A stretch of 64,000 bases of DNA. Source: a virus (taxonomy: Duplodnaviria; Heunggongvirae; Uroviricota; Caudoviricetes). The notes beneath the pieces are model-generated. The model was not told where the DNA came from. It was given only the letters and a program-made list of their open reading frames with translations, and did not search any database. Below, one piece after another: positions 1 to 64,000 of the stretch. A program made the position numbers and the translations under genes. The stretch lies in IMG/VR virus record IMGVR_UViG_2703718833_000007, positions 1-64,000 of that record; one strand, written 5' to 3'. How positions within the stretch are numbered: position 1 is the stretch's first letter; each line of letters starts with the position of its first letter.

Positions 1-231
1 TTACGTCTTATCTCTGGCTGGCGTTAATCCGATCTTATCAAAGAACCGCATCACCTCCTGATAGCGATACATGACGCCACGCCCGGTCCCCAACACATCA
101 ACCGGGTCCGGGAATGGAGTCCCGTTCTCCTCCCACTTTTTACGCCATGAATAAAACGTTCCCCTGCTAATGCCGCCCAGCATCCGGCAGATGGCAGGGC
201 GACTAAGAAGAATTGTTGCCGTTTTATCCAT
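1..231 (-). CDS. AlpA/Xis-type small DNA-binding protein (putative excisionase or regulator)
   Basis: 76 aa; HTH-like segment followed by FPDP...GRG...Y motif pattern typical of AlpA-family proteins; position at distal end of leftward arm. Confidence 0.4.
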   Translation of the reverse strand: MDKTATILLSRPAICRMLGGISRGTFYSWRKKWEENGTPFPDPVDVLGTGRGVMYRYQEVMRFFDKIGLTPARDKT

Positions 232-890
232 TATCTTTTCCCCGTGTATTCAACGTGTCCGATACATCCATCAATAATAGCTTGCGCCATATTGCGATAA
301 TCGCACGAAAAATCATTGTCATGGTTAAAGTTAATCTCTTTTGCCGCGTCTTCACCCATAACATTGACAGCAAGTGCAAACGCGATTTCAGCAAGTGCCT
401 TTTCTTTCTGGTTAATGTGAATGCGATAAGAGTATTGTTTCCATGTAATTACCGTTTCCACATCTGATATTAATTTACTGTGAGCGATAGCCCAATTATC
501 ACCGAGATATAAAAACTTGACGACATCAAGAACCGTTCCGCTGGTCATACCTACACAATCAAGCCACACATTAACAGGAGGTTTATCACCTACGGCCCAT
601 TCCTTTTTTTCTGGTTGTGTTTCGCAACCATGCCGCTCATCTTCGATTAATTCATCAATGATCTCACTTTCTTTATTCATGCCGTCACCATCCTTATTAG
701 ATAAATTAGCGTATTTATCAAATTTCCAGCTTGCAGCCATAACCGAATAAGTGCCGCCATCCGCGCGAACACCCAATAAATAGTATGATCCAAAATTATA
801 TTCTGTGCGGCATGTTGTTACCTCAAACGATGGGTAACACTCAGGGTTAGTGCGATGGCTAATCACGCCAATTGCTTTAAGTTTATTCAT
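231..890 (-). CDS. hypothetical protein (219 aa)
   Basis: Long ORF in operon orientation; no recognisable motifs. Confidence 0.4.
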   Translation of the reverse strand: MNKLKAIGVISHRTNPECYPSFEVTTCRTEYNFGSYYLLGVRADGGTYSVMAASWKFDKYANLSNKDGDGMNKESEIIDELIEDERHGCETQPEKKEWAVGDKPPVNVWLDCVGMTSGTVLDVVKFLYLGDNWAIAHSKLISDVETVITWKQYSYRIHINQKEKALAEIAFALAVNVMGEDAAKEINFNHDNDFSCDYRNMAQAIIDGCIGHVEYTGKR

Positions 891-904
891 TTGCTTATCC
901 TCAA

Positions 905-1081
905 TTACGCCACAGTTACATTGTCAACTTTGATAAAATATTCAGGGTGATTTTCTATTTCGTGCTTAAAGTGCGCGTGACACAATCGCCAATCACGCGC
1001 CTGGTTGTGAAAGTAATAAACGTATTCGCCATCAATCTTATACAAAATGCCTGTAGGTTTAGCCATGTAATAACTAACCAT
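905..1081 (-). CDS. small hypothetical protein (58 aa)
   Basis: ORF below track cutoff; start overlaps NinB stop (TAATG). Confidence 0.25.
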   Translation of the reverse strand: MVSYYMAKPTGILYKIDGEYVYYFHNQARDWRLCHAHFKHEIENHPEYFIKVDNVTVA

Positions 1082-1512
1082 TATTGCCCCCAGCGTTTTA
1101 TAAATTCCTCGTTCAACTTAGTGTCACCAGACCATTGAACATTATGTTCAGCGCCGAACGAGTAGATCAGCTCAATTAATTCGCTAAATTCTGCTTTACT
1201 CATCCTGCTTGTAGATGTTCCCAATACAACGAATCCTGATTTATCCAGATTAGGGACAACGCCATATTTCTTAAGCCCGGCAGTAAATACCGCCTTCCAG
1301 TCTTCAGGTGACAGCTTCCTGCCGTACCAGTTAACTTGATCGCTAACGTCTGTCAGCAGCGCCCAAAGCAACGCGTTTTGACTCAGTGAGCGGGTTTTCT
1401 CCTGGATGGTGATTATCAGCGGGCTTTTGCTATCAGGCTGTATTTCCCTTATCTGCCTGATAGCATTTTCTTTCACGGCGTCGTTGACTATCTCAAATCT
1501 AATTTGCCTCAT
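1081..1512 (-). CDS. ninB: NinB-like recombination protein
   Basis: 143 aa; recalled similarity to lambda NinB (Orf-family) and position in nin-like region. Confidence 0.65.
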   Translation of the reverse strand: MRQIRFEIVNDAVKENAIRQIREIQPDSKSPLIITIQEKTRSLSQNALLWALLTDVSDQVNWYGRKLSPEDWKAVFTAGLKKYGVVPNLDKSGFVVLGTSTSRMSKAEFSELIELIYSFGAEHNVQWSGDTKLNEEFIKRWGQ

Positions 1513-1706
1513 AATACACCGTTGCTATTTTTCCATTGCGCCCGCGCATACATGATCGCCCATAAAGAAATGAGCCTTGAACTAGCCATATGGTCGTTTT
1601 TTAGTTTTTTCATATCAACGACGACAGGACGATCAGGATCATCGCCGCGCATGTATTCCGCAATCGTGCTCAGGTCTTCAACTGTTAAATCTAATTCCTT
1701 ATCCAT
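1509..1706 (-). CDS. hypothetical protein (65 aa)
   Basis: ORF with start/stop overlap to neighbours. Confidence 0.35.
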   Translation of the reverse strand: MDKELDLTVEDLSTIAEYMRGDDPDRPVVVDMKKLKNDHMASSRLISLWAIMYARAQWKNSNGVL

Positions 1707-1917
1707 AACGCCACCTCACACAATACGCATTGTGTTTCGTAATTCACCGCGCAGCGCCTGCAAAGCGTAACGAATCGGCACAAAAGCACGGTTAAATTTT
1801 ACGTGCCTGTACTTGCGCATTAGTGGAGGCGTATAACCATCGCGCCGCAAGAATTGCATGGAAATTTAAAGTGAGATTCGTCAATGAATGTTTCAACTGA
1901 ATAAAAAATTACACGTC

Positions 1918-2550
1918 TCATAATTCCAACCCCGTTTCACCGTTAAGTTTTTCGATCTCAAATACTGGTTTATCAGGTAGCAGGCCGTTATTTTTACGGT
2001 ATTCGTTCAGGCGACTATCAAAGTAAAACGCAAGATCATTAGCGTGACCGAATCGCCCAGGTTTAAACAGTGAGTAAAAGTTAACCCCGTGCCTATTTGG
2101 ATCAACGCAAAGCGTTTCATCAATCACCATTAAACGCAGAGTACGAGAGAGATAATTCCACGGGATTCCAGTCTCAGCGCTAATGTCGCGCATACGTTTT
2201 TTAACGCTGTAGTCACTAAATAACGACGCGACACGCTCACGACGTTCAGCATATAACTGTTTAATACGATAACCCAGCAGACGGCGGCGGCGTCCAAAAC
2301 ATGTATATACGCGCTCGACGATACCGTTTTTTATTAAGTGTTTAATTGCCTCAGGAAGTAACCCGTTTTTGTCATATCCAGCCAATAACCCCGTTTTATT
2401 GCGCAACTGGTGCATTGTTGCGATGCCATCAAGTTCAAGGATATTGATAACTTTTGTTTCAAGTTCAGCGCTCATTGTTTTTAGCCTCGTTTTTAAACGC
2501 GATAACAGCCACCAGAAAGCGGTAAACTTTCCGGTAAGCCGTTTGCTCAT
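1918..2550 (-). CDS. hypothetical protein downstream of helicase
   Basis: 210-aa ORF; start uncertain (internal Met possible). Confidence 0.4.
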   Translation of the reverse strand: MSKRLTGKFTAFWWLLSRLKTRLKTMSAELETKVINILELDGIATMHQLRNKTGLLAGYDKNGLLPEAIKHLIKNGIVERVYTCFGRRRRLLGYRIKQLYAERRERVASLFSDYSVKKRMRDISAETGIPWNYLSRTLRLMVIDETLCVDPNRHGVNFYSLFKPGRFGHANDLAFYFDSRLNEYRKNNGLLPDKPVFEIEKLNGETGLEL

Positions 2551-2555
2551 ATTGA

Positions 2556-3971
2556 TTAAAAAGATGCGTTATTCTGATTGTTTCGTTGGTTAAAACGGCT
2601 TGTGCGATGATTCATTGACTGAATACACGCTGCGGCTGCGCGCGCCTGGTCGCATGGCAAGATATTACCGTTGTCATCAAACCGCTGGTAAACAGTTCCA
2701 GACTTACCATGACGGTTTTTTGACACAATGATTTCCATGTATTCGCGGGCAACAGACTGCTCGTCGTAATACCCATCGCGGTAAACCATGATTATTCTGT
2801 CGGCATCTTGCTCAAGGTTGCCGGAATCACGAAGATCAGAATTATTAGGGCGCTTGTTTGGTCGTTCCTCAACTCGTCGTGATAATTGCGCCAGCGCTAA
2901 CACTGGAACGCGCAATTCTTTCGCCATCATCTTCAACGACCATGACAATTGCCCAACAGCGAGATCATGACGTTCTGCCTTAGCCAGCTTCATCAACCCT
3001 ATGTAGTCAATCATTACCATACCCAGGTTGGGATGTTCCTGTTTCATCCGTTCCGTGGTGGCGCGTATTTCCTCAACCGTTAACTGCGACGCGTCAACGA
3101 TCCACACATCAAGATTAGCAAGTGCGCTCATACCCTGGCCGACATGCGCCCAACCCTCATCATCAAGTTTTACAGGATTGCGCAGGCAGTCAGTTGATAA
3201 ATTACCAGCGCCAGCGATAGCGCGTTCAGTCATCTGATCGAGTGACATTTCAAGCGTGAATAACAAAACGCCAACCCGCTGATCCTTGCTGCCAGGGTAA
3301 GGGCGTTCAGCAGCAGCGCGGGCAATTGCCAGCGCCAACGCAGATTTACCAGACCCAGGGCGTCCGGCGAGAAGCACCAGATCAGTAGCGTTAATGCCGC
3401 CTAACATTTCGTCGAGTGGTTCTATCCCTGTTTTGATGTTGTCAGAATTGACACCGCATTCCATGCGCTTACTTAAAACTTCCGTGTATTCCTGGACAGC
3501 ATCGCGCAACAGAACAGGGATAATCTTGTCTTTCGTTACCTTTAATTTTGAATACCGGGAATCAAAATCTTTCATCGTCTCTTTGACGACCTCAAGCGTC
3601 CCCGTCTCCAGTTTGTAGCGCATATCGTCGATGAGTTCCAACATCTGCCGCCGCTGGTGCTCTTCACGTAGTAGCTGTGCGTATCCCTTCAGGTTGGCAG
3701 CAGACGGGCACGATCTCGCTGTTTGCATTAGCGGTACGAAATTTTCATTACCAATCTCATCACCGACCAGCAATGCATCGATGAGATTCCTGTTTCTGGC
3801 TTGTGCCCGGATAATTTCAAAAGCCCGCTTATACAGCGGAATAGTGAACACTTCAGGATCAAGCGTAGCGAGAACATCTTGCGCGTTAGGGGTTAGGCCA
3901 CCTAACAGCAGCCCGCCGATAACTGACGCCTCACGTTCCTGCCGTAGTGAGTTTATTTGCTCAGTTACCAT
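2556..3971 (-). CDS. DnaB-family replicative DNA helicase
   Basis: 471 aa; Walker A GRPGSGKSALAL and DnaB C-terminal RecA-like domain motifs. Confidence 0.85.
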   Translation of the reverse strand: MVTEQINSLRQEREASVIGGLLLGGLTPNAQDVLATLDPEVFTIPLYKRAFEIIRAQARNRNLIDALLVGDEIGNENFVPLMQTARSCPSAANLKGYAQLLREEHQRRQMLELIDDMRYKLETGTLEVVKETMKDFDSRYSKLKVTKDKIIPVLLRDAVQEYTEVLSKRMECGVNSDNIKTGIEPLDEMLGGINATDLVLLAGRPGSGKSALALAIARAAAERPYPGSKDQRVGVLLFTLEMSLDQMTERAIAGAGNLSTDCLRNPVKLDDEGWAHVGQGMSALANLDVWIVDASQLTVEEIRATTERMKQEHPNLGMVMIDYIGLMKLAKAERHDLAVGQLSWSLKMMAKELRVPVLALAQLSRRVEERPNKRPNNSDLRDSGNLEQDADRIIMVYRDGYYDEQSVAREYMEIIVSKNRHGKSGTVYQRFDDNGNILPCDQARAAAACIQSMNHRTSRFNQRNNQNNASF

Positions 3972-4510
3972 TATGTTATTGCCTCCGGTTTACAAAATGT
4001 ATTTTCATCTGGTGAAGAAATACCGTGGTTATGGTGATAGCCATATTTTATTTCAGCTTCACGCCGCGCCCTTACAGCATCATCATATGATTTCCCCCAG
4101 TACACGCTTATAGTTTTTCTTTTGCCATTTTTACTCCATACTACTATTCTTGATCTCCATACTTTTTTTATTTTATCCCAATAAACGCCAACGCAACCGC
4201 TAGTGTTATCTATTGGCTTCTTTGCGTTTCTTGCATTTTCCCACGCATAAACAAGTCTTAAATTTTCAATTCTATCGTCACCTGGCATGTGATTTATATG
4301 ATCAATCATCATTCCATCAGGGATAGGGCCATTAAACATTTCCCAAACAATTCTATGTCTAAGAAAATATTTTTTATTAATAACTATTTGCCAATAACCT
4401 ATGCTCCCCCTACATCCTGCCACATCACCGGGTTTTATTCTTGTTTTGTATCTGTGTTCTTTCCAGTACAAAACACCATTGCTATAAATAAATAATTTAC
4501 TCCATTCCAT
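3971..4510 (-). CDS. HNH endonuclease with AP2 domain (homing-endonuclease-like), copy 1
   Basis: HNH_3-like DHINH...N motif, AP2-like segment, C-terminal KYGYHHNHG; start taken at internal ATG 4510 to avoid 160-nt overlap. Confidence 0.75.
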   Translation of the reverse strand: MEWSKLFIYSNGVLYWKEHRYKTRIKPGDVAGCRGSIGYWQIVINKKYFLRHRIVWEMFNGPIPDGMMIDHINHMPGDDRIENLRLVYAWENARNAKKPIDNTSGCVGVYWDKIKKVWRSRIVVWSKNGKRKTISVYWGKSYDDAVRARREAEIKYGYHHNHGISSPDENTFCKPEAIT

Positions 4511-5624
4511 AATTAGACATCCCAGGTCTATACACAAAGCGCCCAATCTCGCCATATTCAGGACTGTAAATGATAACAGCAGCGCAACGTTGCGAACGCC
4601 ACCCACCACGGGCCGAATAAGCATCTTTAGCAGCCAATGTTCCGTGATGTTCGACAACGCCTAACGATGTTTCAATAACAGATTGATGGTGTAAATGGCC
4701 TACATGCGCGTAAACATATTTAGATTTACCGAAATCATCCCGCCAGTCAGAAACACAGGCAGCAAGTAAATTTTCTGGCTTTTTGATAGTGTGCCCGTGG
4801 TGGTAAGCAAGGAATGTTTTGCCGTACTGTGTGTGGTGGACGATGGCAGGGGACACGTCAACCTTTACGCGCGGTTCATCTTCGTAAAAAGCCGACAGCG
4901 CAGCACGTAGCCAGATCATTCCTGACTGGTCGTGATTGCCTTCAAGTACCTGTATTTCTACCTCCTTGTGATTCAGCAACATTTTCCCAACAGCACGCCT
5001 TACAGATCTGATAACCACATAAACAAGTTTTGCGTAGCGTGAATCGCAATCCAGGACGTGATTGCTTGATGGCGTAACTGGCAACAGCCCGTCAGAATGC
5101 GCCACATCACCGCCTAACAACAATACAGCTTTTTCAGACATCGGCGCAGCGCCTACCGCGTAGTCAAAGAAGTCATTTAACACGCGCTCAGCGATCCCAG
5201 TGTCGTAGCTCTCGCCGCATTCAGCTTTATGGGCAAGTGCCCCGATATGCAAATCAAATACCGGATAAAGGGCAAGACTTTTTTGAAAATCAATTTCAGG
5301 CACTGGCACGGCCTCCGCGCGTGGTATTTCCTCCGTGAATGCGTCGCGGGCAGCTTCCATTAGCCTTTCCATTTCATCACGGTCACGGGCAGTTTTAATC
5401 CAGCGCATGACCGTATTCCCAGCCTTATCGACAAGAACAGATTCACCAGTAACGCCAAAACCCGGCGCGCGGCGTGTTGATAACAAACCGCGTTTCGCCA
5501 GCTTTGCGCCCAGACGCTCGACGTTGCGTTTTGACATGCCGTATTTTTCAGCGATCTGCTTGTACGTTAAACCGTTGTTATATTCAGCGATCAATTGTTC
5601 ATCGCTGATTTTTCTTTGCGACAT
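4497..5624 (-). CDS. HTH domain fused to calcineurin-like metallophosphoesterase
   Basis: N-terminal HTH (LTYKQIAEKYGMSKRNVERL); phosphoesterase motifs DLHIG, GGDVAHSD, GNHD, GHLHH. Confidence 0.55.
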   Translation of the reverse strand: MSQRKISDEQLIAEYNNGLTYKQIAEKYGMSKRNVERLGAKLAKRGLLSTRRAPGFGVTGESVLVDKAGNTVMRWIKTARDRDEMERLMEAARDAFTEEIPRAEAVPVPEIDFQKSLALYPVFDLHIGALAHKAECGESYDTGIAERVLNDFFDYAVGAAPMSEKAVLLLGGDVAHSDGLLPVTPSSNHVLDCDSRYAKLVYVVIRSVRRAVGKMLLNHKEVEIQVLEGNHDQSGMIWLRAALSAFYEDEPRVKVDVSPAIVHHTQYGKTFLAYHHGHTIKKPENLLAACVSDWRDDFGKSKYVYAHVGHLHHQSVIETSLGVVEHHGTLAAKDAYSARGGWRSQRCAAVIIYSPEYGEIGRFVYRPGMSNYGME

Positions 5625-5655
5625 AATGTTACTTCCTCCGGTTTACTATATGTAT

Positions 5656-6426
5656 TTATTCAGAAAAAATAATATTTATCAGTTCATTAAATCTTGATTC
5701 GTAGAAATGAGGTTGAGTCTCTCGCGGATTAGTTGGATTGGTTACGTTTTTCGCGTACAAACGACCGTAAGCTGTGACGTTCCAAAATCTCTTTTCGCCG
5801 CAACGTGCTTTACGATACTTGCGTTCCACAATACCTTTGCGCTCAAGTATTGGATAAACTTCACGCGCATTCATGCCAACGTTATTTTCATCTAGCAATG
5901 CTGTAAGAGATTTTGTCACGCGGCTTGATCCATCCACCGCATCAGCAGGCGCATCAATAGCATAATGCGGAAGGATAGGAGGAATATTATATTCCTTTTC
6001 AATCTTCTGAAGCATTCCTAATTTTCCTGAATTACTCATATTCAGCATTCTACTCGCTGTTTCAGCGAAGGCTAGAACATTGCCGATCTGCGCGTTACCG
6101 TAATTTGGAACAGCATTTTGCCGTACTGCATTTTCAAGTTCCTGCCAGCGGTCAACGAGCCGCGCCGTAAATTCAGGGCAGTTTTGAGCCACGACAATGA
6201 TGCTATCTCGTTTGCCCTGTTCGCCTTCAAAAATATAGACATTAACAAACCTGTTAGGACTAAGTGATTGTTTATTCTCAACTTTCCCCATTGGGGGTAG
6301 TTGAATTATCCCCCTCTGTGCCATGCGTTCTATAGACTGTTTTACTTTATCGTGACGATTGCCTAGTAGTTCCGCAATTTCAAAACTATTCATCTTAACA
6401 GCATCAAAAACCATTAAGTCACTCAT
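5656..6426 (-). CDS. Rha-family phage regulatory protein / antirepressor-like
   Basis: N-terminal region resembles phage regulatory protein Rha; start set at ATG 6426 with GGAG RBS. Confidence 0.55.
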   Translation of the reverse strand: MSDLMVFDAVKMNSFEIAELLGNRHDKVKQSIERMAQRGIIQLPPMGKVENKQSLSPNRFVNVYIFEGEQGKRDSIIVVAQNCPEFTARLVDRWQELENAVRQNAVPNYGNAQIGNVLAFAETASRMLNMSNSGKLGMLQKIEKEYNIPPILPHYAIDAPADAVDGSSRVTKSLTALLDENNVGMNAREVYPILERKGIVERKYRKARCGEKRFWNVTAYGRLYAKNVTNPTNPRETQPHFYESRFNELINIIFSE

Positions 6427-6557
6427 TGTAATTTCTCCGTAAAACGCTCTACAACGCAAAATCCCACCGCGTAACCCATTTGCACAGGTTGCAGTGTCTT
6501 ATTGCGTCAGAGGCGCTTTCAGGTGGCTAATTTTTGATTTACAGACTGGTAGGTAGG

Positions 6558-6659
6558 TTATGGATTGACTAGAAGGAACAAACCGCCGAACAAAGCGACG
6601 TTAACAGCGATTGCCGCAGCGATGGCAAAAGCCAGGGCGAAAACGTGTTTACCGTCCAT
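6558..6659 (-). CDS. small hydrophobic peptide (33 aa)
   Basis: MDGKHVFALAFAIAAAIAVNVALFGGLFLLVNP; GAGAGG RBS 8 nt upstream; below track cutoff. Confidence 0.3.
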   Translation of the reverse strand: MDGKHVFALAFAIAAAIAVNVALFGGLFLLVNP

Positions 6660-6792
6660 TTTAAAATCCTCTCTAAAACGCTCTCTAACGAGCTAAACCG
6701 CTAAAGGTATGCAAGTGTAGCACCCAATGCTTTTTAGCTCGCTGGTGGGCTTGTTTTGTTGGTGATTTTTGATTTTTGCGTATTGTGGTTGG

Positions 6793-7845
6793 TCAAATAG
6801 CGCCTGCGCGTGTATCGCGTAGCGTTTTTGGTTTAAGCAGGAAATCAAGTGTCGCAGTGAAGCCATCGCCGAAGTAAAAGTCCGAAGCCTTGATCTTGAA
6901 CGCTTCAAAGTAGGCGATAAAGCCGTTAATGCTTTTGTCTTTCAGGTAGTCAGTGAACGCATAGATCTTACGTTCCAAATCCCGATCCAGTTCAGCAGGT
7001 GGCAACAGGCCATCAAACGTGATGTTAAACTCATTAACCACATCGGCAGCGTTTACAGTAGATGACAGCTTGCGCCATTGTTCAGCGTCAGCCAGATACC
7101 CATCGAATTTAGTTACCCGGCAAATGTTGATAGGCTTAGGTGTTCCGCCACGGCTACGCCATTGCGTTAAAGCCCACTCAATCACTAATGTGATCTCATC
7201 CTCCGTATACGCTTTGCGTGTTTTTGTTTCTGTCAGTAGTTCGATGAATGGCTTAGCATCACGACATTTGCATCCTGCCTTGTCGTTGTAGAATGCCAGG
7301 CAACGCAATGCAGCATCGCTTATCTGATAGTCACTATCCTGATTGACTTCTTTTCTTTTTATATTTTTCTTTTCTTCTTCTGTTTCTTTTTCTTCTTCTA
7401 ATTCTATTTCTAATTCATGACCCTTTCCTGACCCGGTCATGACCATATCATGACCTTTTGTTGTTGGATTGATTAACTTCTCTAATTTTAATTGCTCCTT
7501 AGCTGTGTTTATGGCTGCCCTGTATGCGCTTTTAGAAGTCATTGATTGGTCCAGCCTTTTCAATAACTTTAAACAAGTTATGTGGCCTTGAGAGCATTCG
7601 AATAAACCAATTTCGATAAAGTATTTCATCATTTCTTCTATGCGTTTTTCAGTCGATCCGACGTTTCGCGCGATGATTCTGGCGTCATGTCGTAGGTCAA
7701 ATGTAAGGTTGTGCTGATCTACGTCATAAGTTATCAGTTCTAGGCAATACCAATAAAGCCCGTAGCCTTCCAGGCCATAATCTAATAAAACGTTTTGAAG
7801 TTTTTCATCGCGGTTCGCATCGCTATCATGCTTAAACCACTTCAT
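6793..7845 (-). CDS. phage replication initiation / replisome organizer protein
   Basis: 350 aa; N-terminal replisome-organizer-like domain, acidic linker, conserved phage C-terminal domain; first large gene of rightward-type operon. Confidence 0.6.
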   Translation of the reverse strand: MKWFKHDSDANRDEKLQNVLLDYGLEGYGLYWYCLELITYDVDQHNLTFDLRHDARIIARNVGSTEKRIEEMMKYFIEIGLFECSQGHITCLKLLKRLDQSMTSKSAYRAAINTAKEQLKLEKLINPTTKGHDMVMTGSGKGHELEIELEEEKETEEEKKNIKRKEVNQDSDYQISDAALRCLAFYNDKAGCKCRDAKPFIELLTETKTRKAYTEDEITLVIEWALTQWRSRGGTPKPINICRVTKFDGYLADAEQWRKLSSTVNAADVVNEFNITFDGLLPPAELDRDLERKIYAFTDYLKDKSINGFIAYFEAFKIKASDFYFGDGFTATLDFLLKPKTLRDTRAGAI

Positions 7846-7848
7846 AGA

Positions 7849-8106
7849 TCATTCCTCCGGCAACATCACTACATAGACATCACTGAATGCATCAAGACGA
7901 CAAACAAATCCTTTATCCATTAATGCGGCGAATGCATCATGTACCGTATGAACAGGAAGTTCACACATTGCGGCTACTTCTTTGCGTGATGCATCATGTA
8001 CCCGTCCTTTGTTATCTGCCTTTTCAGCCAGAGCCATTAAGACAAGTTTTTGAATCGGGCTGTTAAGTTTTACGTTCCATGCTTTGCTAATAATGTTCAT
8101 GCTCAT
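7849..8106 (-). CDS. small DNA-binding protein in Cro/CII position
   Basis: 85 aa; divergent from repressor gene across a 306-bp regulatory region. Confidence 0.4.
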   Translation of the reverse strand: MSMNIISKAWNVKLNSPIQKLVLMALAEKADNKGRVHDASRKEVAAMCELPVHTVHDAFAALMDKGFVCRLDAFSDVYVVMLPEE

Positions 8107-8412
8107 TGTATTTTCTCCTATGGTTAAAATGAACGCGCTGGCGGGTATCCCATTAGCATTAGATAGCAGTGACTGACCGCTGAACAGATCCCGCCGTTGC
8201 GTGATATTTGTTTTTCGCTTCGCAGCGACACCGGATTTTTAAAGAGCTTTTAAGGTATGTGCCTTTTGTGCTTTCCATTATCTTTTTTCTTGCATCCTTG
8301 CAAGTATGGCCTTACCTTGTCTGCAAGTTTACAGAATGGCGTTAACAGGTCAAGGATTGAAAATTACATTTTGTGACTTGCATCAAATTTTTTTAGGTTA
8401 TAGGGTAGCGAC
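8107..8412. promoter_or_regulatory. divergent immunity-region promoter/operator region
   Basis: Intergenic between divergent repressor and cro-like genes; CTTGCA/TGCAAG repeats at 8289-8304, 8316-8327, 8377-8382. Confidence 0.5.
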
Positions 8413-9060
8413 ATGAAAACAAAATGGTATGACTTAGCGAAACAACTCATGCGGGCGCAGGGTATGAGTCAGGATTCATTGGCAGATCTCATGGGGATCA
8501 CAAAAGGCGGCTTGTCACACTGGCTTAACGGTCGCCGCGAGCCGAATCTTGAAGACATTGCGCGGATCATGCGGGCGCTTGGGCGTCGGCAATTCACTGT
8601 TACACATGATGGAATGGTCATTGATGATTCTGTTTCTAACACGTTGCCGGGAGCGCCACCGCGTGATTTAGGCAGTTACCCGGTTGTTGACTGGAAGGAT
8701 GTAGTAAACAATATGGAAGATGCAAGGCGATCAACATTACCACACGTTACGACTAGCGTTATTTGTTCAGATGATAGTTACTGGCTGGTAGCTAAAGGCG
8801 AATCAATGAACGCGCCGCAAGGATTGAGTATACCAGCGGGGACGATGATACTTGTCGATCCGCACGCGCCAGCTATTGATGGCAAACTGGTTATAGCCCA
8901 ATTGGAGGAGGGGCAGATACCGACGTTTAAACAGTTGATTATTGATGGAGGCAGAAAACTTTTGCGTTCACTGAATCCGTTGTATCCGCCAATCCCTATG
9001 AATCCAGAATCTAAAATCATAGGCGTGGTAGTGGATGCGAAGATCGTAAACCTGCCATAA
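8413..9060 (+). CDS. cI-like repressor (HTH-XRE plus S24 LexA-type peptidase domain)
   Basis: 215 aa; N-terminal HTH, C-terminal S24 peptidase with GESM serine motif and downstream lysine. Confidence 0.85.
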   Translation: MKTKWYDLAKQLMRAQGMSQDSLADLMGITKGGLSHWLNGRREPNLEDIARIMRALGRRQFTVTHDGMVIDDSVSNTLPGAPPRDLGSYPVVDWKDVVNNMEDARRSTLPHVTTSVICSDDSYWLVAKGESMNAPQGLSIPAGTMILVDPHAPAIDGKLVIAQLEEGQIPTFKQLIIDGGRKLLRSLNPLYPPIPMNPESKIIGVVVDAKIVNLP

Positions 9061-9066
9061 ACATTA

Positions 9067-9090
9067 GCCGCCTGGTGGCGGCTTTTCTTT
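9067..9090 (+). terminator. rho-independent terminator after repressor gene
   Basis: GCCGCC-TGGT-GGCGGC hairpin followed by TTTTCTTT. Confidence 0.5.
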
Positions 9091-9183
9091 GCCATAAAAA
9101 CACCAAAACGTAAACAGAAAACGTTATTTATTGTTTAAATATCAATGACATATAAAATATTTTAAAAAAGTATACAAAATGGA

Positions 9184-9212
9184 TTGACTCGGTGTTTTAC
9201 GTGGCGTATATT
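9184..9212 (+). promoter_or_regulatory. PL-like sigma70 promoter
   Basis: TTGACT, 17-bp spacer, TATATT. Confidence 0.5.
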
Positions 9213-9253
9213 GCGAGTCAAAGGAGGAAGCAAGGCAGGGAAAGAAGGTTACT

Positions 9254-9291
9254 TGCTCTTTAACAATCTGGTCAGCCGCTGGAAGTGCGGC
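9254..9291 (+). promoter_or_regulatory. nut-like site (boxA plus boxB hairpin)
   Basis: TGCTCTTTAACAA matches the boxA consensus; 8 nt downstream a GCCGC-TGGAAGT-GCGGC hairpin. Confidence 0.45.
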
Positions 9292-9346
9292 AATTAACGA
9301 AGATGATTTTTATTAAGTATCATCAAGGATATAAGGAGATCAGATC

Positions 9347-9637
9347 ATGACCGTTACAATCATGTATGGCAAATGTGATAGCAAAATAAACGCCAGGGAA
9401 CGCAGAAGAATAAAAAGAGAAAACGAAAGAAAATCATCACCTGCAATTAATAAAACAGACAATGTGGATAAAGCTATTCGCTTTGCAAACGAGGAAAGAT
9501 GCAAACCAAATAGCATTAAAGAACGTCGCAAAGGAGCAGTAAAATGGTATACGGAAAATGAAAGCGGCAACTACTACCACGCAACGCAACCACGCCAGTT
9601 AGGGGAAAAACCCCTTGATAAAGTCCGTTACCATTAA
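9347..9637 (+). CDS. N-like transcription antiterminator (arginine-rich motif protein)
   Basis: 96 aa, basic; N-proximal NARERRRIKRENERK resembles lambdoid N arginine-rich motif; first gene after promoter and nut-like site; AAGGAG RBS. Confidence 0.5.
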   Translation: MTVTIMYGKCDSKINARERRRIKRENERKSSPAINKTDNVDKAIRFANEERCKPNSIKERRKGAVKWYTENESGNYYHATQPRQLGEKPLDKVRYH

Positions 9638-9786
9638 TACAAAATGTAAATAATCGGAGGTGACATTATGGTTATTCAGGCGCTCCAATTCAAACTGGCG
9701 GTAGCGGAAATGCTTCATGATGCCGAAATGTGGAGCGCCGCGAATAAAGCCTTGTATGTAGTGTTAACAGCGAAGGAGATCAAAGA

Positions 9787-10440
9787 GTGAAAACAGAGTT
9801 ACACAAAAAACTGTGGACGATTCAGCAAACGCTGAACGCGCCTAAAAATCAGCGTAATAATTTCGGCGGGTATAATTACAGATCAGCGGAGGATATTTTA
9901 GAAGCGGTTAAACCACTGCTTCAAAATATCACGCTGACTGTTAGTGATGAAATTGTCCTGATCGGCAATCGCTATTACGTGAAAGCAACGGCGACGCTAA
10001 GCGACGGTGAAGATGAAATAGCGGTAACGGCTTACGCCAGGGAGGAAGAAAGCAAGAAGGGAATGGACGCAAGCCAGCTAACAGGAGCAACATCAAGTTA
10101 CGCGCGGAAATATGCTTTGAACGGATTGTTCTGCATTGACGACGCCCGCGATCCTGATACTGACGCATACGCGAAGCAGACAGGCCAGCAGCCACGCCAG
10201 CAGAAAAATACGCCAAAACAGCAACCTAATCAGAAACCACAGCAGCAGAAAGCGCCGCCAAATCCTGATGAGGTGTTAGCACGTTTTTGTGATGCGGCAG
10301 CGAAAGCGCAGGACGAAAAAACACTAAGGGAAATATTCGGTAAATGTTGGAAGCTGTTACCTGAAAATTCAGAGCAACGGCAGAAAGCGCAAGATTGTTA
10401 CCAGATCCGTAAGGATGAACTGAATGGAACAATTAACTAA
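9787..10440 (+). CDS. Erf-family single-strand annealing protein
   Basis: 217 aa; Erf-like N-terminal domain, Q/P-rich C-terminus; GTG start with AAGGAG RBS. Confidence 0.7.
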   Translation: MKTELHKKLWTIQQTLNAPKNQRNNFGGYNYRSAEDILEAVKPLLQNITLTVSDEIVLIGNRYYVKATATLSDGEDEIAVTAYAREEESKKGMDASQLTGATSSYARKYALNGLFCIDDARDPDTDAYAKQTGQQPRQQKNTPKQQPNQKPQQQKAPPNPDEVLARFCDAAAKAQDEKTLREIFGKCWKLLPENSEQRQKAQDCYQIRKDELNGTIN

Positions 10441-11020
10441 AAAATGCACAAAATGCGGCAGAATCCTGCCGCTTAACTCTTTCCTGAAGCACAAATCATG
10501 CAAATACGGCGTAGCTGGTACATGTAAGGATTGCGCAAAGGTATACAGGGAAGCCAATAAAGACAAAATAGCCGAGCAAAATAGAAGATGGAGGGAAAAA
10601 CACAAGGAAGAAATTCGAGAAAAGGATAGAAAATACTACGAAGAACACAAAGAAGAATGTAATAAGCGAGCGAAAGAGTATCGTAAAAATAACAAAGAAA
10701 AAATATTGGAAAAGAAAAATAATTGGGTAAGAAGAAACGAGGAAAGGTTAAAGGAGTATAGGAGACAATACCACGAAGATTATAAAGAAAGAAATAAGGC
10801 GGAACTAAAGGCAAGAACAAAACTAAGCAACGCCATTAGAGATGGTAAAGTATTAAGGCCAAATAAATGTGATAGGTGCGGGAAAAAGTGCACTCCTGAT
10901 GGGCATCATTGGAATTATGCATATCCGCTAAATGTTGTTTGGTTATGCCGTTCTTGTCATAAGATAGTGCATTTTAAGTTTGGGTGTATACACGAAAACA
11001 TTAACGGGGAGATCGGTTAA
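10424..11020 (+). CDS. zinc-ribbon / Lys-Glu-rich / HNH-like nuclease-motif protein
   Basis: N-terminal CxxC...CxxC, highly charged KE-rich middle, C-terminal CxxC...HH...CxxCH HNH-like motif; A-rich composition. Confidence 0.45.
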   Translation: MEQLTKKCTKCGRILPLNSFLKHKSCKYGVAGTCKDCAKVYREANKDKIAEQNRRWREKHKEEIREKDRKYYEEHKEECNKRAKEYRKNNKEKILEKKNNWVRRNEERLKEYRRQYHEDYKERNKAELKARTKLSNAIRDGKVLRPNKCDRCGKKCTPDGHHWNYAYPLNVVWLCRSCHKIVHFKFGCIHENINGEIG

Positions 11021-11424
11021 TGAGCTTAAATTTAATCACACTTGGCGGTAATATTGGGAATGATATGAAAGTTCGCTACACGCAAAACGGGAAGGCGATT
11101 GGTAGTTTTTCGTTAGCTGTAACGAATGGATACGGTGATAATAAACGGACAATGTGGATCACTTGTCTGGTATTTGGCGAGCGTGCGGAAAAATTAGCGC
11201 CACATATCCGCAAGGGCGGGAAAATAGTGGTAAGCGGTCGCCTGGACGTTCGGCAATATGACTGGAACGACGGCACGAAGGGGACTGCGGTAGAAGTGGC
11301 GGTTAATGAGTTCGAATTTTGCAGCAGAAACGATCAGCAACCACAGCAACAGCAGCAACAGCAGAATAATGGCGGTGGATATGAAGAGCCGCCAATGGAT
11401 TTTGATGATTCAATTCCTTTTTAA
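11020..11424 (+). CDS. ssb: single-stranded DNA-binding protein
   Basis: 134 aa; OB-fold SSB pattern, Q-rich linker, acidic C-terminal tail ending DDSIPF. Confidence 0.85.
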   Translation: MSLNLITLGGNIGNDMKVRYTQNGKAIGSFSLAVTNGYGDNKRTMWITCLVFGERAEKLAPHIRKGGKIVVSGRLDVRQYDWNDGTKGTAVEVAVNEFEFCSRNDQQPQQQQQQQNNGGGYEEPPMDFDDSIPF

Positions 11425-11439
11425 ATCAATAGGTTAGCG

Positions 11440-11718
11440 ATGGTCGATTATTTAAAACCGCCACCGCCACCGCGAACAAAAGAGCAAGTATTAAAAGAAG
11501 CCCGTGATCAAATCGATCATGGGCTTTTTTTATGTGGCACGGCAGCGGAACGGATGGCAAAAAGATTCAGTGACCTGTACGCAAAACAAATATGGTTCGA
11601 CAACTGGCAGGCAAGTTTTTATCCACTGCAAAGAAAACCGGATATGCACTGGCCTGAATATGTCGATCCGCGTATGCGCAAATATCGCGGGCGTATGGGC
11701 CAGGTCATTAACGATTAA
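11440..11718 (+). CDS. hypothetical protein (92 aa)
   Basis: Operon-context ORF. Confidence 0.4.
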   Translation: MVDYLKPPPPPRTKEQVLKEARDQIDHGLFLCGTAAERMAKRFSDLYAKQIWFDNWQASFYPLQRKPDMHWPEYVDPRMRKYRGRMGQVIND

Positions 11719-11957
11719 TGAGGTATCAAATCATGATCGAAGAAAAAGAAGTTGATAAGGAAATGCCTGACACAGCAGATGACTACGTTACTTTTGATGG
11801 CGGCCTGTATGAGTTCGATACGTCGGCTGGGTGGACGGATAAGTGGCCTCTTCCTACTCGCCAGGAATTAATGGCGCGCAAATCATTCGGCGAAGATGCG
11901 GAACGCCTTGCCAATAACAAATGGCTTGATAAGTTCATTGCGGAGGGTGGCAAATGA
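11718..11957 (+). CDS. hypothetical protein (79 aa)
   Basis: ATGA start/stop coupling. Confidence 0.4.
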   Translation: MRYQIMIEEKEVDKEMPDTADDYVTFDGGLYEFDTSAGWTDKWPLPTRQELMARKSFGEDAERLANNKWLDKFIAEGGK

Positions 11958-12067
11958 ACCTTGCAAAAATTGCCGCATTGCTTGCGGCTTTGTCTATCGC
12001 TGTGCTGTATCTCAGTGTATCGCTTTATATCACGGTAGCGATCATTAAACTCATTACTAACATGTGA
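11954..12067 (+). CDS. small membrane peptide (37 aa)
   Basis: Single hydrophobic helix; GGAGGG RBS; overlaps upstream stop. Confidence 0.35.
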   Translation: MNLAKIAALLAALSIAVLYLSVSLYITVAIIKLITNM

Positions 12068-12075
12068 GGTTAATC

Positions 12076-12195
12076 ATGAAAGTCGGTAAGGATATTGTAA
12101 CGGTCGCGTTTTGCATTATTTGCTTCCTGTTTGTGGTTGTGTTTTGTGGCGGATTTGCTGCGTTGGTTAGCCTTATTTTTAGGGGGTTGCTGTAA
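12076..12195 (+). CDS. small membrane peptide (39 aa)
   Basis: Hydrophobic helix; GAGGT RBS; stop overlaps next start. Confidence 0.35.
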   Translation: MKVGKDIVTVAFCIICFLFVVVFCGGFAALVSLIFRGLL

Positions 12196-12467
12196 TGAAA
12201 ACATGGGATGCAAAGGCTGGCGATCTTGTTGTATTGCCTGAATATCGTGATGACCCTGGCATGGTTGTGCTGAATAAGACGTATAACGATTTTGAGCGCC
12301 CACTATTGGTTAAATATCTGGACGGAGAAATCATAGAACCGCGCTACTTTGATGAGATTGAACTAAAGGCACGCAATGTCCGCGTTAAGCCGTTCCGGGC
12401 TTATGTTGAAGACCACTGGCGTAAATTGTTCGCCGGACTGAATGGGATGTACGGCGTATGGCTATAA
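12195..12467 (+). CDS. hypothetical protein (90 aa)
   Basis: Operon-context ORF. Confidence 0.4.
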   Translation: MKTWDAKAGDLVVLPEYRDDPGMVVLNKTYNDFERPLLVKYLDGEIIEPRYFDEIELKARNVRVKPFRAYVEDHWRKLFAGLNGMYGVWL

Positions 12468-12658
12468 AATTAGTGAAAGTTAAACACCTGAAAGGCGGTG
12501 AGACGATCCGCGCGTGGTATGGATACGAATTTACTGTATCTGCATTTTATTTCGGTCCTGGTGGTCAGGTGACACTATTTGACGAAGATTTATGCGAGGT
12601 TGGGCAATGGCATCTTGAACAATATGTTGAGGTGTTAAATGAAAATCAAGTTTTATAA
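12458..12658 (+). CDS. hypothetical protein (66 aa)
   Basis: Operon-context ORF. Confidence 0.35.
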   Translation: MAIKLVKVKHLKGGETIRAWYGYEFTVSAFYFGPGGQVTLFDEDLCEVGQWHLEQYVEVLNENQVL

Positions 12659-12971
12659 AAGTTATGATTCAGCTACTAACAAGCTATCACTATTTATTGA
12701 GTTCGAACGCCGGATCGTGGTTGTTCCTTATTCTCGGCGCTTTAATGATGCAGCAGGGCGGCGACAGTTCGCGTTAGATATGTTGTTACGCGGTTGCGGC
12801 CTTATGCGCCCGCTATCTGATTTAAAACGGATGATGCCTGGATCGTTCGGTCAGATTGATGAAATAGAAATAAGTCAGGAAGAACTAAAACGGGCGCGTG
12901 ATTTATTCCTTTCAAGCGAAGGAAACCAGTTTAATCCAGAAACTGAAATGAAATGGCATCACCCACTATAA
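12639..12971 (+). CDS. hypothetical protein (110 aa)
   Basis: Operon-context ORF. Confidence 0.4.
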   Translation: MKIKFYKSYDSATNKLSLFIEFERRIVVVPYSRRFNDAAGRRQFALDMLLRGCGLMRPLSDLKRMMPGSFGQIDEIEISQEELKRARDLFLSSEGNQFNPETEMKWHHPL

Positions 12972-12984
12972 AAGGATAAATATC

Positions 12985-13605
12985 ATGAACGACATCAAAA
13001 CAGCTTATTCACTCGGCAGCGAAGGCATGTTAATCACTCGCTACACTGAAGACGCAAGTTTTCATGAAGTAGAAATTAAAGATTATCACGAAGTATTGAA
13101 AGATATGGAAGCTGGCAAGTATGACGCTGATTTGAATCTGGCGTTACAGATTGTTGATATTGTGATGGATGCAAACATCCGCGATTATGTGTCTTTAAGT
13201 GCGGAAGAAAAAACATCGGTAGCTCGCTATGTCTTCTGTCTTGCTTTCGTAAAACGCATGGAAGAGGAATATGGGCGCGTACCAGTGCCGGAAGAGATTG
13301 ACCCGCTTGCGTTCGGAAGCGCTGTTATCTTCCCGCTTGATGAAAACCGTATGGGAAGCATTGCGCTGTATTCTATGCGTGGCATGATGAAAAAACTCTT
13401 TGAAGTTAAGGTGATGCAGAAATGTATTGATGAAGGCCACAAAGAGGAAGAAATAAAATTTTTCATGCCATTGTTTTACGGTGAAATGGTCGGAAATGAT
13501 ATGCGTGCAAATGATCTAGGTGTACAGGCGGCTATTGCGGTGCTTAATGATGCACGGAAAAATTCACAGCCAATGCCGGAACCGGAAAAACGTGTACTGC
13601 ATTAA
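12985..13605 (+). CDS. hypothetical protein (206 aa)
   Basis: Operon-context ORF. Confidence 0.45.
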   Translation: MNDIKTAYSLGSEGMLITRYTEDASFHEVEIKDYHEVLKDMEAGKYDADLNLALQIVDIVMDANIRDYVSLSAEEKTSVARYVFCLAFVKRMEEEYGRVPVPEEIDPLAFGSAVIFPLDENRMGSIALYSMRGMMKKLFEVKVMQKCIDEGHKEEEIKFFMPLFYGEMVGNDMRANDLGVQAAIAVLNDARKNSQPMPEPEKRVLH

Positions 13606-13703
13606 CAGCGTGATTGCGATCACATGAACATACATTTTGTGTTGTGATTGCATATCCGTTTTGTAAACTTAAATTAAAGGTTTACATCGCGGAGGAAAGT
13701 AAG

Positions 13704-13922
13704 ATGGAACGTGAATACATGCTTTATTGCGTTGAGGGTGGCGTAGGTAGCGATGCCTACGTCGCCGGGAAAAGCTATCCAGCAGATGAAGTGCTTTCTA
13801 ATATGCACTTCCGTGAAAATGAAAACCAGGTGTCTGTGTGGAAGCGATGCGTTGATGGTATTGAAGTCGTTAGCCTTGAAAGATATTTGGGTAAATTCGA
13901 CTACGGATTAATTGAGGCTTAA
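13704..13922 (+). CDS. hypothetical protein (72 aa)
   Basis: Start at ATG 13704 with GGAGGAAAG RBS. Confidence 0.4.
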   Translation: MEREYMLYCVEGGVGSDAYVAGKSYPADEVLSNMHFRENENQVSVWKRCVDGIEVVSLERYLGKFDYGLIEA

Positions 13923-14020
13923 CTATGGACGAATCATTGCTATTCATGTGCATTTGCTGGGGTTTTATTGCCTTATGCCTGTTTATCAGGTGGTTTATTG
14001 AATACCACATGAGGTGATAT

Positions 14021-14215
14021 ATGGAACAGAAAACTGATTATAGAATACCTGACAACCTGAAATTGGTTGGTATTGGTTTTGGTTGTCGTTTTGTATCTGA
14101 CGTAAACGGGGCTATTTATTTAGTGCGCATCATTGATGGCGTTCAGCATATAAGAAGGCTAGGACTTTATATCAAAGCATTCAGGAGAGGTTATTTGAAA
14201 ACTCATGAAATTTAA
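14021..14215 (+). CDS. hypothetical protein (64 aa)
   Basis: Operon-context ORF. Confidence 0.35.
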   Translation: MEQKTDYRIPDNLKLVGIGFGCRFVSDVNGAIYLVRIIDGVQHIRRLGLYIKAFRRGYLKTHEI

Positions 14216-14408
14216 ACAGTATAAAGAATGGAAGATTCCAGAAGAAGCAACAAAGGCAGCGCCAGGAAGTTTTTCTGGCGTTTACTTTTATATGGGTGGT
14301 AAATGGTATTTCGGCAGCAGGCCGGATCACTATTATCAAGAAGTATGCAAATCTCACACCTGGGATATTAATGAACGCGTGCAAGGTGGTGTAATAGACG
14401 AGGTTTAA
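14205..14408 (+). CDS. hypothetical protein (67 aa)
   Basis: Operon-context ORF. Confidence 0.35.
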   Translation: MKFKQYKEWKIPEEATKAAPGSFSGVYFYMGGKWYFGSRPDHYYQEVCKSHTWDINERVQGGVIDEV

Positions 14409-14409
14409 A

Positions 14410-14646
14410 ATGGTTAGGGCTTTTTTAAAGTGGTTAGGTGAGTGGCTTTTGGCTACGCTTTTCGTTTTTTTGACGTTCATTGCAGTAATGATCATCTTTC
14501 TTCTTTCCATGATGTTCCTTACATGGTCAGTACCAGAGTTTATGGATATTGGTAAGGTTCTTGATTTCGCTCGTGCTTTGTTGCTTTGTAGTGCATTTAT
14601 TGGTTTTTGCAGGACTGTTTCGCCTGATTGGGATGATGAATGGTGA
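14410..14646 (+). CDS. small membrane protein (78 aa, two predicted TM helices)
   Basis: Two hydrophobic segments. Confidence 0.4.
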   Translation: MVRAFLKWLGEWLLATLFVFLTFIAVMIIFLLSMMFLTWSVPEFMDIGKVLDFARALLLCSAFIGFCRTVSPDWDDEW

Positions 14647-14650
14647 TCCT

Positions 14651-14884
14651 ATGGCCTTGTTCAATATGTCAGAGCCGCAATTTAACGCCGTAAAGACTGC
14701 CGCCCGCGCAGCGCTTTCGGCCTGCAAAGCGGAAGTAGAGAAAAACGGCTACAGCGATAAAGCTACGCGGCTGATATTAGAAAAGCATTATCGCAAGGTC
14801 GCCCCACTAATCAGCATTGAGCGCTTTGTGTGGTTGGTGGGGTATTTAAACAACCGTTGGGGAACGGAACAGGATTATTTCTAA
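14651..14884 (+). CDS. hypothetical protein (77 aa)
   Basis: Start at ATG 14651 with GGTGA RBS. Confidence 0.4.
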   Translation: MALFNMSEPQFNAVKTAARAALSACKAEVEKNGYSDKATRLILEKHYRKVAPLISIERFVWLVGYLNNRWGTEQDYF

Positions 14885-14893
14885 GGGGGCGTA

Positions 14894-15433
14894 ATGAAAA
14901 ATGATTTTGGAGGCAGCCACACTCCTAAGGAAATTAAAGATCTATGGCAGACGCCTAAACCAGTTTTCAGAGGAATGGATCGGGAATTTGAATTCGTCGC
15001 GGATGTGGCGGCAAACAAGGCAAACGCGCTAGTTCCGCGATATATAACCGAAGAAATGGACACGTTGCATTATCCGTGGGGAGCGGTGGCAATGCCTGGC
15101 GAGTATGTCTGGCTTAATCCGCCATATTCTAAACCGGGGCCATTCGTTGAGAAGGCGGCATTAGAACATCAACGAAATCACATTGGCTGTGTAATGCTGT
15201 TGCCCGCTGACATTTCTGTTAGCTGGTTCATGAACGGCGTGGAGACGGCAAACGAATGCCGATTAATCACGCGCGGGCGTCTGGCGTTTATCAATGCTGA
15301 GACAGGGAAACCAGCAAGCGGAAACAACAAAGGCAGCTTGTTTTTGATCTGGCATCCACGGTGCAGACATGAATGTATTTTTACGCAGATAACACGTAAA
15401 GAGCTATATGCAAGAGGTGCAGATAATGACTAG
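14894..15433 (+). CDS. phage DNA N6-adenine methyltransferase (Dam-like)
   Basis: 179 aa; WLNPPYS matches the (D/N)PPY catalytic motif of N6-adenine methyltransferases; AAGGGGG RBS. Confidence 0.7.
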   Translation: MKNDFGGSHTPKEIKDLWQTPKPVFRGMDREFEFVADVAANKANALVPRYITEEMDTLHYPWGAVAMPGEYVWLNPPYSKPGPFVEKAALEHQRNHIGCVMLLPADISVSWFMNGVETANECRLITRGRLAFINAETGKPASGNNKGSLFLIWHPRCRHECIFTQITRKELYARGADND

Positions 15434-15854
15434 TGCGGCAGATTTACTACGAATCGCAGCGGAAACAATAGAGCAAAGGGGTAAACAAAACGGATACGAC
15501 AGAAAAGAGGAAAAATCAGCGCCAAAAATAGCCACTATTTACAACGCTAAGAAGGGTACAAATTTAACCCCGCTTGATGTATGGGATCTGTTGATTTGTC
15601 TCAAGGAGGCGCGTTTAGAGGCCATTTTGGTAAATGGTTCTGACCCTACTGATACTTTGGTTGACTTGATTAGCTACAGCGCACTAAAAGCTGAGCAGAT
15701 ATTAAGCGATCATGAGGAAGAGCAAAAGAAAAAACAGTTCACTGCTCTTAATCCTCAATGTGGTTGTATTTCAACTCGGCTTGATTTGAGTTTTGACAGA
15801 TCTGAAGCTATTCGCGATAAGAGGTATGACCCAAATGAAAAAGGTGGCAATTGA
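15426..15854 (+). CDS. hypothetical protein (142 aa)
   Basis: Start at ATG 15426 with AAGAGGTG RBS. Confidence 0.4.
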   Translation: MTSAADLLRIAAETIEQRGKQNGYDRKEEKSAPKIATIYNAKKGTNLTPLDVWDLLICLKEARLEAILVNGSDPTDTLVDLISYSALKAEQILSDHEEEQKKKQFTALNPQCGCISTRLDLSFDRSEAIRDKRYDPNEKGGN

Positions 15855-16338
15855 CAGGTTATTAGCCTGCGTTTATGTCGCCGTTTTCGTGATCATCAAC
15901 CTTATTGTTAACCATTGCGGCCCGTGGGTAATTCCGATCACCACGGTAGCCGCTGTGTGTGTCAATATGATGATCCGTGACTTCTTGCTGTATGACGGCG
16001 GCTTGAAATGGTCTGCTACAACATGCGCCGCCGCTGGCGCAATCACGGTAATGATAAATTACGATGCTGGAATGGTAGCGATCGCGTCATTCGTTGCGGT
16101 TGTTTCCGGTGCGCTTATATCTGGAGGTGTTTACCGGGTTTTGCCTGGTGATTTCGATTCTAAGCGCTGGCCTGCAAACATAGCTTCAGCCATCGGGGAT
16201 GCGTTAATTTTCCCGACGCTATCGTTTATGGCGTTTATGCCGGAAATATCAGCGATGCAGTTTATCTCAAAAATGGCAGCGGTAACGGTGATCACTATCA
16301 TCATGCGCCGCTATTTCACGTTTGAGGGTAGAAAATGA
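15835..16338 (+). CDS. integral membrane protein, possible YhhQ-like queuosine-precursor transporter family
   Basis: 167 aa, multiple TM helices; segment VYRVLPG..SKRWPANIASAIGDALIF resembles a conserved region of YhhQ-family transporters as recalled; tentative. Confidence 0.3.
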   Translation: MKKVAIDRLLACVYVAVFVIINLIVNHCGPWVIPITTVAAVCVNMMIRDFLLYDGGLKWSATTCAAAGAITVMINYDAGMVAIASFVAVVSGALISGGVYRVLPGDFDSKRWPANIASAIGDALIFPTLSFMAFMPEISAMQFISKMAAVTVITIIMRRYFTFEGRK

Positions 16339-16862
16339 ATTGGGATGATTATTTTATATACAATCCGGACACAGGTAAGTTGTACTGGAAATATAGAAAT
16401 GACATAGAAGAATCAAGGCGTAAACAATGGAATGCGTGTAATGCTGGTCATGAGGTTGGACATATTGGCGGAAGCGGTGGGTGTCTTAATACAGCGCTTA
16501 CCGTTGGCGGAAAGCGTTATAATTTAAAAGTACATAGAATATGTTACGAGATGTACTATGGGCCAATACCTGAAGGTAAGGAGGTTGATCATATAAATCA
16601 CGTTAAAACAGATAATCGAGCCGTCAATCTTGGATTAAAAGACCATAAAGATAATATGCGCAACATGTCTTTAATGGTAAACAATACCAGTGGGTGCGCT
16701 GGTATCCATAAAAATAAACATGGTAAATGGGTTGTTAGAATCGGTGGAGGCAAAAGAGGTAATAGAATTTATATAGGGTGTTTTTCTGATATCAATGACG
16801 CAATAAAAGCTAGGCGCGACGCTGAAAGAAAGTATGGCTATCATGAAAATCACGGCAAATAG
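16335..16862 (+). CDS. HNH endonuclease with AP2 domain, copy 2
   Basis: VDHINH...N HNH_3 motif, AP2-like segment, C-terminal KYGYHENHGK. Confidence 0.8.
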   Translation: MNWDDYFIYNPDTGKLYWKYRNDIEESRRKQWNACNAGHEVGHIGGSGGCLNTALTVGGKRYNLKVHRICYEMYYGPIPEGKEVDHINHVKTDNRAVNLGLKDHKDNMRNMSLMVNNTSGCAGIHKNKHGKWVVRIGGGKRGNRIYIGCFSDINDAIKARRDAERKYGYHENHGK

Positions 16863-17121
16863 AACAACCACGCCACCGCCGCGCGGCTTTGCCCGTGCTG
16901 TATTCCTGGCTAACGACCGGGCCATCAATCGTGCTACGCTCAACCGCGTTTTACCGGACTGAAATTTACAAAATGGCGTCATTGCGTGATGTGGATCACA
17001 TAATGGCGCTTTTCACCTTGTTCTGACGTATCCGTTTTGTATACTTCAAACAAGCAAAATGCTCTTTAAAAATCCGGCAGCGCTGAAATGCGTAGAAATC
17101 ACCTGAAAAGGAGAGAGCATT

Positions 17122-17298
17122 ATGCCTTTTGATAATTACCAATGGCATGACGACTATGAACGAGAAAGCGTCATGCGTGCAATGTGCAATGTATGCAGCA
17201 CGAAGAAAGGAGACTGCAACGAGTGCAACGAATGTTTAGATCATTGGCTAAGGGCCGGACACGCCGAAAGGCGGAGCGAAACAGAAAATCAAAAATAA
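17122..17298 (+). CDS. small Cys-rich protein (58 aa)
   Basis: CNVC...CNEC pattern; AAAAGGAGAG RBS; below track cutoff. Confidence 0.3.
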   Translation: MPFDNYQWHDDYERESVMRAMCNVCSTKKGDCNECNECLDHWLRAGHAERRSETENQK

Positions 17299-17312
17299 TC
17301 GGGGTGATTTTT

Positions 17313-17918
17313 ATGCAGAACCCTAAAAAACCCATAAGACGCCGTTGCAAATGCTGCGGCGTTTTTTTTGAACCTAAATATCACAATCAAACGTGGTGCA
17401 GCGATGAATGTCTGGAAGAACTGAAGTTTGATCAGCTATGCCGCGATCGTGAAAAGGCTATGAAGGCTATGGAGCGGAAGAAACGCCGCGATAGCCAGCG
17501 TGAGGAACGCAACCGGAAGCGGAAGCAGTTAAATCCGCGTAGTTATTGGTTAAAGCAGGCGCAAAACGTGTTTAACGCATATATTCGCGAACGTGACGCA
17601 GGACAGCCGTGTATATCTTGCGGGACTTATTATTATGAGCAATGCGGAGCAGATGCGGGGCATTACAGGACGGTAGCAGCAGCTGGACACCTTCGATTTA
17701 ACGAGGATAACGTAAACCTACAATGTCGACATTGCAATCAGGTATTAGACGGAAACATAGAGGCATATCGTCCGGCACTGATTCGAAAAATTGGCCTTGC
17801 CAGGGTGGAGGCGTTGGAGAACAACAACGAAACCCATAAATGGACGATCGAAGAATGCAAGGAGATCATTAAAGTTTACCAGGCGAAATTGGACGCCCTA
17901 AGGAGAAAGGCGGCATGA
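17313..17918 (+). CDS. ninG: NinG/Rap-family recombination-associated protein
   Basis: 201 aa; multiple Cys/His clusters; recalled similarity to lambda NinG; GGGGTGA RBS. Confidence 0.65.
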   Translation: MQNPKKPIRRRCKCCGVFFEPKYHNQTWCSDECLEELKFDQLCRDREKAMKAMERKKRRDSQREERNRKRKQLNPRSYWLKQAQNVFNAYIRERDAGQPCISCGTYYYEQCGADAGHYRTVAAAGHLRFNEDNVNLQCRHCNQVLDGNIEAYRPALIRKIGLARVEALENNNETHKWTIEECKEIIKVYQAKLDALRRKAA

Positions 17919-18322
17919 ATGAATATACATTTAGCCTACCTTACCCGCCATCGAATAATAGGTATTACCGGCATTCACGAGGTTTTCATTATATCAGTAA
18001 AGTGGGGAAAGAATACCGGGAACAGGTAAGAGACATCATCGAGCTATTAAATTTAAACATCAACCTATCTTGCCGACTGGCAATTACCATTCATGCCGCG
18101 CCGCCGGATAACCGGATAAGAGATCTGGATAATATCACCAAATGCCTTTTTGATAGCCTTACTTACGCCGGATTCTGGACCGACGACGGGCAGATCGATT
18201 CTATAAAAATTGTTCGCTGCCGGAAGGTAAAAGGCGGGCGCTTGTTTATTAAGATCCGCGAACGCGGCGACCTACTACCGGATATTGACGAATACGAGAC
18301 TAATATGTGGGGTGAGCAATGA
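17915..18322 (+). CDS. rusA: RusA-family Holliday junction resolvase
   Basis: 135 aa; RusA-like pattern; AAGGAG RBS. Confidence 0.7.
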   Translation: MNEYTFSLPYPPSNNRYYRHSRGFHYISKVGKEYREQVRDIIELLNLNINLSCRLAITIHAAPPDNRIRDLDNITKCLFDSLTYAGFWTDDGQIDSIKIVRCRKVKGGRLFIKIRERGDLLPDIDEYETNMWGEQ

Positions 18323-18501
18323 AAAACGAAGTTAAAGATCTGCAAATAGATATTCAGTGCGATGAGCATGATTTAGCTACAGTCAGAAAAATCCAGGCTT
18401 TTCATATGCGAGAATTGCTTGCATTGAAAGAGCTTGAGAGGAAGTTAGTCCAGTCTATTTCTGATCGTAAACGCCTTATTGCTCGTTACGGGGGCAAATA
18501 A
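18319..18501 (+). CDS. hypothetical protein (60 aa)
   Basis: Coupled ORF. Confidence 0.35.
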   Translation: MKNEVKDLQIDIQCDEHDLATVRKIQAFHMRELLALKELERKLVQSISDRKRLIARYGGK

Positions 18502-19223
18502 TGAATCTGGAGTCAATTCTTAAATTCCACTTCCCAAAATCACCGCATTTGTCAGATGAAAGTCGTGGCACGTCACCGGACGCGCTTAATACTACGGATG
18601 CGCTAACTGCCGCTGGTATGGCGCAATCGCGCGTAGAGCTTGGTTATAGCGCTTTTTTAGGGAAGATGGAACTATCACAAGCCGAAAAGCACAGGGCCGT
18701 AGTTTTGCTTACAGAGCGTTTAAGAGCTATGGCAAAAGATTATAAATACGTTATGGAACTGGACGAGGTGCGACGAAATGATCTCATTATTCTTGTTGCC
18801 GTTTTCGCATTTCGGGATTATTGCCAGAGTGCCGCGACGGAAAAAACTTGTATGGAGTGCGGCGGATATAAATTTACGTTTGACGAGTATGGGGAAAAAC
18901 ACCTTTGCAAAAAATGCAAGGGGCATGGGAAAGTTCTTAATCATTGCAAACAATGCAAGGGCCGTGGAGAAGTGCCTGATAAAGCAGCCAGCGAAGCGGC
19001 GGAAATGCCCGTGTTCAAAACGTGCCAGCATTGCGGCGGGCGCGGGTACTCGCGTTTCCCTGTAGATCTTGTCCGGCAGGCGGTTAATCAGCTTGTCTTT
19101 CCTGTAAGCCGATCAACATGGTGGAAGAAATACCGTGCTTTCTATGAAGACGCCATTGCTGAATTGTTCAAAGAAGAGGCGCGGGCTGATAACGAAATTA
19201 AACGAGTGACGCGGGGTGAATGA
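18501..19223 (+). CDS. DnaJ-type zinc-finger protein in late-antiterminator (Q) position
   Basis: 240 aa; four CxxCxGxG repeats; located after nin-like genes where lambdoid Q lies. Confidence 0.4.
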   Translation: MNLESILKFHFPKSPHLSDESRGTSPDALNTTDALTAAGMAQSRVELGYSAFLGKMELSQAEKHRAVVLLTERLRAMAKDYKYVMELDEVRRNDLIILVAVFAFRDYCQSAATEKTCMECGGYKFTFDEYGEKHLCKKCKGHGKVLNHCKQCKGRGEVPDKAASEAAEMPVFKTCQHCGGRGYSRFPVDLVRQAVNQLVFPVSRSTWWKKYRAFYEDAIAELFKEEARADNEIKRVTRGE

Positions 19224-19423
19224 TGGATAAGCTGGAAATAAACGATAAGTTTGCCGTTATCTTGTTCGAAGATAAAACGGGCGGTGCTTGGTGTAAGAAA
19301 GTTACTGGTGCTGAAGCGCGTTTAATATTGGGCATGGCAAGCGCATTAAACGAAGGTGAATTGCCAGCCGTGCCAGTTAAGCCAGTACATATTTACGGAC
19401 GGAGCAAAGACAATGAAGCCTAA
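19220..19423 (+). CDS. hypothetical protein (67 aa)
   Basis: ATGA overlap with upstream gene. Confidence 0.35.
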   Translation: MMDKLEINDKFAVILFEDKTGGAWCKKVTGAEARLILGMASALNEGELPAVPVKPVHIYGRSKDNEA

Positions 19424-19682
19424 ATTAAAAGAACATCTATTTGCAAAGCTGGTTAATGACCTGACGTTATCAGCGCGGTTGTGCGGTGATACGCAACAAT
19501 TGAGGGCATGGATAGCAAGGGATTTAAAAAAATATATTGAGCCTGGCGGGCCTGGTGACGAAATGACTATGGACAAGGCCATCAATCGCCGTTCGGCTGA
19601 ATGGTCAGTGAGTAACACCGGATTAACCGGATACATTGAAGGCTATAACGACTGTTTACAGGATCATAGCGATGGCAAATAA
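19413..19682 (+). CDS. hypothetical protein (89 aa)
   Basis: Start at ATG 19413 with GGAG RBS. Confidence 0.35.
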   Translation: MKPKLKEHLFAKLVNDLTLSARLCGDTQQLRAWIARDLKKYIEPGGPGDEMTMDKAINRRSAEWSVSNTGLTGYIEGYNDCLQDHSDGK

Positions 19683-19971
19683 ACACTTACATTTGAATTT
19701 AAAAGGAGAATACTTCCACGCTATCAGGGCGGGGAAGAAGGTCGAGGAATACCGGCTTTATAATGACTATTGGCGCAAACGCCTTGAGGGGCGCGACTAT
19801 ACAAGATTGATTCTTAAATGGGGATACCCTGCAAACGACGATAAGGAAAGAATCCTTGTTCTCCCTTACATGGGGTACAAGATAAAGACTATTCAGCATC
19901 CTTTGTTCGGTGATGAACCTGTTAAGGTTTTTGCTATCCACTGCGATATTTATTGGCAATATAGGTTTTAG
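19672..19971 (+). CDS. ASCH-domain-like protein
   Basis: IRAGKKVEEYR matches ASCH GxKxxExR-type motif; start ATG overlaps upstream stop. Confidence 0.45.
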   Translation: MANKHLHLNLKGEYFHAIRAGKKVEEYRLYNDYWRKRLEGRDYTRLILKWGYPANDDKERILVLPYMGYKIKTIQHPLFGDEPVKVFAIHCDIYWQYRF

Positions 19972-19974
19972 AAT

Positions 19975-20187
19975 ATGAAAAGTAACCGCAAGCGCCTTGT
20001 AAGGGCATACGACAAAGCATTAAAGGCTTTTGATGATCTGCGACGCAATAAGCGCCAGCGCCGTAAAGTTGCGCGCATGTTTGTAAGGTGGTTGCATAAT
20101 GAGGATTATTTCCTTAATGCTAGGCACATGACGCAGGATGTAGCAGACGCATTGGCTGACGAGAACGTTTATTATATGATGTGGTGA
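19975..20187 (+). CDS. hypothetical basic protein (70 aa)
   Basis: Operon-context ORF. Confidence 0.35.
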   Translation: MKSNRKRLVRAYDKALKAFDDLRRNKRQRRKVARMFVRWLHNEDYFLNARHMTQDVADALADENVYYMMW

Positions 20188-20191
20188 TAAT

Positions 20192-20557
20192 ATGCAAATA
20201 ATCATTGATTATCTTTGCCATGCTGCAAATACAATTTTTGGCATGTATCAACAACCATTCCTTCAGGAATGGGATGATATGCTAAACGACATCCTCGACA
20301 AAGGATTAATAATGGATGTTGACGAGCTTACAATCAGATTTAATTATGAGGGTGAAGAATATCTAATTTGGGTTGGTAATAGATGGTATTCATACGGTCA
20401 TATTTATTCAATTGGTGGTAAGTTCATTAAAAGAAACCAGGAATTTAGACCGCGCTTCCGCACAATGCGCCGCCTGCATGATCTGCATATGAAATTATTC
20501 GAAGATCAGGAAGCACGGGAATTATTCAAAATTTACGGGGATAAATCATGGAGCTAA
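20192..20557 (+). CDS. hypothetical protein (121 aa)
   Basis: Operon-context ORF. Confidence 0.4.
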   Translation: MQIIIDYLCHAANTIFGMYQQPFLQEWDDMLNDILDKGLIMDVDELTIRFNYEGEEYLIWVGNRWYSYGHIYSIGGKFIKRNQEFRPRFRTMRRLHDLHMKLFEDQEARELFKIYGDKSWS

Positions 20558-20778
20558 AAATCTGGCAGGCTATCGACGTGGTTGATAACGAATTATCTAT
20601 GTTTGCCACTGACGGGAAACGCGTGGTGATCGCTACATGGACACGCAACCACGATGATATTGCTTTTCGTCGCAAGGCGGCGGAATGGCTTTTCTCTGAT
20701 GGCGGCTACACGATGAACATCGCACAGCTTGCCAGAATGAAAGATGAAAAGCTGGTGGACAGCTACACAACTGCGTAA
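20548..20778 (+). CDS. hypothetical protein (76 aa)
   Basis: Operon-context ORF. Confidence 0.35.
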   Translation: MELKIWQAIDVVDNELSMFATDGKRVVIATWTRNHDDIAFRRKAAEWLFSDGGYTMNIAQLARMKDEKLVDSYTTA

Positions 20779-20788
20779 TGGGGTAAAT

Positions 20789-21019
20789 ATGCGTATCTAT
20801 GAGCACAAGCGGGATAAAACCCGCTTTTTTGTTCGTGCTGGCGTGGCGTACCAGTATCACGAATGCGGTTACATTGAGGCGCTTGCTTACGATCTGGACT
20901 TCGAGCAAGAAAAGGCATGGTTCGATTTTAAAATTTACCGTAAGCGCAAACCTACGCGCGACGAGCGCCACGCTATCCGGGACTTTTTAATCAGCATTGA
21001 GCGTTGGGAGTCAGATTAA
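20789..21019 (+). CDS. hypothetical protein (76 aa)
   Basis: Start at ATG 20789. Confidence 0.35.
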   Translation: MRIYEHKRDKTRFFVRAGVAYQYHECGYIEALAYDLDFEQEKAWFDFKIYRKRKPTRDERHAIRDFLISIERWESD

Positions 21020-21246
21020 TGAAAGTCAAATTCTTGCACGATCACGGTTATCCATCACTGAAACAGGTTGTTGGTAAGGTTGTTGATGTAGTTCATAGCG
21101 ATAATGTCACTTGCATGATTAACGGTGCTGACCTAATTGCCGCTGGCGCTGATGACCATTACATAAATCCGGCATGGTCGTATACGTTCAGCCTGGGCGA
21201 CTTCGTTGGCGACAAGGGGCGCGGGCTGGAAGTAGTCGAGGGTTAA
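21019..21246 (+). CDS. hypothetical protein (75 aa)
   Basis: TAATG overlap; GGGAG RBS. Confidence 0.35.
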   Translation: MKVKFLHDHGYPSLKQVVGKVVDVVHSDNVTCMINGADLIAAGADDHYINPAWSYTFSLGDFVGDKGRGLEVVEG

Positions 21247-21250
21247 CATC

Positions 21251-21499
21251 ATGGACGTTTACGAAGATCTATACCTCCAGACAGACACCAACACTTTTTA
21301 TTTTCTTAAAAACGGCGTCGTGTATCGCAGTGACGACGGGGTGATAATGAAAGAGTGGTTATTTAAGCGTGAAGACCTACTCGACGATCTGGTTTTTGCC
21401 GGGGTATTTCGTAAACGTCCGGCTAACATGAAAGAAGAGATGTTGATTGAGGTTATTAAAAATGAAAATCAGGGTAAGTTATTTCCGGGCGAAAGATAA
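21251..21499 (+). CDS. hypothetical protein (82 aa)
   Basis: Operon-context ORF. Confidence 0.35.
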   Translation: MDVYEDLYLQTDTNTFYFLKNGVVYRSDDGVIMKEWLFKREDLLDDLVFAGVFRKRPANMKEEMLIEVIKNENQGKLFPGER

Positions 21500-21713
21500 G
21501 GCAACAGGAAAGCAGGTGGCGATCCTGGTTAACGAGGCGCAGTACATGTTTGTCCTTCAACCGTGGTGTATAGCTGACTATAACGATGATTATCGCCGTC
21601 ACGCTGCGCGGAGTGCTGTAGGAATGAAAGGATGGCAGCCGCGCGACATGGAAAACTATTGTGATTGGAAATTGGTGGCAAAATACACGGTAGACTATAA
21701 AGGGGTTTTCTGA
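21462..21713 (+). CDS. hypothetical protein (83 aa)
   Basis: Start at ATG 21462 with GAGGT RBS; overlaps upstream ORF by 38 nt. Confidence 0.3.
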   Translation: MKIRVSYFRAKDKATGKQVAILVNEAQYMFVLQPWCIADYNDDYRRHAARSAVGMKGWQPRDMENYCDWKLVAKYTVDYKGVF

Positions 21714-21715
21714 TT

Positions 21716-21931
21716 ATGTTTGCAAGATGCGTTTACTCTGACACTGCGTGCTTTACTGTTGGTGAATTATATAGCGTTGATCTTCTTAACGGGTGCAAGC
21801 GCGGCGCTGGCGGCATTCATTATGTAAAGGATAATGATGGCGATGCGTGGCAAATTTACGGCGATCATGCAAAGTGGGCTGTTAAGGGAAGTTTTGACAA
21901 TCGCGTGATGGCGCGTTTTGTTAAGTGGTAA
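21716..21931 (+). CDS. hypothetical protein (71 aa)
   Basis: Operon-context ORF. Confidence 0.35.
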   Translation: MFARCVYSDTACFTVGELYSVDLLNGCKRGAGGIHYVKDNDGDAWQIYGDHAKWAVKGSFDNRVMARFVKW

Positions 21932-21977
21932 TGTCGTTTACATCAATAAATGTGATCTACCACGCAAAGTTTACGAA

Positions 21978-22343
21978 ATGGCATTGTTTCGGCAGTGCCA
22001 TTTTGTTATATATAAGCCACTGAAAGACGGATGGTGCAAAATCATGAAAAGCGACAAATTCATTGCGTGCTGTTTTGTTGAAGTGCCTAAAGGTGATTTT
22101 TTCTTCAATTATGAATTTAAAGATAGTTTAGGAAGATCTCATGTTGTCGCTGGTAAGCGTGGAGACTGGTTGTATATCACTGATGGGGACAGGATCTTCA
22201 CTAAAAACCAGTTATTCAGAATAAAGGCAGAAAATAATGAAATACCAGTAGGCAATATGGGGATTATGAATTATCACGCTGGTTTATCGTTAAAGCACGA
22301 TGCGGTAAATAAAGCGCGTAGCTTACCTGGTGCGGAGTTTTAA
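21978..22343 (+). CDS. hypothetical protein (start ambiguous: 21978 or 22044)
   Basis: Track ORF begins with non-ATG codon; first ATGs at 21978 and 22044. Confidence 0.3.
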   Translation: MALFRQCHFVIYKPLKDGWCKIMKSDKFIACCFVEVPKGDFFFNYEFKDSLGRSHVVAGKRGDWLYITDGDRIFTKNQLFRIKAENNEIPVGNMGIMNYHAGLSLKHDAVNKARSLPGAEF

Positions 22344-22345
22344 TT

Positions 22346-22600
22346 ATGGTTGTGATCAGACTATGGCGCGGCAATAGCCGATTTGATGGTGAGTACGTCC
22401 GCGTGATTGAAGATGTTAATCGTGGTCGGTTTTATGAATTGGTATACAGCGAAAAAAGGGAGAAAGAATATCTGAACGAATCGACCCCTATGTGGCGTAA
22501 AGTGGCTGGCCTTGCCTTAATTCTGCGCCGCGGGTTTTATACAGATCACAACACACTAACAGATGCGGAACTAGTGACAATTCTTTACAAAGGAGAATAA
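22346..22600 (+). CDS. hypothetical protein (84 aa)
   Basis: Operon-context ORF. Confidence 0.35.
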   Translation: MVVIRLWRGNSRFDGEYVRVIEDVNRGRFYELVYSEKREKEYLNESTPMWRKVAGLALILRRGFYTDHNTLTDAELVTILYKGE

Positions 22601-22603
22601 CAA

Positions 22604-22927
22604 ATGTCTAAATTTATCAGCGTTAATGTTTTCCGTGGCAATTTTCCAGAAGATAAAGAAATTGGACAATTCGCAGGTGAACGTGGCGTATGTTTCCGTG
22701 TAGCTACTGAAGACGATGCGCACGTTAAATGCTTTCACGTATCTGAACCGCCTTTTAATGCAGACCATCTTGAAGACCTGAATAGAATTAAAAGCCTTAT
22801 TTTTGCTTATCTGGCGTTCCCTGGTATTGGTGATACTGATGTCGAATTACTTGGCGCTGAACTGTTTGCGGAATACAAAATGACTGAAGGGGTAGAAGGG
22901 GGAATTGAAATTGAGCGCATCAAATAA
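22604..22927 (+). CDS. hypothetical protein (107 aa)
   Basis: Operon-context ORF. Confidence 0.4.
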   Translation: MSKFISVNVFRGNFPEDKEIGQFAGERGVCFRVATEDDAHVKCFHVSEPPFNADHLEDLNRIKSLIFAYLAFPGIGDTDVELLGAELFAEYKMTEGVEGGIEIERIK

Positions 22928-23162
22928 GCTGTATAAAGTCATGTGTAAAGGTGAATATCATGGCTTTACGGTTGGTTGCGAATACCTGGGCCACATTGGG
23001 TACGGCCCTTTCGGTGAACTGGGAATGAATACGATGGACGACGATGGAGACAGCAGGACGCTTGATCTTGATTCTGATGATTTCGAATACATCCCGCCGG
23101 TAACTTACCGCGACGTTGATGATTTCCTGGCTGAACATGAAGACGAGGACGATGATGATTGA
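22905..23162 (+). CDS. hypothetical protein with acidic C-terminal tail
   Basis: C-terminus EHEDEDDDD; start uncertain. Confidence 0.35.
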   Translation: MKLSASNKLYKVMCKGEYHGFTVGCEYLGHIGYGPFGELGMNTMDDDGDSRTLDLDSDDFEYIPPVTYRDVDDFLAEHEDEDDDD

Positions 23163-23352
23163 ATGCCTTATTGCTGTGATTGTTTTGCTTTATATCGCTG
23201 GCGCGATCCTGATGTCATGTTTTATTAAGGTTAGCGGCGCTGAACATGGTGGCCTTGAGATTCCCTTCTGGCCTGTATTGGTTTTTCTCGCTTTCTTTGA
23301 TGCTACGGTAGTGCAGATCAAGCGAGCCATTAAGGAGCGCAAGAATGATTGA
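23152..23352 (+). CDS. small membrane protein (two TM helices)
   Basis: Hydrophobic segments; start overlaps upstream stop. Confidence 0.35.
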   Translation: MMIECLIAVIVLLYIAGAILMSCFIKVSGAEHGGLEIPFWPVLVFLAFFDATVVQIKRAIKERKND

Positions 23353-23527
23353 AGATGGCATCTATGGTGTAAACCTTATTGAAAACGTATTTTACATGGT
23401 TGATGGCGATACCGTGACAATCAGCGTAAACGGTGGTGAATATGTAGAGCCATTCTTCAAAACAACAAAGGAAGACATTAAGCGAAGCGTTGATAAAGGC
23501 GTACTATTTAAGGTTGGCGAACTATGA
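23345..23527 (+). CDS. hypothetical protein (60 aa)
   Basis: Operon-context ORF. Confidence 0.35.
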   Translation: MIEDGIYGVNLIENVFYMVDGDTVTISVNGGEYVEPFFKTTKEDIKRSVDKGVLFKVGEL

Positions 23528-23700
23528 GCGAGATAGAAGACGGTATCTATTTTCACAAGGTATTTAACATCGTCTATTTACTTAGAGGTGAATCGGTGAT
23601 GATAAAACCTGATGATGATCCGCATTGGGAATCAAGCGACATGGATCGGTGGCATATGCAAACATTGCTAGATAATGGCCTGATATACAGAAAGCAGTAA
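23524..23700 (+). CDS. hypothetical protein (58 aa)
   Basis: ATGA overlap; below track cutoff. Confidence 0.3.
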   Translation: MSEIEDGIYFHKVFNIVYLLRGESVMIKPDDDPHWESSDMDRWHMQTLLDNGLIYRKQ

Positions 23701-23765
23701 AGCCGTATTTGTGGAGCGAAAACAAACAGATTAAAATATTCTCTAACAATGCGAAACTGTAACTA

Positions 23766-23787
23766 CCCGGCCCCGCGCCGGGTTTTT
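23766..23787 (+). terminator. rho-independent terminator immediately upstream of lysis cassette (tR-prime-like)
   Basis: CCCGGC-CCCGC-GCCGGG hairpin followed by TTTTT, about 20 nt before holin RBS. Confidence 0.5.
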
Positions 23788-23807
23788 GCTTTGTTGGAGG
23801 TAAATCT

Positions 23808-24008
23808 ATGTTCGAAAGAATACGGGAGGCGTGTGCGTATGTGGCTGGTGCAGTAACCGCTTTTTTCGGCGCGATAACCATCAATGACGTTGCCGTCTTT
23901 GTGGGTATCTTATCAACCATTGGCACATTTGCCGTTAACTATTACTTCAAATCACAGGAGAACAAGAGGGCGCAAGAGGAACACGACGCACGAATGGGGA
24001 ATAAGTAA
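23808..24008 (+). CDS. pinholin (phage 21 S-like class II holin)
   Basis: 66 aa, two TM helices, charged C-terminus; precedes SAR endolysin; GGAGG RBS. Confidence 0.65.
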   Translation: MFERIREACAYVAGAVTAFFGAITINDVAVFVGILSTIGTFAVNYYFKSQENKRAQEEHDARMGNK

Positions 24009-24009
24009 C

Positions 24010-24501
24010 ATGATTAGCCAATCGCTGAAAAACCGACTAACTAAGGCGGCGGCTGGTGGAACGTTAGCCATTGCATCTGTTTTGCTTGTATGGGTTGAGG
24101 GTACGGCTTACGAGCCTTATTACGATACCGGAGGCGTGCTAACTGTATGCAATGGCATAACCGGCCATGATGTTGTCCCTGGTAAGAGATATACACCGGA
24201 TGAATGCGAGAGACTTTTGCAAAAGCATTTAACCGTTCACAAAAAGGCGGTTGATCGTTATGTAAAAGTTGACATGAATGATTATCAACGCGCAGCGCTA
24301 ATTAGCTTTTCATACAATATCGGGGTTGACGCTTTCAAAAAATCAACCTTGTTAAAAAAAATAAACAAAGGCGACTTTAAGGGAGCGTGTAAGGAGATGG
24401 ATCGCTGGGTGTATGACAATGGGAGATATATACAAGGCTTAAAGAATCGTCGCGATATTGAACGTGCTATATGTGAATGGGGCGTAACCAATGGAAAGTG
24501 A
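24010..24501 (+). CDS. SAR endolysin (GH24 phage lysozyme with N-terminal signal-anchor-release helix)
   Basis: 163 aa from ATG 24010; weakly hydrophobic Gly/Ala-rich N-terminal helix; lysozyme motifs recalled as similar to phage 21 R. Confidence 0.8.
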   Translation: MISQSLKNRLTKAAAGGTLAIASVLLVWVEGTAYEPYYDTGGVLTVCNGITGHDVVPGKRYTPDECERLLQKHLTVHKKAVDRYVKVDMNDYQRAALISFSYNIGVDAFKKSTLLKKINKGDFKGACKEMDRWVYDNGRYIQGLKNRRDIERAICEWGVTNGK

Positions 24502-25012
24502 TGATGAACTAAAACGAAAGCTACACTACGATCCAGCGACAGGTATTTTCACCTATAAGATTAGTCCTCACGGGAGAATCAAGGCCGGAAGCGTAGCCGG
24601 GTGTAAGCATAAAAGCGGATACATACACATAGGAAGATATAAAGCGCATCGCCTTGCGTGGTTTTTCCATTATGGAGTGTGGCCCGAAAAGGACATTGAC
24701 CATATTAATGGAATAAAAACCGACAACAGGATAGTAAACCTGCGAGAAACAGATGATGCGCATAACTGCAGAAACAAGAAACATATTGCCACTCACACAT
24801 TGTCTGCATTCAGGGGTGTTAGCTACCACAAAACAGAGAGAAGCAAGCCTAAATGGCGAGTAAGAATTACCGACAATGAAGGTAAGCGTATATCTATTGG
24901 TTTATTTGACTCACTAGACGAAGCGATCGCCGCTCGCATTTTGGCGGAAAACTTTTTCTATGGTGAATATGCACCTTCGATGGGTTGCGAGGGTGAAACA
25001 TGGACAAGGTGA
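24491..25012 (+). CDS. HNH endonuclease with AP2 domain, copy 3 (divergent), inserted between endolysin and Rz
   Basis: IDHINGIKTDNRIVNL HNH_3 motif and AP2-like RGV...W segment. Confidence 0.7.
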   Translation: MESDDELKRKLHYDPATGIFTYKISPHGRIKAGSVAGCKHKSGYIHIGRYKAHRLAWFFHYGVWPEKDIDHINGIKTDNRIVNLRETDDAHNCRNKKHIATHTLSAFRGVSYHKTERSKPKWRVRITDNEGKRISIGLFDSLDEAIAARILAENFFYGEYAPSMGCEGETWTR

Positions 25013-25470
25013 AGACGTTAATCATCGCCGCTGTTGTTTGCATCATTGCCGGGCTTGCTGCCGTAACGTGCTATTACCAGGGTGAAACGGCAAGGTTGCA
25101 GGAAGAAGTCACGGTGACGAAAGGCGCGCTAAAAACAGCAAGTAACACTATTCAGCAGATGAAGGAGCGAAACGCAGAACTGTCAAAACTTGATAAGAGG
25201 TATCACGATGAGATTAAAGCTATCAGATCTGACATTGCCGATCTGCGCACTGGCATTGATAACGGCACTATCAGGCTGCGCGTCAACGCAATACCAGTGC
25301 GAGTGTCCGACTCCACCGGAACCGCCAGCCGCATTGATGGAGCCTCCTGTAGACTCACTCCCGACGCTGAATCGGCTTATCTATCCCTCAGAGAACAACT
25401 AAAAGAGAAAGATGCGAAGATAACCGCGCTTCAGGGCTACATCAAAACGCAGTGCTTACGCAAAGAATAA
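25000..25470 (+). CDS. Rz-like i-spanin
   Basis: 156 aa; N-terminal TM helix, coiled-coil periplasmic domain; contains embedded Rz1 frame. Confidence 0.7.
   Translation: MDKVKTLIIAAVVCIIAGLAAVTCYYQGETARLQEEVTVTKGALKTASNTIQQMKERNAELSKLDKRYHDEIKAIRSDIADLRTGIDNGTIRLRVNAIPVRVSDSTGTASRIDGASCRLTPDAESAYLSLREQLKEKDAKITALQGYIKTQCLRKE
25208..25402 (+). CDS. Rz1-like o-spanin (lipoprotein embedded in Rz, alternate frame)
   Basis: 64 aa; signal peptide with LSGC lipobox, proline-rich mature region. Confidence 0.7.
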   Translation: MRLKLSDLTLPICALALITALSGCASTQYQCECPTPPEPPAALMEPPVDSLPTLNRLIYPSENN

Positions 25471-25750
25471 CAGCGCGTGGACGTGTCGCCGTTTCTGCCA
25501 GCCAGCCATAACCGGGCCAATCCTTCCCGCGAGCGACGGCGGAAAAGTCAAAAACACGTAATACCGGATGCACGTCATCCCATTAACAGGTCAGGCGCTA
25601 CCTGGGTAGAAGAAAGCGCCACCCACCAGTTTATAAAATTCTGCAAACGTTACTCACACAGCGCCGTTTTCAGTGTTTTATAGCTGTTTTCACTCCCTGC
25701 TGTGTCCAGTTTTGCGGGGGTTATATTTTTCAGGATAGAGGAATATTCTG

Positions 25751-26335
25751 ATGGCTAAGGCTAAAGGCATTAAGTTGCCTCAATTCAAAGTCCCGCTCTT
25801 TGAGCATACAACAGTTTTCTTTTGCCCGACCCGCGACATGTTCTATGAATTTTGCGAAAAGGCAGGGATCCCAATCGAACCTGATTTCGAACTGGCAGGA
25901 GGATTAACACTTACTTGCACTGGCGAGAAAGGCGGTAACTTCTACGTGATCGCAGTATTCGACAATGAGTTAGGAACTCTGGTGCATGAAGCGGCCCACA
26001 CTACGTTTCACGTATTAAGTGATGTAGGCGTAGTGGCGACCACTGATCCCAGCCATCCGGCAAACGAGACTTATGCTTACATGGTAGGCCGCATCTTTGA
26101 TGCTTTCTTCCCCATCCTGGCGGAATCAAATGAAGCACAGGTGGCAGCAATGCAGGCAGCTGAAGTCGTAGAGAAGGCATTAGAACAGGCAGAAAAGGCG
26201 ACTGATGCAGCAGAGCAGGCAGTAGAGCAGGCAGAGGAGCCGAAAGAAGAGAAAAAACCAGCTAAGAAAGGCAAACGTAAGCCTAAAGCAAAAGAGGCGC
26301 TTGTACCGCGTATTATGAGCTTTAAACGAGGCTGA
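25751..26335 (+). CDS. hypothetical protein with HExxH motif and Lys/Ala/Glu-rich C-terminal tail
   Basis: 194 aa; LVHEAAHTTFH contains HEAAH; basic low-complexity tail. Confidence 0.4.
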   Translation: MAKAKGIKLPQFKVPLFEHTTVFFCPTRDMFYEFCEKAGIPIEPDFELAGGLTLTCTGEKGGNFYVIAVFDNELGTLVHEAAHTTFHVLSDVGVVATTDPSHPANETYAYMVGRIFDAFFPILAESNEAQVAAMQAAEVVEKALEQAEKATDAAEQAVEQAEEPKEEKKPAKKGKRKPKAKEALVPRIMSFKRG

Positions 26336-26337
26336 TT

Positions 26338-26412
26338 ATGATTGACCCGCTCATTATCCTTTCTTCCTGCGTCGCTGTATGGCTGGCGATCATGATATTC
26401 ATTGAAAGCTGA
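26338..26412 (+). CDS. micro-ORF 1 of tandem array: 24-aa single-TM peptide
   Basis: MIDPLIILSSCVAVWLAIMIFIES; GAGG RBS; starts 3 nt after upstream stop. Confidence 0.35.
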   Translation: MIDPLIILSSCVAVWLAIMIFIES

Positions 26413-26422
26413 AGGTGTTCAC

Positions 26423-26497
26423 ATGAATATTTACGATCTCATCTGGTGGTCGTTGGTCGCCGTCATTATCTATTTATGGTGGAAGAATGTTGTATAG
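26423..26497 (+). CDS. micro-ORF 2: 24-aa single-TM peptide
   Basis: MNIYDLIWWSLVAVIIYLWWKNVV; AAGGTG RBS. Confidence 0.35.
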   Translation: MNIYDLIWWSLVAVIIYLWWKNVV

Positions 26498-26505
26498 GTG
26501 ACGGC

Positions 26506-26604
26506 ATGGATATATTCGAATTACTGGCGATTATGTGCGGAATGATGTTAGGCACTGTCGCCATAATCATCATCATCGGCCTTGTTATGGGTAGCATCAA
26601 ATGA
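26506..26604 (+). CDS. micro-ORF 3: 32-aa single-TM peptide
   Basis: MDIFELLAIMCGMMLGTVAIIIIIGLVMGSIK; AGGTGA RBS. Confidence 0.35.
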   Translation: MDIFELLAIMCGMMLGTVAIIIIIGLVMGSIK

Positions 26605-26681
26605 ACGCATACGAAATGCTATTGCTGGTGGCTGTTATTACAGTTATCGCCGTTGATTTTTATCGAGGGTTGAAAAGATGA
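26601..26681 (+). CDS. micro-ORF 4: 26-aa single-TM peptide
   Basis: MNAYEMLLLVAVITVIAVDFYRGLKR; ATGA overlap with ORF 3. Confidence 0.35.
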   Translation: MNAYEMLLLVAVITVIAVDFYRGLKR

Positions 26682-26749
26682 GAGAAGCAGACTTCTTTTG
26701 CATGATTATGGTGATCGTCATCGTTGCCGTGCTTTTAAGCGTTAACTGA
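26678..26749 (+). CDS. micro-ORF 5: 23-aa single-TM peptide
   Basis: MREADFFCMIMVIVIVAVLLSVN; ATGA overlap with ORF 4. Confidence 0.35.
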   Translation: MREADFFCMIMVIVIVAVLLSVN

Positions 26750-26767
26750 ATCGCAGGGGGGTTAAAA

Positions 26768-26836
26768 ATGAAATGGCTTGATTTCTTTTTCCTGATCGTT
26801 GCGATTGTTCTTACCATGACCGCGCTGACTCAATAG
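26768..26836 (+). CDS. micro-ORF 6: 22-aa single-TM peptide
   Basis: MKWLDFFFLIVAIVLTMTALTQ; GGGGGG RBS. Confidence 0.35.
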   Translation: MKWLDFFFLIVAIVLTMTALTQ

Positions 26837-26905
26837 GTTATGGCTTGGACGCGCATTTTATGCGCTTCCTAAACTTAGTAAGCCAAAGAAAGAGAATGGC
26901 AAGCA

Positions 26906-26989
26906 ATGAAATATCTATCAAGTTGGTTGGGTGTATCAATATACTTCGCAACATTAATCGAGTGTTTATATATAGTGAATAAATTTTAA
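26906..26989 (+). CDS. micro-ORF 7: 27-aa hydrophobic peptide (weaker RBS)
   Basis: MKYLSSWLGVSIYFATLIECLYIVNKF; ends 10 nt before terminase small subunit start. Confidence 0.25.
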   Translation: MKYLSSWLGVSIYFATLIECLYIVNKF

Positions 26990-26999
26990 GAGGTGAATT

Positions 27000-27485
27000 A
27001 TGGCCCGCACTAAAAAGGCAAAGGCTGACGATAAAAAGCCAGCAGCTAAAAAGGTGGGCCGTCCGCATGGTTATACCGAAGAAAAGGCATTAGAGATCTG
27101 TGAGCTGGTGGCGGACGGTCAGAGCGTTAACAAAATTTCAAAAATGCCAGGTATGCCAACACGTTCGACAATCCTTAAGTGGTTCCGTGATGTGCCTGAA
27201 TTTTCGGACATGTACGTGAGAGCGAAGGAGATCGGTTTTGAGGTATTAGCTGATGAGATCATCGATATAGCTGACGCAGCTGAGAATATTGATAAGGATG
27301 AATTGCGCCGCCATCAATTAATGATTGAAACCCGTAAATGGCTATTGGCAAAACTGCAACCGCGTAAATATGGTGAACGCGTCACGCAGGAAATCGTTGG
27401 TAACAGGGAGGAATCACCCGTCCAGGTTGAAGTCACGAAAGAAGAGATCGCCCGCATCGTCCAGGAAGTAGAAGACGAGGTGTGA
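27000..27485 (+). CDS. terminase small subunit
   Basis: 161 aa; basic N-terminus, HTH-like segment, directly upstream of large terminase; GAGGTGA RBS. Confidence 0.65.
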   Translation: MARTKKAKADDKKPAAKKVGRPHGYTEEKALEICELVADGQSVNKISKMPGMPTRSTILKWFRDVPEFSDMYVRAKEIGFEVLADEIIDIADAAENIDKDELRRHQLMIETRKWLLAKLQPRKYGERVTQEIVGNREESPVQVEVTKEEIARIVQEVEDEV

Positions 27486-28966
27486 TTATGTTGACAATCA
27501 AAGAACGAGTTATTCAGTCCAAATGTGAAAACGATGGCCTGTTTTTCAATCGCTATTTCTATAAACAAGCGAACGGAACGAAGATGTTAATCTCAGGCCA
27601 TCATTTAGCTATCCGTGATGCACTGCAACGCGTTATTAATGGTGAGATCACCCGCCTCATCATTAACATCCCCCCAGGGTACGGCAAAACCATGATCGCA
27701 ACTATCAACATGATGGCGCGGTCACTCGCAATAAATCCCCGCACAAGATTCCTTCACGTTTCCTATTCCAACAACCTGGCATTACTCAATTCCTCGACTG
27801 TAAGAAACATGATCTGTACGCCTGAATATCAGGCAATGTGGCCCATGAAGATCCGCAACGATGCCAACAGTAAATCGATGTGGTGGACTGAATACGGTGG
27901 CGGCGTGTATGCAACGTCATCGCTTGGCCAGGTAACTGGGTTCCGTGCAGGGTATATGGAACCGGGATTTAACGGCGCGTTAATCATCGACGACCCATTA
28001 AAACCGGCTGACGCTTACTCTGACGTGGTGAGAAAGCAGGTAAACACCAACTATAACGACACACTTGCTTCACGTCTGGCAGTGCAAACAACGCCTGTCA
28101 TCGTCATCATGCAGCGCATCCACTACGATGATTTGTCCGGCTACTTGCTACGCGGTGGGAGCGGTGAAAAGTGGTATCACCTTAACCTGCCAGTGAAGAT
28201 CGACAATAGCGTTGACTATCGGGATTTGTACCCTGAAAACGAGTTCGCAATCCCTATCGCTCACAACCTGCCTGATGGCTGGCTGTGGCCTAAAAAGCAC
28301 AATGACGCCCATGAAGCTGGACTGAAAGCACACAGGCGGTCATTTGAAGCCCAGTACATGCAGCGCCCGCGTAAATTCGACGAAGAGGGTGCATTGTGGA
28401 CTGAAGCCATGATAACCGCAGCGCACCGGATGCAGATAACGCAGGATAAGGTTCGCACGGTGATAGCCATAGACCCGGCGACAACGTCATCTGACGAATC
28501 GGACGAAACGGGGATCGTGGCATGTTCCGCCTATGGTGGCGGCAAGAATGCTCAGTATTCTGTTGATGGCGACTACTCAGGCCGCATGTCTCCTAACGAC
28601 TGGGCGCAAGCCTCAATGAACGCCTACAACATCCATGAAGCTGACGCGATAGTTATCGAAACCAACCAGGGCGGCGAAATGGCAGAGGCCACGTTGCGTA
28701 ATGCCGGATTCAAGGGCCGCATTGTTAAGGTGCACGCAAGCAAAGGTAAGTTCGCCCGTGCTGAACCAATATCCGCACTATATGCGCAGGGAAGGGTAGC
28801 CCACACTGGCAGCCTGTACACGCTGGAGAATCAAATGATGGAATACGTGCCAGCCACCGCAAAAAAATCCCCTGACCGTATGGACGCTATGGTATGGGGA
28901 ATCACTGAATTAAGCCAACCGCAGGCAATGGGCCTCATGTTACCGAAGCGCCTGCGCGGATTTTAA
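27482..28966 (+). CDS. terminase large subunit (likely ATG start at 27488)
   Basis: 494 aa; P-loop-like PPGYGKT, ATPase plus nuclease arrangement. Confidence 0.8.
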   Translation: MIMLTIKERVIQSKCENDGLFFNRYFYKQANGTKMLISGHHLAIRDALQRVINGEITRLIINIPPGYGKTMIATINMMARSLAINPRTRFLHVSYSNNLALLNSSTVRNMICTPEYQAMWPMKIRNDANSKSMWWTEYGGGVYATSSLGQVTGFRAGYMEPGFNGALIIDDPLKPADAYSDVVRKQVNTNYNDTLASRLAVQTTPVIVIMQRIHYDDLSGYLLRGGSGEKWYHLNLPVKIDNSVDYRDLYPENEFAIPIAHNLPDGWLWPKKHNDAHEAGLKAHRRSFEAQYMQRPRKFDEEGALWTEAMITAAHRMQITQDKVRTVIAIDPATTSSDESDETGIVACSAYGGGKNAQYSVDGDYSGRMSPNDWAQASMNAYNIHEADAIVIETNQGGEMAEATLRNAGFKGRIVKVHASKGKFARAEPISALYAQGRVAHTGSLYTLENQMMEYVPATAKKSPDRMDAMVWGITELSQPQAMGLMLPKRLRGF

Positions 28967-29044
28967 AATCTGACTCACAATCCCCCACAAGTTTTTCTAT
29001 TTTTCGCGTAGCAACGCGTAAACATGTATTCAGGAGTAAACATT

Positions 29045-30415
29045 ATGCCATCAAATTTAGATTTGGCGGTTAATGCTGCCTTGTCACAACGCCAGGCGGC
29101 CTATGCCCGCTATACCGCAGCACACCCATTCACGATGGGGATAGATGCCAAACGCGATGCTGCGTGGAGTGAATACGGATTCAAAGAAGAGATCACGTAT
29201 GAAGACCTGTACAAACTGTACAGACGCGGTGGTATCGCTCACGGTGCTGTAGAGAAGATTGTTACTACGTGCTGGCGCACCATGCCGATGCTGATAGAAG
29301 GCACGGAAGACGAGAAAGCAGAAAAGGAAACACCGTGGGAAAGGGAAATCAAAAAGCAATTCGATAACAGATTTTGGCGTGTTATTGCCGAATGTGATCG
29401 CCGCCGCCTCATTGGTCGTTACGCTGGCCTGTTGATTCATGCCAGAGATAACCAGCCGTGGGAAAAGCCAGTCACAAAAGGCGTAGGTATTGCCAAATTT
29501 ACCCCGGTATGGGCTGGTGCTCTTACGCCGAAGGAGTTCGAAGAAGACCCGAACAGTGAAAATTATGGCCTGCCTACATGGTGGGAATACAAAGAACGCA
29601 TTAACAGTAAGACCATTGCCAGAAGAATCCACCCTGATCGCATATTCATCTTTGGCGACTATTCCGATGATGCCATCGCTTTCCTTGAACCTTCCTATAA
29701 CGCCTTTGTGTCACTGGAGAAGGTGGAAGGTGGTAGCGGTGAATCATTCCTGAAAAACGCCGCCCGTCAGCTTGCTATCTCATTCGATAAGGAAATTGAT
29801 TTCCGTTCCCTGGCCGCTACATACGATTGCGACGTTACAGAGTTACGCGAAAGATTCAATGAGGCTGCGGCTGAAATGAATAAGGGTAACGATGTGATGA
29901 TGGCATTACAAGGGGCGACAGTAAGCCCGCTGGTGACTGCCGTATCTGATCCGTCAGCAACCTATGACGTCAACCTGCAAACCGCCGCCGCTGGCATTGA
30001 TATTCCAACCCGCATCCTGGTTGGGAACCAGCAGGGCGAACGCGCATCAACCGAAGATCTGCGTTACTTCAACAGCCGCTGTATGACCCGCAGGGAAGAG
30101 ATTGGCGGTGAGCTTGAGGATTTATTCAGCAAGATGGCAGATCTGCGCCTTATCAGTATGCCAGTAGATATATCAGTGATATGGGACGACCTGAACGCCA
30201 TGACCAAAGCCGAACTACTGGAAGCTGCACACAAGATGGCGCAAATCAATCAGGCTTGCCTTGCTACTGGTGAAGAAATATTTAGCGGTGATGAGATCCG
30301 CGAGGCTGCCGGATACGATGGCCCTGCCAGTGTAGTAGAAATGGAAGAGGAAAACGATGATGAAGGTGAAGAAGATAATCAGGCGAATACCTCCAGCCGC
30401 GATAATGCCATCTAA
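29045..30415 (+). CDS. portal protein
   Basis: About 456 aa, follows terminase, acidic C-terminus. Confidence 0.65.
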   Translation: MPSNLDLAVNAALSQRQAAYARYTAAHPFTMGIDAKRDAAWSEYGFKEEITYEDLYKLYRRGGIAHGAVEKIVTTCWRTMPMLIEGTEDEKAEKETPWEREIKKQFDNRFWRVIAECDRRRLIGRYAGLLIHARDNQPWEKPVTKGVGIAKFTPVWAGALTPKEFEEDPNSENYGLPTWWEYKERINSKTIARRIHPDRIFIFGDYSDDAIAFLEPSYNAFVSLEKVEGGSGESFLKNAARQLAISFDKEIDFRSLAATYDCDVTELRERFNEAAAEMNKGNDVMMALQGATVSPLVTAVSDPSATYDVNLQTAAAGIDIPTRILVGNQQGERASTEDLRYFNSRCMTRREEIGGELEDLFSKMADLRLISMPVDISVIWDDLNAMTKAELLEAAHKMAQINQACLATGEEIFSGDEIREAAGYDGPASVVEMEEENDDEGEEDNQANTSSRDNAI

Positions 30416-31301
30416 CACCGAAGACCCGACCATGACAGGGAAGTTAAGGTCTGGTGCTATCAAGCGTTTTAAATCCTGCCTGAAGAAAGTTGCGGATCCG
30501 TATATTGCCATACTGGACAGGATGCAATATAGCCTTGCTGTTAATAAAAAATACACCTTTCAGATCTACATTGACGAATTACATGACTTGCTGGAAGACG
30601 CCAGCGACATGATTGATGAGATATTCGAGTTAACAGACCCGGAAAACTTCTGGTTCTGGCAGGAATACGTGAAAGTGGCATATCAGCGCGGCACTTCCCA
30701 GGAATACGCTAACCTCGCTAACCAGTCAGTCACATATTCCAGGGCTTACCCTGAAGTGTCGGCGGTATTAACCAGTCAGACCTATCGAACGCGCCTTGCT
30801 CTGGTGCGTACCCGCGTATTTGAAGAGATGCGCGGGCTGACAGCACAGATCAAGAAGGATATGGCACGCCGATTAACTGAAGGCATGGCCCGTGGTTTAA
30901 ATCCACTTGAAATAGCGCGCACATTGCAGCAGGAAACGCAATTACCGCTATACCGGTGCAAACGTATTGCCCGCACTGAAATATGCACAGCGTTGCGCAC
31001 AGCGCGTATGGATGAGGCTGAAGCGGCGACGGAAGAGCTTAATCTGCGCACTATGCAGATGCACATTTCGGCATTGTCGCCGACTACCAGGTTGTCACAC
31101 GCACAGCGGCACGGGAAAACTTACACCATAGAAGAGCAGCGCGAATGGTGGAGCAGATCCCCAAATTCAATTAACTGCAAATGTAGCACTATTACCGTGA
31201 TGGTCGATGAATCTGGTAACATATTAAACAAACGAATATTAGAGCGGGCGCAAGAAAATTATAAGGTTGCGCACGCTAAATATGGCGAAGATTGGGAGTG
31301 A
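30405..31301 (+). CDS. head morphogenesis protein (Mu gpF / SPP1 gp7-like)
   Basis: About 298 aa following portal; start ATG 30405 overlaps portal stop. Confidence 0.55.
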   Translation: MPSNTEDPTMTGKLRSGAIKRFKSCLKKVADPYIAILDRMQYSLAVNKKYTFQIYIDELHDLLEDASDMIDEIFELTDPENFWFWQEYVKVAYQRGTSQEYANLANQSVTYSRAYPEVSAVLTSQTYRTRLALVRTRVFEEMRGLTAQIKKDMARRLTEGMARGLNPLEIARTLQQETQLPLYRCKRIARTEICTALRTARMDEAEAATEELNLRTMQMHISALSPTTRLSHAQRHGKTYTIEEQREWWSRSPNSINCKCSTITVMVDESGNILNKRILERAQENYKVAHAKYGEDWE

Positions 31302-31305
31302 TATC

Positions 31306-31797
31306 GTGAATGAAGTGATTAATTGGCATGATTATTTCACGTATAAATCAGGCCATATTTACTGGAAAATATCACCAACTAACGGCGTTCATATTGGCGA
31401 CCATGCGGGGAATGACAGCGGGTTGGGCTACTTGCGTGTTCGTGTCAATTATAGGTTATATCTTGTTAGTAGAATCATATGGGAAATGCACAACGGCCCG
31501 ATCCCGGAAGGGTACGAGATAGACCACATTGACCATAACACACTAAATAACGATATAACGAACCTAAGGATGGTAAGTCATTACGAAAATACACTAAATG
31601 CGCCAATGAGAAAGGATAATAAAAGCGGTTATGTCGGTGTTATTTGGCATAAGGCGTCCCGTAAATGGATGGCGTATGTACAAGTGAATAAGAAGCGCAA
31701 ACATTTAGGTTTATTTGACAGCATAGATAAGGCCGTAGCTGCCCGCCGACAGGCTGAAAAAGAGAACAATTATCACCCAAATCACGGGAGTGTTTAA
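31306..31797 (+). CDS. HNH endonuclease with AP2 domain, copy 4
   Basis: GTG start 31306 with GGAG RBS; IDHIDHN HNH_3 motif; AP2-like segment; C-terminal NYHPNHG. Confidence 0.75.
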   Translation: MNEVINWHDYFTYKSGHIYWKISPTNGVHIGDHAGNDSGLGYLRVRVNYRLYLVSRIIWEMHNGPIPEGYEIDHIDHNTLNNDITNLRMVSHYENTLNAPMRKDNKSGYVGVIWHKASRKWMAYVQVNKKRKHLGLFDSIDKAVAARRQAEKENNYHPNHGSV

Positions 31798-31798
31798 G

Positions 31799-33064
31799 AT
31801 GTCAGATTTAATTCAAGTAAACACAAAAATTTCATGTAATAAAATCCGCAGGGAGACGTACAACGGGAGGGAGCATCTCGTAGTTCCTTCGTATACACTC
31901 CCATTTGGTATCGTTATGAATCGGGAATATTACCCAGAAGCTGAAATCATTGCTAATTATCAATCTCTGGAAGGAACACTCGCACCGTTGGGCCATCCTA
32001 CGGTTGACGGTGAATTTGTTTCCGCATTTAGCCCGGAAGGTCTGAATATTGGCTTTTGTGGAGCGTGGAACAGGAATGTTGAATTGCGCGGGAACCGTGT
32101 TTATGTGGAGAAATGGGTGGATGTTGAAACTGCCAGTCATTCAGAACAAGGACGCGAATTATTAAGCCGACTGGAAGCACTGGAAAAAGGCGAAAGCAAA
32201 GATCCGATCTGGTCATCTGTTGCCGTATATCGTCAGCGTATGCCAGCTACTGAAGAGATGAAAGCCCAGGGTGCTGATAGCGTTGTCAAAATCATGTCAA
32301 TTGACCATGACGCCATCTTACTGCATGAACCGCCAGCCGCATCGCCTGAACAGGGCGTTGGCCTGATGGTTAACACTGACCAGGCGAAGCCGTTAATGGC
32401 TGTGGCAATGAAAGAAAACAGCTATCGCACGCTTGAAAGACAATTGGAAGAAGCTGCGCGTGAACTGTTCCACGATGCAGATTATGTATATGTTGTGGAC
32501 TTCACTGATAAAGAAGTGACGATTGCCACTAATACCGAAAGTGCTCAAGTTTGCACATATGAAAAACAGGCTGATAAAATTATTCTCAATAATGGCGAGC
32601 TTGCAACCAATGAGGAAAGTAAATCCTGGTTCGCTCAGTTCGCTGAACACTTATCTAATCTTTTCTCCCTGAATGAAAAAATTAAGGCCAATAAATCGGA
32701 GGGTGAACCCATGCCTTTGACCAAAGAAGAACGCGCCGAACTGGTGAAAGAAATTAACGAAAGCATCACCGCTAATATGGCTAATGCAATCGCTGAAGCA
32801 CTTAAACCAGTACAGGCAAGCGTTGAAGAATTACAGACCAATCAAAAAGCGATTAAAGAAGAGATCGCAGCAAACGCAGATAAAGAAGTAGCAGAAAAAC
32901 GCGCCGCAGTAGCAAAAGTACACGGCGAAATTGTTGCTAACGCATTAAATGGTGAAGCGTTAGAAGCAATGTTTAAATCCCTGGGCAAAGCCGCGCCGAT
33001 GGCAACCAACGCAGCAAGCGAAGGTAAAAAAGGCGAAGTCCCGGACTTTAACACTTATTTCTAA
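31799..33064 (+). CDS. putative capsid scaffolding / prohead-protease-like protein
   Basis: About 420 aa with coiled-coil C-terminal half, between morphogenesis protein and capsid gene. Confidence 0.45.
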   Translation: MSDLIQVNTKISCNKIRRETYNGREHLVVPSYTLPFGIVMNREYYPEAEIIANYQSLEGTLAPLGHPTVDGEFVSAFSPEGLNIGFCGAWNRNVELRGNRVYVEKWVDVETASHSEQGRELLSRLEALEKGESKDPIWSSVAVYRQRMPATEEMKAQGADSVVKIMSIDHDAILLHEPPAASPEQGVGLMVNTDQAKPLMAVAMKENSYRTLERQLEEAARELFHDADYVYVVDFTDKEVTIATNTESAQVCTYEKQADKIILNNGELATNEESKSWFAQFAEHLSNLFSLNEKIKANKSEGEPMPLTKEERAELVKEINESITANMANAIAEALKPVQASVEELQTNQKAIKEEIAANADKEVAEKRAAVAKVHGEIVANALNGEALEAMFKSLGKAAPMATNAASEGKKGEVPDFNTYF

Positions 33065-33080
33065 TTAAAAGGGGATCACA

Positions 33081-33509
33081 ATGTTTCGTTTTCGTCGTGT
33101 AAATATTGATGGTAAATCCATCACCGAAACCCGCCTCGCTGGTGCTGAATTAAAACCGGGTGAACTGGTTAAACTGGCTGAAGGTAAATTCGCTAAAGCA
33201 GCCCTTGCAGATGTTGGCAAGGCCCAACTTTTCATCGTTAACCCGGCATTCCATGAAGGCAAAACCATTGCTGATGCAATCGCTGCAAATGAAACCGTTG
33301 TAGCCGATTATGTGGAACAGGGGCGTGAATTTGCTCTTCGTGTTCCTGCTGCAACCTACACCAAAGGCGCAGCTATTGCTCTCTCTGCCACTGGCATCAA
33401 GCTGTTTACCGCGCCTAGTGGTGATGATGCTGCGGACCCAATCATCGCATACTGCCAGGAAGACGTAAAACTGGAAGCGGAAGACTTCGTCCGCGTTCGC
33501 GTCGCTTAA
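33081..33509 (+). CDS. putative head structural / decoration protein
   Basis: 142 aa, immediately upstream of major capsid gene. Confidence 0.4.
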   Translation: MFRFRRVNIDGKSITETRLAGAELKPGELVKLAEGKFAKAALADVGKAQLFIVNPAFHEGKTIADAIAANETVVADYVEQGREFALRVPAATYTKGAAIALSATGIKLFTAPSGDDAADPIIAYCQEDVKLEAEDFVRVRVA

Positions 33510-33526
33510 TTTAAAAGGGGAAAAAC

Positions 33527-34579
33527 ATGTACTTTACTAAAGAAAACCTTGCTACCAACGCCCGTATGCAGGGTCATTGGAGCGAACTGTGGGCGCAGCG
33601 CAATATCTTCAACGCTCAACATGACGCCATGATTGCAGCAAACAAGGCGAACATGACTTCCGAAATGTTGGCCTGCAACGCTGTTGGTGGCTTCGCAAAA
33701 GAGTTCTGGAAAGAAATTGATAACCAGATCATCGAACTGAACACCGAGGAAATCGGTATTGAAATCGTCAACGACCTGATGGGTGTGCAAACCGTACTGC
33801 CTATCGGTAAAACGCTGAAAATGTACAGCGTATCCGGCGACATCAACGATGAAGTCGTAATGTCTATGGATGGTCAGGCGCCACACGGCTTTGATCACAC
33901 CGAATACGGCAGCGATGGCGACCCGATCCCGATGTTCGCAGCGGGTTACGGTGTTAACTGGCGTTTAGCTCAGGGCTTAAATACTGTAGGCATTGACCTT
34001 GCCCTGGACAGCCAGCGCCTGAAACTGAAAAAATTCAACAAAGCCCGCGTTAAATTCTACCTTGATGGTAACGAAAACATGGTTGTTGATGGTCATAAAG
34101 CTATGGGTATTAAAAACCACAAAAACACCCAACAACTGACCCTAACCACTAACCTGACCACTGCAAAATTTGACGCACTGATCGACTTCTTCACCATTGG
34201 TGAATTTGGTGTTCTGGCCCGCAATAACTTCGTTGCTAAATATGATGTTATGTGGGTATCACCTGAAATCATGGCTAACCTGGCCCGCCCGCACATCGTT
34301 AACGGTGCTGTAGTTGGCAGCGTGCTCAATACGGTTATGCCGTTCGCACCGGTTGGTGAAATCCGCCAGACCTTTGCACTGAAAGGCAACGAAATCATTG
34401 CTTATCAGCGCCGTCGTGACGTTATCACCCCGCTGATCGGTATGACTACTGGCGTAGTACCTGTGCCGCGCACCATGCCTACCGATAACTACAATTTCAA
34501 AATCATGTCTGCCGAAGGTTTACAAATCACCTGCGACATGCTGGGCCGTTCCGGAGTCGTTTACGGCAAAAATTCCTAA
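33527..34579 (+). CDS. major capsid protein
   Basis: 350 aa, position in head module, followed by strong terminator. Confidence 0.65.
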   Translation: MYFTKENLATNARMQGHWSELWAQRNIFNAQHDAMIAANKANMTSEMLACNAVGGFAKEFWKEIDNQIIELNTEEIGIEIVNDLMGVQTVLPIGKTLKMYSVSGDINDEVVMSMDGQAPHGFDHTEYGSDGDPIPMFAAGYGVNWRLAQGLNTVGIDLALDSQRLKLKKFNKARVKFYLDGNENMVVDGHKAMGIKNHKNTQQLTLTTNLTTAKFDALIDFFTIGEFGVLARNNFVAKYDVMWVSPEIMANLARPHIVNGAVVGSVLNTVMPFAPVGEIRQTFALKGNEIIAYQRRRDVITPLIGMTTGVVPVPRTMPTDNYNFKIMSAEGLQITCDMLGRSGVVYGKNS

Positions 34580-34598
34580 TATAACGTTTCCTGTAACT

Positions 34599-34627
34599 CC
34601 CCGGCGCAATGCCGGGGATTTTTTTTG
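34599..34627 (+). terminator. rho-independent terminator after capsid gene
   Basis: CCCCGGC-GCAAT-GCCGGGG hairpin plus T8. Confidence 0.6.
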
Positions 34628-34644
34628 TATGTGGAGCAAACAAA

Positions 34645-35031
34645 ATGGTAACTACAGAACAGGCGCGGGAATATCTTGAAAGCCAGGGTATTGACCTGCC
34701 AGACGTTATCTTATCTTTGCTGGTGGAGCAGGCAAATAGCGTTAATGAATGCCTTGATGCTAACTATCAGGCCTCCACTGCAACATTAATTCAGCTTTAT
34801 CTGATTGGCCTGTTGGGACTCACCCAGGCTAACAAATACGTTTCCTCGCATACTGGTACGAACGGCGCGAGCCAGTCATATCGCTATGTCGATTTTAATA
34901 AAAAATGGAAGGCGGCCTATTCGTTGCTTTACTCACTGGACAAACACCATTGCACAGCAGAACTGATTCCACCGGCTCCAGAAAACACCGCGCACGCCGG
35001 GCTGTGGATAGGTAAAAGCGGGAGGATGTAA
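34645..35031 (+). CDS. putative head-tail connector / head completion protein
   Basis: Start ATG 34645 with GGAG RBS; position. Confidence 0.4.
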   Translation: MVTTEQAREYLESQGIDLPDVILSLLVEQANSVNECLDANYQASTATLIQLYLIGLLGLTQANKYVSSHTGTNGASQSYRYVDFNKKWKAAYSLLYSLDKHHCTAELIPPAPENTAHAGLWIGKSGRM

Positions 35032-35033
35032 CA

Positions 35034-35219
35034 ATGTGGAATGACCTGACATTACCGGATCCGCTATTACCGAAACCGTTTACCCGCGTATGGGTGCAGA
35101 CTGATACCGGGCGGCAGGTGGCGGCATATCTCAATGACGCTGGCGAATGGGTGATTCTATGCCCGCGCGTGGCGGAAACCTATCCGAAAATCATCAAATG
35201 GAGTTGCGGATATGAGTAA
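35034..35219 (+). CDS. hypothetical protein (61 aa)
   Basis: Operon-context ORF. Confidence 0.35.
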   Translation: MWNDLTLPDPLLPKPFTRVWVQTDTGRQVAAYLNDAGEWVILCPRVAETYPKIIKWSCGYE

Positions 35220-35580
35220 GATCGCGAGATTCAGCTATAAGGCATTAGCCACCATTTACCCCGTGACGCGTGACGACTGGACAAACTCCGACGTATACGG
35301 AACGCCATATCTGATTGATTGTTCATGGGAACGCACTGACGGAACCGCAACAGACGCAAACGGGAATGAGGTTAGCAACACGATAACCGTATATACCGAA
35401 CTGCTTCACAAGATGCAGCCAGTGCAGCGCCCTGAAAAAGGGTGGATGCTTGCCACTGGTGACACTACTGCTATTTCTGACCCGCTGGCGGCTGGGGCCA
35501 ACTTTATAACCGGGATCGTTGAATGGGACATGAGCATGTTTAACGACACGCCGGACTATAAGATCGTGACAGGAGGTTAA
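35212..35580 (+). CDS. putative head-tail joining protein
   Basis: 122 aa; position. Confidence 0.35.
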   Translation: MSKIARFSYKALATIYPVTRDDWTNSDVYGTPYLIDCSWERTDGTATDANGNEVSNTITVYTELLHKMQPVQRPEKGWMLATGDTTAISDPLAAGANFITGIVEWDMSMFNDTPDYKIVTGG

Positions 35581-35582
35581 TC

Positions 35583-36056
35583 ATGCCACTGAAAGGCGTC
35601 AGGCGTGTCCGTATGAAAATGACGGAAGAAATCAGGAATATAGCAGACAAAAAGACTTATGAAGTGCTATGGATTGTTGGCAATGTCGCGTCCGGCCTTG
35701 CATCTGGAATGACGCCAGTTGATACGGGTTTTTTAATTAACAGCATGTATCAGACAGTTGAGAAAAACGGTAACGGACTTTGCCTCAGGGTTGGATATAC
35801 CGCCCGCTATGCTGAATGGGTGCATGACATGCCAGGTACATTAATGGGACAGCCTCGCGAGCATTTCGGGAAAACCAATAACCTTTCGGATTTCGGCCCG
35901 AAACAGGTAATTGAGTTCGGCGGCGGTACTGGCAAGGGTGATTACTGGGATCCAAACGCAGAACCTGAATTTTTGCGCAAGGCGTTCGAGGAACCAGATA
36001 ACTTCAATGAAATCTGGAACACGATCAAACTTGGATACTGGACGAAACAATCATGA
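35583..36056 (+). CDS. putative tail completion / adaptor protein
   Basis: 157 aa; position. Confidence 0.35.
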   Translation: MPLKGVRRVRMKMTEEIRNIADKKTYEVLWIVGNVASGLASGMTPVDTGFLINSMYQTVEKNGNGLCLRVGYTARYAEWVHDMPGTLMGQPREHFGKTNNLSDFGPKQVIEFGGGTGKGDYWDPNAEPEFLRKAFEEPDNFNEIWNTIKLGYWTKQS

Positions 36057-36439
36057 AACGCAGCGAAGTATACGATGAAATAAGGGATTGGATTAAATCC
36101 CACGGGTACGACGAAGGTTATATTTTGCAGGCCCGTTTCTGGAATGAGCGATCCAATTCTAATAAAGACAGATACATTGTCATACAGCAAAACGGCGGCG
36201 CGGCTGGAGAAGAAGCAATAACCCGTGACTATTTCCGCATCCTGGTTATTTCAGCGCGCAATGACGCAAATATCAGCGAAGTGGAAGACCTCGCCGATGC
36301 AATACGGCAAAGTATGATAACCGAATATAAAACTGATAAAATTACACACATGAAGCCAGTTGGCGCTATTCCTGCAATGCAGACAAGAGAAGGGCGCTTT
36401 ATTTTTACCGTAGCTTTTCAAACCATCATATCAAGATAA
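36053..36439 (+). CDS. putative tail terminator protein
   Basis: 128 aa; position before tail tube gene. Confidence 0.35.
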   Translation: MKRSEVYDEIRDWIKSHGYDEGYILQARFWNERSNSNKDRYIVIQQNGGAAGEEAITRDYFRILVISARNDANISEVEDLADAIRQSMITEYKTDKITHMKPVGAIPAMQTREGRFIFTVAFQTIISR

Positions 36440-36452
36440 GAGGTAACTAAAC

Positions 36453-36929
36453 ATGTCTCAGACTTGTGATAAAGGTTCGTTCTTAGGCCGCGACGTTGCC
36501 GTATTTTACGCTATCGCTTGCCCTAATGCGAAACCTAATGACGAAGCATATAAAGCGTTAGGCATGATGCGTGGTAAATCGCTTTCCGTAGAATGGGAAA
36601 CCGCAGACGCCACCGCTGATAAATCAGCAGACTACACGAAAGAATCATTGGTAACTTACAAATCTGTTGCCTTCTCAGGTGACGGCGTATCACGCACCGA
36701 AGAAATCCACAACCAGAAGGCACTTAAACGCCACGTTATTAACCCTGGCGAAACAACAGGTGCGCAGCCTTACGTCTGGTTGAAACTCGTTTCCCCGCTC
36801 GATGTAACCGAAGGTCCGTTTCTTTGCACCTCATTCAAAGAGGAGGATCCGCACGATGATGTGTCCACCTGGTCCATTGAATGCGAAAGCGCTGGCAAAG
36901 TCACGGTAGGTGACGTTCCGTCAGTGTAA
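36453..36929 (+). CDS. putative major tail (tube) protein
   Basis: 158 aa; position upstream of chaperone and tape measure. Confidence 0.45.
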   Translation: MSQTCDKGSFLGRDVAVFYAIACPNAKPNDEAYKALGMMRGKSLSVEWETADATADKSADYTKESLVTYKSVAFSGDGVSRTEEIHNQKALKRHVINPGETTGAQPYVWLKLVSPLDVTEGPFLCTSFKEEDPHDDVSTWSIECESAGKVTVGDVPSV

Positions 36930-36954
36930 CAGCAAATATTAACATCGGGGCCAT

Positions 36955-37665
36955 TTGGCCCCTTTATTTTTTATGGTGACAGTTATGATCCATGTTCGAA
37001 CAGGACAATTTGCGGTTGTTGTTGATGGCAGGCGTTACGAGTTTAACCCCTGCTTTGCTGCAATGGCTAAAATAGGCAGTGACAGAGAACTGGTCGAATA
37101 CTTCGCAACGGTGCACGGTGGCAAATATCCATCACGATTGCCAACGGATACAGACCTACGCAATCGCATTCTGGCGCGTTGTTATGGTGAACTGGTGCAA
37201 ACGTCCATCCACATACTTAAATGTTGCTCAGAATGCGAAATAGGCCCGTTATTGGGCGAATGTAGCTTTACTCCTTCTGGTAAGTTGAGACTTAAACCTG
37301 GATTGATGCCCACCAGCGACGTTATCACGCTTGCGCAGCACTGCATGTTCCACGGTTTAATTGGTGACGGACCGGAGGAAGACGTTGGCGATGAGCAGGA
37401 AGGCGACTATAAACAGACTTTTGACATCCTTGAATACGTTTACTCTGCCGTTGCTCACCTGGGATTGTCTGAATCTGAAGCATGGGGCATGACAATGACC
37501 GGATACAGGGCCGCTGTACGCGCTAAAACGCCACCAGACGAAAGAAACGAGAAACGTAAGCCAAACGTTCATATAAATAAACGTGATTATGATGAGCAAA
37601 TGGAGGCCGCTAAAAGGGTGCTGGAATTGATGAAAAAACGCGAGCAAGAAAAAGCCCGGAATTAA
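36955..37665 (+). CDS. putative tail assembly chaperone
   Basis: Position between tail tube and tape measure; basic C-terminus; start uncertain. Confidence 0.4.
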   Translation: MAPLFFMVTVMIHVRTGQFAVVVDGRRYEFNPCFAAMAKIGSDRELVEYFATVHGGKYPSRLPTDTDLRNRILARCYGELVQTSIHILKCCSECEIGPLLGECSFTPSGKLRLKPGLMPTSDVITLAQHCMFHGLIGDGPEEDVGDEQEGDYKQTFDILEYVYSAVAHLGLSESEAWGMTMTGYRAAVRAKTPPDERNEKRKPNVHINKRDYDEQMEAAKRVLELMKKREQEKARN

Positions 37666-37679
37666 CCGGGCCTTTATCT

Positions 37680-37982
37680 TTATTTGTATGCTGCAAATCT
37701 GCATCTTGCCTCATCCAGATCGTGAATATCGTACACGTTATCGTAAATGTAAGTTGCAACCTGTGCTTTCTGTACGTCAGTTGCGTTAGGGAACTCCATG
37801 CTTACAAAAGTCACTGCATCAACGTAGTTCTTAAACATTTTTTTGTTAACGCACAGTGCGTAAATCAATACACCAGGCCAGAAAATCAGCGCGCCAATGA
37901 ATGCCATGAGCATATTCAGATGTTTTTTCTGCGCTACAGCCATAGTTACTACGAAGCCGATGAGTGCAATTACCAGTTCCAT
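37680..37982 (-). CDS. reverse-oriented membrane protein (100 aa, two TM helices)
   Basis: Two hydrophobic helices then soluble C-terminal domain; opposite strand inside tail module. Confidence 0.45.
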   Translation of the reverse strand: MELVIALIGFVVTMAVAQKKHLNMLMAFIGALIFWPGVLIYALCVNKKMFKNYVDAVTFVSMEFPNATDVQKAQVATYIYDNVYDIHDLDEARCRFAAYK

Positions 37983-37992
37983 GATACACCTC

Positions 37993-38100
37993 TCATTTAC
38001 GTTTATCTTCGGTTGTCATTGCCAGCACTAGCACAGCCATCACATTAAATGCTAACCATTCTGTAATATATACATCTATAACCGTTTTGATTGCGTCCAT
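37993..38100 (-). CDS. reverse-oriented small TM peptide (35 aa)
   Basis: MDAIKTVIDVYITEWLAFNVMAVLVLAMTTEDKRK; below track cutoff. Confidence 0.3.
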   Translation of the reverse strand: MDAIKTVIDVYITEWLAFNVMAVLVLAMTTEDKRK

Positions 38101-38113
38101 TTACCCGCCCCGC

Positions 38114-38200
38114 TTATTTCTTGTTTTTAAGTGCTTTCAGCATTTCTTCGATAAAGTCGGCATAGTGCTCATGCTCGTTGGGTCGGTAGTAGTTTTTCAT
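38114..38200 (-). CDS. reverse-oriented small peptide (28 aa)
   Basis: MKNYYRPNEHEHYADFIEEMLKALKNKK; AAGAGGA RBS 7 nt upstream. Confidence 0.25.
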   Translation of the reverse strand: MKNYYRPNEHEHYADFIEEMLKALKNKK

Positions 38201-38276
38201 TTTCTTATCCTCTTTTGCTTCCTCCGGTTAATCCGGCCTTCTAAATCCCTTTACTCTATCCCTTTCCTTTAGCCTC

Positions 38277-38320
38277 TTTATACAAAATGTATTCGTTGAA
38301 GTGAAGCCATTTTGTATAAA
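38277..38320. promoter_or_regulatory. 13-bp perfect inverted repeat (operator-like) between reverse mini-operon and tape measure gene
   Basis: TTTATACAAAATG at 38277-38289 and CATTTTGTATAAA at 38308-38320, 18-bp spacer. Confidence 0.45.
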
Positions 38321-38357
38321 ATAGAGATCAGGATCACACTTTTTACGAGGTTAAATC

Positions 38358-40703
38358 ATGGCTACCAGTTTAGGTACAATTTATTACGAAGTTGATGCAA
38401 AAACTGGTCAACTTCTAGTCGCTCAGAGACAGGCTGATCAGGCTTTTGACAGTATAGAGCGCGGCGCAAAACGTGCCGACCGCCAGGTGAACACGCTTAA
38501 GACTTCAATCAAAGCACTATCCAGGGTCATCCATCTGTTACTTGCTGCGGAGGCTGTGCGCCAGTTTATTGACATGGCGGAGCAAGCAAAAATGCTTCGT
38601 GTCAAAATTAAAATGCTCACAGGTGACGCAGAGGCTGCAGGACGTGTTTTTGACGGCCTGAAAAAAATATCAAAGGAAACCGGGCAAAGCCTTAAAGACA
38701 CTGGCGAATTGTGGCAGGGCCTGGCTATTTCACTAAAGAACACTTCCGCTACGGAAGGCCAATTGCTCAACCTGGTTGGCACTATTCAGAAGATGGGTGC
38801 GTTAGGAGGCGCGTCAGCGGAACAGATGTCTAATTCTATGCGCCAGTTCCGCCAGTCTATAGACGGCGGCGTGCTGCGTGCTGAAGAGTTTAACAGCCTG
38901 TTAGAGAACACGCCGACCATCGTACAGACAATGGCCCGCCATATGGGGTTGTCAATGGGCCAGTTCCGCGCCGAAATGCTGGACGGCAAGATCACGGCTG
39001 AAAGGATGGTTAACGCGATTCAGGCAGCTACACAGGAAACAAACGAGAAGTTTGCACAGTTGCCGCGCACGTCCGGCAAGGCTATCAATGAGCTTAAAGT
39101 TGAGGTGATGGGACTTGTCGAACAGTTAGACGATCTTTTCGGCATATCAGATGGCGTTGTGTCGGCAATAGACTTAATCACTGGTGGCGTTGAGGGATTA
39201 GGTAAAGGCGCAAAATTCGCCGCAACATGTTTCAATACACTAAAAACGGCTGGCAGTGAGTTCATAGACATGTTTGACGACGTGGCTGTTAAGGCTGGCG
39301 AGGTGGCGGAAGAAATCATTAGAATGGTAACGCCAATCAAGGCGCTAATGGATGGCTACAAATGGATGAAGGAGATTGTAGGAAAGCAAACAGAAGAATA
39401 TAACACCAATTATGAGAAGAAATACGGTAAAAGACTTGGTAAGGGAATGCAATTTTGGGATGATTGGCAGGCCGTACTTAACCAAACAAAAGAAAACAAA
39501 GGAACCGACACCGCTAACGACGGCAAGATCACCGGATTCGAGCCGCCAGTAGATAAGCCAGGAAAACCGAAAAAAGGCAAAAAAGACAAGAAATCTGAAG
39601 CTGATCGGCTTGGTGATGAAGGTGTAAGTGTCTCCGACCAGTACAACAAAGACGCCGCCGCTATGCGTAAAGCACTGGAGAACGGCAAGGCCATTGACGC
39701 TGCGTTTGCTCAGGGCAAAATAACCCTCCTTGAGTACAAGGCAGCGCAAAAGGGGATAGGCAAGGAACTGAAGGACGAATTGGCACAAATCCCGGTAGAA
39801 GAATTGCAGGACAAATGGGCGCACATAGTAAGCCCGATGGATCAGCTTAAGGGCGAAATTGACCCAATCAAACAGGCGCAGAATGAATGGGCAGTAAGAA
39901 AGCAAATGTTATTAGACCTGGGCGCTACAGAGGCGCAACAGAGACAGGCGCAGTTAGAATATGAACAACAGATCCGCGATCTGAAGTGGGAGCAGTGGCA
40001 GGCGCAAAGCGACACAAACAGCCTGATCGGTGCTTGTGTTAGCGGCCTCAAAGGTGGCATGGGTAATGCTCTTACCGGCCTGCTAAACGGCACTCAATCA
40101 TTAAGCGAGGTTTTCGCCAACCTGGGAAGCAGCATACTTAACACCGTTGGCAACAAACTCTCAGAAATAGCCGCTAACTGGATAGCAGATCAGTTAATGA
40201 TGGAAACGCAAAGCAAGGCTACCCAGGCAAGCACTGCGGCTGGCGCTGTGGCTGCCCAGGGTGAGATCGCGGCAGCGGCGGCCCCGGCAGCGGCGGCTAC
40301 GGCTGCATCAACTGGCGGTAGTTGGGCTATGGCTGGTGCTGCGGCGCTTTCTGCGATCATGTCGCTGGCAACGTCAATTTTTGGCGGCGGGCGTTATAAT
40401 GGTGGTTCTGTGAATGGTGGTAGTCTGTATCGCGTAGGGGAACACGGAATACCTGAGCTATTCCAGACGAGCAACGGGCGTCAGTATATGATCCCTGGGG
40501 AAAATGGCAGGGTTATTCCTGGCCGCGATCTTTTCAGTGGTGGCGGCATTAATATGCCTGTTAACATCACTGTTCAGACCACAAACGGGTTTAGCGACGA
40601 GGACAGTCGCAGACTTGAGCAGACAATGGAACGTGTAGCGATGAAAATGATGGCAAGGGAATCGCAACGACCGGGCGGAATGTTGCAACCTCGCCGCAAA
40701 TAA
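38358..40703 (+). CDS. tail tape measure protein
   Basis: 781 aa; coiled-coil-rich with Gly-rich C-terminal region; position. Confidence 0.85.
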   Translation: MATSLGTIYYEVDAKTGQLLVAQRQADQAFDSIERGAKRADRQVNTLKTSIKALSRVIHLLLAAEAVRQFIDMAEQAKMLRVKIKMLTGDAEAAGRVFDGLKKISKETGQSLKDTGELWQGLAISLKNTSATEGQLLNLVGTIQKMGALGGASAEQMSNSMRQFRQSIDGGVLRAEEFNSLLENTPTIVQTMARHMGLSMGQFRAEMLDGKITAERMVNAIQAATQETNEKFAQLPRTSGKAINELKVEVMGLVEQLDDLFGISDGVVSAIDLITGGVEGLGKGAKFAATCFNTLKTAGSEFIDMFDDVAVKAGEVAEEIIRMVTPIKALMDGYKWMKEIVGKQTEEYNTNYEKKYGKRLGKGMQFWDDWQAVLNQTKENKGTDTANDGKITGFEPPVDKPGKPKKGKKDKKSEADRLGDEGVSVSDQYNKDAAAMRKALENGKAIDAAFAQGKITLLEYKAAQKGIGKELKDELAQIPVEELQDKWAHIVSPMDQLKGEIDPIKQAQNEWAVRKQMLLDLGATEAQQRQAQLEYEQQIRDLKWEQWQAQSDTNSLIGACVSGLKGGMGNALTGLLNGTQSLSEVFANLGSSILNTVGNKLSEIAANWIADQLMMETQSKATQASTAAGAVAAQGEIAAAAAPAAAATAASTGGSWAMAGAAALSAIMSLATSIFGGGRYNGGSVNGGSLYRVGEHGIPELFQTSNGRQYMIPGENGRVIPGRDLFSGGGINMPVNITVQTTNGFSDEDSRRLEQTMERVAMKMMARESQRPGGMLQPRRK

Positions 40704-40709
40704 ACAAAA

Positions 40710-40736
40710 CCCCGGTACAATGCCGGGGCTATTTTT
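40710..40736. terminator. bidirectional rho-independent terminator
   Basis: CCCCGG-TACAATG-CCGGGG hairpin flanked by A-run and T-run. Confidence 0.55.
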
Positions 40737-40929
40737 AGTTGTTCTCAAAACTTGTATATCCTCTTTCAATTTTTCCACCGTGTACGCTTCTGGCAAATAC
40801 CGCGTCAGTATACCTGAAAAATGGGCATGTATATGTATCCCCTTTACTATCCATATATTTTAGCACCCATGCTATGCGTTTTACGTTGCTTTTATTTGCC
40901 GGATTTTTCATTTTATTTTTCCTCCGCAA
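40735..40929 (-). CDS. hypothetical protein, last gene of reverse cassette
   Basis: 64-aa track ORF; two further micro-ORFs possible between it and HNH gene, including 41013-41162. Confidence 0.3.
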   Translation of the reverse strand: MRRKNKMKNPANKSNVKRIAWVLKYMDSKGDTYTCPFFRYTDAVFARSVHGGKIERGYTSFENN

Positions 40930-41174
40930 ATCACAATCTTCCGTTTCTTGCTATATAGCTGCGAGCAAACATCACCTGCCAGATGTTCCAAATCTCACGC
41001 CACGTAAATTCATCATCTTCCATATCTCACACCATCGCGCTTGTATGGTTCGCCATCAGCAAACGGGATTAACTCATCGTTTGCCACCATTCGATTAAAC
41101 CAGTCTTTCAGAACAACCAGGGAGAACCGGATCCCGTAACTGTGCAATTCGCGCCACCTCATTTATGTGCCACC

Positions 41175-41681
41175 CTATTTACCGTGATTTGGATGAAAAC
41201 CGTATTTAATTTCGGATTCTTGCCTTGCCTTGATTGCATCATCTTTGCTTTTGAATACCCCTAAATGTTTTAATTTTCCGTTGATTCTGATAACTGCGCA
41301 CCATTTACGCAATCTTTCAAGCCAATAAACACCAGCACAGCCGGATTTATTATTATGGTTGCGACTTCTGTTGTGGTTATTGTCTTGGCAGGTAACTAGC
41401 CGCAAATTTTCTATATGGTTGTTTACCTTATTGTGATCGATATGATCTATTTCCATTCCTTCCGGGATTGGTCCGTTGTGCATTTCCCATATAATTCTAT
41501 GCTCTTGGTATATCCTCCTGTTAAACCCTACATGTATATACCCACTTCGTTTATGAAGGCACCCGGCTCGCTTTCCCGCATATCTTGAATTCCAGGTTTT
41601 GGAAACGCCATTTCTTGGCTTCCATAATATAGCGCCGTCACTGTATATAAAATAATCATTCCAGTTAATTACTTGTGACAT
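41175..41681 (-). CDS. HNH endonuclease with AP2 domain, copy 5
   Basis: IDHIDHN HNH_3 motif, AP2-like segment, C-terminal KYGFHPNHGK. Confidence 0.8.
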   Translation of the reverse strand: MSQVINWNDYFIYSDGAILWKPRNGVSKTWNSRYAGKRAGCLHKRSGYIHVGFNRRIYQEHRIIWEMHNGPIPEGMEIDHIDHNKVNNHIENLRLVTCQDNNHNRSRNHNNKSGCAGVYWLERLRKWCAVIRINGKLKHLGVFKSKDDAIKARQESEIKYGFHPNHGK

Positions 41682-41923
41682 CCGCGCACCCCTGACAATT
41701 CATTAAATTTGTGATGCTCGACGATTACCCATGCTTTCAAGTCCTGGCTATAAACACGCCAATCTAAATTGGCGCGGAAGGCGTAGCCGTAGCCGTCCTT
41801 TAATTTTTTGGGTGCAACATCCTTGTTTAAAAACGCGTTCAGAAGTGCTTTTGCTTTTTTGATTACGTGTCCAGGTGCGTTTTTCTGTGCTTTAAGATTT
41901 TTGTCAATCATTACCAATTTCAT
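41669..41923 (-). CDS. RelE/ParE-superfamily-like small protein (putative toxin)
   Basis: 84 aa; pattern LKDGYGYAFRANLDWRVYSQ...WVIVEHHK resembles RelE/YoeB-type fold; tentative. Confidence 0.35.
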   Translation of the reverse strand: MKLVMIDKNLKAQKNAPGHVIKKAKALLNAFLNKDVAPKKLKDGYGYAFRANLDWRVYSQDLKAWVIVEHHKFNELSGVRGCHK

Positions 41924-41943
41924 AACTCACCCCACGCAATCCA

Positions 41944-42150
41944 TTAGTTGACCACTTTCAGGAAGAAATCACGGTATTCATCTTCTTTTGCGTTCATCAT
42001 GAATTGACCGTATTTGAATGCGTCATCAAAGCCTTTTACAATCGCCACTTCCACCTGTTCGAATGCTTTGTTTAGCATTACCACTACATAGCGTTTCATG
42101 ATGCCCCCCCTTTGTTGGTACTTCTTTCTCTTCTTGCTTTCTATATACAT
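41944..42150 (-). CDS. small hypothetical protein upstream of RelE-like gene
   Basis: 68-aa track ORF; internal Met gives 51 aa; first gene of reverse cassette. Confidence 0.35.
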   Translation of the reverse strand: MYIESKKRKKYQQRGGIMKRYVVVMLNKAFEQVEVAIVKGFDDAFKYGQFMMNAKEDEYRDFFLKVVN

Positions 42151-42269
42151 CTTGTTATGTCCTGTGTGAAGCCATTTTGTAAACTGGGTATAATTCTTGT
42201 GACGAAGTTCTCATTTTTCGCGTAGAAGCGCGTAAAGATGTATGCAATATGTAACTTATAGGGGGAATC

Positions 42270-42623
42270 ATGCCGGAAGTTTTCAGATGGACGCCACAAA
42301 GAAGCTACAGCGTGACCAGGGAACCAAATGTGTCGGTCGTTAAACTTGGTGATGGTTATGAACAGCGCCAGGCGAAAGGGATTAACACGTTGCTTGATAG
42401 CTACACCCTGGTTTTTAAAGGCAGTAGCGCAGGATGCGGTGATGGTGGGAACGTGGCGATCCAGGCAGAAGCATTCTTGAGGGCGCGCGGCGCTGTCGAG
42501 GCTTTTTACTGGTCGCCGTCTATGGATGGCGTGCAAAGGCTTTTTGTTTGCCGTAGCTGGAGTATGACAAAAGACGGGCCTGTATACACGCTAAACGCAA
42601 CATTTGAGCAAGTTGTCAGCTAG
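42270..42623 (+). CDS. minor tail protein M (lambda gpM-like)
   Basis: 117 aa; recalled similarity and position before L/K/I/J. Confidence 0.75.
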   Translation: MPEVFRWTPQRSYSVTREPNVSVVKLGDGYEQRQAKGINTLLDSYTLVFKGSSAGCGDGGNVAIQAEAFLRARGAVEAFYWSPSMDGVQRLFVCRSWSMTKDGPVYTLNATFEQVVS

Positions 42624-42820
42624 TGGGGGTTAATATGTACGGGACTTGTGTAGTTGACAAAACTGACGCATTTACATTATTTGACGACTATGAGATCAAC
42701 GACCTTACTGTAAAGGCTGACAATGGCGATACATGGTATCTTCATGATGTTGGTGACGGGTATGTGGGGTGCAGATCCAGAGAAGGCAAGGAGGTTTTAT
42801 TTTTGGTTGATGGCGTATAA
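42623..42820 (+). CDS. hypothetical protein (65 aa)
   Basis: Coupled to M (ATGA-type overlap). Confidence 0.4.
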   Translation: MGVNMYGTCVVDKTDAFTLFDDYEINDLTVKADNGDTWYLHDVGDGYVGCRSREGKEVLFLVDGV

Positions 42821-42826
42821 TAACAA

Positions 42827-42850
42827 CCCCGCTTCGCGCGGGGTTTTCTT
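42827..42850. terminator. rho-independent terminator
   Basis: CCCCGC-TTCGC-GCGGGG hairpin plus TTTT. Confidence 0.5.
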
Positions 42851-42851
42851 G

Positions 42852-42989
42852 TCAGTAGTGAATGTACATCAAACTCATTGGGTGAGCGTGCGCCATATTA
42901 TTGGCTATCGCCGCCCAGTCCCAATCGGCAGCATGAACGCCAAATACTATCAGTCCCATTATTATTAGCGCCAAAACTTCTATTTTCAT
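42852..42989 (-). CDS. reverse-oriented small membrane peptide (45 aa)
   Basis: MKIEVLALIIMGLIVFGVHAADWDWAAIANNMAHAHPMSLMYIHY; AGGTGA RBS 6 nt upstream. Confidence 0.3.
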   Translation of the reverse strand: MKIEVLALIIMGLIVFGVHAADWDWAAIANNMAHAHPMSLMYIHY

Positions 42990-42999
42990 AATCTGTCAC

Positions 43000-43248
43000 C
43001 TATAAGTTATCACGCAGGTAATTAACGCCCTTATCAGTGACGAATGAATGGTTGACCTGGTTTTCATCCGTCATAATGATGAATAACTTTTCTTGTAGGT
43101 ACTTAGCTTTCGGGTACAGCGTTAAACAGACCTGGTACAGTATCCCGCGCTCAATCAGCAAATCAATAAATTCGTGCTCATGATAACCGATGATGCGAGC
43201 GGCCTGTTTCAACGTGTACACATAATCGCCGTGATTGCGCCGCGCCAT
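43000..43248 (-). CDS. hypothetical protein (82 aa), reverse cassette
   Basis: Operon-context ORF on opposite strand within tail module. Confidence 0.4.
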   Translation of the reverse strand: MARRNHGDYVYTLKQAARIIGYHEHEFIDLLIERGILYQVCLTLYPKAKYLQEKLFIIMTDENQVNHSFVTDKGVNYLRDNL

Positions 43249-43257
43249 ATTGCCGCC

Positions 43258-43608
43258 TTATTTATCGAACGCAGACAAATTATCGATACAGAAATCTTTT
43301 GCCGCTTTTTCGTATTCGCGTTTTGCTTCTGGAACGTCAACCGGAAAACCTTTTGCGTGTATTTCACCAGGGCAAGACTGATCCATAGAATCCGCAAAAT
43401 TAACATTGAAGCTAACATCAATATCTTTAGGGTTCATCTCTTCCACCATATCAGGTACTTGGACCGGAGTAATATCAAAATCACGAGCGTTAGACCAACA
43501 GCGAAGTAATTCGCGACCTTCATCACGCGCCGCAGCATATGTGTCAAATAGGCCCATGCGTTCCCATTCACATTTATCAGTCCAAATTTCTAAACTATAT
43601 TTTTGCAT
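43258..43608 (-). CDS. hypothetical protein (116 aa), reverse cassette
   Basis: Operon-context ORF. Confidence 0.4.
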   Translation of the reverse strand: MQKYSLEIWTDKCEWERMGLFDTYAAARDEGRELLRCWSNARDFDITPVQVPDMVEEMNPKDIDVSFNVNFADSMDQSCPGEIHAKGFPVDVPEAKREYEKAAKDFCIDNLSAFDK

Positions 43609-43621
43609 TTTTGTTAACCTC

Positions 43622-43795
43622 TCATTTGACAGGTTCTATCCTGTACCCCAAAACGCGGTCATCCTCAGCAAGTAAAAGCGCGTCAGTAAGTGCCTCGCCT
43701 TCATCCTTATACAGAGCTACAGTCATTTCCCTGCCATCCGCTAGGAATACCTTCAATCTCCACACCTTATCAACCATCTCACACCTCCGCGCCAT
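43622..43795 (-). CDS. hypothetical protein (57 aa), first gene of reverse cassette
   Basis: Start at ATG 43795 with AGGG RBS; track gives longer 43852 start that would include the palindrome. Confidence 0.35.
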   Translation of the reverse strand: MARRCEMVDKVWRLKVFLADGREMTVALYKDEGEALTDALLLAEDDRVLGYRIEPVK

Positions 43796-43820
43796 TTTGT
43801 TAACCCTGCTTTCTTTTGAG

Positions 43821-43838
43821 TACAATATACATATTGTA
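43821..43838. promoter_or_regulatory. operator-like palindrome upstream of reverse cassette
   Basis: TACAATAT-AC-ATATTGTA, 8-bp inverted arms. Confidence 0.4.
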
Positions 43839-43905
43839 AAAAGCGCTATCAACCGTTTTGGTATGATTTAGCGTGACGGCGATCACAAAATGACAAGGTG
43901 ATAAA

Positions 43906-44610
43906 ATGCGCAGCATACCTACAGAAATGATTATTGATTCCGTGGATTCCGGAGTCGGCGCGGTAATTGACTTGTTTGAATTGGACCTCACGCCCCTGGG
44001 TGGCGAGGTTATCCGCTTCCATTCCGGCGCGAATGGCTATTACGGCCCGGTTATCTGGAAGGGAGTGGCTTACAACAGCTACCCAATCGAGGTAACTGGC
44101 TTCGAAATGAAAAACGAAGGCGTTTACTCACGCCCACAAATGGTAGTAGCTAACATTGGCGGGCTAATCACTGGGATGAATAACGATTTTAACGACCTTC
44201 GAGGAATGAAGGTTACGCGCCGCCAGGTGGAAGTAAAATACCTTGACGCTATCAACTTCCCCAACGGCAACCCAGATGCAGATCCATCTATTGAGGCTGT
44301 ATCTTTTTACGTCGTTGAGGCGATGAGCGAAGAAACAGCCGACCAGGTGCAATATGAACTATCAACGCCAATTGATGCTGATAAAGCTGTTATCCCTGGG
44401 CGCACAATTCTCGCTGACGTTTGCCAATGGCAGTATCGCGGAGACGGTTGCGGATATAGTGGCGGCCCTGTAGCTACTGATAAAGACGAATCGACCAGCG
44501 ATCCAAAGATGGACAAATGCAGCCACCGCCTAAGCGGTTGCCGTTTGCGTTTCCCGCGCCCGAATCCGTTACCAATTTCATGTTTCCCTGGATCGAGCAA
44601 GGTGGGTTGA
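43906..44610 (+). CDS. minor tail protein L (lambda gpL-like)
   Basis: 234 aa; recalled lambda L similarity including C-terminal Cys cluster. Confidence 0.8.
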   Translation: MRSIPTEMIIDSVDSGVGAVIDLFELDLTPLGGEVIRFHSGANGYYGPVIWKGVAYNSYPIEVTGFEMKNEGVYSRPQMVVANIGGLITGMNNDFNDLRGMKVTRRQVEVKYLDAINFPNGNPDADPSIEAVSFYVVEAMSEETADQVQYELSTPIDADKAVIPGRTILADVCQWQYRGDGCGYSGGPVATDKDESTSDPKMDKCSHRLSGCRLRFPRPNPLPISCFPGSSKVG

Positions 44611-44612
44611 TT

Positions 44613-45344
44613 ATGACGCTTGAAGATAAAATGATTCGCTATGCAGCAGCCCACCCAGAAGAGGAGGTGTGCGGGCTGGTGATAGATAACGATTATTTTT
44701 ACCCATGCTTAAACGTATCTGAAGCGCCGCACAACAGCTTTAAAATCTCGCCTGACGATTATATCAAAGCTGACGAATTAGGCGTTATAACAGCCGTTTT
44801 CCACTCACATACTAATGATTCATTGGTATTGTCAGCACGGGATCGACAACAGCAGGTTATTTCCGGCCTGCCGTGGTTTTTGTGTTCCGGTGGCAGGGTG
44901 AGAAAATTCCGCCCGGTGGCGCACCTGTTAGGCCGTAAATTTGAGCACGGGAAAACGGATTGTTACTCGCTTTTCCGTGACGCCTATCACCTTTGCGGCG
45001 TGGATCTGCCGGACTTTGAGCGCCACGATGGGTGGTGGCTGCGTGGGGAAAACCTGTACATAAAAAACCTGCCATTGAACGGTTTTTACATGGTTGACGC
45101 GCAAAGCATTCAGCCCGGTGACGTGATTATCCGCCAGCCGTTTAAAGGCGCTGACCCATGTCACGCGATGATTTACCTGGGCGACAACACTGTTTTGCAT
45201 CATGACAATGCCGGACTGTTAAGCCGCCGCGAGCAAATGCGGCCAGCTTATGTTAGGCAGACTAATTCAATATGGAGATCTGACAAATGCTCAAATTTAG
45301 ATTTACGGGCAATCTTCGAAGATATTACGGCAAGGTGTGTTTAA
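44613..45344 (+). CDS. tail assembly protein K (MPN/JAB plus NlpC/P60-like)
   Basis: Start ATG 44613; JAMM-like HSHT motif; lambda gpK-like. Confidence 0.75.
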   Translation: MTLEDKMIRYAAAHPEEEVCGLVIDNDYFYPCLNVSEAPHNSFKISPDDYIKADELGVITAVFHSHTNDSLVLSARDRQQQVISGLPWFLCSGGRVRKFRPVAHLLGRKFEHGKTDCYSLFRDAYHLCGVDLPDFERHDGWWLRGENLYIKNLPLNGFYMVDAQSIQPGDVIIRQPFKGADPCHAMIYLGDNTVLHHDNAGLLSRREQMRPAYVRQTNSIWRSDKCSNLDLRAIFEDITARCV

Positions 45345-45817
45345 ACGTTGACACGCCAGCGCAGGGACTTGGCTTGCTGGTTGCGCAGAATCATGAGTTC
45401 AAAAAGGCGTTTTTAAGTACCCCATTGCGCTTGCGGATTGCCGGAAAAGATTATGACGAAAAGACCGCGCCAGCAGCGGTTAATAGTAAATACCCTGACG
45501 GGACTACCGTCATTGTTGCGCCAGTGGTGGAAGGCGGTATTGCAGGAATTGGCGTTGTAGGCTGGATTTTGATCGGTGTTTCGGTTGTTAGCGTTGCGTT
45601 CTCGATCTTTATGTCTCGCAACATGAAGATAAAAACATCAGCAGAAAGTGCACAAGATAACACCATATCTAACAACACATACACCAGCGTTGAAAACAAA
45701 GTGGGCCAGGGTAGACCAGTGCCGATCCTGTTGGGTGAAATGAAAATAGGTTCAAACGTCGGATCGTTAGGCATAGACACAAGTAACAACAAAGACGCCC
45801 TAGACGTTGTAAGTTAA
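45287..45817 (+). CDS. tail assembly protein I (lambda gpI-like)
   Basis: 176 aa with hydrophobic stretch; position before J. Confidence 0.7.
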   Translation: MLKFRFTGNLRRYYGKVCLNVDTPAQGLGLLVAQNHEFKKAFLSTPLRLRIAGKDYDEKTAPAAVNSKYPDGTTVIVAPVVEGGIAGIGVVGWILIGVSVVSVAFSIFMSRNMKIKTSAESAQDNTISNNTYTSVENKVGQGRPVPILLGEMKIGSNVGSLGIDTSNNKDALDVVS

Positions 45818-45830
45818 CAGGAGAAAAGCC

Positions 45831-48800
45831 ATGAGTAGCGGCGGCGGCAAAGCCAAAACACCAACATTATTAAACGATAACCTGTATCATAAACAGTTTT
45901 ATCGTGTTTTAGACATTCTCAGCGAGGGGCCGATATACGGTCCGGTAAACCAGAATGCGCCATTAAACAACGTAATGCTTAATGACACGCCTATCACTGA
46001 CGCAAACGGAAACACATCAATCCCGGGGATTAGTATAGCCTGGCGCAACGGCACGGCTGACCAGTCGCCGATTAATGGTTTTAATGCTATCGAATCAACC
46101 GTTATTGTTAACGCAAAGGTAACTCACGATACACCAATAATCAGGACTGTTTCAGATCCAAACGTTAACCGCGTAAGGCTGAATCTTGGCGTTGATTCTC
46201 TGGTTCAGTCAGATGATAAGGGCAATCAATATAATACATCCGTTATGTTGATGGTTGATGTTAAACCGTCATCATCTTCTACGTGGTCGCAAATTAAAAT
46301 CATTACCATCGGACCAGGTAAACAGAGTGGTGAGTATCTTGAAGCTCATATCATAGATGCACCCAATGAAAAACCGTTTGATATTCGCGTGCGCCGCATA
46401 ACAGCAGATAGCAACAGCGATCTATTGCAGAATGATACGCGATGGAGTAGCTACAGCGAAATCATAGACGATAATCTGTCTTACCCTCACACCGCTGTAG
46501 CTGGCGCCGTAATTGACCATGATCAGTATACTGATACGCCTACCCGTAACTATCACCTTCGCGGGCTGATTGTTGATGTGCCGGACAACTATAACCCTGA
46601 AACGCGCACGTATTCCGGTTTATGGCTTGGTGGATTTAAAAAAGCGTACACCAATAACCCTGCGTGGCTTTTCCGGTATCTGGTTAAAAATGAACGTTTC
46701 GGGCTTGCCCGTCACGCTGGTTACATTGACGTTGATGACGGCGCATTGTATACGCTTTCTCAATACTGTGACCAGTTGGTTAGCGACGGTTACGGCGGCT
46801 TTGAACCTCGCATGACGCTTAATGCTTACATCACGGAGCAAATGAGCGCACGCGACTTGCTGGATAATATTGCTGGCATGTTCCGTGGTATCGCGTTATG
46901 GGATGGGCAACGCCTTACCGTGATGATTGATGCGCCACAGGATCCAATTGCCACCATCACAAACGCAAACGTCGTTGATGGTGTGTTTACTCGCTCAAGT
47001 CTTCCGCTTGCAGAGTGTTACAACGCCGTGATCGTATCATGGACTGACCCGGAAAACGGCTGGGAGCAATCAAAAGAATACGTGGCAGATGATGAATTGA
47101 TCGCCCGCGATGGTTATAACGAAACCACGTTGGAGGCGTTCGGTTGCACGTCACGCGGTCAGGCGTACCGCGCTGGCAAATGGCTGATAGAAACAGCAAA
47201 ACGCGAACCGTCAAAATTCACGTTTAAAATGGCCCGTGACGCAATTCACTTCACCCCCGGGGATATTATCGAGATACTCGACAATAACCGCGCTGGCGCA
47301 CGTTTAGGCGGTCGTATCGTGTCAAACACTGGCAGGGTTATCACTGTCGATAAGGTTGATTCTGAATACATCGCCCCAGGTGACACCATTAGCCTGCTTG
47401 ATAGTGATGGCAAGTTTAAAAAACACCAGATCACTGGGGTTAACGGAAACAAAATCACCCTTGCATCCGCCCCGTCATGGATTCGCAACGGGACTGTTTT
47501 CGCTGTATCAACCAACGCGGCAAAACCCGTATTGTGTCGAATCATCAGCGTAGCAGAAACAGAAAATAACAGCGTGTACACCATCGAGGCTGCGCAGCAT
47601 GATCCGCACAAACAGGCCGTAGTTGATGAAGGCGCGATCTTCGAGGTAAACAACGACACCCTTAATCACTTCCGCGTGCCTAACATTGAAAACCTGAAGG
47701 TGTTAAATGTTGGTTCTGAGACAGTTCAATGCCGCGCGACATGGGAAACACAGACGACAACGCATCGCCTGACCTTTGAGATCCGCGTATATAACGCCGA
47801 AGGCCGCGTGGTGGAAACTTATGAAACCACGAATTACCGCTATGAATTTTATGGCCTCGACGCTGGCAGTTACACGCTTGGTATTCGCGGGCGTAATGAC
47901 ACTGGCATGAAGGGTGCGGAAAGTATTGTGGACCTGGTTATTGGTGTACCATTGGCCCCTGTCGGCGTTAATTGGGTTCCTGGTGTTTTCCAGGCAACAG
48001 TATACCCGATCAGCAAAACAACCATGACCACTGATACAGCATATGAGTTCTATTTCTCAGGTGAAAATCAGATCACAGACCCATCAAAAGTAACCACATT
48101 AGCGCAGTTCACCGGGCGTGGCTACCAATGGACTTTTGGCGGCATGAACACGGGCCATACCTATTACGTTTATGTCCGCACACGTAACGCTTTTGGTGTG
48201 TCAGATTTCGTTGAGGCATCAGGAAAACCAACTGAAAACTTCGATGAAATCAGCGACTACGTGACGAAGGATGTTATGGGGTCAGAACAGTTTAAGGACA
48301 TGATTGGCGACATTAAAGATCTTGGCGACCGCACAGATGTTATTGAAAATGCTACAAATGAACTAAAAACAGCGACCGGCAACCTCAAAACTGCAACTGA
48401 TAATCTGACAAACATAACTGACGATTTAAGAACTGAAACCGACAACCTGACCAACATAACCGAAGATTTAAGAACTGACACTGACAACCTGATCACAGAA
48501 ACAGGATCAATAAAAGCTGATACCGATACGCTAAAAAAAGAAACAGAAGATCTTTATAAAAAAGTTAAGGAAAACGCCGATGATATTGGTCAGCATGAGT
48601 CAAGAATTGACTCATTAGAAGTGTCCAGCGAAAAAGTTGGCAGCGAACTGGCGCAAGCAAAAGCAAGCCTGCAAAACGCGTCACTTGCTCTTATTAATAA
48701 CTCACTTGCACAGACAAACACGCGCGTAACTCTTACCGCTCAGTACAATAAAGGCAGGGCAGAGACCAAAGCGCAAATTGACCGCATTGACAACGTTATC

Positions 48801-51170
48801 GCTGAAGAGAAAAAAGCGACAGCGGAATCACTGGAAACCATCACGGCAGAAATGAACACGATGGATTCTAACCTTAAAGGTCAGATTTCTAACGTGCAGC
48901 GCGCAGTAGCTGACGAGGCCAGCGCCCGCGCTGAAGCTATTAACGGTGTAAATGCCTCAATAAGCAATCTTGATAAGAAAACTGACTCCAGCGTTAACCG
49001 CATTGATCAAGCGATCGCTGACGAGACGAGCGCACGGACTCAAGCCATCAGCGACGTAAATGCAAGTATCTCAACGCTAGACAAGAAAACTGACGCCAGC
49101 GTTAAACGCTTGGATCAGGCAATTGCAGATGAAACCAGTGCAAGAACTGAAGCCATCAGCGGCGTGAATGCCTCAATTTCCACGCTTGATGGCAAAGTTA
49201 CAAGCAATATTAACCGCATTGATAAAGCGATTGCAGACGAAACGAAAGCACGCACCGACGCGATCAGTAGCGTGAATGCAAGTATTAGCACACTTGAAAA
49301 CAATACAGAATCAGAAGTAAGCAGACTGGATCAAGCGGTTGCAGATGAAACCAGTGCCCGCACCCAGGCCATTAGCGACGTTAACGCCTCAATAAGCAAT
49401 CTTGAAAGCAAAACTGACGCGAGCGTTTCCCGTCTTGATAAAGCAATATCAGATGAAACGCAGGCAAGAAGCGACGCAGTAACAGAGGTTAAAGCTAATT
49501 TAACGACGCTTGAAAATAGCACAAACTCCAGTGTTAAGCGCCTTGATCAAGCCATCGCCGACGAATCAAGCGCCAGGGCGCAGGCAATATCAGGCATCAG
49601 CGCTGAACTTGGTATAGTTGAAAAAGATGTTGACAAAAACAGCGACGAAATAAATCAGACTAAAGCAAGTCTGCAAAACGCCTCAATCGCACTTATCAAC
49701 AACTCTATCGCTCAGACCAACACGCGGGTTACTCTTACTGCCCAATATAAGAAAGGTCGCAGAGAAACCAACGCGCAAATTGACCGTATTGACAATGTTG
49801 TAGCAGAGGAGAAAAAAGCCACTGCAGAAGCCATTAGCTCTGTAAACGCATCGATAACCGAACTTGATAAGAAGACAGAAGCAAGCGTTAGCCGCCTTGA
49901 TAGAGCGATTGCAGACGAAACGAGCGCCCGCAGCGAGGCCATCAGCGGTGTGAATGCCTCAATTTCCACGCTTGATGGCAAGGTGACAAGCAACGTAACC
50001 AGGATGGATAAGGCGATTGCAGACGAAACGAAGGCCCGTACTGACGCAATAAGTAGTCTTAACTCATCGCTTACCAGTACGATTAATTCTAAGGTATCAG
50101 AGGCGTCAACGGCACTTTCTACGCATGAAGCATCAAGCGCAGAAAAATTTAGCCAGATCTCTGCGTCTTTCGAATCTGTAAACTCAAGTATTACAGAATG
50201 GTCGCAGGCAATGGCAACGGCTGACGAGGCATTATCAAGCAAAATTGATCAGTTGACAGTAACAGTTAACGGGAACAAAACGGCGATAGAGACGACATCG
50301 AAAGCGTTAACCGACTTCAAAGGTAATGTTGATGCGTCGTACTCTATCAAGCTGGCGACCGACAACAACGGAATGAAATACGCAACAGGTATGTCGCTTG
50401 GCCTCACTGGTGACGGCACTAACTTTCAGTCGCAGTGTATTTTCCTTGTTGACCGTTTCGTGTTAATGACCGCAGCAAACGGCACATATACAACGCCTTT
50501 CTATGTCACCAATGGCGCAATGTATGTAAGAGAAGCGTTTATTAAGGACGGCACTATCAACTCCGCCAAAATAGCTGATCTAATACAGTCAGTTAATTAC
50601 AGCTGGGAAAACGGTACAGGATGGGCGATAAATAAAGACGGTAACGCAGTATTTAACCAGGTAACAGTAAGGGGTACGGTATACGCCACAAACGGTAAAT
50701 TTACTGGTGAGATTCAGGCCACAAGCGGGACGTTTAAAGGGACTGTACAGGCTAACAAATTTGTCGGTGATATTGTGGCTATTCACACTTTCCCTGATTC
50801 CAGCACTGTCTATAACTCAAGCCAGCGTGTAGCGCGTTTCTGTTATCGCTATGTGGACTCAACATCCGAAGAGACTTATAAAAACGTTATGTTCCAGGCA
50901 AGGTTATCAGGGGCTACCAACACATCACAGATCAATGCCTGGATAGCTGGTTCTCAGGTATTGGTTGGTAAGAAATACGGTAACGAAAACTCAAACGGCA
51001 TGTTCTGTTTCGGTATGGATGGTGTAACAAATCAGATTGTCGATGTTGTTATCGAGATCTACACTCCGTGGTCAACAGGTAACAACACTGGGATTACGTT
51101 AAGTTGTCCGACCATGTTTATAGGTCGCAGTAACGGCACATGGTCGAAATGGGAAGAATCACACGACTAA
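45831..51170 (+). CDS. host specificity protein J (central tail fiber), expanded to 1779 aa
   Basis: N-terminal 800 aa collinear with recalled lambda J (e.g. YHLRGLIVDVPDNYNPETRTYSG); large internal coiled-coil repeat insertion; distinct C-terminal domain. Confidence 0.9.
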   Translation: MSSGGGKAKTPTLLNDNLYHKQFYRVLDILSEGPIYGPVNQNAPLNNVMLNDTPITDANGNTSIPGISIAWRNGTADQSPINGFNAIESTVIVNAKVTHDTPIIRTVSDPNVNRVRLNLGVDSLVQSDDKGNQYNTSVMLMVDVKPSSSSTWSQIKIITIGPGKQSGEYLEAHIIDAPNEKPFDIRVRRITADSNSDLLQNDTRWSSYSEIIDDNLSYPHTAVAGAVIDHDQYTDTPTRNYHLRGLIVDVPDNYNPETRTYSGLWLGGFKKAYTNNPAWLFRYLVKNERFGLARHAGYIDVDDGALYTLSQYCDQLVSDGYGGFEPRMTLNAYITEQMSARDLLDNIAGMFRGIALWDGQRLTVMIDAPQDPIATITNANVVDGVFTRSSLPLAECYNAVIVSWTDPENGWEQSKEYVADDELIARDGYNETTLEAFGCTSRGQAYRAGKWLIETAKREPSKFTFKMARDAIHFTPGDIIEILDNNRAGARLGGRIVSNTGRVITVDKVDSEYIAPGDTISLLDSDGKFKKHQITGVNGNKITLASAPSWIRNGTVFAVSTNAAKPVLCRIISVAETENNSVYTIEAAQHDPHKQAVVDEGAIFEVNNDTLNHFRVPNIENLKVLNVGSETVQCRATWETQTTTHRLTFEIRVYNAEGRVVETYETTNYRYEFYGLDAGSYTLGIRGRNDTGMKGAESIVDLVIGVPLAPVGVNWVPGVFQATVYPISKTTMTTDTAYEFYFSGENQITDPSKVTTLAQFTGRGYQWTFGGMNTGHTYYVYVRTRNAFGVSDFVEASGKPTENFDEISDYVTKDVMGSEQFKDMIGDIKDLGDRTDVIENATNELKTATGNLKTATDNLTNITDDLRTETDNLTNITEDLRTDTDNLITETGSIKADTDTLKKETEDLYKKVKENADDIGQHESRIDSLEVSSEKVGSELAQAKASLQNASLALINNSLAQTNTRVTLTAQYNKGRAETKAQIDRIDNVIAEEKKATAESLETITAEMNTMDSNLKGQISNVQRAVADEASARAEAINGVNASISNLDKKTDSSVNRIDQAIADETSARTQAISDVNASISTLDKKTDASVKRLDQAIADETSARTEAISGVNASISTLDGKVTSNINRIDKAIADETKARTDAISSVNASISTLENNTESEVSRLDQAVADETSARTQAISDVNASISNLESKTDASVSRLDKAISDETQARSDAVTEVKANLTTLENSTNSSVKRLDQAIADESSARAQAISGISAELGIVEKDVDKNSDEINQTKASLQNASIALINNSIAQTNTRVTLTAQYKKGRRETNAQIDRIDNVVAEEKKATAEAISSVNASITELDKKTEASVSRLDRAIADETSARSEAISGVNASISTLDGKVTSNVTRMDKAIADETKARTDAISSLNSSLTSTINSKVSEASTALSTHEASSAEKFSQISASFESVNSSITEWSQAMATADEALSSKIDQLTVTVNGNKTAIETTSKALTDFKGNVDASYSIKLATDNNGMKYATGMSLGLTGDGTNFQSQCIFLVDRFVLMTAANGTYTTPFYVTNGAMYVREAFIKDGTINSAKIADLIQSVNYSWENGTGWAINKDGNAVFNQVTVRGTVYATNGKFTGEIQATSGTFKGTVQANKFVGDIVAIHTFPDSSTVYNSSQRVARFCYRYVDSTSEETYKNVMFQARLSGATNTSQINAWIAGSQVLVGKKYGNENSNGMFCFGMDGVTNQIVDVVIEIYTPWSTGNNTGITLSCPTMFIGRSNGTWSKWEESHD
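48350..50160 (+). repeat. in-frame tandem repeat region within J (short heptad-like repeats, then ~9 copies of a 36-aa / 108-bp unit, with an internal diverged duplication)
   Basis: Repeating units VNASIS.LD.KT..SV.R.D.AIADETSAR..AIS; block starting QAKASLQNASLALINNSLAQTNTRVTLTAQY recurs at about 49.65 kb. Confidence 0.7.
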
Positions 51171-51278
51171 TACTAACCCCGCTACGGCGGGGTTTATACA
51201 TATAGTAAACACATATTCGTCTGCGTAATGATAAGGCGTTAAAATAGTATGGTTAATTAACATAATGGAGTCATTGCG

Positions 51279-53216
51279 ATGATTTACACAACTGGAACAA
51301 TTGCCATCAATGGCAACACCGTTACAGGTACGGGAACAGATTTTTCCGCGCCGCTTTCTCTCATCCGTGTAGGTTGCACGCTCATTGCCATCGGCAATCC
51401 GGTGCAGATCTTTACCATTACGGAAATCAAAAACGGTACTGAACTGTCAGTTACGCCAGCGGCTAACCCTGCAATCCCTGCGGGAACAAAATTTAGTATT
51501 CTGCTTTCTGATTCGATCTCAGTTGATGGGCTTGCCCAGGACGTAGCTGAAACGTTGCGCTACTATCAGAGTAAAGAAACAGAAGTAGCGGAAGCGCTTG
51601 AATGGAGTCAGAACCATATAGCAGACAAGATCGGGCTTGGTGCAGATCACCGCGACTGGCCTGATTGCAACGATCCTACTGGTTATATAGGTTTTTGCCG
51701 TGCTGTAGAAGCTGAATCACGTAACTTTCCGTCAATCGCATCTGGCGAAATTTACTTGGTTGGTTGGCTTGCGCGTGGTGACAATGCCGTTATTAACGGC
51801 TGTTTCGTTGGTACAATTAGCCTTTCACTGTACACATACAGATATAACCCAACAGATGGTACGAAAGTATGGACACGACACGCAAGAAAAGATGAGGTAA
51901 GCAGATTGGCCCAGGGTTCTGACGAATCAGCTTTATGGGCCGCAGGAGGGAAGCAAAAATTTGTTCTGTTGGATGGAGGTGATGGGAATACTCTATCTTG
52001 GGGTGTTTGGGATGATGCTGTTAGTCAATGGAGTCCATTAGCAATAGCTCAGGGCGGTACTGGTGCGCTTGATGCTTTAACTGCTAGGAACAATCTAGGG
52101 GTGGGTGTAGGTGACAGTCCTCAATTCAGGGATGTGAATCTATCACGCTCAACAGATGAATCATCTGGCTTGGTATCTGGTGGTATACAAAGTTCCATAC
52201 TTCTGGGATCTGATGGTACTAAGCGTGCAGAAGGTTTATTTTATGTAGAACACCAACAAGATAAACCAACACAAGTAACGCTTTCTGTAAATGGAGCTAA
52301 CGAAGGTTATAAATATTTATGCTTTAATACAATGGGGCAGATTTTAGTAGATACAGCCATTTTCAGATCAAACGGCACTAATCCACTTATTATTAAAAGC
52401 AACACACCAACAATCTTATTCGTTGAAGAGGATCGCCCAAACGGATCACCTTATTACAGCTTAAATTTTGATGATGGTAACTGGCGCATTCAGAAAAGTG
52501 GCAATGGGTATAATGGTGAATATGTAATAAACTACGACTATCAAAAAAATGAAATAGAGGTTCCAAAACTCAAAGCATCAAGAATGAGTATTCTTGGGAC
52601 AGGCAGTAGTTTAGAAATAAATAGCGCTGGAACAGCAGATGAAACGACGTCTATTCAATCATGGGGTAATAGATCTGATCGCTTGTCTGTTTTTGAGGTA
52701 AGTTTAGATACAGGCTATTTATTTTACGCGCAGAAAAATGCTGATAAAAGCATGGTTTTATCAGTCAACGGGAAGATAGAATGCGTGTCATTATCCCAAT
52801 CATCTGACAGGGATCTGAAGGATAACATCAAGATTATCAGTGACGCCACTGAAGCCATCCGTAAAATGAACGGGTACACCTACACGCTTAAAGAAAACGG
52901 CCTGCCTTACGCTGGCGTTATCGCTCAGGAGGTCATGGAGGCAATACCGGAAGCAATAGGGTCGTTCACAAAGTACGGTGAAGAACTGGCAGGCCCGACA
53001 CAAAGCGGTCATGAACTGCGAGAAGAAACCCGTTTCCTTAGCGTTGACTACGCAGCAGTCACTGGTTTACTTGTCCAGGTGGCACGCGAAACAGATAACC
53101 GCGTCACCGAACTTGAAGAGGAAAACGCCAGCCTGCGAGATAACATTGCCGCAATGGATGAGCGTATCGCAAAACTTGAAGCGCTTGTCAGCAAGTTGAC
53201 TGGAAGCGAAAAATAA
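51279..53216 (+). CDS. tail fiber protein with C-terminal intramolecular chaperone (S74-type) domain
   Basis: 645 aa; C-terminal segment DLKDNIKII...GYTYTLKENG...AGVIAQEV typical of self-cleaving chaperone domain; AT-rich middle segment. Confidence 0.7.
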   Translation: MIYTTGTIAINGNTVTGTGTDFSAPLSLIRVGCTLIAIGNPVQIFTITEIKNGTELSVTPAANPAIPAGTKFSILLSDSISVDGLAQDVAETLRYYQSKETEVAEALEWSQNHIADKIGLGADHRDWPDCNDPTGYIGFCRAVEAESRNFPSIASGEIYLVGWLARGDNAVINGCFVGTISLSLYTYRYNPTDGTKVWTRHARKDEVSRLAQGSDESALWAAGGKQKFVLLDGGDGNTLSWGVWDDAVSQWSPLAIAQGGTGALDALTARNNLGVGVGDSPQFRDVNLSRSTDESSGLVSGGIQSSILLGSDGTKRAEGLFYVEHQQDKPTQVTLSVNGANEGYKYLCFNTMGQILVDTAIFRSNGTNPLIIKSNTPTILFVEEDRPNGSPYYSLNFDDGNWRIQKSGNGYNGEYVINYDYQKNEIEVPKLKASRMSILGTGSSLEINSAGTADETTSIQSWGNRSDRLSVFEVSLDTGYLFYAQKNADKSMVLSVNGKIECVSLSQSSDRDLKDNIKIISDATEAIRKMNGYTYTLKENGLPYAGVIAQEVMEAIPEAIGSFTKYGEELAGPTQSGHELREETRFLSVDYAAVTGLLVQVARETDNRVTELEEENASLRDNIAAMDERIAKLEALVSKLTGSEK

Positions 53217-53245
53217 GAGGTGATGTGCGAAGAACATCGCCGCGC

Positions 53246-53275
53246 GAAACGAGGCTCACGCCTCGTTTCTTTTTG
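53246..53275 (+). terminator. rho-independent terminator at end of prophage late operon
   Basis: 10-bp perfect stem GAAACGAGGC/GCCTCGTTTC, loop TCAC, then TTTTTG. Confidence 0.65.
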
Positions 53276-53649
53276 TGTACCAAATAGTGACCAAATTTTA
53301 AAAAACAAAACTAAATCATACATAACACACTGTTTTTAAAGAGATAATATTTAACATTAACCATTCCAGACAGGACTGGTGAGTAAGTCCAGGGTATTGA
53401 AGTTGTGCGTAATCATTGAGATCCCGTTATTTTTATCAATTTTTGTTGCTATCCGATCGCAAAAAAGCCACGTCATATGATCAGATAATTCTGATAATGA
53501 TAGACGCTATTTAACACTTCACACGGTTTGTATACGGATAAGCATTTTGCTTTTTGTATTCAATTTAGACAGAATTTTATTAATCATTTCAGGGTAATGG
53601 GGTGATGAGATGTTGCGTAACAGGGCCAGAAGGCTAGACTACAAAATAA

Positions 53650-54654
<1,005 letters not shown>

Positions 54655-54700
54655 CAAAAGCAATTTTTCCGGCTGTCTGTATACAAAAACGCCGCAAAGT

Positions 54701-54714
54701 TTGAGCGAAGTCAA
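54701..54714 (+). promoter_or_regulatory. FNR-box upstream of fnrS
   Basis: TTGAGCGAAGTCAA matches TTGAT-N4-ATCAA consensus, centred about 42 bp upstream of predicted sRNA 5-prime end. Confidence 0.5.
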
Positions 54715-54749
54715 TAAACTCTCTACCCATTCAGGGCAATATCTCTCTT

Positions 54750-54871
54750 GCAGGTGAATGCAACGTCAAGCGATGGGCGTTGCGCTCCATATTGTCTTAC
54801 TTCCTTTTTTGAATTACTGCATAGCACAATTGATTCGTACGACGCCGACTTTGATGAGTCGGCTTTTTTTT
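54750..54871 (+). ncRNA. fnrS: FnrS small regulatory RNA
   Basis: Between zntB and dbpA; begins GCAGGTGAATGCAACGTC and ends with GCCGACT...AGTCGGC hairpin plus T8; matches recalled FnrS locus. Confidence 0.6.
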
Positions 54872-54928
54872 GCCTGTTATTTATCAGCGTCTACCCTTTA
54901 AGAGTCCACCCAATGACCAGAGGGAAAT

Positions 54929-55102
54929 ATGACGACACTTATTTATTTGCAAATTCCTGTCCCTGAACCGATTCCTGGCGATCCTGTTCCAGTGCCCGAT
55001 CCGATCCCTCGCCCGCAACCCATGCCTGACCCACCACCCGATGAAGAACCGATTAAATTGTCGCATCGTGAGCGTAGATCTGCGAGGATACGCGCCTGCT
55101 AA
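54929..55102 (+). CDS. small proline-rich ORF (57 aa)
   Basis: AGAGGG RBS; MTTLIYLQIPVPEPIPGDPVPVPDPIPRPQPMPDPPPDEEPIKLSHRERRSARIRAC; coding status unverified. Confidence 0.3.
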   Translation: MTTLIYLQIPVPEPIPGDPVPVPDPIPRPQPMPDPPPDEEPIKLSHRERRSARIRAC

Positions 55103-55131
55103 CTTTGCGTCGATGACCACGAGAATAGATT

Positions 55132-56505
55132 GTGACCGCTTTTTCTACCCTGAATGTTTTGCCTCCCGCCCAACTCACGAACCTTAATGAGTTGGGTTAT
55201 TTAACCATGACGCCGGTGCAGGCCGCCGCGCTTCCGGCGATCCTTGCCGGAAAAGATGTTCGCGTGCAGGCGAAAACCGGCAGCGGCAAAACGGCGGCTT
55301 TTGGCCTCGGCTTGTTACAGCAAATTGATGCGTCGCTATTTCAAACCCAGGCTTTAGTGCTGTGTCCTACGCGTGAACTGGCGGATCAGGTGGCAGGTGA
55401 ATTGCGTCGGCTGGCGCGTTTTCTGCCAAATACCAAAATTTTGACGTTGTGCGGTGGTCAACCGTTCGGTATGCAGCGTGATTCGTTGCAACATGCGCCG
55501 CATATTATCGTGGCAACGCCGGGGCGTTTGCTGGATCACCTGCAAAAAGGCACGGTATCACTGGATGCGTTGAATACGCTGGTGATGGATGAGGCCGACC
55601 GCATGCTGGATATGGGATTTAGCGATGCCATTGATGATGTCATCCGTTTTGCGCCTGCATCTCGACAGACGCTTCTGTTTTCGGCAACCTGGCCGGAAGC
55701 CATCGCTGCAATCAGCGGACGAGTGCAACGCGATCCTTTGGCGATTGAAATTGACTCAACAGATGCTTTGCCACCCATTGAACAACAATTTTATGAGACA
55801 TCCAGCAAAGGCAAAATTCCTCTGTTGCAACGGTTATTAAGCTTGCATCAGCCATCCTCTTGCGTGGTGTTTTGCAATACCAAAAAAGATTGCCAGGCTG
55901 TCTGCGACGCGCTGAATGAAGTAGGGCAAAGTGCATTGTCATTACACGGCGATTTGGAGCAACGCGATCGCGATCAGACCCTGGTACGTTTTGCTAACGG
56001 TAGCGCCCGTGTACTGGTCGCGACTGATGTTGCTGCGCGTGGTCTGGATATTAAATCGCTTGAGCTGGTGGTGAACTTTGAGCTGGCGTGGGACCCTGAA
56101 GTTCATGTACATCGCATCGGTCGTACAGCTCGTGCAGGAAATAGCGGTCTGGCGATCAGTTTCTGTGCTCCGGAAGAAGCACAGCGGGCCAATATCATTT
56201 CTGACATGTTGCAGATAAAACTTAACTGGCAAACGCCGCCAGCTAATAGTTCCATTGCGACGCTGGAAGCAGAAATGGCAACGTTGTGTATCGATGGCGG
56301 GAAAAAAGCCAAAATGCGCCCGGGTGATGTATTAGGTGCACTGACAGGAGATATCGGGCTTGATGGCGCAGATATTGGCAAAATCGCCGTGCATCCGGCG
56401 CATGTCTATGTCGCGGTCCGTCAGGCTGTTGCTCATAAAGCATGGAAACAGTTACAGGGCGGGAAGATTAAAGGAAAAACGTGCCGGGTGCGGTTATTAA
56501 AATAA
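55132..56505 (+). CDS. dbpA: ATP-dependent RNA helicase DbpA
   Basis: 457 aa; DEAD-box motifs (GSGKT, DEAD, SAT, HRIGRTAR) and C-terminal RNA-binding domain; GTG start. Confidence 0.9.
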   Translation: MTAFSTLNVLPPAQLTNLNELGYLTMTPVQAAALPAILAGKDVRVQAKTGSGKTAAFGLGLLQQIDASLFQTQALVLCPTRELADQVAGELRRLARFLPNTKILTLCGGQPFGMQRDSLQHAPHIIVATPGRLLDHLQKGTVSLDALNTLVMDEADRMLDMGFSDAIDDVIRFAPASRQTLLFSATWPEAIAAISGRVQRDPLAIEIDSTDALPPIEQQFYETSSKGKIPLLQRLLSLHQPSSCVVFCNTKKDCQAVCDALNEVGQSALSLHGDLEQRDRDQTLVRFANGSARVLVATDVAARGLDIKSLELVVNFELAWDPEVHVHRIGRTARAGNSGLAISFCAPEEAQRANIISDMLQIKLNWQTPPANSSIATLEAEMATLCIDGGKKAKMRPGDVLGALTGDIGLDGADIGKIAVHPAHVYVAVRQAVAHKAWKQLQGGKIKGKTCRVRLLK

Positions 56506-56633
56506 TGAAATGTTGAATTGCCGGGTGCAAGAGTAAACATCTTATTCGGGATTGCCGGATGCGACGCTGGCCGCGTCTTATCCGGCCTCCATAAGAGTAG
56601 CCCGATACGCTTGCGCATCGGGCGCTATCCTGG

Positions 56634-57569
56634 TTATTTCACTTCAACCACATTCAGCCGTAACTCATCCAACTGATTTTCATCTTCTTCTGGCTGCCAG
56701 CACGCCGGTTGTAGTGGGATCTCTTCGCGATCAAACGCCAGATCACCCCCGTTAACCACTTCAGAACCGTGGGTGATGCCTTTGAAATCGAACAGGTTGG
56801 TATCGCACAGATGCGACGGCACCACATTCTGCATCGCGCTGAACATCGTCTCGATACGCCCTGGATAACGTTTATCCCAGTCACGCAACATGTCAGCAAT
56901 CACCTGACGTTGCAGGTTAGGCTGTGAACCGCACAGGTTGCACGGAATAATCGGGAACGCTTTTGCATCGGCAAATCGCTGAATATCTTTCTCGCGGCAG
57001 TAGGCCAGCGGACGAATAACGATATGTTTGCCATCATCGCTCATCAGTTTCGGAGGCATACCTTTCATCTTACCGCCGTAGAACATATTTAAGAACAACG
57101 TTTGCAGGATATCGTCACGATGGTGACCCAACGCGATCTTCGTCGCCCCCAGTTCCGTTGCGGTACGATAAAGGATACCGCGACGAAGGCGAGAACACAG
57201 TGAGCAAGTGGTTTTGCCCTCTGGAATCTTCTCTTTCACGATACCGTAAGTATTCTCTTCAACAATCTTGTACTCAACGCCCAGCTTTTCAAGATACTCG
57301 GGCAGAACGTGTTCCGGGAAGCCCGGTTGCTTTTGATCGAGGTTAACAGCCACCAGCGAAAAATTGATTGGCGCGCTTTGCTGCAAATTGCGCAGAATCT
57401 CCAGCATGGTATAGCTGTCTTTACCCCCGGAGAGGCAAACCATGATGCGATCGCCTTCTTCAATCATATTGAAGTCAGCAATGGCTTCGCCCACGTTACG
57501 ACGCAGACGTTTTTGTAATTTGTTCAGATTGTATTGTTCTTTCTTTGTAATTTGTTGATTTTCTTGCAT
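56634..57569 (-). CDS. ttcA: tRNA 2-thiocytidine biosynthesis protein TtcA
   Basis: 311 aa; PP-loop SGGKDS motif and Cys clusters. Confidence 0.9.
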
Positions 57570-57620
57570 TATTTCAGTTCTCTGGTACTAAATGGGGCAA
57601 ATTGGGGGCAAACTTTGCAA

Positions 57621-58856
57621 CTACGATAACCGCGCATTCAACATGGCTATCTGTTCGTCGTTCATGTCATCAATCCACATACCGTAAATTTCATACACCA
57701 TCTGCGCAGTTTCATGCCCCATTTGGCTGGCTATAAATGCCGGGTTCGCTCCTGCCGTCAACAGCCAGCAGGCAAAAGTATGCCGCGTATGGTACGGATT
57801 ACGGCGGCGAATACCAGCACGTTTTACTGCTGCATTCCACCTTGCCCCCAAACTGCTTACCGAGTAATAAGGTTTTTGTTTTCCGTTACACACCCTGGGC
57901 ATGAAAACAAAATGCAGTTTTTGCTTTTCGGTTCTGCCGTACTCCCGATGATAAAAGGTGATTTCGCTTTTGCGATGATGCCCGGTCAGTTTGTATTGCT
58001 CCTTCAGTGCTTCAAGAGCAGGCTGCAGTAGTGTTACTGTTCGGATCCCGGCATTTGTTTTTGGGGGACCGAACATATCAAGTATCGTCAGGTTTCTTCT
58101 GACATTCACTATTCCCTTTTCGAGATCCACATCCTCCCACGCCAGAGCTGCCAGTTCCCCGTGACGAAGTCCTGAGTAAACGGCAAATTTCCACAAGTTC
58201 TGGCTCTGTCCTTTTTCACTTTCCATTAATGCATTGAATTCTGTTTTAGATAACGGATCAGGCTTTATTCTGTTTCGCTGTAATTTTTTTACTCCTTCAA
58301 ATGGTTTGGTTGATATAAATCCCGACTGATACGCAAAACGCAACAGCGAACAGAGCAGGGCGATATAGTTATCAACTGTGCGCACGGTTCTTCCTTTTTT
58401 GTTGGATCTTGGATTATCCAGGTAAAGCGTTTCTCCATGCAGCAGTTCATTCCGGTAGTTTAAGATATCGCTATAACGAATATGTGATATCGGGGTACTT
58501 TCACAAATTATTATTCTGAGTGTTTTTAATTGTGATTTTGTTTTCTTCATTGTGTATGTTGTTAACTCTGTCTCTTTAATTTTTGTCCAGATATCACAAA
58601 GCTCTCCGAACGTTTTTATGACTCTCGTTGTCACCATTTTTGCCCCAGTGCTGGACTGGGGAAAACGTCTTAAATACTCAAATTCACCGGAGTTTATTTC
58701 ATGAACTATCAGCGCTCTTAAATTTCCGGCCTTTTTAATATTACTGTTTGTAATCTCCCAGCCTTTTAATGTTTCCCGACATCGTTTTCCTCGAAACATG
58801 AACCAGATGCGAATGTATCTACCTCTAATCTCGACACCTGTTGGTAATTTAGACAT
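57621..58856 (-). CDS. intR: Rac prophage tyrosine integrase
   Basis: 411 aa; tyrosine recombinase C-terminal motifs (R...HxxR...Y). Confidence 0.9.
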   Translation of the reverse strand: MSKLPTGVEIRGRYIRIWFMFRGKRCRETLKGWEITNSNIKKAGNLRALIVHEINSGEFEYLRRFPQSSTGAKMVTTRVIKTFGELCDIWTKIKETELTTYTMKKTKSQLKTLRIIICESTPISHIRYSDILNYRNELLHGETLYLDNPRSNKKGRTVRTVDNYIALLCSLLRFAYQSGFISTKPFEGVKKLQRNRIKPDPLSKTEFNALMESEKGQSQNLWKFAVYSGLRHGELAALAWEDVDLEKGIVNVRRNLTILDMFGPPKTNAGIRTVTLLQPALEALKEQYKLTGHHRKSEITFYHREYGRTEKQKLHFVFMPRVCNGKQKPYYSVSSLGARWNAAVKRAGIRRRNPYHTRHTFACWLLTAGANPAFIASQMGHETAQMVYEIYGMWIDDMNDEQIAMLNARLS

Positions 58857-58857
58857 A

Positions 58858-59073
58858 TCATGAGTCTTTGATAAACTGATTTATCTTTGGATAGTTGTAC
58901 CAGATAATCCCTCGTTTGCTGTCTGGCTTACCTAAAGGAGATACTCGTTTGAAGTGGAAGCCCTCCACCCAACAGTTCTGGCGGTATGCTTCAATTTGTC
59001 TGGCCCCCAGACCAGTGCGAAGCATCAGGCCGTATTCAACCATCCACTCTTCATTAAAGATTACTTGTGCCAT
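58858..59073 (-). CDS. xisR: Rac excisionase
   Basis: 71 aa from internal Met [10 protein letters not shown]; directly upstream of intR. Confidence 0.75.
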
Positions 59074-59151
59074 CGCATCACCTCTGGCAGGCGCCAATGT
59101 TAGACTGAAATTGACGCCCGATGTTGATTATTAATAATAAGCTATGAAGTT

Positions 59152-59361
59152 TTAATTTGAATACAATGCAATTCTCGAGGACTGAAGTTTCTCGCAATTA
59201 AAATTTATCAGTTTTACTTTCTGCTCTCTGGAAACGCCTGCTTCTTTTTTACCTGAGAGCATTTTTTCGCATTCTGATTTCGTTAGTTTAGATTTTGAAT
59301 ATCTTGTCCAGTTAGTAGGAGTGCCACCTTCCTTTTCAATAGTGGCGGTAATTTTATACAT
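59152..59361 (-). CDS. rcbA: Rac small protein RcbA-like
   Basis: Track ORF 93 aa; likely 69 aa from MYKITATIEK; assignment from recalled Rac gene order. Confidence 0.5.
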   Translation of the reverse strand: MYKITATIEKEGGTPTNWTRYSKSKLTKSECEKMLSGKKEAGVSREQKVKLINFNCEKLQSSRIALYSN

Positions 59362-59548
59362 GAACACCTCCATTATTATTTCCAGTGGTTCGTTTATTCC
59401 ATCTTTCGAGTGCTTCTTTTTCACCTCCACCATAACCGGTTCGGGATTCGCATCCGTTACACTTCGCTCGGTAATATCCTGAAATGGCTTTCACCGTTAC
59501 TGATGGACAACCACAAAATGGACATGGTTTAACATTGTCATATCTCAT
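59354..59548 (-). CDS. ralR: RalR / Lar (restriction alleviation protein; type I toxin)
   Basis: 64 aa from MRYDNVKPCPFCGC; CxxC...CxxC zinc-ribbon. Confidence 0.7.
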   Translation of the reverse strand: MRYDNVKPCPFCGCPSVTVKAISGYYRAKCNGCESRTGYGGGEKEALERWNKRTTGNNNGGVHV

Positions 59549-59604
59549 AATTTTTCTCATAAAAAATATTTCAAGTTGGCGGTGCATTACACCGCCAGGC
59601 TGAA

Positions 59605-60414
59605 TTATTCCTCTGAATTATCGATTACACTGTATTCCCCGGTTAATACAGAGGAATCTGCAGGATCGATTGTCAGTGGTTCCTTTTCATCCATTGATAC
59701 TGCACGCTGGATCTCAATTGATACGGGCAGATATTTGAACAGGCGACGAATAGCCGTTTTCTTTGCCATTTCTTCCCAGTGAGTTACCCACGGCCCGTTA
59801 TTACCAGCTTTACTCAGGCTGCGCACCAGCTCAATCTGTTTGCGCGTCATAACTTCAAACTGAGTACCTCCGTCTTTCAGTCTTGCGACAGCATAGACGT
59901 GGGTAACCGGGGCATCTTCGTTTTCTCCCGGGCGGTGTATTAACTTTTCATCAAGGCCAAATTCGAAGCTAAACTCGTCACCTTCACGGACAACACGGGC
60001 TGACAGGCTGGCGATTTGACCAGAACGGCGAGCCAGATCAATCATGCCGCGATAGCCAATGATTAGCTGAACGTTCTTTTTACCGCTCTTTTCGTTTTTA
60101 TTACCAAAAGGCAGTAAATATGCATGACCGAGGGCGCTACCTGGCTCAAGTCCGAGCTGTGAACACTGTACGATCGCACTGACAAAACTCATAGTGTCAC
60201 AGTTTCCTAACGCCGGAACTTTACGAATTTCTGTGGTGGCGATACGGATCATACGTTCAGCCGTCATATGGCGTGGAAGAGCTGCTGCCAGTTGCTCTTT
60301 CATTGATGGCTGGTTAATAAAACTAATCACGTCGCTATTTTTAACTGCTGCTGGTGCACGGTTTCCCTGAGTTTTTTGCAGATCGGTTTTTGCGATTGGT
60401 GGTTGCTTAGTCAT
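59605..60414 (-). CDS. recT: RecT single-strand annealing protein
   Basis: 269 aa from MTKQPPIAK; start overlaps recE stop. Confidence 0.9.
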
Positions 60415-63007
60415 TTGCATATTCCTTAGCCCAGCGGGGCAGTGATAATGTCTTAATAGCTGGCCATTCATCGGTATTCAGGCAGTCAGACAGGGTTCGC
60501 AGATTGCGGTGATATTCCTGTTGACCTGCCAGTTTTGCTTCTTCGCCCATCATGAAAATTTCAACCGGATAACGTCCGCATTCAATAGTTGTGCTGGCAA
60601 CCAGAAAAACGAAAGTTGGCTGCACTCCAAACTGTGCTTCATAACCGTCACTGTAGAATGCATCCTGAACGTGATAGCGGTAGTCGTAATAAGCGGTTTT
60701 GAATCGTTGAATATCCGCCGTAGTTTTCACGTCCATGATCCAGTGAAATTCAGGGATAATTTTGTCCGGACGGCACCGACACAAAATTCCTGTTTCAGGA
60801 TCTTCCCAGTAAATTGATGATTCAGCGTGTCCGGCGCTTTCAACAAGCCATTGCCCCAGCGGCAAAGCCATAACGCTTTGATACATGAGTTCAATTTTCC
60901 GGCCTTCTTCCGCAGTGATAACCGTTTTTCCTGTGCTTGCGCATTCCATCAGAAACGCTTTCTCTTCTTCTTTTCCGGCGTTTGTACGGCGGTTAAATTC
61001 AGGTGCTACGATAAAGCGGTTACTGAATTCCTCCGGTTCAAGTACCCGGCAGTGGAAAGCGGTTCCTAAATCGAGCGTTTTTGTCTTTGTGGTGTCCACG
61101 GGGGCATTTTTACGCCACAAATATAGTGCCGGAGTATCAGCAATGTCATCGAGCTGAGACTTACTGACACCGGGACCCGCGTGGTAATTCTCATTCGAAA
61201 TTCCGTAATAAATACCTGGCTCTATGTCTTCTACGATTACGGGATCTGCGACTTCGCCAGTTTCATCACTGCAATCGCGATGCGGATCGCTGCCAGCATT
61301 CTCATTGTGCGGATGTTCAGCGCCTTCCATTTCCTCCGGATCATTTTCCTTAGCTTCAACCTGACTCTCTTCATCGAATGTTTCCTGGTATGTTGCGTCG
61401 CCCATCACCGCACCACAGTCAGGGCAGTTATCCCCGCCAGTCTGGCCGCAGGCATTGCAGGCTATTTCCGGTTCCTGTTGCACTACTGGCTCAGGTTGAT
61501 TCATATCCGGGCTGGTTTTTTCCGTTTCTGGCTGGTTCTGGTACACACAATCGCGAGTCTGGATCCCCTTTACCCATTTCGGATCGTTCGGGTCGCTAAT
61601 TCCGTCAACAAATTCACCACGTGATGCAGCAAGCAATTTATCGGCATCGACAGGATTTTTTGATGGAATGTTTTTCCGGGCTTCATGGAGTTCTGCCCGC
61701 AGTTCCTGATATTTCGCATCAACAGAATTTACCTGTGACTGAGCATCCAGCGGCTGCGTGTCCTGATGATGTTCAGTTGCGTCCGGTTCCATTGTTTCAG
61801 CCTCTCCCTGTTCAACTGCCGTTGTTCCAGATGGTTGCGGTTTTTCTTCATCATCCTGTTTTCCTTCTTCTGTTACTCGCTGCGGCATCGGGGCAGAGGA
61901 GCGACCGCAGGCAATATCCACGATTTCCGGATCAGGGTTGGCATGATCGGTTTCAGTCAGTACTTTGTTCAGATATTCAGTGACGTGCGCGGGGATGACC
62001 TCGATCCCAATTGGTGCTTCTTTTACGGACGCAACCACGATGGCGCGGGAATAATCCAGCCCGCCAGGCATGGTGATGAATTTGTCGCGGAAAACAGAAA
62101 AGGGCGGTTTATTTTCAGCGATAATTTCCTCAATGCGTTTAGCGTGTGCCGGATGAAGGTTATAGATGTCCAGATCCATTGAACGGGCCAGTACGCCAGT
62201 GGCTACGTCGCGCGCCAGTGACGTCAGATCGTGTACGAAACCTTCGCCGCGATCGGTGAGGTTTCCGCCGCCAGCATTAGCACCGGAAGCCGTGCGAGTG
62301 ATGTGTGAAACACGATTACCCTTCATCCACTCTTTTGTCAGCAGTCCTCGATCGGTGTAGTCAGCGTTCAGGTATGCTTCGAAAAAAGCAGTTATCAGTC
62401 CCAGGTTTGAATTACCAGGATTAGGGAAAACTTTGTCAGTGTCACGAACCAGTTTGTGGAGTTCGCGAATTTCCAGCGGGTCGAGCAGGCTGGTTTTGTG
62501 GGAAACAGCCAGGGCAGTAACAGCCGGTAGTTCTTCAGCCCGAGCAATGTGTAATGCCTGGAGTCCGTCGCGTGAAACGTGCGTTACCGGTTTTTCGCTG
62601 CCGTGTTGAGCAAGCCAACGAATGGGCAGTTCCTGGCCAGAAATTGGGAGTAGCATATTCTCCTCAATCTCAGTCATGTCTTCGCCGTTGACGTTGGTAT
62701 TGCCTTGATAGTGAGCGTTGTCTGGTGCTGCTCCCGGTTTTAGTTCCCATGTCATGGAGTCTTTGCTGAGTTGATAGCGTTCACTCCAGGTAAAATCGAT
62801 CTCACCTTCAGCGGGCAGGTCATTAACGACAGGAAAATTCGTGGCAACAGCTTTAAAATAGCTGCTCAGTTTTTTACCTGACTTAACGATCAGGTAGTCC
62901 AGAGTGGCACAGGTCGATTCAAAATCGTTGCTTGCCCACAGGACGACGTCAGGTTCACCGGATGATTTTTTCGCTTTCCGTAACAGGAAGAGTGGTTTTG
63001 TGCTCAT
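60407..63007 (-). CDS. recE: RecE exonuclease VIII
   Basis: 866 aa; followed by recT. Confidence 0.9.
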
Positions 63008-63108
63008 TGTTTTTTAACCTCAACTCAGATTAAAATTCGTTTTGTTCAGTGAATGATCTTGCCGGATACACACTGTTCATAGCCTGCGCCATACGCAGGC
63101 TATTTCTT

Positions 63109-63384
63109 TCAGATTTCACCTTTTAATTTCATTGCAATTAGAGTTGCCAGAAATTCGGCTTTTTTTTCTGCGGGCAGATTCTTTCCGATATGCACCAGGC
63201 ACATTTTTTTGACACCTTCATCAAGTGTTTTTACGTTGCCTGATGGACCATCGATATCAACCACAGTGAATGGGGTTTCTTTATTTTCTGTTTTAATTAC
63301 GTAGCCAATGCGCTTTCCTTCCAGATTCACCTCGTGAACAATGTCATCGGTAGTTACAACAGTGGCTTCATAATTGGTAATCAT
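63109..63384 (-). CDS. racC: RacC
   Basis: 91 aa from MITNYEATVV. Confidence 0.7.
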   Translation of the reverse strand: MITNYEATVVTTDDIVHEVNLEGKRIGYVIKTENKETPFTVVDIDGPSGNVKTLDEGVKKMCLVHIGKNLPAEKKAEFLATLIAMKLKGEI

Positions 63385-63458
63385 GTTTTTCTCCTTAATT
63401 AAGGTTGAGCGAATACCTGCCATTTCTGGCATAAATTCAGTTTCGAATAGTCAATTAA

Positions 63459-63629
63459 TTAAAGTTCATGTGCCATCTGGTCTTTTTCGGCACAAGCTTC
63501 ACTGCAATATTTTCTCGGTTCGTCTTTTGATAAAATCCCGTGCATGAAGTGAAGCATTCTTTCAATAGCTTTGCTTTCTTCAACGTCTTTTTTGCAAAGG
63601 TGGTAAGCACATTTTATTTTCTTAGTCAT
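63459..63629 (-). CDS. ydaE: YdaE-like small Cys-rich protein (56 aa)
   Basis: [56 protein letters not shown]; below track cutoff. Confidence 0.55.
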   Translation of the reverse strand: MTKKIKCAYHLCKKDVEESKAIERMLHFMHGILSKDEPRKYCSEACAEKDQMAHEL

Positions 63630-63850
63630 CACCATGACTCCGCCTTTACAGGTAAACCATCACGACCGAGGAAGACTTTAATCATGCGGTCAGTAATGCA
63701 TGTTTTTGTGGTCAGGTTACGAATATATAGTTTTCGCTTTTTAATATTGTTTGCCGAGGCAATATATGTCCGGCCTTCATGAAGAACATAATCGCCAGGA
63801 GTCACACACTGACGTGGTATTTCATCAGTTCCGAAGTGATGTGCAATCAT
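63629..63850 (-). CDS. kilR: KilR (Rac killing protein, cell-division inhibitor)
   Basis: 73 aa from [10 protein letters not shown]. Confidence 0.7.
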
Positions 63851-64000
63851 AATTATCTCCATTTTTACAAATGAACTTTGTTGATGCGGTGCCTGGTGCC
63901 TCCAGGTGACTGCAACCAGTTAACAATTACAGTCGGCTTTCCCACCCAAACCAATAAGGACTAACATGACTTTTAACTGTGCCACGTGCGCTTAGCCGCA

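Follow-up and report, generated by a model that had tools for sequence, protein, structure and literature searches.

The stretch of DNA analyzed here (64,000 nt, referred to below as the window) is part of an Escherichia coli prophage of the mEp-immI group, a recently described group that comprises mEp021, mEp554, and their relatives. The gene that a preliminary description had placed at the Q position, upstream of a block of small ORFs (18501-19223, plus strand, as are all features described below), is a true Q antiterminator gene. Its 240 aa product belongs to the lambda Q family (PF03589, E 8.2e-29) and, in tblastn comparisons, is 34.5% identical to lambda Q over 99% coverage, 33.6% identical to P22 gp23, and 30.8% identical to phi80 Q. 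The genes ninG, rusA, orf60, and Q and the first gene of the block are joined by overlaps of 1-4 nt, with the Q stop codon overlapping the next start codon as ATGA. Downstream of the block lies the lysis cassette, consisting of the genes of holin (23808-24008; first in the cassette; PF16080, E 8.9e-15), lysozyme, and Rz. In 19220-23700, the interval from Q to the lysis genes, we counted eighteen co-oriented ORFs of 58-121 aa (o1 to o18), as had been claimed, and coding sequence makes up about 97% of it. The GC content of the block differs little from that of the phage elsewhere, and neither tRNA nor toxin genes were found in it. The statement that almost all of these ORFs are joined by overlapping stop and start codons turned out to be too strong: 9 of the 17 internal junctions are overlaps (1-38 nt), seven are spacers of 2-10 nt, and the remaining junction is a gap of 112 nt (21932-22043).

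The distribution of the genes was surveyed in 56 relatives (57 genomes with the window), and smaller comparisons were made with 13 relatives; the relatives include mEp021, mEp554, mEp044, mEp010, mEp013, mEp515, MagusPhagus, and about 35 E. coli prophages. The array opens with four variable genes: o1 (19220-19423, 67 aa, phrog_35000, dN/dS 0.09), which is present in 50 relatives and is fused to o2 in two; o2 (19413-19682, 89 aa, phrog_29262, dN/dS 0.21, with a GGAG Shine-Dalgarno (SD) motif; 48 relatives); o3 (19672-19971, 99 aa, phrog_625; 42 relatives); and o4 (19975-20187, 70 aa, 51 relatives), whose basic product (pI 10.3) matches the C-terminal half of the phrog_8758 profile. They are followed by the near-core o5 (20192-20557, 121 aa, phrog_16975, dN/dS 0.10; 54 relatives) and by a core of five genes (20548-21713), each present in 56/56 relatives. 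The core consists of o6 (20548-20778, 76 aa, phrog_38280, a homologue of mEp021 gp38), o7 (20789-21019, 76 aa, phrog_30442, dN/dS 0.06), o8 (21019-21246, 75 aa, phrog_5009, dN/dS 0.07, a homologue of mEp021 gp40), o9 (21251-21499, 82 aa, 96% identical to mEp021 gp41), and o10 (21462-21713, 83 aa, phrog_38609, 87-95% identity). The best conserved gene of the array is o7 (92-99% identity); its start at 20789 is supported by the alignment to phrog_30442, which begins at residue 16 of the longer ORF. Downstream of the core are o11 (21716-21931, 71 aa, phrog_31142), the most variable gene (25 relatives), o12 (22044-22343, 99 aa, a homologue of mEp021 gp43; 40 relatives), o13 (22346-22600, 84 aa, phrog_32200; 34 relatives), and o14 (22604-22927, 107 aa, phrog_23107; 51 relatives), which encodes an acidic protein (pI 4.7) and has the highest dN/dS of the array (0.45). 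Longer readings of o12 (121 or 141 aa) found no support: every relative examined is annotated with an ORF of 300 nt, and the 5′ extension is not conserved as coding. The last four genes are o15 (22911-23162, 83 aa; 47 relatives), which starts with TTG and aligns to phrog_25234 from that codon, o16 (23152-23352, 66 aa, phrog_10061; 48 relatives), o17 (23345-23527, 60 aa), and o18 (23524-23700, 58 aa).

Judged from their sequences, these 18 ORFs are genuine protein-coding genes, packed end to end. The evidence is the presence of a purine-rich SD-like motif 3-12 nt upstream of the start codon in 18/18 ORFs, purifying selection on all of them (pooled dN/dS of 0.06-0.45 for homologues from the 13 relatives, the values for Q and holin being 0.12 and 0.07), matches of 16 of the 18 to PHROG families, and the detection by mass spectrometry of mEp021 gp41, the o9 homologue annotated as virion structural protein, in CsCl-purified virions (PMC11893012). 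Neither a lack of translation signals in most ORFs nor an intact unit of known roles, the two outcomes against which the preliminary description had set its reading, was found, since all ORFs carry such signals and no known roles emerged.

Comparison with Pfam, NCBIfam, PHROG, and PDB led to a functional assignment for o3 alone, and no ORF of the block matches known takeover, defence, or anti-defence families. The protein described earlier as ASCH-like is o3, and its modeled structure indicates that it is an ASCH-fold (PUA-like) protein, which agrees with a sub-threshold Pfam match (16.3 bits, under the cut-off of 21.2) and with the GxKxxExR motif as defined in PMC6803910. The motif is represented in o3 by G21-K23-E26-R28, of which K23, E26, and R28 do not vary among 36 homologues. 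In the Foldseek comparison of the AF2 model (pLDDT 91.6) with PDB, the top 12 matches are all ASCH proteins, with E values of 0.05-0.5 and TM scores of about 0.5. Binding of RNA or nucleotides by o3 is predicted. The acidic-tailed protein of the preliminary description corresponds to o15 (C-terminal EHEDEDDDD, pI 4.1), whose family of 57 clusters occurs only in E. coli prophages, always under the name hypothetical. The protein with two TM segments could be recognized in o16, a predicted small membrane protein with two hydrophobic 19-mers (Kyte-Doolittle values of 2.76 and 1.68 in 19-residue windows). The products of o17 and o18 match each other in a direct BLASTP comparison (E 1.8e-4) and both match phrog_15318, which identifies them, at the sequence level, as tandem paralogues of one small acidic family; iterated HMM searches detected 1-3 tandem copies of this family at the 3′ end of the array in the window and in 13/13 relatives.

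As had been stated, 21251-21499 and 21462-21713 overlap by 38 nt, and this overlap is a genuine and stable feature, one of two natural alleles of the o9/o10 junction. The first 38 nt of o10 overlap the last 12 codons of o9, and o10 is read in the +1 frame with respect to o9. The phrog_38609 profile covers o10 over its full length from the ATG at 21462, a GAGGT SD motif lies 8 nt upstream of this ATG, and the ATG, the SD motif, and the o9 stop codon are invariant in 13 relatives. An alternative o10 start at 21516 was rejected, as this codon is not conserved in relatives (GTG, ATG, or ATT). Among the 56 relatives, the 38-nt overlap was found in 35 genomes and a canonical 4-nt ATGA overlap in 10; a further 10 junctions were miscalled by the survey script (non-ATG starts), and their sequences look ATGA-type. 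The two alleles differ by small junction indels, and in the ATGA type o9 has 70-71 aa. The earlier explanation by either a misassigned start or a frameshift thus fails on both counts, given the invariant ATG and SD motif in the 13 relatives; in an evolutionary sense, however, the suspicion was partly right, as a second junction allele exists in relatives. It is extremely improbable that o9 and o10 belong to a single protein whose two halves are either linked by programmed ribosomal frameshifting or were separated by an error in assembly. The overlap itself and an A-run (AAAAA) just upstream of the o10 ATG would fit such a relationship, but o10 is in the +1 and not the -1 frame, an X-XXY-YYZ slippery site is missing, and o10 has its own conserved GAGGT motif and ATG. 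Moreover, the same layout recurs in 35 independently sequenced genomes, the other allele separates the two ORFs by an ordinary ATGA stop/start, and the annotated gp41 detected by mass spectrometry is the 82 aa form of o9. More probably, o10 is translated from its own SD motif and ATG inside a dispensable C-terminal tail of o9.

Across the 56 relatives, the length of the Q-to-holin interval varies from 2007 to 6805 nt, and the interval contains about 50 gene families in 48 distinct orders in 57 genomes. While the o6-o10 core is universal, the other 13 of the 18 ORFs are each present in only 25-54 of the relatives, so that every ORF has a homologue in at least 25/56. Gene content varies greatly on both sides of the core, and in mEp021 and mEp515 Q directly adjoins o6. 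The comparison of gene presence proposed earlier thus indicates that the block is not conserved intact as a single unit. Its designation as an accessory region holds for the interval with respect to length, order, and gene presence, but not for o6-o10, which are universal and include, in o9, a virion-associated core protein. In the published description of the mEp-immI group the Q-to-holin genes are treated as hypothetical, and it contains no analysis of the array, of its division into core and variable genes, of the alleles of the overlap, or of the late promoter (PMC11893012). The window shares with the corresponding regions of the group (mEp021 gp38-gp45 and others) the flanking ninG, rusA, and Q on one side and holin, lysozyme, and Rz on the other, as well as the core, an o18-type gene at the end of the array, and the regulatory module described below. 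The best match reached a coverage of 92% at 87% identity, or 86% at 89%, and the exact combination of cassettes in the array of the window was not seen elsewhere. The Q-to-holin array is a real but ordinary feature, composed of 18 small genes that are shuffled among relatives.

Two hairpins lie within the array. The one inside o7 (20807-20832; AAGCGGG-ATAAAA-CCCGCTT followed by T6) is terminator-like, with a delta G of -16.5 kcal/mol (z -3.6). It is present in 56/56 relatives, with the stem unchanged in 54, a change to a G-U pair (AAGTGGG) in one, and a compensatory G-to-C/C-to-G double synonymous change in mEp010; in mEp554 and mEp515 it is annotated as a predicted terminator. The other, a 15-bp hairpin followed by a U-rich stretch (21973-22006; delta G -19.9 kcal/mol, z -5.9, with 0/200 shuffles as stable), sits in the block's one true intergenic gap, and in relatives the corresponding site upstream of o12 is occupied by this hairpin or by an alternative hairpin (GGGGCC-GGAT-GGCCCC). 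The 15-bp hairpin may terminate transcription internally or stabilize the RNA. Upstream of ninF/ninG, a candidate nutR2 (17060-17092), picked by eye only, consists of the boxA consensus TGCTCTTTA and a small hairpin with a GAAA-containing loop. It is a likely loading site for an N-like antiterminator, and its position matches that of nutR2 as described for mEp021 (PMC11893012).

Directly upstream of the holin gene, a module of about 105 nt (23701-23807) is a candidate late promoter pR′ with a pause element and a terminator. It contains a -35-like TTGTGG (23709-23714), a 17-nt spacer, a -10 sequence TAAAAT (23732-23737), a 7-nt gap followed by a -10-like AACAAT (23745-23750), and a hairpin ACCCGGC-CCCGC-GCCGGGT (23765-23783; delta G -17.2 kcal/mol) with a T-run, after which the SD motif of the holin gene follows; the hairpin is annotated as TERM_5 in mEp021. 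The module is kept in 13 relatives whatever the upstream gene, as well as in a distant relative with a holin only 52% identical, and its motif is present in 56/56 relatives, although the -35 sequence is weak and varies among them (TTGTGG, TTGTAG, or TCGCGC). The pause-type motif occurs once in the 64 kb, at 23732-23750, in a search that was not unbiased, as the motif was written after seeing both sequences. Promoter-like sites in the block region are not above chance (14 found vs. 20 expected). The late promoter pR′ of lambda and phi80 has a sigma70-dependent promoter-proximal pause and a terminator (qut site). The module resembles it in the order of -10, 6-7 nt, AAC(A/G)(A/C)T, G-rich triplet, and intrinsic terminator (TAAATT-6-AACGAT-GGG in lambda; TAGATT-7-AACGCT-GGG with a terminator about 50 nt further on in the annotated pR′ of phi80; the same layout in SI5) and in being accompanied by a homologous Q. 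It differs in that a Q-binding element is not recognizable, the -35 sequence is weak, and the predicted late leader is only about 45 nt; the leader of lambda, the 194-nt 6S RNA, is much longer. In known lambda-type phages the distance from the Q stop codon to pR′ does not exceed about 60 nt (45-60 nt in lambda and phi80), whereas the module of the window is 4.5 kb from Q.

The ORFs of the lambda nin region (ninA-ninI, between P and Q) are small, closely spaced, expressed in the delayed-early phase, and for the most part dispensable; their stop and start codons overlap, N-dependent intrinsic terminators lie among them, and the region is mosaic among relatives. The array resembles it in its small, tightly packed ORFs, overlapping stop and start codons, interspersed terminator-like hairpins, and mosaicism, and, on the reading proposed below, also in delayed-early expression, N-type antitermination, and the dispensability of most genes; homologues of ninF, ninG, and rusA lie just upstream. 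Unlike lambda nin, it is located downstream of Q, before the presumed pR′, and 0/18 of its proteins match lambda Nin families. Lambdoid Stx phages, for example 933W, carry tRNA genes, stx, and further genes in the space from Q to the lysis genes, downstream of pR′/tR′, as Q-dependent late cargo. The window has a similar variable accessory insertion between Q and holin, but without tRNA or toxin genes, and its conserved pR′-like module follows the cargo, directly before holin.

We therefore regard the block, with a probability of about 0.68, as a mosaic, nin-like accessory array in which the delayed-early right operon (ninG-rusA-orf60-Q) is extended past Q to the site of Q action; the lambda/phi80-like module before holin and the 34.5% identity of Q to lambda Q make this the most likely assignment. 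Transcription of the block together with Q is supported by the 1-4-nt overlaps from ninG to o1 and by the number of promoter-like sites, which is not above chance. The block would be transcribed from the early promoter, the N-like antiterminator of the group, loaded at nutR2, would carry transcription through Q, the o7 hairpin, and the hairpin before o12, and translation would be coupled across the overlapping or nearly abutting junctions. The late operon would start only at the promoter/pause/terminator module (23709-23790) just before holin, so that the array would be expressed together with Q and not under its control. The reverse arrangement, in which the array lies inside a Q-dependent late operon with the true late promoter and qut in the final part of the Q gene or where Q meets o1, and the pre-holin module is only an internal terminator read through by Q-modified polymerase, seems unlikely. 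Such an arrangement would agree with the late promoters of lambda, phi80, and SI5, which directly follow Q, and with the presence of o9/gp41 in virions. However, there is no intergenic space after Q, which overlaps whichever gene follows (ATGA or TAATG), no promoter-like site was found there, the pause-type motif was found only before holin, and the pre-holin module has its own -10 sequence and AACAAT in all relatives surveyed. Still less probable is that the array consists of morons, lysogenic-conversion genes under their own promoters in the prophage: it does comprise accessory genes of a prophage and has a hairpin-bounded gap before o12, but promoter-like sites are not in excess, the coupled junctions leave promoter room only in that one gap, and the GC content does not stand out.

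As to function, in the delayed-early array proposed here o3 would bind RNA or nucleotides as an ASCH-type protein and o16 would be a small membrane protein, and the variable genes would most likely be dispensable and serve to modulate host or nucleic-acid physiology or to counter host defence, a role that is only a prior, since o3 alone among the ORFs received a functional assignment. The host-takeover role suggested earlier is plausible. Anti-defence loci typically comprise small early genes, show extreme variation in presence, and consist of lineage-restricted ORFans. The array shares these properties, and the acidic tail of o15 and the higher dN/dS of o14, o16, and o17 might likewise point to an arsenal against restriction or abortive infection, made hypervariable by an arms race with the host; it is nevertheless doubtful that the array as a whole is such an arsenal, as no anti-defence match was obtained among Pfam, NCBIfam, PHROG-annotated, or PDB proteins and most genes are under clear purifying, not diversifying, selection.

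The core protein o9 is a lineage-restricted ORFan, known from only 50 clusters, all of E. coli, and from only 3 representatives among 1.84 billion proteins. Its AF2 model (pLDDT 64) is rich in beta structure over the N-terminal residues (about 55) and ends in a tail modeled with low confidence, and no fold match was obtained for it in the structure search. The origin of a virion-associated protein from an early operon would be unusual.

The array of small ORFs between the gene of antiterminator Q (18501-19223) and the holin gene (23808-24008) combines cassettes already known from this phage group in a new way, and appears to represent a familiar kind of region, namely a nin-like early accessory array. 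The preliminary description of 18 ORFs (o1 to o18) on the + strand, filling positions 19220-23700, was confirmed. Translation starts were chosen with the use of Shine-Dalgarno (SD) motifs, alignments to PHROG profiles, and annotation in relatives, which placed those of o7, o12, and o16 at 20789, 22044, and 23152, respectively, and that of o15 at a TTG codon (22911). A purine-rich SD-like motif is present at all 18 starts, and the objection that most of these ORFs might lack a translation signal did not hold. Codon comparison with homologues in 13 relatives indicates purifying selection on every ORF (pooled dN/dS of 0.06-0.45, compared to 0.12 for Q and 0.07 for holin), and 16 of the 18 ORFs match PHROG families, all of "unknown function". 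The ORFs are tightly packed, as had been noticed, but the statement that almost all of them overlap was too strong: nine of the 17 internal junctions are overlaps (1-38 nt), seven are spacers of 2-10 nt, and one is a gap of 112 nt (21932-22043).

The array is preceded by ninG, rusA, a 60-aa ORF, and Q, and is followed by the genes of holin, lysozyme, and Rz/Rz1. The order ninG-rusA-Q-core-holin-lysozyme-Rz, where the core denotes o6-o10, is common to the window and mEp021-type genomes. Only seven phage records match the block, namely those of mEp554, mEp044, MagusPhagus, mEp010, mEp013, mEp515, and mEp021; a megablast comparison with seven mEp-immI phages gave a coverage of 41-86% and an identity of 84-92%. 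Matches to the block were also found in 35 of 5426 complete Escherichia coli genomes (84-92% identity), never over its full length. The mEp-immI group was described in 2025 as a group of Nus-dependent, non-lambdoid temperate coliphages (PMC11893012), and both the similarity and the synteny around the region assign the window to it. The array lies in an E. coli prophage: the left end of the window carries phage replication and nin genes, and its right end (56000-64000) is E. coli chromosome (99.9% identity) with ttcA, dbpA, and Rac genes. Phages of the mEp-immI group integrate in the E. coli chromosome near ydaM/abgT/mppA (Negrete-Mendez et al. 2025, PMC11893012), and the right-flank genes of the window point to this neighbourhood.

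To compare gene content, Q-to-holin intervals were taken from 13 annotated relatives and from 46 IMG/VR contigs retrieved with o10, with both Q and holin present in 56 loci. Across these relatives the identity of Q is 82-97% and that of holin 57-97%, and the length of the interval varies from 2007 to 6805 nt (median 5470). ORFs o6, o7, o8, o9, and o10 occur in all 56 loci and o5 in 54, while the remaining 12 occur in 25-51, with the lowest counts for o11 (25), o13 (34), o17 (38), o12 (40), and o3 (42); in all, 13 of the 18 ORFs are not universal (25-54 of 56 relatives). According to a crude pan-gene analysis, about 50 families share this single slot of 2-7 kb, where each genome has 8-27 genes and the 57 genomes differ so much that 48 gene orders can be distinguished. 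The array is a universal five-gene core between two hypervariable stretches, one from Q to o6 and the other from o10 to holin. The variation of gene content among close relatives indicates that the variable genes, o6-o10 excepted, are most likely dispensable. The designation of the block as an accessory region is thus apt for its hypervariable part but not for the universal core around which it is built, and the opposite possibility, that the block is conserved intact, is contradicted by the variation in length, content, and order among the 56 relatives. The exchange can be precise at a stop/start junction: o1-o5 and o14-o17 are missing from mEp021 and mEp515, where o6 directly abuts Q.

The only paralogue pair in the array, as determined by iterated HMM and direct BLAST searches, is o17/o18 (23345-23700), tandem members of a small acidic family (both phrog_15318). 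The 3' end of the array is occupied by one to three tandem copies of this family in each of the 13 annotated relatives, as well as in the window. By the same searches, the single-linkage clusters joining o11 with o17/o18 and o3 with o4 were recognized as artefacts of chaining or ORF calling. The o17/o18 family directly adjoins the pre-holin module (23701-23807) except in LP26, 2017C, and UMNK88. In two E. coli prophage loci, an additional 228-nt ORF (WP_071834126.1) lies between the last o18-type gene and this module (L007, 6587-6814; L009, 7556-7783), which indicates that cassettes can insert right up to the module boundary. In the same two loci (1501-1962 in each), o1 and o2 are fused to one 153-aa ORF (WP_224154175.1); this may reflect cooperation of the two small proteins or, alternatively, a frameshift mutation. 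A distant metagenomic relative (L015), whose holin is 52% identical, keeps o5-like, o6, o7, o8, o9-like, and o10 genes. Between its o10 and the pre-holin module there is a decayed remnant (1358-1560) of the acidic tail of o15 and the N-terminus of o16, which is a footprint of cassette loss.

The 38-nt overlap of o9 (21251-21499) and o10 (21462-21713) had been regarded as a sign of either a misassigned start or a frameshift, and neither explanation was borne out. The stop codon of o9, the ATG of o10 (21462), and its GAGGT SD motif are invariant across the window and 13 relatives, and only three of the 38 positions vary, as dual coding predicts. The alternative o10 start at 21516 is GTG, ATG, or ATT depending on the genome, and is not conserved; mEp021 gp42, which corresponds to o10, has been annotated from a later start. 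A programmed -1 frameshift is excluded, since the frame of o10 relative to that of o9 is +1, no slippery heptamer is present, and o10 has its own conserved SD motif and ATG. It is also opposed by a second junction allele, in which the two ORFs are separated by ATGA. The type A junction, as in the window, with the 38-nt overlap and an o9 of 82 aa, was counted in 35 genomes. Type B has the canonical 4-nt ATGA overlap and a shorter o9 (70-71 aa, with the C-terminus ...EVLK). It was counted in 10 genomes by the survey script, and as the junctions of 10 further genomes, miscalled by the script (non-ATG "starts"), also appear to be of type B, its number would be about 20. The two types differ by small indels adjoining an A-run, and the additional 12 residues of type A o9 fall within the low-confidence tail of the o9 structural model. 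The o9/o10 overlap is therefore a genuine, heritable feature rather than an error.

The Q protein matches PF03589 (E 8e-29), and its identity to lambda Q is 34.5% (coverage 99%, E 2e-32). The 107-nt spacer upstream of the holin gene (23701-23807) comprises TTGTGG, 17 nt, TAAAAT, 7 nt, AACAAT-GCG, a hairpin (23765-23783, delta G -17.2 kcal/mol) followed by a T-run, and the holin SD motif. It is kept whatever gene precedes it (mostly an o18-type gene, the 228-nt ORF in two genomes, another gene in UMNK88), and is conserved even in L015. A Q homologue, together with a promoter, a -10-like pause element, and a terminator before the lysis genes, are the sequence features of a late-promoter module of the lambda Q/qut type. 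By sequence, the window has a candidate module of this type, and phages with homologous Q proteins have an equivalent layout: lambda pR' (TTGACT, 17 nt, TAAATT, 6 nt, AACGAT-GGG), the annotated pR' of phi80 (TAGATT, 7 nt, AACGCT-GGG, and some 50 nt later a terminator), and Salmonella phage SI5. In lambda, AACGAT is the -10-like sequence that causes the sigma70-dependent pause at which Q loads. The pre-holin module has the single match of the 64-kb window to the pattern TAAAWT-N6-7-AACRAT, but this pattern was written after the comparison, which makes this a biased test; TA[AG]A[AT]T-N6-7-AAC[AG][AC]T is present upstream of holin in all 56 relatives. No Q-binding element could be recognized in the module, and a BLAST search of all phages with the 117-nt module found it only within the mEp-immI group, with no support from outside. 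A terminator "t5" was reportedly demonstrated by experiment in a 2023 study of mEp021 antitermination, and is possibly, not certainly, TERM_5 annotated in GenBank before the holin gene.

Another promoter-like site, inside o18 (23649-23676), does not qualify as pR', since it is missing from genomes with a different gene in front of the module. Q is followed by no intergenic space and no promoter-like site, which, together with the conserved pre-holin module, suggests that the late operon would start at about 23745 and that the 18 ORFs would belong with Q to the delayed-early operon. Judging by the position of the pR'-like module and by the internal hairpins, the array would be transcribed early, under antitermination of N type and not of Q type, and Q appears to be separated from its promoter by cargo. 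Just upstream of ninF, at 17060-17092 (+), there is a boxA consensus (TGCTCTTTA) and, after it, a short hairpin whose loop contains GAAA. This element is likely nutR2, the loading site of the N-like antiterminator of the group (Gp17), and its position is where nutR2 of the group is reported (PMC11893012). The region has the features of a nin-like array: small co-oriented ORFs, overlapping or abutting codons, contiguity with ninG-rusA-Q, and the boxA-like site at 17060. Its logic seems to be the same as that of the lambda nin region, but extended beyond Q. An alternative explanation, that the genes of the array are morons with their own signals, is unlikely, since promoter-like sites are not above chance and the overlaps of 1-38 nt and spacers of 2-10 nt leave no room for them; only o12 has a gap with a hairpin in front. 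The best sigma70-like match of the region, TTTGCA-16-TATAAT (10/12), is antisense at the o4/o5 junction (20198->20171, - strand) and directed towards Q. It is mostly conserved, but the coding function of o4 and o5 can explain this, and its synonymous sites vary.

Terminator-like hairpins are present within the array itself. The one inside o7 (20807-20826, followed by T6; delta G -16.5 kcal/mol) was recovered in all 56 relatives, its stem being unchanged in 54, and in mEp010 it carries a compensatory pair of synonymous changes. The hairpin in the gap before o12 (21973-22006) has a delta G of -19.9 kcal/mol and a z of -5.9. A hairpin always precedes o12 in the window (21932-22043) and in the 13 fetched loci L001-L013, and is formed by one of two unrelated sequences: ATGGCAYTG...CAGTGCCAT or GGGGCC-GGAT-GGCCCC, the latter with a T-rich tract on the opposite strand. 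The coding sequence of ninG contains another terminator-like hairpin (17343-17361, +), followed by T8; annotations of mEp554, mEp013, and mEp515 have a predicted terminator at the same site. The ninG and o7 hairpins suggest that intragenic terminators occur at several places in the early right operon.

The ASCH-like protein of the preliminary description was identified as o3 (19672-19971). Its alignment to the Pfam ASCH family (PF04266) covers only the N-terminal 25 residues and stays below the cut-off (16.3 vs. 21.2 bits, E 0.016). The ASCH-specific motif GxKxxExR, located in the alpha1-beta2 region of these proteins (PMC6803910), is represented by G21-K23-E26-R28. Among 36 homologues, G is kept in 31 and the other three residues never vary; in the AF2 model of o3 (pLDDT 91.6) the motif lies between a helix (12-19) and a strand (25-29). 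The 12 best Foldseek matches of the model in PDB are all ASCH proteins (including 2z0t, 3iuw, 5y6b/5gus ZmASCH, 1xne, and 2dp9), and their scores, albeit weak (E 0.05-0.5, TM ~0.5), are consistent with a predicted PUA-like beta-barrel. ASCH proteins are also the top matches of the profile search against PDB (E about 0.2). The o3 family is widespread in metagenomes. The acidic-tailed protein is o15 (22911-23162; pI 4.1, C-terminus EHEDEDDDD), and the two-TM protein, with two hydrophobic 19-mers, is o16 (23152-23352).

The o9 protein is 96% identical to mEp021 gp41, a protein that MS revealed in CsCl-purified virions and that is reported to be conserved throughout the group, in 48 genomes (PMC11893012). 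The o9 family, like that of o15, is restricted to E. coli prophages, and an exhaustive profile HMM search found only three representatives of o9 in 1.84 billion proteins. The resemblance to RegA/YorC suggested for gp41 (PMC11893012) gains no support from the o9 model, for which no fold match was found and whose confidence is low (pLDDT 64). Pfam and NCBIfam scans of the ORFs gave nothing significant, with the sub-threshold ASCH match of o3 as the sole exception. No PADLOC model matched any of the 10 of 18 ORFs tested (o2, o3, o5, o7, o9, o10, and o12-o15), and PDB sequence searches with o3, o5, o9, o10, o12, o14, and o15 gave nothing below E 0.2. Between 16 and 27 kb, Rfam and tRNA scans gave no match other than one to CRISPR-DR15 (E 0.53), which was taken as chance.

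As it stands, the array is a well-behaved case of phage mosaicism, in which the functions of genes are not established. It shows the storage and shuffling of small accessory genes in a recently described, gut-prevalent group of temperate coliphages, and provides for this group a map with a universal five-gene core, candidate internal terminators, and a candidate late promoter/qut module split from Q by cargo. The core/variable map, the two o9/o10 junction alleles, the internal hairpins, and the apparent separation of Q from its promoter are the points worth keeping. If the variable genes were counter-defence factors, the slot would supply new factors of this kind in a compact form. A more far-reaching reading is that the Q-to-pR' interval is a dedicated, recombination-prone "early cargo bay" of counter-defence or host-takeover genes, insulated from late transcription, with a fixed five-gene core and with the ORFan o9/gp41 packaged in the virion and delivered with DNA to act before phage gene expression. 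We consider it unlikely in this complete form, with a probability of roughly 0.15.

Two observations concern the genes flanking the array. Q contains four CxxC-type motifs, and its match to the DnaJ CXXCXGXG zinc finger is below the cut-off (26.7 vs. 32.7 bits). Between the lysozyme gene and Rz, an ORF of 173 aa (24491-25012, +) encodes an HNH_3 domain (E 5e-14) and a weak AP2 domain, a combination typical of homing endonucleases; as the lysozyme gene directly overlaps Rz in all 13 annotated relatives, this ORF is an insertion specific to this prophage.

Follow-up and report, generated by a model that had tools for sequence, protein, structure and literature searches.

In the lysis cassette of phage 21 (S21, R21, and Rz/Rz1), a dual-start motif characteristic of the S pinholin family yields both a holin and an antiholin, and R21 is an uncleaved SAR endolysin with solved structures (3hde and 3hdf). 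A regulatory Cys in the SAR helix belongs to the disulfide caging of P1 Lyz and not to R21-type enzymes, and the holin determines when lysis occurs. The cassette analyzed in this study shares with phage 21 its gene order and logic, an endolysin homologous over the full length including the E-x8-D-x5-T motif, and the embedded Rz/Rz1 pair. However, its holin falls outside the S21 family and has no Met1/Met4 dual start, the linker from the SAR helix to the catalytic Glu is six residues shorter, and R and Rz are separated by an HNH gene. Haemophilus phage HP1, whose Hol is the founding member of the PF16080 family and an experimentally supported pinholin, also pairs an HP1-family holin with a SAR-type GH24 endolysin (PMC7312051); it differs in host and phage type and has no reported endonuclease gene in its cassette, whereas the holin described here is a putative pinholin.

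Homing endonuclease genes (HEGs) near conserved phage genes are also well described. As with the HNH gene here, T4 segG and mobE are intron-less HEGs beside or between conserved genes, show presence/absence polymorphism, and are linked to a divergent, presumably immune neighbor allele; they also carry their flanks along, as the HNH gene here may do (PMC2790892, PMC2988022). In contrast, the present gene is of the HNH_3+AP2 type with predicted activity, resides in the late operon of a temperate phage, overlaps both neighbors translationally, and is fused to the leftover tail of a displaced gene. HNH+AP2 is a recognized HEG architecture, and HEGs, including IPA-HNH and relatives with the same two domains, mark the boundaries of exchanged segments in phages (PMC10448857); those enzymes are mostly found beside DNA polymerase, ribonucleotide reductase, or terminase genes, and the text of that study reports no HNH+AP2 association with a lysis cassette. 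In the T5-like phages Shivani and phiR201, a GIY-YIG HEG separates the overlapped i-spanin and o-spanin genes (PMC6139136), which likewise places an HEG where two genes of a lysis cassette overlap and leaves both neighbors intact. The differences lie in the endonuclease family, the junction (Rz/Rz1 rather than endolysin/Rz), the virulent lifestyle of those phages, and linked replacement of the upstream gene, which is not described there. The papers found in this study do not describe the endolysin/spanin junction as an HEG site, the nearest precedent being this GIY-YIG gene between spanin genes, and the mEpimmI paper mentions neither the lysis genes nor the HNH gene.

The window analyzed here is a 64,000-nucleotide stretch, and its late lysis cassette is that of an mEp021-like (mEpimmI group) E. 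coli prophage. We consider it likely (probability roughly 0.7) that the HNH gene belongs to a free-standing homing endonuclease lineage that is specialized on the endolysin/spanin junction and spreads by gene conversion together with its endolysin allele. The HNH gene adds a further, clean case to a class of mobile genes already known; the mechanism is not new.

Holin, endolysin, and spanins

Five ORFs were found on the + strand (Table 1), and the genes and overlaps that a sequence-only reading had described at 23808-25470, the embedded Rz1 frame included, were all confirmed. Each of the five exceeded the Pfam curated cut-off of its family, and therefore the ORFs are not chance; PHROGs assignments were concordant, and the identical five-gene order was seen again on independent contigs. 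These matches support the proposed cassette of a holin, a SAR-type GH24 endolysin, Rz, and an embedded Rz1. No NCBIfam match above cut-off was obtained for any of the five proteins. The program-made ORF list places the endolysin start at 23884; the ATG at 24010, one base past the holin stop, agrees with the annotated start in relatives.

Table 1. Features of the lysis cassette and its 5' edge, with positions in the window
Feature	Coordinates	Strand	Evidence
GC-rich hairpin with T-run, immediately 5' of the holin gene	23765..23790	+	terminator scan
Class II holin, HP1 holin family, 66 aa, two TMDs, putative pinholin	23808..24008	+	PF16080 54.9 bits (cut-off 28.8); phrog_20
R21-type SAR endolysin, GH24 lysozyme, 163 aa	24010..24501	+	PF00959 140.4 bits; PDB 3hde, 4zpu
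HNH-linked haplotype block (endolysin codons 9-163 and HNH codons 1-165), 951 bp	24034..24984	+	homology breakpoints
Free-standing HNH_3+AP2 homing-endonuclease-type gene, 173 aa	24491..25012	+	PF13392 52.0 bits (cut-off 24.8); phrog_99 (E=6.6e-61); AF2/Foldseek
3'-terminal remnant of the resident endolysin (mEp021 type), C-E-G-E-T-W-T-R-stop, 9 codons	24986..25012	+	DNA and protein alignments
Rz i-spanin, 156 aa, N-terminal TMD and coiled-coil periplasmic domain	25000..25470	+	PF03245 85.7 bits; phrog_13 (E=5e-40)
Rz1 o-spanin lipoprotein, 64 aa, lipobox LSGC, Pro-rich	25208..25402	+	PF06085 35.3 bits (cut-off 27.9); phrog_3198

The holin had been described as a short two-TM pinholin-like protein of the phage 21 type. 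Two hydrophobic stretches are present, with maxima of hydropathy over residues 9-23 and 29-43, and its relatives are named "HP1 family phage holin" in RefSeq. Membership in the S21 family was not upheld: the PF04971 (P21 S) match reached 22.2 bits, under the cut-off of 26, and covered TMD2 alone, and BLASTP against S21, with a query 100% identical to phage 21 OL657228, gave no alignment at E<=100. The dual-start motif was also absent from the holin, which has a single Met start (MFERIRE...) preceded by one SD (GGAGG), the next Met being residue 62. A pinholin-like function is still plausible because the founder of the HP1 family is an experimentally supported pinholin. TMD1 resembles the SAR-TMD1 of S21 in its G/A/S/T content (56% vs 55%); it is far more hydrophobic (mean Kyte-Doolittle 1.82 vs 0.16), and therefore pinholin behavior is uncertain. 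Judged from its family, the holin is probably a pinholin and would act by forming pinholes. These results correct an annotation habit, since the protein should be named as an HP1-family rather than an S21-family holin.

The Gly/Ala-rich N-terminal helix before the GH24 domain had been likened to that of R21, and the alignment bore this out. In phmmer searches the endolysin aligned from residue 5 with phage 21 R (3hde, E=9.7e-44) and RrrD (4zpu, E=7.7e-44), and its homology to phage 21 R spans the full length, N-terminal helix included. The catalytic triad (E30-x8-D39-x5-T45) is present and aligns with the R21 catalytic region. The SAR helix occupies residues 13-29 (nt 24046-24096), follows a segment with a net charge of +3, and contains 53% G/A/S/T (R21 65%, mEp021 56%); it has no Cys, the only Cys residues of the protein being at positions 47, 66, 127, and 155. 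By analogy with R21, the endolysin would be exported by Sec, held by its weakly hydrophobic N-terminal tether, and released and activated on depolarization. It is highly unlikely that this N-terminus instead acts as a Sec signal sequence that is cleaved off, or as a stable membrane anchor. The A-I-A motif at residues 20-22 does look like a signal-peptidase site, and the mean hydropathy of the helix (2.02) is at the level of a normal TMD; yet the helix matches the SAR domain of R21, an established uncleaved SAR endolysin, residue for residue, with the same AIA(S) motif and a hydropathy of 1.99, and the hydrophobic stretch leads directly into the catalytic Glu30 without a polar c-region.

The Rz frame with an embedded LSGC lipoprotein frame was likewise confirmed by Pfam matches above cut-off. 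The TMD of Rz has its hydropathy peak (3.03) at residues 8-22, and matches of Rz to coiled-coil families were weak. Rz1 lies entirely within Rz in the +1 frame (25208-25000 = 208), its ATG is preceded by AGAGG 7 nt upstream, and its mature part (CASTQ...) comprises 41 aa with 9 Pro.

The HNH-AP2 gene and its replacement block

The Pfam AP2 match of the HNH protein was 23.2, below the cut-off of 33.3, and the C-terminal AP2 fold assigned to it earlier was confirmed structurally. In Foldseek searches the AF2 model (pLDDT 88.6) retrieved AP2/ERF DNA-binding domains, including 7wq5 (E=2e-4), 1gcc, and 7et5 (the latter two with rmsd ~2.1-2.2 Å and probability 1.0). Foldseek returned no HNH homing enzyme of known structure, such as I-HmuI, for this model, and a sequence search of the PDB with the HNH protein gave no match. 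Residues H53, D70, H71, N79, N83, and N95 were invariant across 82 HNH homologues. The HNH gene is under purifying selection, its median pairwise dN/dS of 0.10 being close to that of the endolysin (0.09; 17 distinct alleles). Endonuclease activity, a target site, and homing are predicted for the protein.

The gene had been proposed as a precise insertion, to be checked against endonuclease-free relatives, and this comparison gave a different picture. A 951-bp block stands where HNH-free relatives (mEp021/mEpimmI phages) have 437 bp, so that nearly the whole endolysin gene was replaced together with the arrival of HNH. Sequence similarity with mEp021, with MagusPhagus, and with prophages of E. 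coli ends at ~24033-24074 and restarts exactly at 24985. HNH is absent and the endolysin directly overlaps Rz in every one of the seven records of related phages (MagusPhagus and six mEp phages), as well as in 35 RefSeq E. coli genomes and 37 IMG/VR loci. The HNH-linked and HNH-free endolysin alleles share only ~57% DNA identity.

Just beyond the block, the leftover end of the resident endolysin is fused in frame to the HNH ORF and holds the ancestral overlap of endolysin stop and Rz start. The HNH protein of the window ends in APSMGC-EGETWTR-stop and that of locus L009 in GC-EWGETWTR-stop, as compared with CEWGE(K/T)WTR-stop in HNH-free endolysins. Residues 167-173 (EGETWTR, the leftover minus Cys 166) were modeled as disordered, with pLDDT below 50. 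In a Salmonella relative, a 22-aa RrrD/R21-like endolysin tail is fused to HNH, and the lysozyme of that phage has a different end.

The sequence-only reading had also held that translational coupling was preserved, implying selection to keep lysis timing intact. The overlaps are real, with 11 nt shared by the endolysin stop and HNH start (ATGGAAAGTGA) and 13 nt by the HNH stop and Rz start (ATGGACAAGGTGA). The implied selection was not borne out. In the alignment the HNH/Rz overlap is nucleotide for nucleotide the ancestral endolysin/Rz overlap; therefore the coupling was inherited by passive retention and no new selection is needed. Moreover, timing is set by the holin, and thus the preserved coupling concerns Rz/Rz1 supply. 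Both ATGGAAAGTGA and its counterpart ATGGTCAAAGATGA in L015 look like the Rz start; that the HNH start codon may be a recycled Rz start from a duplicated junction is suggestive only, because the two starts differ in frame relative to the endolysin stop.

Distribution of the HNH lineage and rival explanations

Relatives of the HNH protein down to 59% identity came from Salmonella, Yersinia, Morganella, and metagenomes, and in all nine of those examined at 59-88% identity, as well as in a Morganella phage, the gene lies between lysozyme and spanin. These junction-bound relatives occur in backbones with different terminases and even different gene order. Among relatives with <=50% identity, a GH24 lysozyme was found within 2.5 kb at 1 of 159 loci. 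In temperate phages of enterobacteria, the lineage thus appears to be specialized on the junction of endolysin and spanin. The distance from HNH stop to spanin start is -13 nt in the E. coli group, -16 in L019, -8 in L021, -4 in L023, and +1 in L015, as compared with 588 nt in L018 and 136 nt in L005. In L018, L019, L023, and L005, a gap of 89-151 nt separates the HNH gene from the lysozyme, and a hairpin with T-run precedes HNH; Rfam gave no match for the conserved spacer that lies 5' of HNH in relatives from Salmonella and Yersinia.

Within the E. coli group, HNH lies downstream at 11 of the 11 examined places with an endolysin allele of 96% or more identity, and the next-ranking lysozyme has only 57% identity. 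The block is 96-100% (about 98%) identical among these 11 loci, with 17-21 mismatches per 951 nt, as compared with 68-95% identity in the flanks (divergence of 6-10% in the holin gene and 10-32% in the 5' part of Rz). This low divergence can also arise by ordinary flank recombination without an endonuclease, since a block whose divergence prevents recombination with HNH-free alleles would simply coalesce more recently. We also considered whether the HNH-linked lysozymes form one clade across genera and rejected this, as the HNH-free lysozyme L236 falls within the Salmonella/Yersinia set, at 70-73%. The linked lysozymes are not a single clade at depth, and therefore the endolysin is established as cargo within the E. 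coli group only.

In wider searches by megablast, 50,697 records from phages and 5,426 complete genomes of E. coli included none that covered the HNH gene or the endolysin body, and the "distant" mode returned short patches of 64-78% only. Every complete E. coli genome searched in RefSeq lacked the HNH allele, which is therefore not a sweeping element there. No close relatives of the HNH protein were found in one-genome-per-species GTDB contigs or in IMG/VR; for the endolysin allele of the window, these sets yielded only the HNH-free mEp021-type allele at 48-56% identity and two distant (39%) lysozymes, one of them from Stenotrophomonas.

Three other explanations of the HNH gene were weighed against homing at this junction. 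A clean insertion between endolysin and Rz, with selection preserving the coupling and hence lysis timing, would accord with the overlaps at both junctions, with HNH stops that lie at or within a few nucleotides of the spanin start in most lineages, and with leftover tails that vary by in-frame deletions, compatible with some selection for stopping at the Rz start. It is nevertheless improbable, given the 951-for-437 bp replacement of nearly the entire endolysin gene, the ancestral origin of the HNH/Rz overlap, the separation of HNH from the lysozyme in four loci and from the spanin in two of them, and an upstream holin that is unaffected and sets the timing. We regard ordinary mosaicism, in which an endolysin+HNH module was swapped by general recombination and HNH is an inactive or domesticated passenger that has lost homing, as unlikely. 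Lambdoid-type phages are mosaic, as are the flanks here, a truncated 119-aa HNH copy exists (P0006), and the allele is missing from RefSeq complete genomes and IMG/VR. However, the dN/dS value and the invariant catalytic residues favor a working protein, and HNH relatives outside the clade are almost never close to a lysozyme. Furthermore, the same junction is occupied in at least six unrelated backbones from four genera, each with the backbone's own leftover endolysin tail, which would be hard to obtain without site-specific invasion.

A role as a packaging accessory like HK97 gp74 and partner of the terminase is very improbable. HNH genes are commonly found upstream of phage terminases (PMC10448857), and terS and terL lie at 27000 and 27482 in the window. 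Nevertheless, this function was rejected in view of the 2 kb distance from terS, across which Rz/Rz1 and other gene(s) lie, the viability of isolates of the group without HNH (mEp021, mEp010 and others, and MagusPhagus), and the fact that the HNH lineage follows lysozyme genes across backbones of three terminase types. The HEG-type HNH_3+AP2 architecture and the Sf6/P22-like terminases (PF20901, PF17289) also argue against it.

Proposed spread of the endolysin/HNH block

If the gene is a homing endonuclease, then in coinfected cells, or on an encounter between the prophage and a relative without HNH, the HNH enzyme would cut or nick the HNH-free endolysin/Rz region and the HNH-carrying genome would serve as the repair template. 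Because the endolysin alleles are only distantly similar in DNA, repair homology would be confined to the left of endolysin codon 9 and the right of position 24985, and the entire block would convert as one, delivering a cleavage-immune endolysin allele together with HNH. The endolysin-end/Rz-start junction occurs on each side of HNH. The HNH ORF begins within the tail of its own endolysin allele and ends, via the leftover resident tail, at the original stop overlapping the Rz start; since it reads through to this stop, Rz initiation is unchanged.

A bolder version of homing with the linked endolysin is tentative, and we hold it as somewhat short of an even chance: an active drive of endolysin alleles, in which the HNH-AP2 element carries an immune endolysin as obligatory cargo and has repeatedly replaced endolysins across phage backbones and genera. 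In enterobacterial temperate phages it would target either the 3' third of SAR-endolysin genes, a conserved part that encodes W-x-G-L-x-x-R-R-x-x-E, or the overlap of endolysin and Rz, and the element would plug into the translationally coupled R-to-Rz chain through the duplicated junction.

The lysis cassette itself is textbook, and the value of the locus is modest. It shows how a selfish gene can enter an overlapping, coupled gene pair with neither gene broken, by bringing a replacement for the upstream gene and reading out through the old tail. This offers a possible route by which prophages exchange one endolysin allele for another abruptly, which is relevant to phylogenies of endolysins and lysis genes and to the engineering of such phages.

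Additionally, an Rfam scan of the window gave host sRNAs outside the prophage only. The hairpin with T-run at the 5' edge of the cassette carries a terminator annotation in mEp021 and is probably a late-operon terminator that would be read through by a Q-like antiterminator.

The lysis cassette and its prophage

The phages closest to the window (90-93% nucleotide identity) were mEp021, mEp010, mEp013, mEp044, mEp515, and mEp554, which form the "mEpimmI" group of temperate coliphages (PMC11893012), together with MagusPhagus. Homology to the mEp phages stopped at ~53,340, the right end of the prophage, and genes for the host sRNAs FnrS (54750-54867) and RalA (59177-59355) were located downstream. 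These results identify the window as an E. coli prophage of the mEpimmI type with adjoining chromosomal DNA. RalA is the antitoxin sRNA for the RalR toxin encoded by the rac prophage, which places the prophage described here close to the rac region. No tRNA gene was found in the window. An identical HNH protein, in the same gene arrangement, is encoded by assembly GCA_001575935.1 (258-kb contig) and by two contigs from metagenomes.

The five cassette ORFs and their overlaps, as described in the sequence-only reading, were confirmed by coordinates, Pfam, and PHROGs. All Pfam scores exceeded the curated cut-offs (PF16080, 54.9 bits, holin; PF00959, 140.4, endolysin; PF13392, 52.0, HNH; PF03245, 85.7, Rz; PF06085, 35.3, Rz1), and PHROGs assigned the same functions. 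The endolysin starts at the ATG one base past the holin stop, matching the mEp021 annotation; its 3' end overlaps HNH by 11 nt, and HNH in turn overlaps the 5' end of Rz by 13 nt. Rz1 lies entirely within Rz in the +1 frame, with AGAGG 7 nt 5' of its start and an LSGC lipobox. Neither a promoter-like site nor a strong terminator was found within the cassette, and therefore the HNH gene is probably transcribed together with the late lysis genes. Just 5' of the late terminator hairpin and holin, two small ORFs in tandem overlap each other (23345-23527 and 23524-23700; 60 and 58 aa); they are paralogues in the unknown-function family phrog_15318 (E=1.6e-18 and 2.7e-30).

Features of the lysis cassette
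Feature	Position	Strand	Size	Remark
GC-rich hairpin + T-run	23765-23790			5' of holin; annotated terminator in mEp021
Holin	23808-24008	+	66 aa	
Endolysin	24010-24501	+	163 aa	
HNH-AP2	24491-25012	+	173 aa	
Rz	25000-25470	+	156 aa	
Rz1	25208-25402	+	64 aa	

The endolysin matched phage 21 R (3hde, E=9.7e-44) and E. coli prophage RrrD (4zpu, E=7.7e-44) in a phmmer search of PDB sequences, with an alignment beginning at residue 5 and thus covering the N-terminal helix. The catalytic residues E30, D39, and T45 are spaced as in R21. The helix (residues 13-29, AAAGGTLAIASVLLVWV) is 53% Gly/Ala/Ser/Thr, contains no Cys, and follows an N-terminus of net charge +3, which makes the protein R21-like rather than P1-Lyz-like. 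The linker from helix to catalytic Glu is six residues shorter than in R21, as it also is in the HNH-free mEp021 allele. On all sequence features tested, the protein thus belongs to the R21-type SAR endolysin family, in agreement with the earlier assignment to a phage 21 R-like GH24 endolysin; export, non-cleavage, and release are predicted.

The holin had been called a phage-21-type pinholin, of which the functional part remains plausible and the family membership does not. It fitted the HP1 holin family (PF16080) best; with the phage 21 S model (PF04971) it scored 22.2 bits against a cut-off of 26, over TMD2 only. BLASTP gave no alignment with S21 (S21 sequence 100% identical to that in Escherichia phage 21, OL657228, across 71 aa), and a dual-start motif was absent, with a single start codon present. 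TMD1 is Ala/Gly-rich (56% G/A/S/T, similar to S21) and far more hydrophobic than that of S21 (mean Kyte-Doolittle 1.82 versus 0.16). The sequence comparisons therefore identify an HP1 family member, not an S21 family member. Since the founding HP1 member, which acts together with a SAR endolysin, showed pinholin behaviour by experiment (PMC7312051), "pinholin-like" is still a reasonable functional guess, and the cassette would work like the pinholin/SAR-endolysin systems of phage 21 and HP1. A distinct 70-aa holin allele precedes the same endolysin and HNH block in comparison loci L009 and L010 (1811-2026); it scored 25.7 bits with the phage 21 S model (cut-off 26) and 67.8 bits with the HP1 model, so the two families intergrade.

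The replaced block and the leftover endolysin tails

In all HNH-free relatives, endolysin and Rz overlap directly by 13 nt (ATGGACAAGGTGA). BLASTN similarity between the window and these relatives ended at 24074-24080 and restarted exactly at 24985, and multiple alignment placed the left edge at 24033/24034, 24 nt into the endolysin gene. Thus, a 951-bp stretch (24034-24984, endolysin codons 9-163 and HNH codons 1-165) takes the place of 437 bp in HNH-free phages; the left junction differs in comparison locus L015. HNH-linked and HNH-free endolysin alleles shared 51-54% protein identity and ~57% DNA identity. A clean insertion of HNH into the cassette is contradicted by this comparison, which places HNH within a replaced block that includes most of the endolysin.

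The HNH protein was invariant through ...APSxGC in ten clade members and variable beyond. Up to the stop codon, it ends GC/EGETWTR in the window and GC/EWGETWTR in L009, and HNH-free endolysins end CEWGE[K/T]WTR. In the Salmonella relative L018, the 22-residue HNH tail is the C-terminal end of an RrrD/R21-type endolysin, and the functional lysozyme of L018 itself ends in ...KKKIKGLMNRREIEKKICNW. The AlphaFold model of HNH had an overall pLDDT of 88.6, with values below 50 at residues 167-173, the leftover tail. These variable tails are what remains of the displaced endolysin, so that a junction of endolysin 3' end and Rz start lies on both flanks of HNH, as is logically required for splitting two overlapping genes without truncating either. 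Because the tail corresponds to the old endolysin end, the HNH/Rz overlap is the endolysin/Rz overlap of the ancestor, inherited unchanged.

A putative homing endonuclease at the endolysin/Rz junction

The HNH_3 Pfam score was above and the AP2 match below the cut-off, and the C-terminal domain of the model resembled AP2/ERF DNA-binding domains (7wq5, E=2e-4; 1gcc and 7et5, rmsd ~2.1-2.2 Å, probability 1.0). This HNH+AP2 architecture is a recognised one among homing endonuclease genes (HEGs) and is shared with those surveyed by Barth et al. (PMC10448857). Relatives of 73-95% identity occurred only in E. coli mEpimmI-like prophages, and those of 59-63% in Salmonella, Yersinia, Morganella phage IME1369_02, and metagenomes. 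All relatives of at least 59% identity lay directly 3' of a GH24 lysozyme and 5' of a spanin gene, on backbones with three terminase types and, in one case, the order lysozyme-HNH-Rz-holin. As a control, 159 loci with HNH relatives of at most 50% identity included a single one with a GH24 lysozyme within 2.5 kb. HNH was absent from the R/Rz junction in related phage records (0/7), matching RefSeq genomes (0/35), and IMG/VR loci (0/37), and present in dozens of draft assemblies and metagenomes. The endolysin allele (at least 96% identity) was followed by HNH in all 11 places examined, and the next-nearest lysozyme, 57% identical, was HNH-free. An E. coli assembly also encodes a 119-aa truncated copy (P0006; 85% identical over 67% of the length), annotated as "Fis family transcriptional regulator" and probably decayed.

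The block differed between the window and ten other prophages by 17-21 mismatches in 951 nt (~2%), compared with 6-10% in the holin and 10-32% in the first 116 nt past the block, and the change fell exactly at 24985. Ordinary recombination in the flanks could also leave such a low-divergence block, and the HNH-linked lysozymes do not form one clade at depth, which counts against an active element. Purifying selection (median pairwise dN/dS among 17 distinct alleles, 0.10 for HNH and 0.09 for endolysin; catalytic motif residues invariant in 82 homologues), position specificity, and backbone-specific leftover tails support a putatively active homing element.

Such a homing element would be made late with the lysis proteins and would cut or nick the endolysin/Rz region of a co-resident HNH-free relative, with the HNH-carrying genome as the copy source for recombinational repair. 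Since the two endolysin bodies have diverged too far for pairing, resolution of the exchange would be confined to sequence left of codon 9 and right of 24985, so that HNH would travel with the immune endolysin allele as a single block. A plausible target would be the conserved segment coding for W-x-G-L-x-x-R-R-x-x-E, ~20 codons ahead of the endolysin stop; the longest leftover tail (L018) begins at this segment. HNH most likely works like the free-standing HEGs of T4 that co-convert neighbouring genes (PMC2790892, PMC2988022). The closest parallel in position is a GIY-YIG HEG that separates the spanin genes in T5-like phages (PMC6139136); the open-access papers searched described no HEG lineage specialised for the endolysin/Rz junction.

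Translational coupling and neighbouring variation

The lysozyme stop is overlapped by the HNH start in the E. coli lineage and comparison locus L021, and HNH lies 89-151 nt past the lysozyme, behind a hairpin and T-run, in L018, L019, L023, and L005; its distance to the spanin is 588 nt in L018 and 136 nt in L005. This spacing marks tight coupling as derived or lineage-specific on the left; on the right it is inherited. Several independent HNH tails stay in frame to the spanin start, and some selection for ending translation at the Rz initiation site may act. Lysis timing is set by the holin, encoded upstream, so any such selection would bear on Rz/Rz1 supply rather than on timing. The idea that coupling was kept for lysis timing is thus not sustained, given the ancestral right overlap and the absence of left coupling in four relatives.

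A conserved non-coding spacer of 100-150 nt separates the lysozyme stop from the HNH start in Salmonella, Yersinia, and metagenome relatives (L018 2350-2500, L019 2354-2500, L023 2403-2500). It carries the inverted repeat AGCCTCG...CGAGGCT followed by a T-run, matched no Rfam family, and may control HEG expression. Upstream of the lysis genes in L023, a P22-like metagenomic phage, a Hammerhead_3 ribozyme match (1062-1123) scored below threshold (31.3 bits; gathering score, 48.5; E=0.0035).

A second variable site of this phage group lies just 3' of Rz. In the HNH-free prophages of E. coli MLI107 (L003, 2662-3264) and STEC308 (L004, 2665-3267), a longer Rz is overlapped at its end by a 603-nt ORF without a Pfam match, and an IMG/VR viral contig (L057, 3683-4171) has another HNH_3+AP2 gene 3' of Rz, 34% identical to the window HNH.

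What the first reader, a model, noticed from the sequence alone, without database searches (positions are those of the whole stretch)
25751..26335. HExxH-motif protein with Lys/Ala/Glu-rich tail heading the micro-ORF array
The 194-aa ORF after Rz contains LVHEAAHTTFH, a candidate zinc-metallopeptidase motif, followed by a low-complexity charged tail. It is immediately upstream of, and likely co-transcribed with, the seven micro-peptide ORFs, so a processing or regulatory relationship is conceivable. There is no typical ORF in the 280 bp upstream, leaving room for a promoter.
Basis: inference. Interest (0 to 1): 0.4.

Follow-up and report, generated by a model that had tools for sequence, protein, structure and literature searches.

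The report
Small phage zinc-protease-like protein with tail
The ORF is a real, strongly conserved gene of an mEp021-type E. coli phage that encodes a free-standing zincin-type (HExxH…E) metallopeptidase domain related to the module inside phage N4's injected RNA polymerase, extended by a charged helical tail; it belongs to a widespread but untested phage family, and nothing links it to the neighbouring micro-peptide genes.

Summary
ORF 25751-26335 (+) encodes 194 aa with LVHEAAHTTFH and an Ala/Glu/Lys-rich tail, and it sits between Rz/Rz1 and seven micro-ORFs in an mEp021-like (mEpimmI) coliphage.

- **Motif.** HExxH is not a chance motif. Across 121-126 relatives down to ~25% identity, G51, H79, E80, H83 and E106 are invariant, and the His-to-Glu spacing is 19-20 residues, as in gluzincins.
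- **Fold.** The AlphaFold model (pLDDT 91) has the zincin topology: a β-sheet and helix, the HExxH helix, then the Glu helix.
- **Relatives.** Profile-profile comparison links the family (phrog_1365; no Pfam or NCBIfam model) to the zincin module of N4 virion RNA polymerase at 92.7% probability; shuffled controls give ≤1.5%. The link to ArdC is weaker. PDB fold searches were inconclusive, and no member has a demonstrated activity.
- **Tail.** The core is under strong purifying selection (dN/dS 0.02-0.13). Tails of 30 aa or more occur in 10 of 126 members; here the basic C-terminal motif is conserved.
- **Micro-ORF link: not supported.** Homologs in P22-like phages and other contexts have no micro-ORFs, the array's copy number varies, and mEp013 has another gene inserted between the two.
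- **Own promoter: no evidence found.**

Verdict: a new member of a known kind, of modest interest.

The parts
25751..26335 (+). CDS of 194 aa plus stop: solo zincin-like metallopeptidase domain with a charged C-terminal tail (homolog of mEp021 gp49)
   Evidence: ORF listing. It is 97% identical to E. coli prophage proteins and is annotated hypothetical in mEp021 and its relatives. phrog_1365, E 6e-30.
25738..25742 (+). Shine-Dalgarno GAGGA, 8 nt upstream of the ATG
   Evidence: Read directly from the sequence. It is conserved in the sister phages.
25751..26128 (+). Zincin core domain, residues 1-126: β-strands 11-13, 21-25, 51-57 and 63-69; helices 28-38, 44-48, 74-91 and from 103
   Evidence: Family members match residues ~1-125. 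AF2 model pLDDT 91.4. dN/dS 0.02-0.13. hhalign to the N4 vRNAP zincin module gives 92.7% over residues 23-92.
25901..25903 (+). Gly51, invariant, at the start of the strand preceding the active-site helix (probable substrate-binding edge strand; inferred)
   Evidence: 126/126; invariant; aligned to the conserved Gly of the N4 module.
25985..25999 (+). HExxH (H79-E80-A-A-H83): two metal-ligand histidines and the catalytic base
   Evidence: Present in 137/140 relatives; invariant in full-length members.
26063..26080 (+). NETYAY: E106 is the predicted third metal ligand on the 'glutamate helix'; Y110 is >90% conserved
   Evidence: E106 126/126, N105 76/126, Y110 120/126. The H83-to-E spacing is 19-20 in 113/126 members and 23 here, because of a lineage-specific SHPA insertion.
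26129..26239 (+). Ala/Glu-rich helical stalk, residues 127-163, continuous with the Glu helix; possible Ala-zipper coiled coil
   Evidence: The model has a single helix 103-161. Heptad a/d positions are 74% hydrophobic or Ala versus 45% overall. Length and sequence vary between sister phages. Weak Pfam Alanine_zipper hit, E 0.15.
26240..26332 (+). Basic C-terminal motif, residues 164-194: PKEEKKPAKKGKRKPKAKEALVPRIMSFKRG (last 25 aa net +9)
   Evidence: Conserved even in P0118 (60% core identity) and recognisable in P0121. pLDDT ~67, no regular structure.
25471..25750 (+). Rz-to-ORF spacer with no demonstrable promoter; probably read through from the Q-dependent late promoter
   Evidence: No + strand sigma-70-like site. 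Fold z = 0.02. No Rfam match. Conservation is similar to the flanking genes, with a 58-bp indel. Terminators are predicted here in the mEp021 and mEp013 records.
26338..26989 (+). Adjacent array of seven micro-ORFs (22-32 aa, each one hydrophobic helix). This is context only; no functional link was shown.
   Evidence: Absent next to homologs elsewhere.

Best explanation
The gene encodes a cytoplasmic, late-expressed accessory protein. Its first ~126 residues form a free-standing zincin-like metallopeptidase (MPTase) domain of the gluzincin type.

Proposed catalytic site (inferred): H79 and H83 on the active-site helix and E106 on the next helix hold a divalent metal, Zn2+ or possibly Mn2+. E80 activates the metal-bound water that attacks a peptide bond. 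The invariant-Gly51 strand lines the substrate cleft.

Proposed tail function (inferred): in this lineage the glutamate helix continues into a ~40-residue Ala/Glu stalk that may oligomerise, and it ends in a conserved Lys/Arg-rich peptide. I infer that this peptide tethers the enzyme to a polyanionic partner, most plausibly DNA, or else to an acidic protein surface or its own acidic stalk.

Proposed role (inferred): the gene lies in the Q-dependent late operon, in a slot between the lysis and terminase genes that P22-like phages also use for it. By analogy with MPTase modules of polyvalent proteins, the likeliest role is cleavage of a host or phage protein during late infection or establishment. 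It is not needed for basic morphogenesis.

Shown: gene reality, conservation of the ligand set, zincin topology of the model, homology to the N4 vRNAP zincin module, and variable genomic contexts. Inferred: metal binding, peptidase activity, tail function and biological target.
For: - Real gene. ORF with Shine-Dalgarno sequence; core dN/dS 0.02-0.13; in 32/5426 complete E. coli genomes as a single prophage copy.
- Conserved site. 136 cluster representatives, mostly ~120-aa solo proteins; HExxH in 137/140; invariant G51, H79, E80, H83, E106; H-to-E spacing 19-20 in 113/126. The same H, H, E ligand set was seen crystallographically in ArdC (H201, H205, E229; PMC7213743).
- Fold. AF2 model pLDDT 91.4 with a β-sheet plus N-terminal helix, the HExxH helix and the Glu helix, which is the MPTase core as defined in PMC5512222.
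- Structural matches. 26 BFVD matches at E<=1e-3 to small phage proteins, including 'SprT-like family protein'; a 'Metalloprotease' entry lies just outside at E 5.5e-3.
- Profile comparisons. hhalign to the N4-type vRNAP zincin profile: 92.7%, E 4e-7, 62 columns spanning β2-α1-β-β-HExxH helix, against <=1.5% for reversed and 20 shuffled controls. To the ArdC-type profile: 88.7%, controls <=0.9%. Weak PDB profile hits are all zincins.
- Independent names for homologs: 'PolyVal Metallopeptidase superfamily domain' and 'SprT-like family protein'.
- Late-operon, accessory position. Between Rz and TerS here, in ST64T and in a P22-like metagenomic phage; in the P22 ant moron as hkcC, function unknown.
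- Tail. The basic terminal motif is conserved across 60%-identity relatives. Similar acidic-then-basic tails occur in distant members encoded in ParB/helicase clusters.
Against: - No member of the family, nor the N4 C1 module, has demonstrated protease activity. ArdC's anti-restriction function did not require its metal-ligand Glu.
- No Pfam or NCBIfam model reaches threshold. SprT-like hits cover only ~20 residues around HExxH.
- I could not inspect model coordinates, so ligand geometry is unverified.
- The DNA-tethering role of the tail rests on composition only, and no other protein in the window shares the motif.
- gp49 is not among the proteins labelled as virion components in the mEp021 record. 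This argues weakly against packaging and says nothing about the target.
Confidence: 0.6

Rival explanations
1. The zincin scaffold is retained, but the biological function is non-proteolytic: a binding, decoy or structural role. ArdC's anti-restriction activity is independent of its metal site, and the N4 C1 subdomain is so far described only as a structural part of the vRNAP C-terminal domain.
For: ArdC E229A keeps its function. The N4 C1 module has no reported activity. No family member has been characterised.
Against: All four catalytic or ligand residues, including the general base E80, are kept in 125-126 of 126 diverse solo proteins. That is hard to explain without catalysis, because inactive zincin homologs usually lose E or H (established knowledge of pseudo-proteases).
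Confidence: 0.18
2. One reading: the enzyme processes, modifies or regulates the seven downstream micro-peptides, as a RiPP-like or maturation pair. This includes the variant in which HExxH binds Fe(II), as in αKG-HExxH peptide β-hydroxylases.
For: A 2-nt gap to the first micro-ORF on the same strand. Weak TIGR04267 (aKG-HExxH hydroxylase) hits in 9/121 members, best E 0.012. The N4 paper notes that HExxH also occurs in such enzymes.
Against: Homologs in ST64T, P22/HK620, the P0255, P0145/P0166 and P0125 loci have no micro-ORFs nearby. Array copy number varies from 4 to ~11, and in mEp013 an HNH gene separates it from the zincin gene. The peptides are 22-32 aa single hydrophobic helices with no leader/core layout. 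The invariant Glu at gluzincin spacing and the profile match to MPTases fit a hydrolase.
Confidence: 0.04
3. It is a virion-associated or head-maturation protease: it is packaged through the basic tail and either trims head proteins or is injected with the DNA to act early in the next host, as proposed for MPTases of polyvalent proteins.
For: The gene lies directly upstream of the terminase, portal and head genes. No canonical prohead protease is recognisable in the head module. The closest relative is a module of an injected virion protein. The polyvalent-protein hypothesis is set out in PMC5512222.
Against: gp49 is not labelled a virion protein in the MS-informed mEp021 record. Most family members lack any tail (median 3 residues). 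The P22 homolog hkcC sits in a moron and is listed as a gene of unknown function. P22 heads assemble without proteolysis (my own knowledge).
Confidence: 0.1
4. It is a lysis accessory: released to the envelope after holin triggering, it cleaves an envelope protein (for example Lpp or an OM-PG tether), with the Ala-zipper tail mimicking Lpp.
For: The gene immediately follows the holin-endolysin-Rz/Rz1 cassette. Weak Alanine_zipper (Lpp) Pfam hit at residues 127-162, E 0.15.
Against: There is no signal peptide or TM segment (sequence). The hit is far below threshold. Family members occur in non-lysis contexts: the ant moron and ParB/helicase clusters. Most members lack the tail.
Confidence: 0.04

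Closest known systems
Zincin-like MPTase module (C1 subdomain, res. ~2124-2375) of phage N4 virion RNA polymerase gp50 and other 'polyvalent protein' MPTases (Iyer et al. 2017, PMC5512222; N4 structure PMC13434306)
   Same: The conserved pattern is the same: Gly-strand, hydrophobic strand, (S/E)TLxHExxHaxtF, then NExxxa(Y/W)xL. hhalign gives 92.7% probability, E 4e-7, over 62 columns that cover the whole N-terminal subdomain, with clean controls. Both are phage-encoded and expressed with late or virion genes.
   Different: This protein is a ~126-aa stand-alone domain, not part of a 3500-aa injected polyprotein. It lacks the ~60-residue insert between the HExxH and Glu helices. Pfam MPTase-PolyVal did not appear among the 25 families listed of 54. 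No evidence of packaging. Neither protein has a demonstrated activity.
ArdC C-terminal metalloprotease domain (plasmid R388; PMC7213743)
   Same: A gluzincin-type H/H/E ligand set on an active-site helix and a glutamate helix. A protease module is combined with a nucleic-acid-binding part; here the presumed equivalent is the basic tail. It is carried by a mobile element. hhalign gives 88.7% with controls <=0.9%.
   Different: Only the TLxHExxH segment aligns in a topologically sensible way. [quoted passage not shown] ArdC acts in conjugation recipients against type I restriction, independently of E229.
SprT-like / Spartan / Wss1 zincins (Pfam PF10263)
   Same: A small zincin with an HExxH helix. 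28/121 members give weak PF10263 hits. Some BFVD structural matches and one homolog are named SprT-like. A protease combined with a basic, possibly DNA-binding region resembles Spartan/Wss1 (my own knowledge).
   Different: Hits cover only ~20 residues around HExxH at 12 bits, versus a cut-off of 25.6. From my own knowledge, Spartan and Wss1 use a downstream His as third ligand; here no downstream His is conserved (H87 is variable) and the conserved ligand is Glu. There is no zinc-ribbon or ZBD.
phrog_1365; P22/HK620 hkcC; ST64T gp49 / phage L Orf129 / ε34 gp70
   Same: True family members: 35-44% identity over the core, the same invariant residues and the same late-operon accessory slots.
   Different: Those proteins are 109-129 aa and lack the tail. 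All are annotated unknown or hypothetical.

Membership tests
Zincin / gluzincin metallopeptidase superfamily | HExxH on an α-helix, conserved across homologs | tested here: met
   137/140 relatives have it. H79, E80 and H83 are invariant. The motif lies within helix 74-91 of the pLDDT-91 model.
Zincin / gluzincin metallopeptidase superfamily | Third metal ligand Glu on the following 'glutamate helix', ~18-25 residues after the second His | tested here: met
   E106 is present in 126/126 members and the spacing is 19-20 in 113/126. It lies at the start of helix 103-161.
Zincin / gluzincin metallopeptidase superfamily | Core fold: mixed β-sheet and backing helix N-terminal to the active-site helix; significant structural match to solved zincins | tested here: inconclusive
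Zincin / gluzincin metallopeptidase superfamily | Metal binding and peptide-bond hydrolysis | not testable with these tools
   This needs biochemistry. No family member has been characterised.
Polyvalent-protein-type MPTase (Iyer et al. 2017) | Profile-level homology to MPTase modules of polyvalent proteins (N4 vRNAP, ArdC) | tested here: met
   N4 type: 92.7%, E 4e-7, controls <=1.5%. ArdC type: 88.7%, controls <=0.9%, but with only a partly sensible alignment.
Polyvalent-protein-type MPTase (Iyer et al. 2017) | Embedded in a multidomain polypeptide that is delivered with the DNA | tested here: not met
   It is a solo 194-aa protein, and family members are mostly ~120 aa. It is not labelled a virion protein in mEp021. 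It is therefore a free-standing relative, not a polyvalent protein.
Pfam SprT-like (PF10263) | Score above the Pfam gathering threshold over the domain | tested here: not met
   The query has no hit. Members score ~12 bits against a cut-off of 25.6, and only over profile positions 58-78 of 108.
PHROG phrog_1365 | Significant HMM match over the full profile | tested here: met
   E 6e-30, residues 1-131 against profile positions 3-124 of 127. 120/121 family members match.
αKG-HExxH peptide β-hydroxylase (TIGR04267) | Score above the curated cut-off | tested here: not met
   Only 9/121 members hit, with best E 0.012. The query has no hit.

The most novel reading that the evidence does not exclude
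The tailed form is a DNA-tethered protease. The Ala-zipper stalk would oligomerise it and the Lys/Arg-rich C-terminus would load it onto phage DNA at packaging. It would then either be co-injected at low copy or patrol replicating and packaged DNA, cleaving a DNA-bound host defence or nucleoid protein. That would make it a minimal, unfused phage counterpart of ArdC or Spartan. A less likely variant is functional coupling to the membrane micro-peptide array.
Probability: 0.12. Interest if true: 0.6.

Novelty: new member of a known kind. Interest (0 to 1): 0.3.

Why it matters
Small solo zincin-like proteins of this family (phrog_1365) are widespread in temperate phages of enterobacteria and beyond. 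P22 and HK620 (hkcC) and about 0.6% of complete E. coli genomes carry one. Yet the family has no Pfam or NCBIfam model and no known function.

This work places it next to the HExxH module of the N4 virion RNA polymerase and defines its invariant G…HExxH…E signature. That gives a concrete and cheap experiment: an E80A or E106A mutant in P22 or mEp021. It also offers a tractable 120-aa model for the enigmatic MPTase modules of polyvalent proteins.

It does not overturn anything. If the enzyme turns out to cleave a host defence or DNA-bound protein, that would add a proteolytic class to the known phage counter-defence strategies.

Tried and rejected
- Pfam, NCBIfam and PDB sequence searches with the single protein gave nothing meaningful.
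- Single-sequence AlphaFold gave pLDDT 50 and was unusable.
- The second homologous-protein search (profile) mostly re-listed close E. coli relatives. The third (N4 module) found only two fragments, so I built the N4-type and ArdC-type profiles from phage and plasmid records instead.
- Removing the N4 insert did not bring the Glu helix into the hhalign alignment.
- SprT-like membership was rejected because the matches are at motif level only.
- Literature: hkcC is only ever called 'unknown'. The mEpimmI paper and its supplements never mention gp49.
- Promoter, terminator, Rfam and RNA-fold analyses of the spacer were all negative or unremarkable. Its high conservation is matched by the neighbouring coding blocks.
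- A search for the tail motif in other proteins of the window found none.
- The head-maturation-protease idea was considered because no canonical prohead protease is recognisable. I ranked it low because of the P22 homolog and the lack of a virion label.

Full report
**1. What is there.**

The window is a temperate coliphage of the mEp021 / "mEpimmI" group. Nucleotides 25000-27500 match mEp010, mEp044, mEp554, mEp021, mEp515, mEp013 and MagusPhagus at 90-93% identity.

The local gene order is:
- holin
- lysozyme
- an HNH-AP2 homing-endonuclease-like insert
- Rz, with embedded Rz1
- a 280-nt spacer
- the target ORF
- seven micro-ORFs
- the Sf6-type small terminase
- the large terminase
- portal

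It has a GAGGA Shine-Dalgarno sequence 8 nt upstream. Its start is supported by alignment with distant homologs.

**2. It is a real gene under selection.**

Against sister phages the core (codons 1-126) has dN/dS 0.02-0.13 with dS 0.2-0.55. The gene is present as a single chromosomal (prophage) copy in 32 of 5,426 complete E. coli genomes, always annotated "hypothetical protein". It is also abundant in metagenomic assemblies.

**3. The HExxH motif is part of a conserved catalytic-type signature.**

An exhaustive HMMER search of 1.84 billion cluster representatives found 136 relatives (E<=1e-3). Most are stand-alone proteins of ~120 aa that match residues ~1-125 of the query.
- HExxH is present in 137 of 140 relatives. 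The exceptions are two apparent fragments and one HKAAH variant.
- In alignments of 121-126 full-length members, at 22-64% identity to the query, the invariant columns are G51, H79, E80, H83 and E106. T76 and Y110 are >90% conserved.
- The spacing from the second His to the invariant Glu is 19-20 residues in 113/126 members. It is 23 here because of a lineage-specific SHPA insertion.

HExxH followed by (N)ExxxY about 19-20 residues after the second His is the gluzincin arrangement. The same H, H, E ligand set was seen bound to metal in the ArdC crystal structure (PMC7213743).

**4. Fold.**

Without an alignment AlphaFold failed (pLDDT 50). With the 121-sequence alignment it gave pLDDT 91.4 and pTM 0.76. 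The predicted elements are:
- strands at 11-13, 21-25, 51-57 and 63-69
- helices at 28-38 and 44-48
- the HExxH helix at 74-91
- a long helix from 103 that begins with E106 and runs to 161
- a less confident basic C-terminus

This is the zincin-like MPTase core as defined by Iyer et al.: a β-sheet flanked by an N-terminal helix, then two helices that carry HExxH and the ligand Glu (PMC5512222).

Fold searches against solved structures were not decisive.
- Foldseek-PDB had no hit below E 0.1.

Against predicted viral structures there were 26 matches at E<=1e-3. All are small proteins from phages of Erwinia, Pseudomonas, Achromobacter, Ralstonia, Acinetobacter, Eggerthella, crAss-like viruses and others. 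Nearly all are unnamed. The few named entries in the list are "SprT-like family protein" (E 5e-5), "Metalloprotease" (E 5.5e-3) and baculovirus "SprT" (E 2e-2).

**5. Which known family?**

- **Curated libraries.** They do not cover it. There is no Pfam hit for the query and no NCBIfam model. PHROGs places 120/121 members in phrog_1365, "unknown function".
- **SprT-like.** 28/121 members hit Pfam SprT-like weakly. These matches span only ~20 residues around HExxH, at ~12 bits against a 25.6-bit cut-off. Membership is therefore not met. From my own knowledge, Spartan and Wss1 use a downstream His as third ligand, whereas this family's conserved ligand is Glu.
- **Names used by other annotators.** Two homologs are called "PolyVal Metallopeptidase superfamily domain" and "SprT-like family protein".
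- **N4 virion RNA polymerase.** I tested the first label directly. The A2 profile had weakly hit the N4 virion RNA polymerase in the PDB, inside the region that Iyer et al. defined as its MPTase (aa 2130-2448). I extracted that region from N4 and ten diverse schitoviruses. Profile-profile comparison gave 92.7% probability, E 4e-7, over 62 columns that cover β2, α1, the invariant-Gly strand, the next strand and the HExxH helix. Reversed and 20 column-shuffled templates gave <=1.5%. The N4 module also has an "ALNEFMAWxL" Glu helix that resembles this family's "NEaFCYLL", but only after a ~60-residue insert.
- **ArdC.** A nine-sequence ArdC-type profile scored 88.7% with controls <=0.9%. Only the TLxHExxH stretch aligned in a topologically sensible way.
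- **N4 versus ArdC.** These two score only 21% against each other.

The family is therefore a distinct, free-standing clade of the zincin-like MPTases, closest to the N4-type module.

One caveat matters. The N4 structure paper only notes the HExxH motif in subdomain C1 and reports no activity (PMC13434306). ArdC's anti-restriction function survived mutation of its ligand Glu. No relative has a demonstrated proteolytic function.

**6. The tail.**

- Beyond the core the median family member has 3 residues. Only 10/126 have 30 or more, and the query's 68 is the longest.
- The tail has two parts. The first is an acidic Ala/Glu helix (net -7) that continues the Glu helix, shows Ala-zipper-like heptad periodicity, and varies in length and sequence between sister phages. 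The second is a basic terminus (net +9 over the last 25 aa), KKPAKKGKRKPKAKEALVPRIMSFKRG.
- The basic terminus is conserved even in P0118 (60% core identity) and is recognisable in P0121.
- Distant members (28-32% identity) encoded in helicase / ParB-ParB / AAA-ATPase clusters carry analogous tails: a charged helix followed by a basic end.
- No other protein in the window shares the motif.
- I infer oligomerisation plus tethering to a polyanion such as DNA. This is inference from composition and context only.

**7. Genomic context and the micro-ORF hypothesis.**

The family occupies accessory slots.
- Between Rz and the small terminase here, in ST64T (gp49), and in a P22-like metagenomic phage.
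- In the "ant moron" between sieA and mnt in P22 and HK620 (hkcC). This ORF is unannotated in the P22 reference record and is described as "unknown function" in the ε34 genome paper.
- In ParB/helicase clusters.

None of these loci has micro-ORFs.

Within the mEpimmI group the micro-ORF array is clearly real, because the peptide sequences are conserved. However, its copy number varies from 4 (mEp021) to about 11 (MagusPhagus), and in mEp013 an HNH gene lies between it and the zincin gene. The peptides are single hydrophobic helices of 22-32 aa without any leader/core organisation. Co-transcription is plausible, but a processing or regulatory relationship has no comparative support.

**8. Promoter.**

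The 280-nt spacer has:
- no sigma-70-like site on the + strand
- no Rfam match
- no excess RNA structure (z = 0.02)

Its conservation (96-98% over the first ~100 nt) is matched by the neighbouring coding blocks, and it carries a 58-bp indel. The sister-phage records predict a terminator there, not a promoter. From established knowledge of Q-type antitermination, the likeliest mode of expression is read-through from the Q-dependent late promoter.

**9. Other roles considered.**

- **Head-maturation or packaged protease.** This is not excluded by the head module, which has a Mu-F-like protein, a 424-aa protein of unknown function that is probably a scaffold, a decoration protein and a major capsid protein, but no recognisable prohead protease. 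However, gp49 is not labelled a virion protein in the MS-informed mEp021 record, most family members lack a tail, and P22 carries the family only as a gene of unknown function in a moron.
- **Lysis-accessory role.** The only support is adjacency to the lysis cassette and a sub-threshold Lpp-like Ala-zipper hit.
- **αKG-HExxH oxygenase reading.** The only support is motif-level hits.

**10. Verdict.**

The proposed link to the micro-peptides and the proposed promoter are not supported. The protein is a new, tailed member of a known kind, the zincin-like MPTases of mobile elements, in a family that is common but experimentally untouched. Interest is modest. The main value is a well-defined, easily testable family signature and a small model for the N4-type HExxH module.

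Noticed in passing
window 26338-26989 (+): An array of seven tightly packed ATG ORFs of 22-32 aa, each a single hydrophobic TM-like helix (GRAVY 1.0-2.0). The peptide sequences are conserved across mEpimmI phages, but copy number varies from 4 to about 11, with clear paralog groups (e.g. M-x-x-[DE]-D-F-F…IVxIVL). They are unannotated in the mEp021 record. Function unknown.
   Followed up: partly
window 24491-25012 (+) and 31267-31797 (+); L011 1627-2112: Two HNH_3+AP2 homing-endonuclease-like genes are inserted in this phage, one between lysozyme and Rz (absent in mEp021) and one between the Mu-F-like and 424-aa head genes. mEp013 carries a different HNH gene directly after the zincin gene. 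The late operon seems to be a hotspot for homing endonucleases.
   Followed up: partly
L004 (P22 BK000583) 3001-3333, + strand: The P22 reference annotation has no CDS for the hkcC homolog (35% identical to the query core). The ORF overlaps the annotated sieA promoter on the opposite strand.
   Followed up: partly
window 25471-25750: The spacer after Rz is 96-98% conserved over its first ~100 nt, even in a contig whose zincin protein is only 60% identical. It carries a 58-bp indel among sister phages. Different annotation pipelines call small ORFs there on either strand. No RNA family or excess structure was found.
   Followed up: yes
L002 10491-12398: The Mu-F-like head morphogenesis gene of the related metagenomic phage (P0118 contig) carries an intein (PF14890).
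   Followed up: no
L012 2528-5570; L013 2711-5570: Distant, tail-bearing family members are encoded in a conserved cluster: a divergent ResIII/DEAD helicase, then two ParB_N proteins, an AAA/ABC-like ATPase, and the zincin. This resembles an unfused version of polyvalent-protein domain combinations (ParB + MPTase).
   Followed up: no
L001 1020-1268 (mEp021_41): An 82-aa protein encoded between the Q antiterminator and the holin is labelled 'virion structural protein' in mEp021, an unusual location for a virion component.
   Followed up: no
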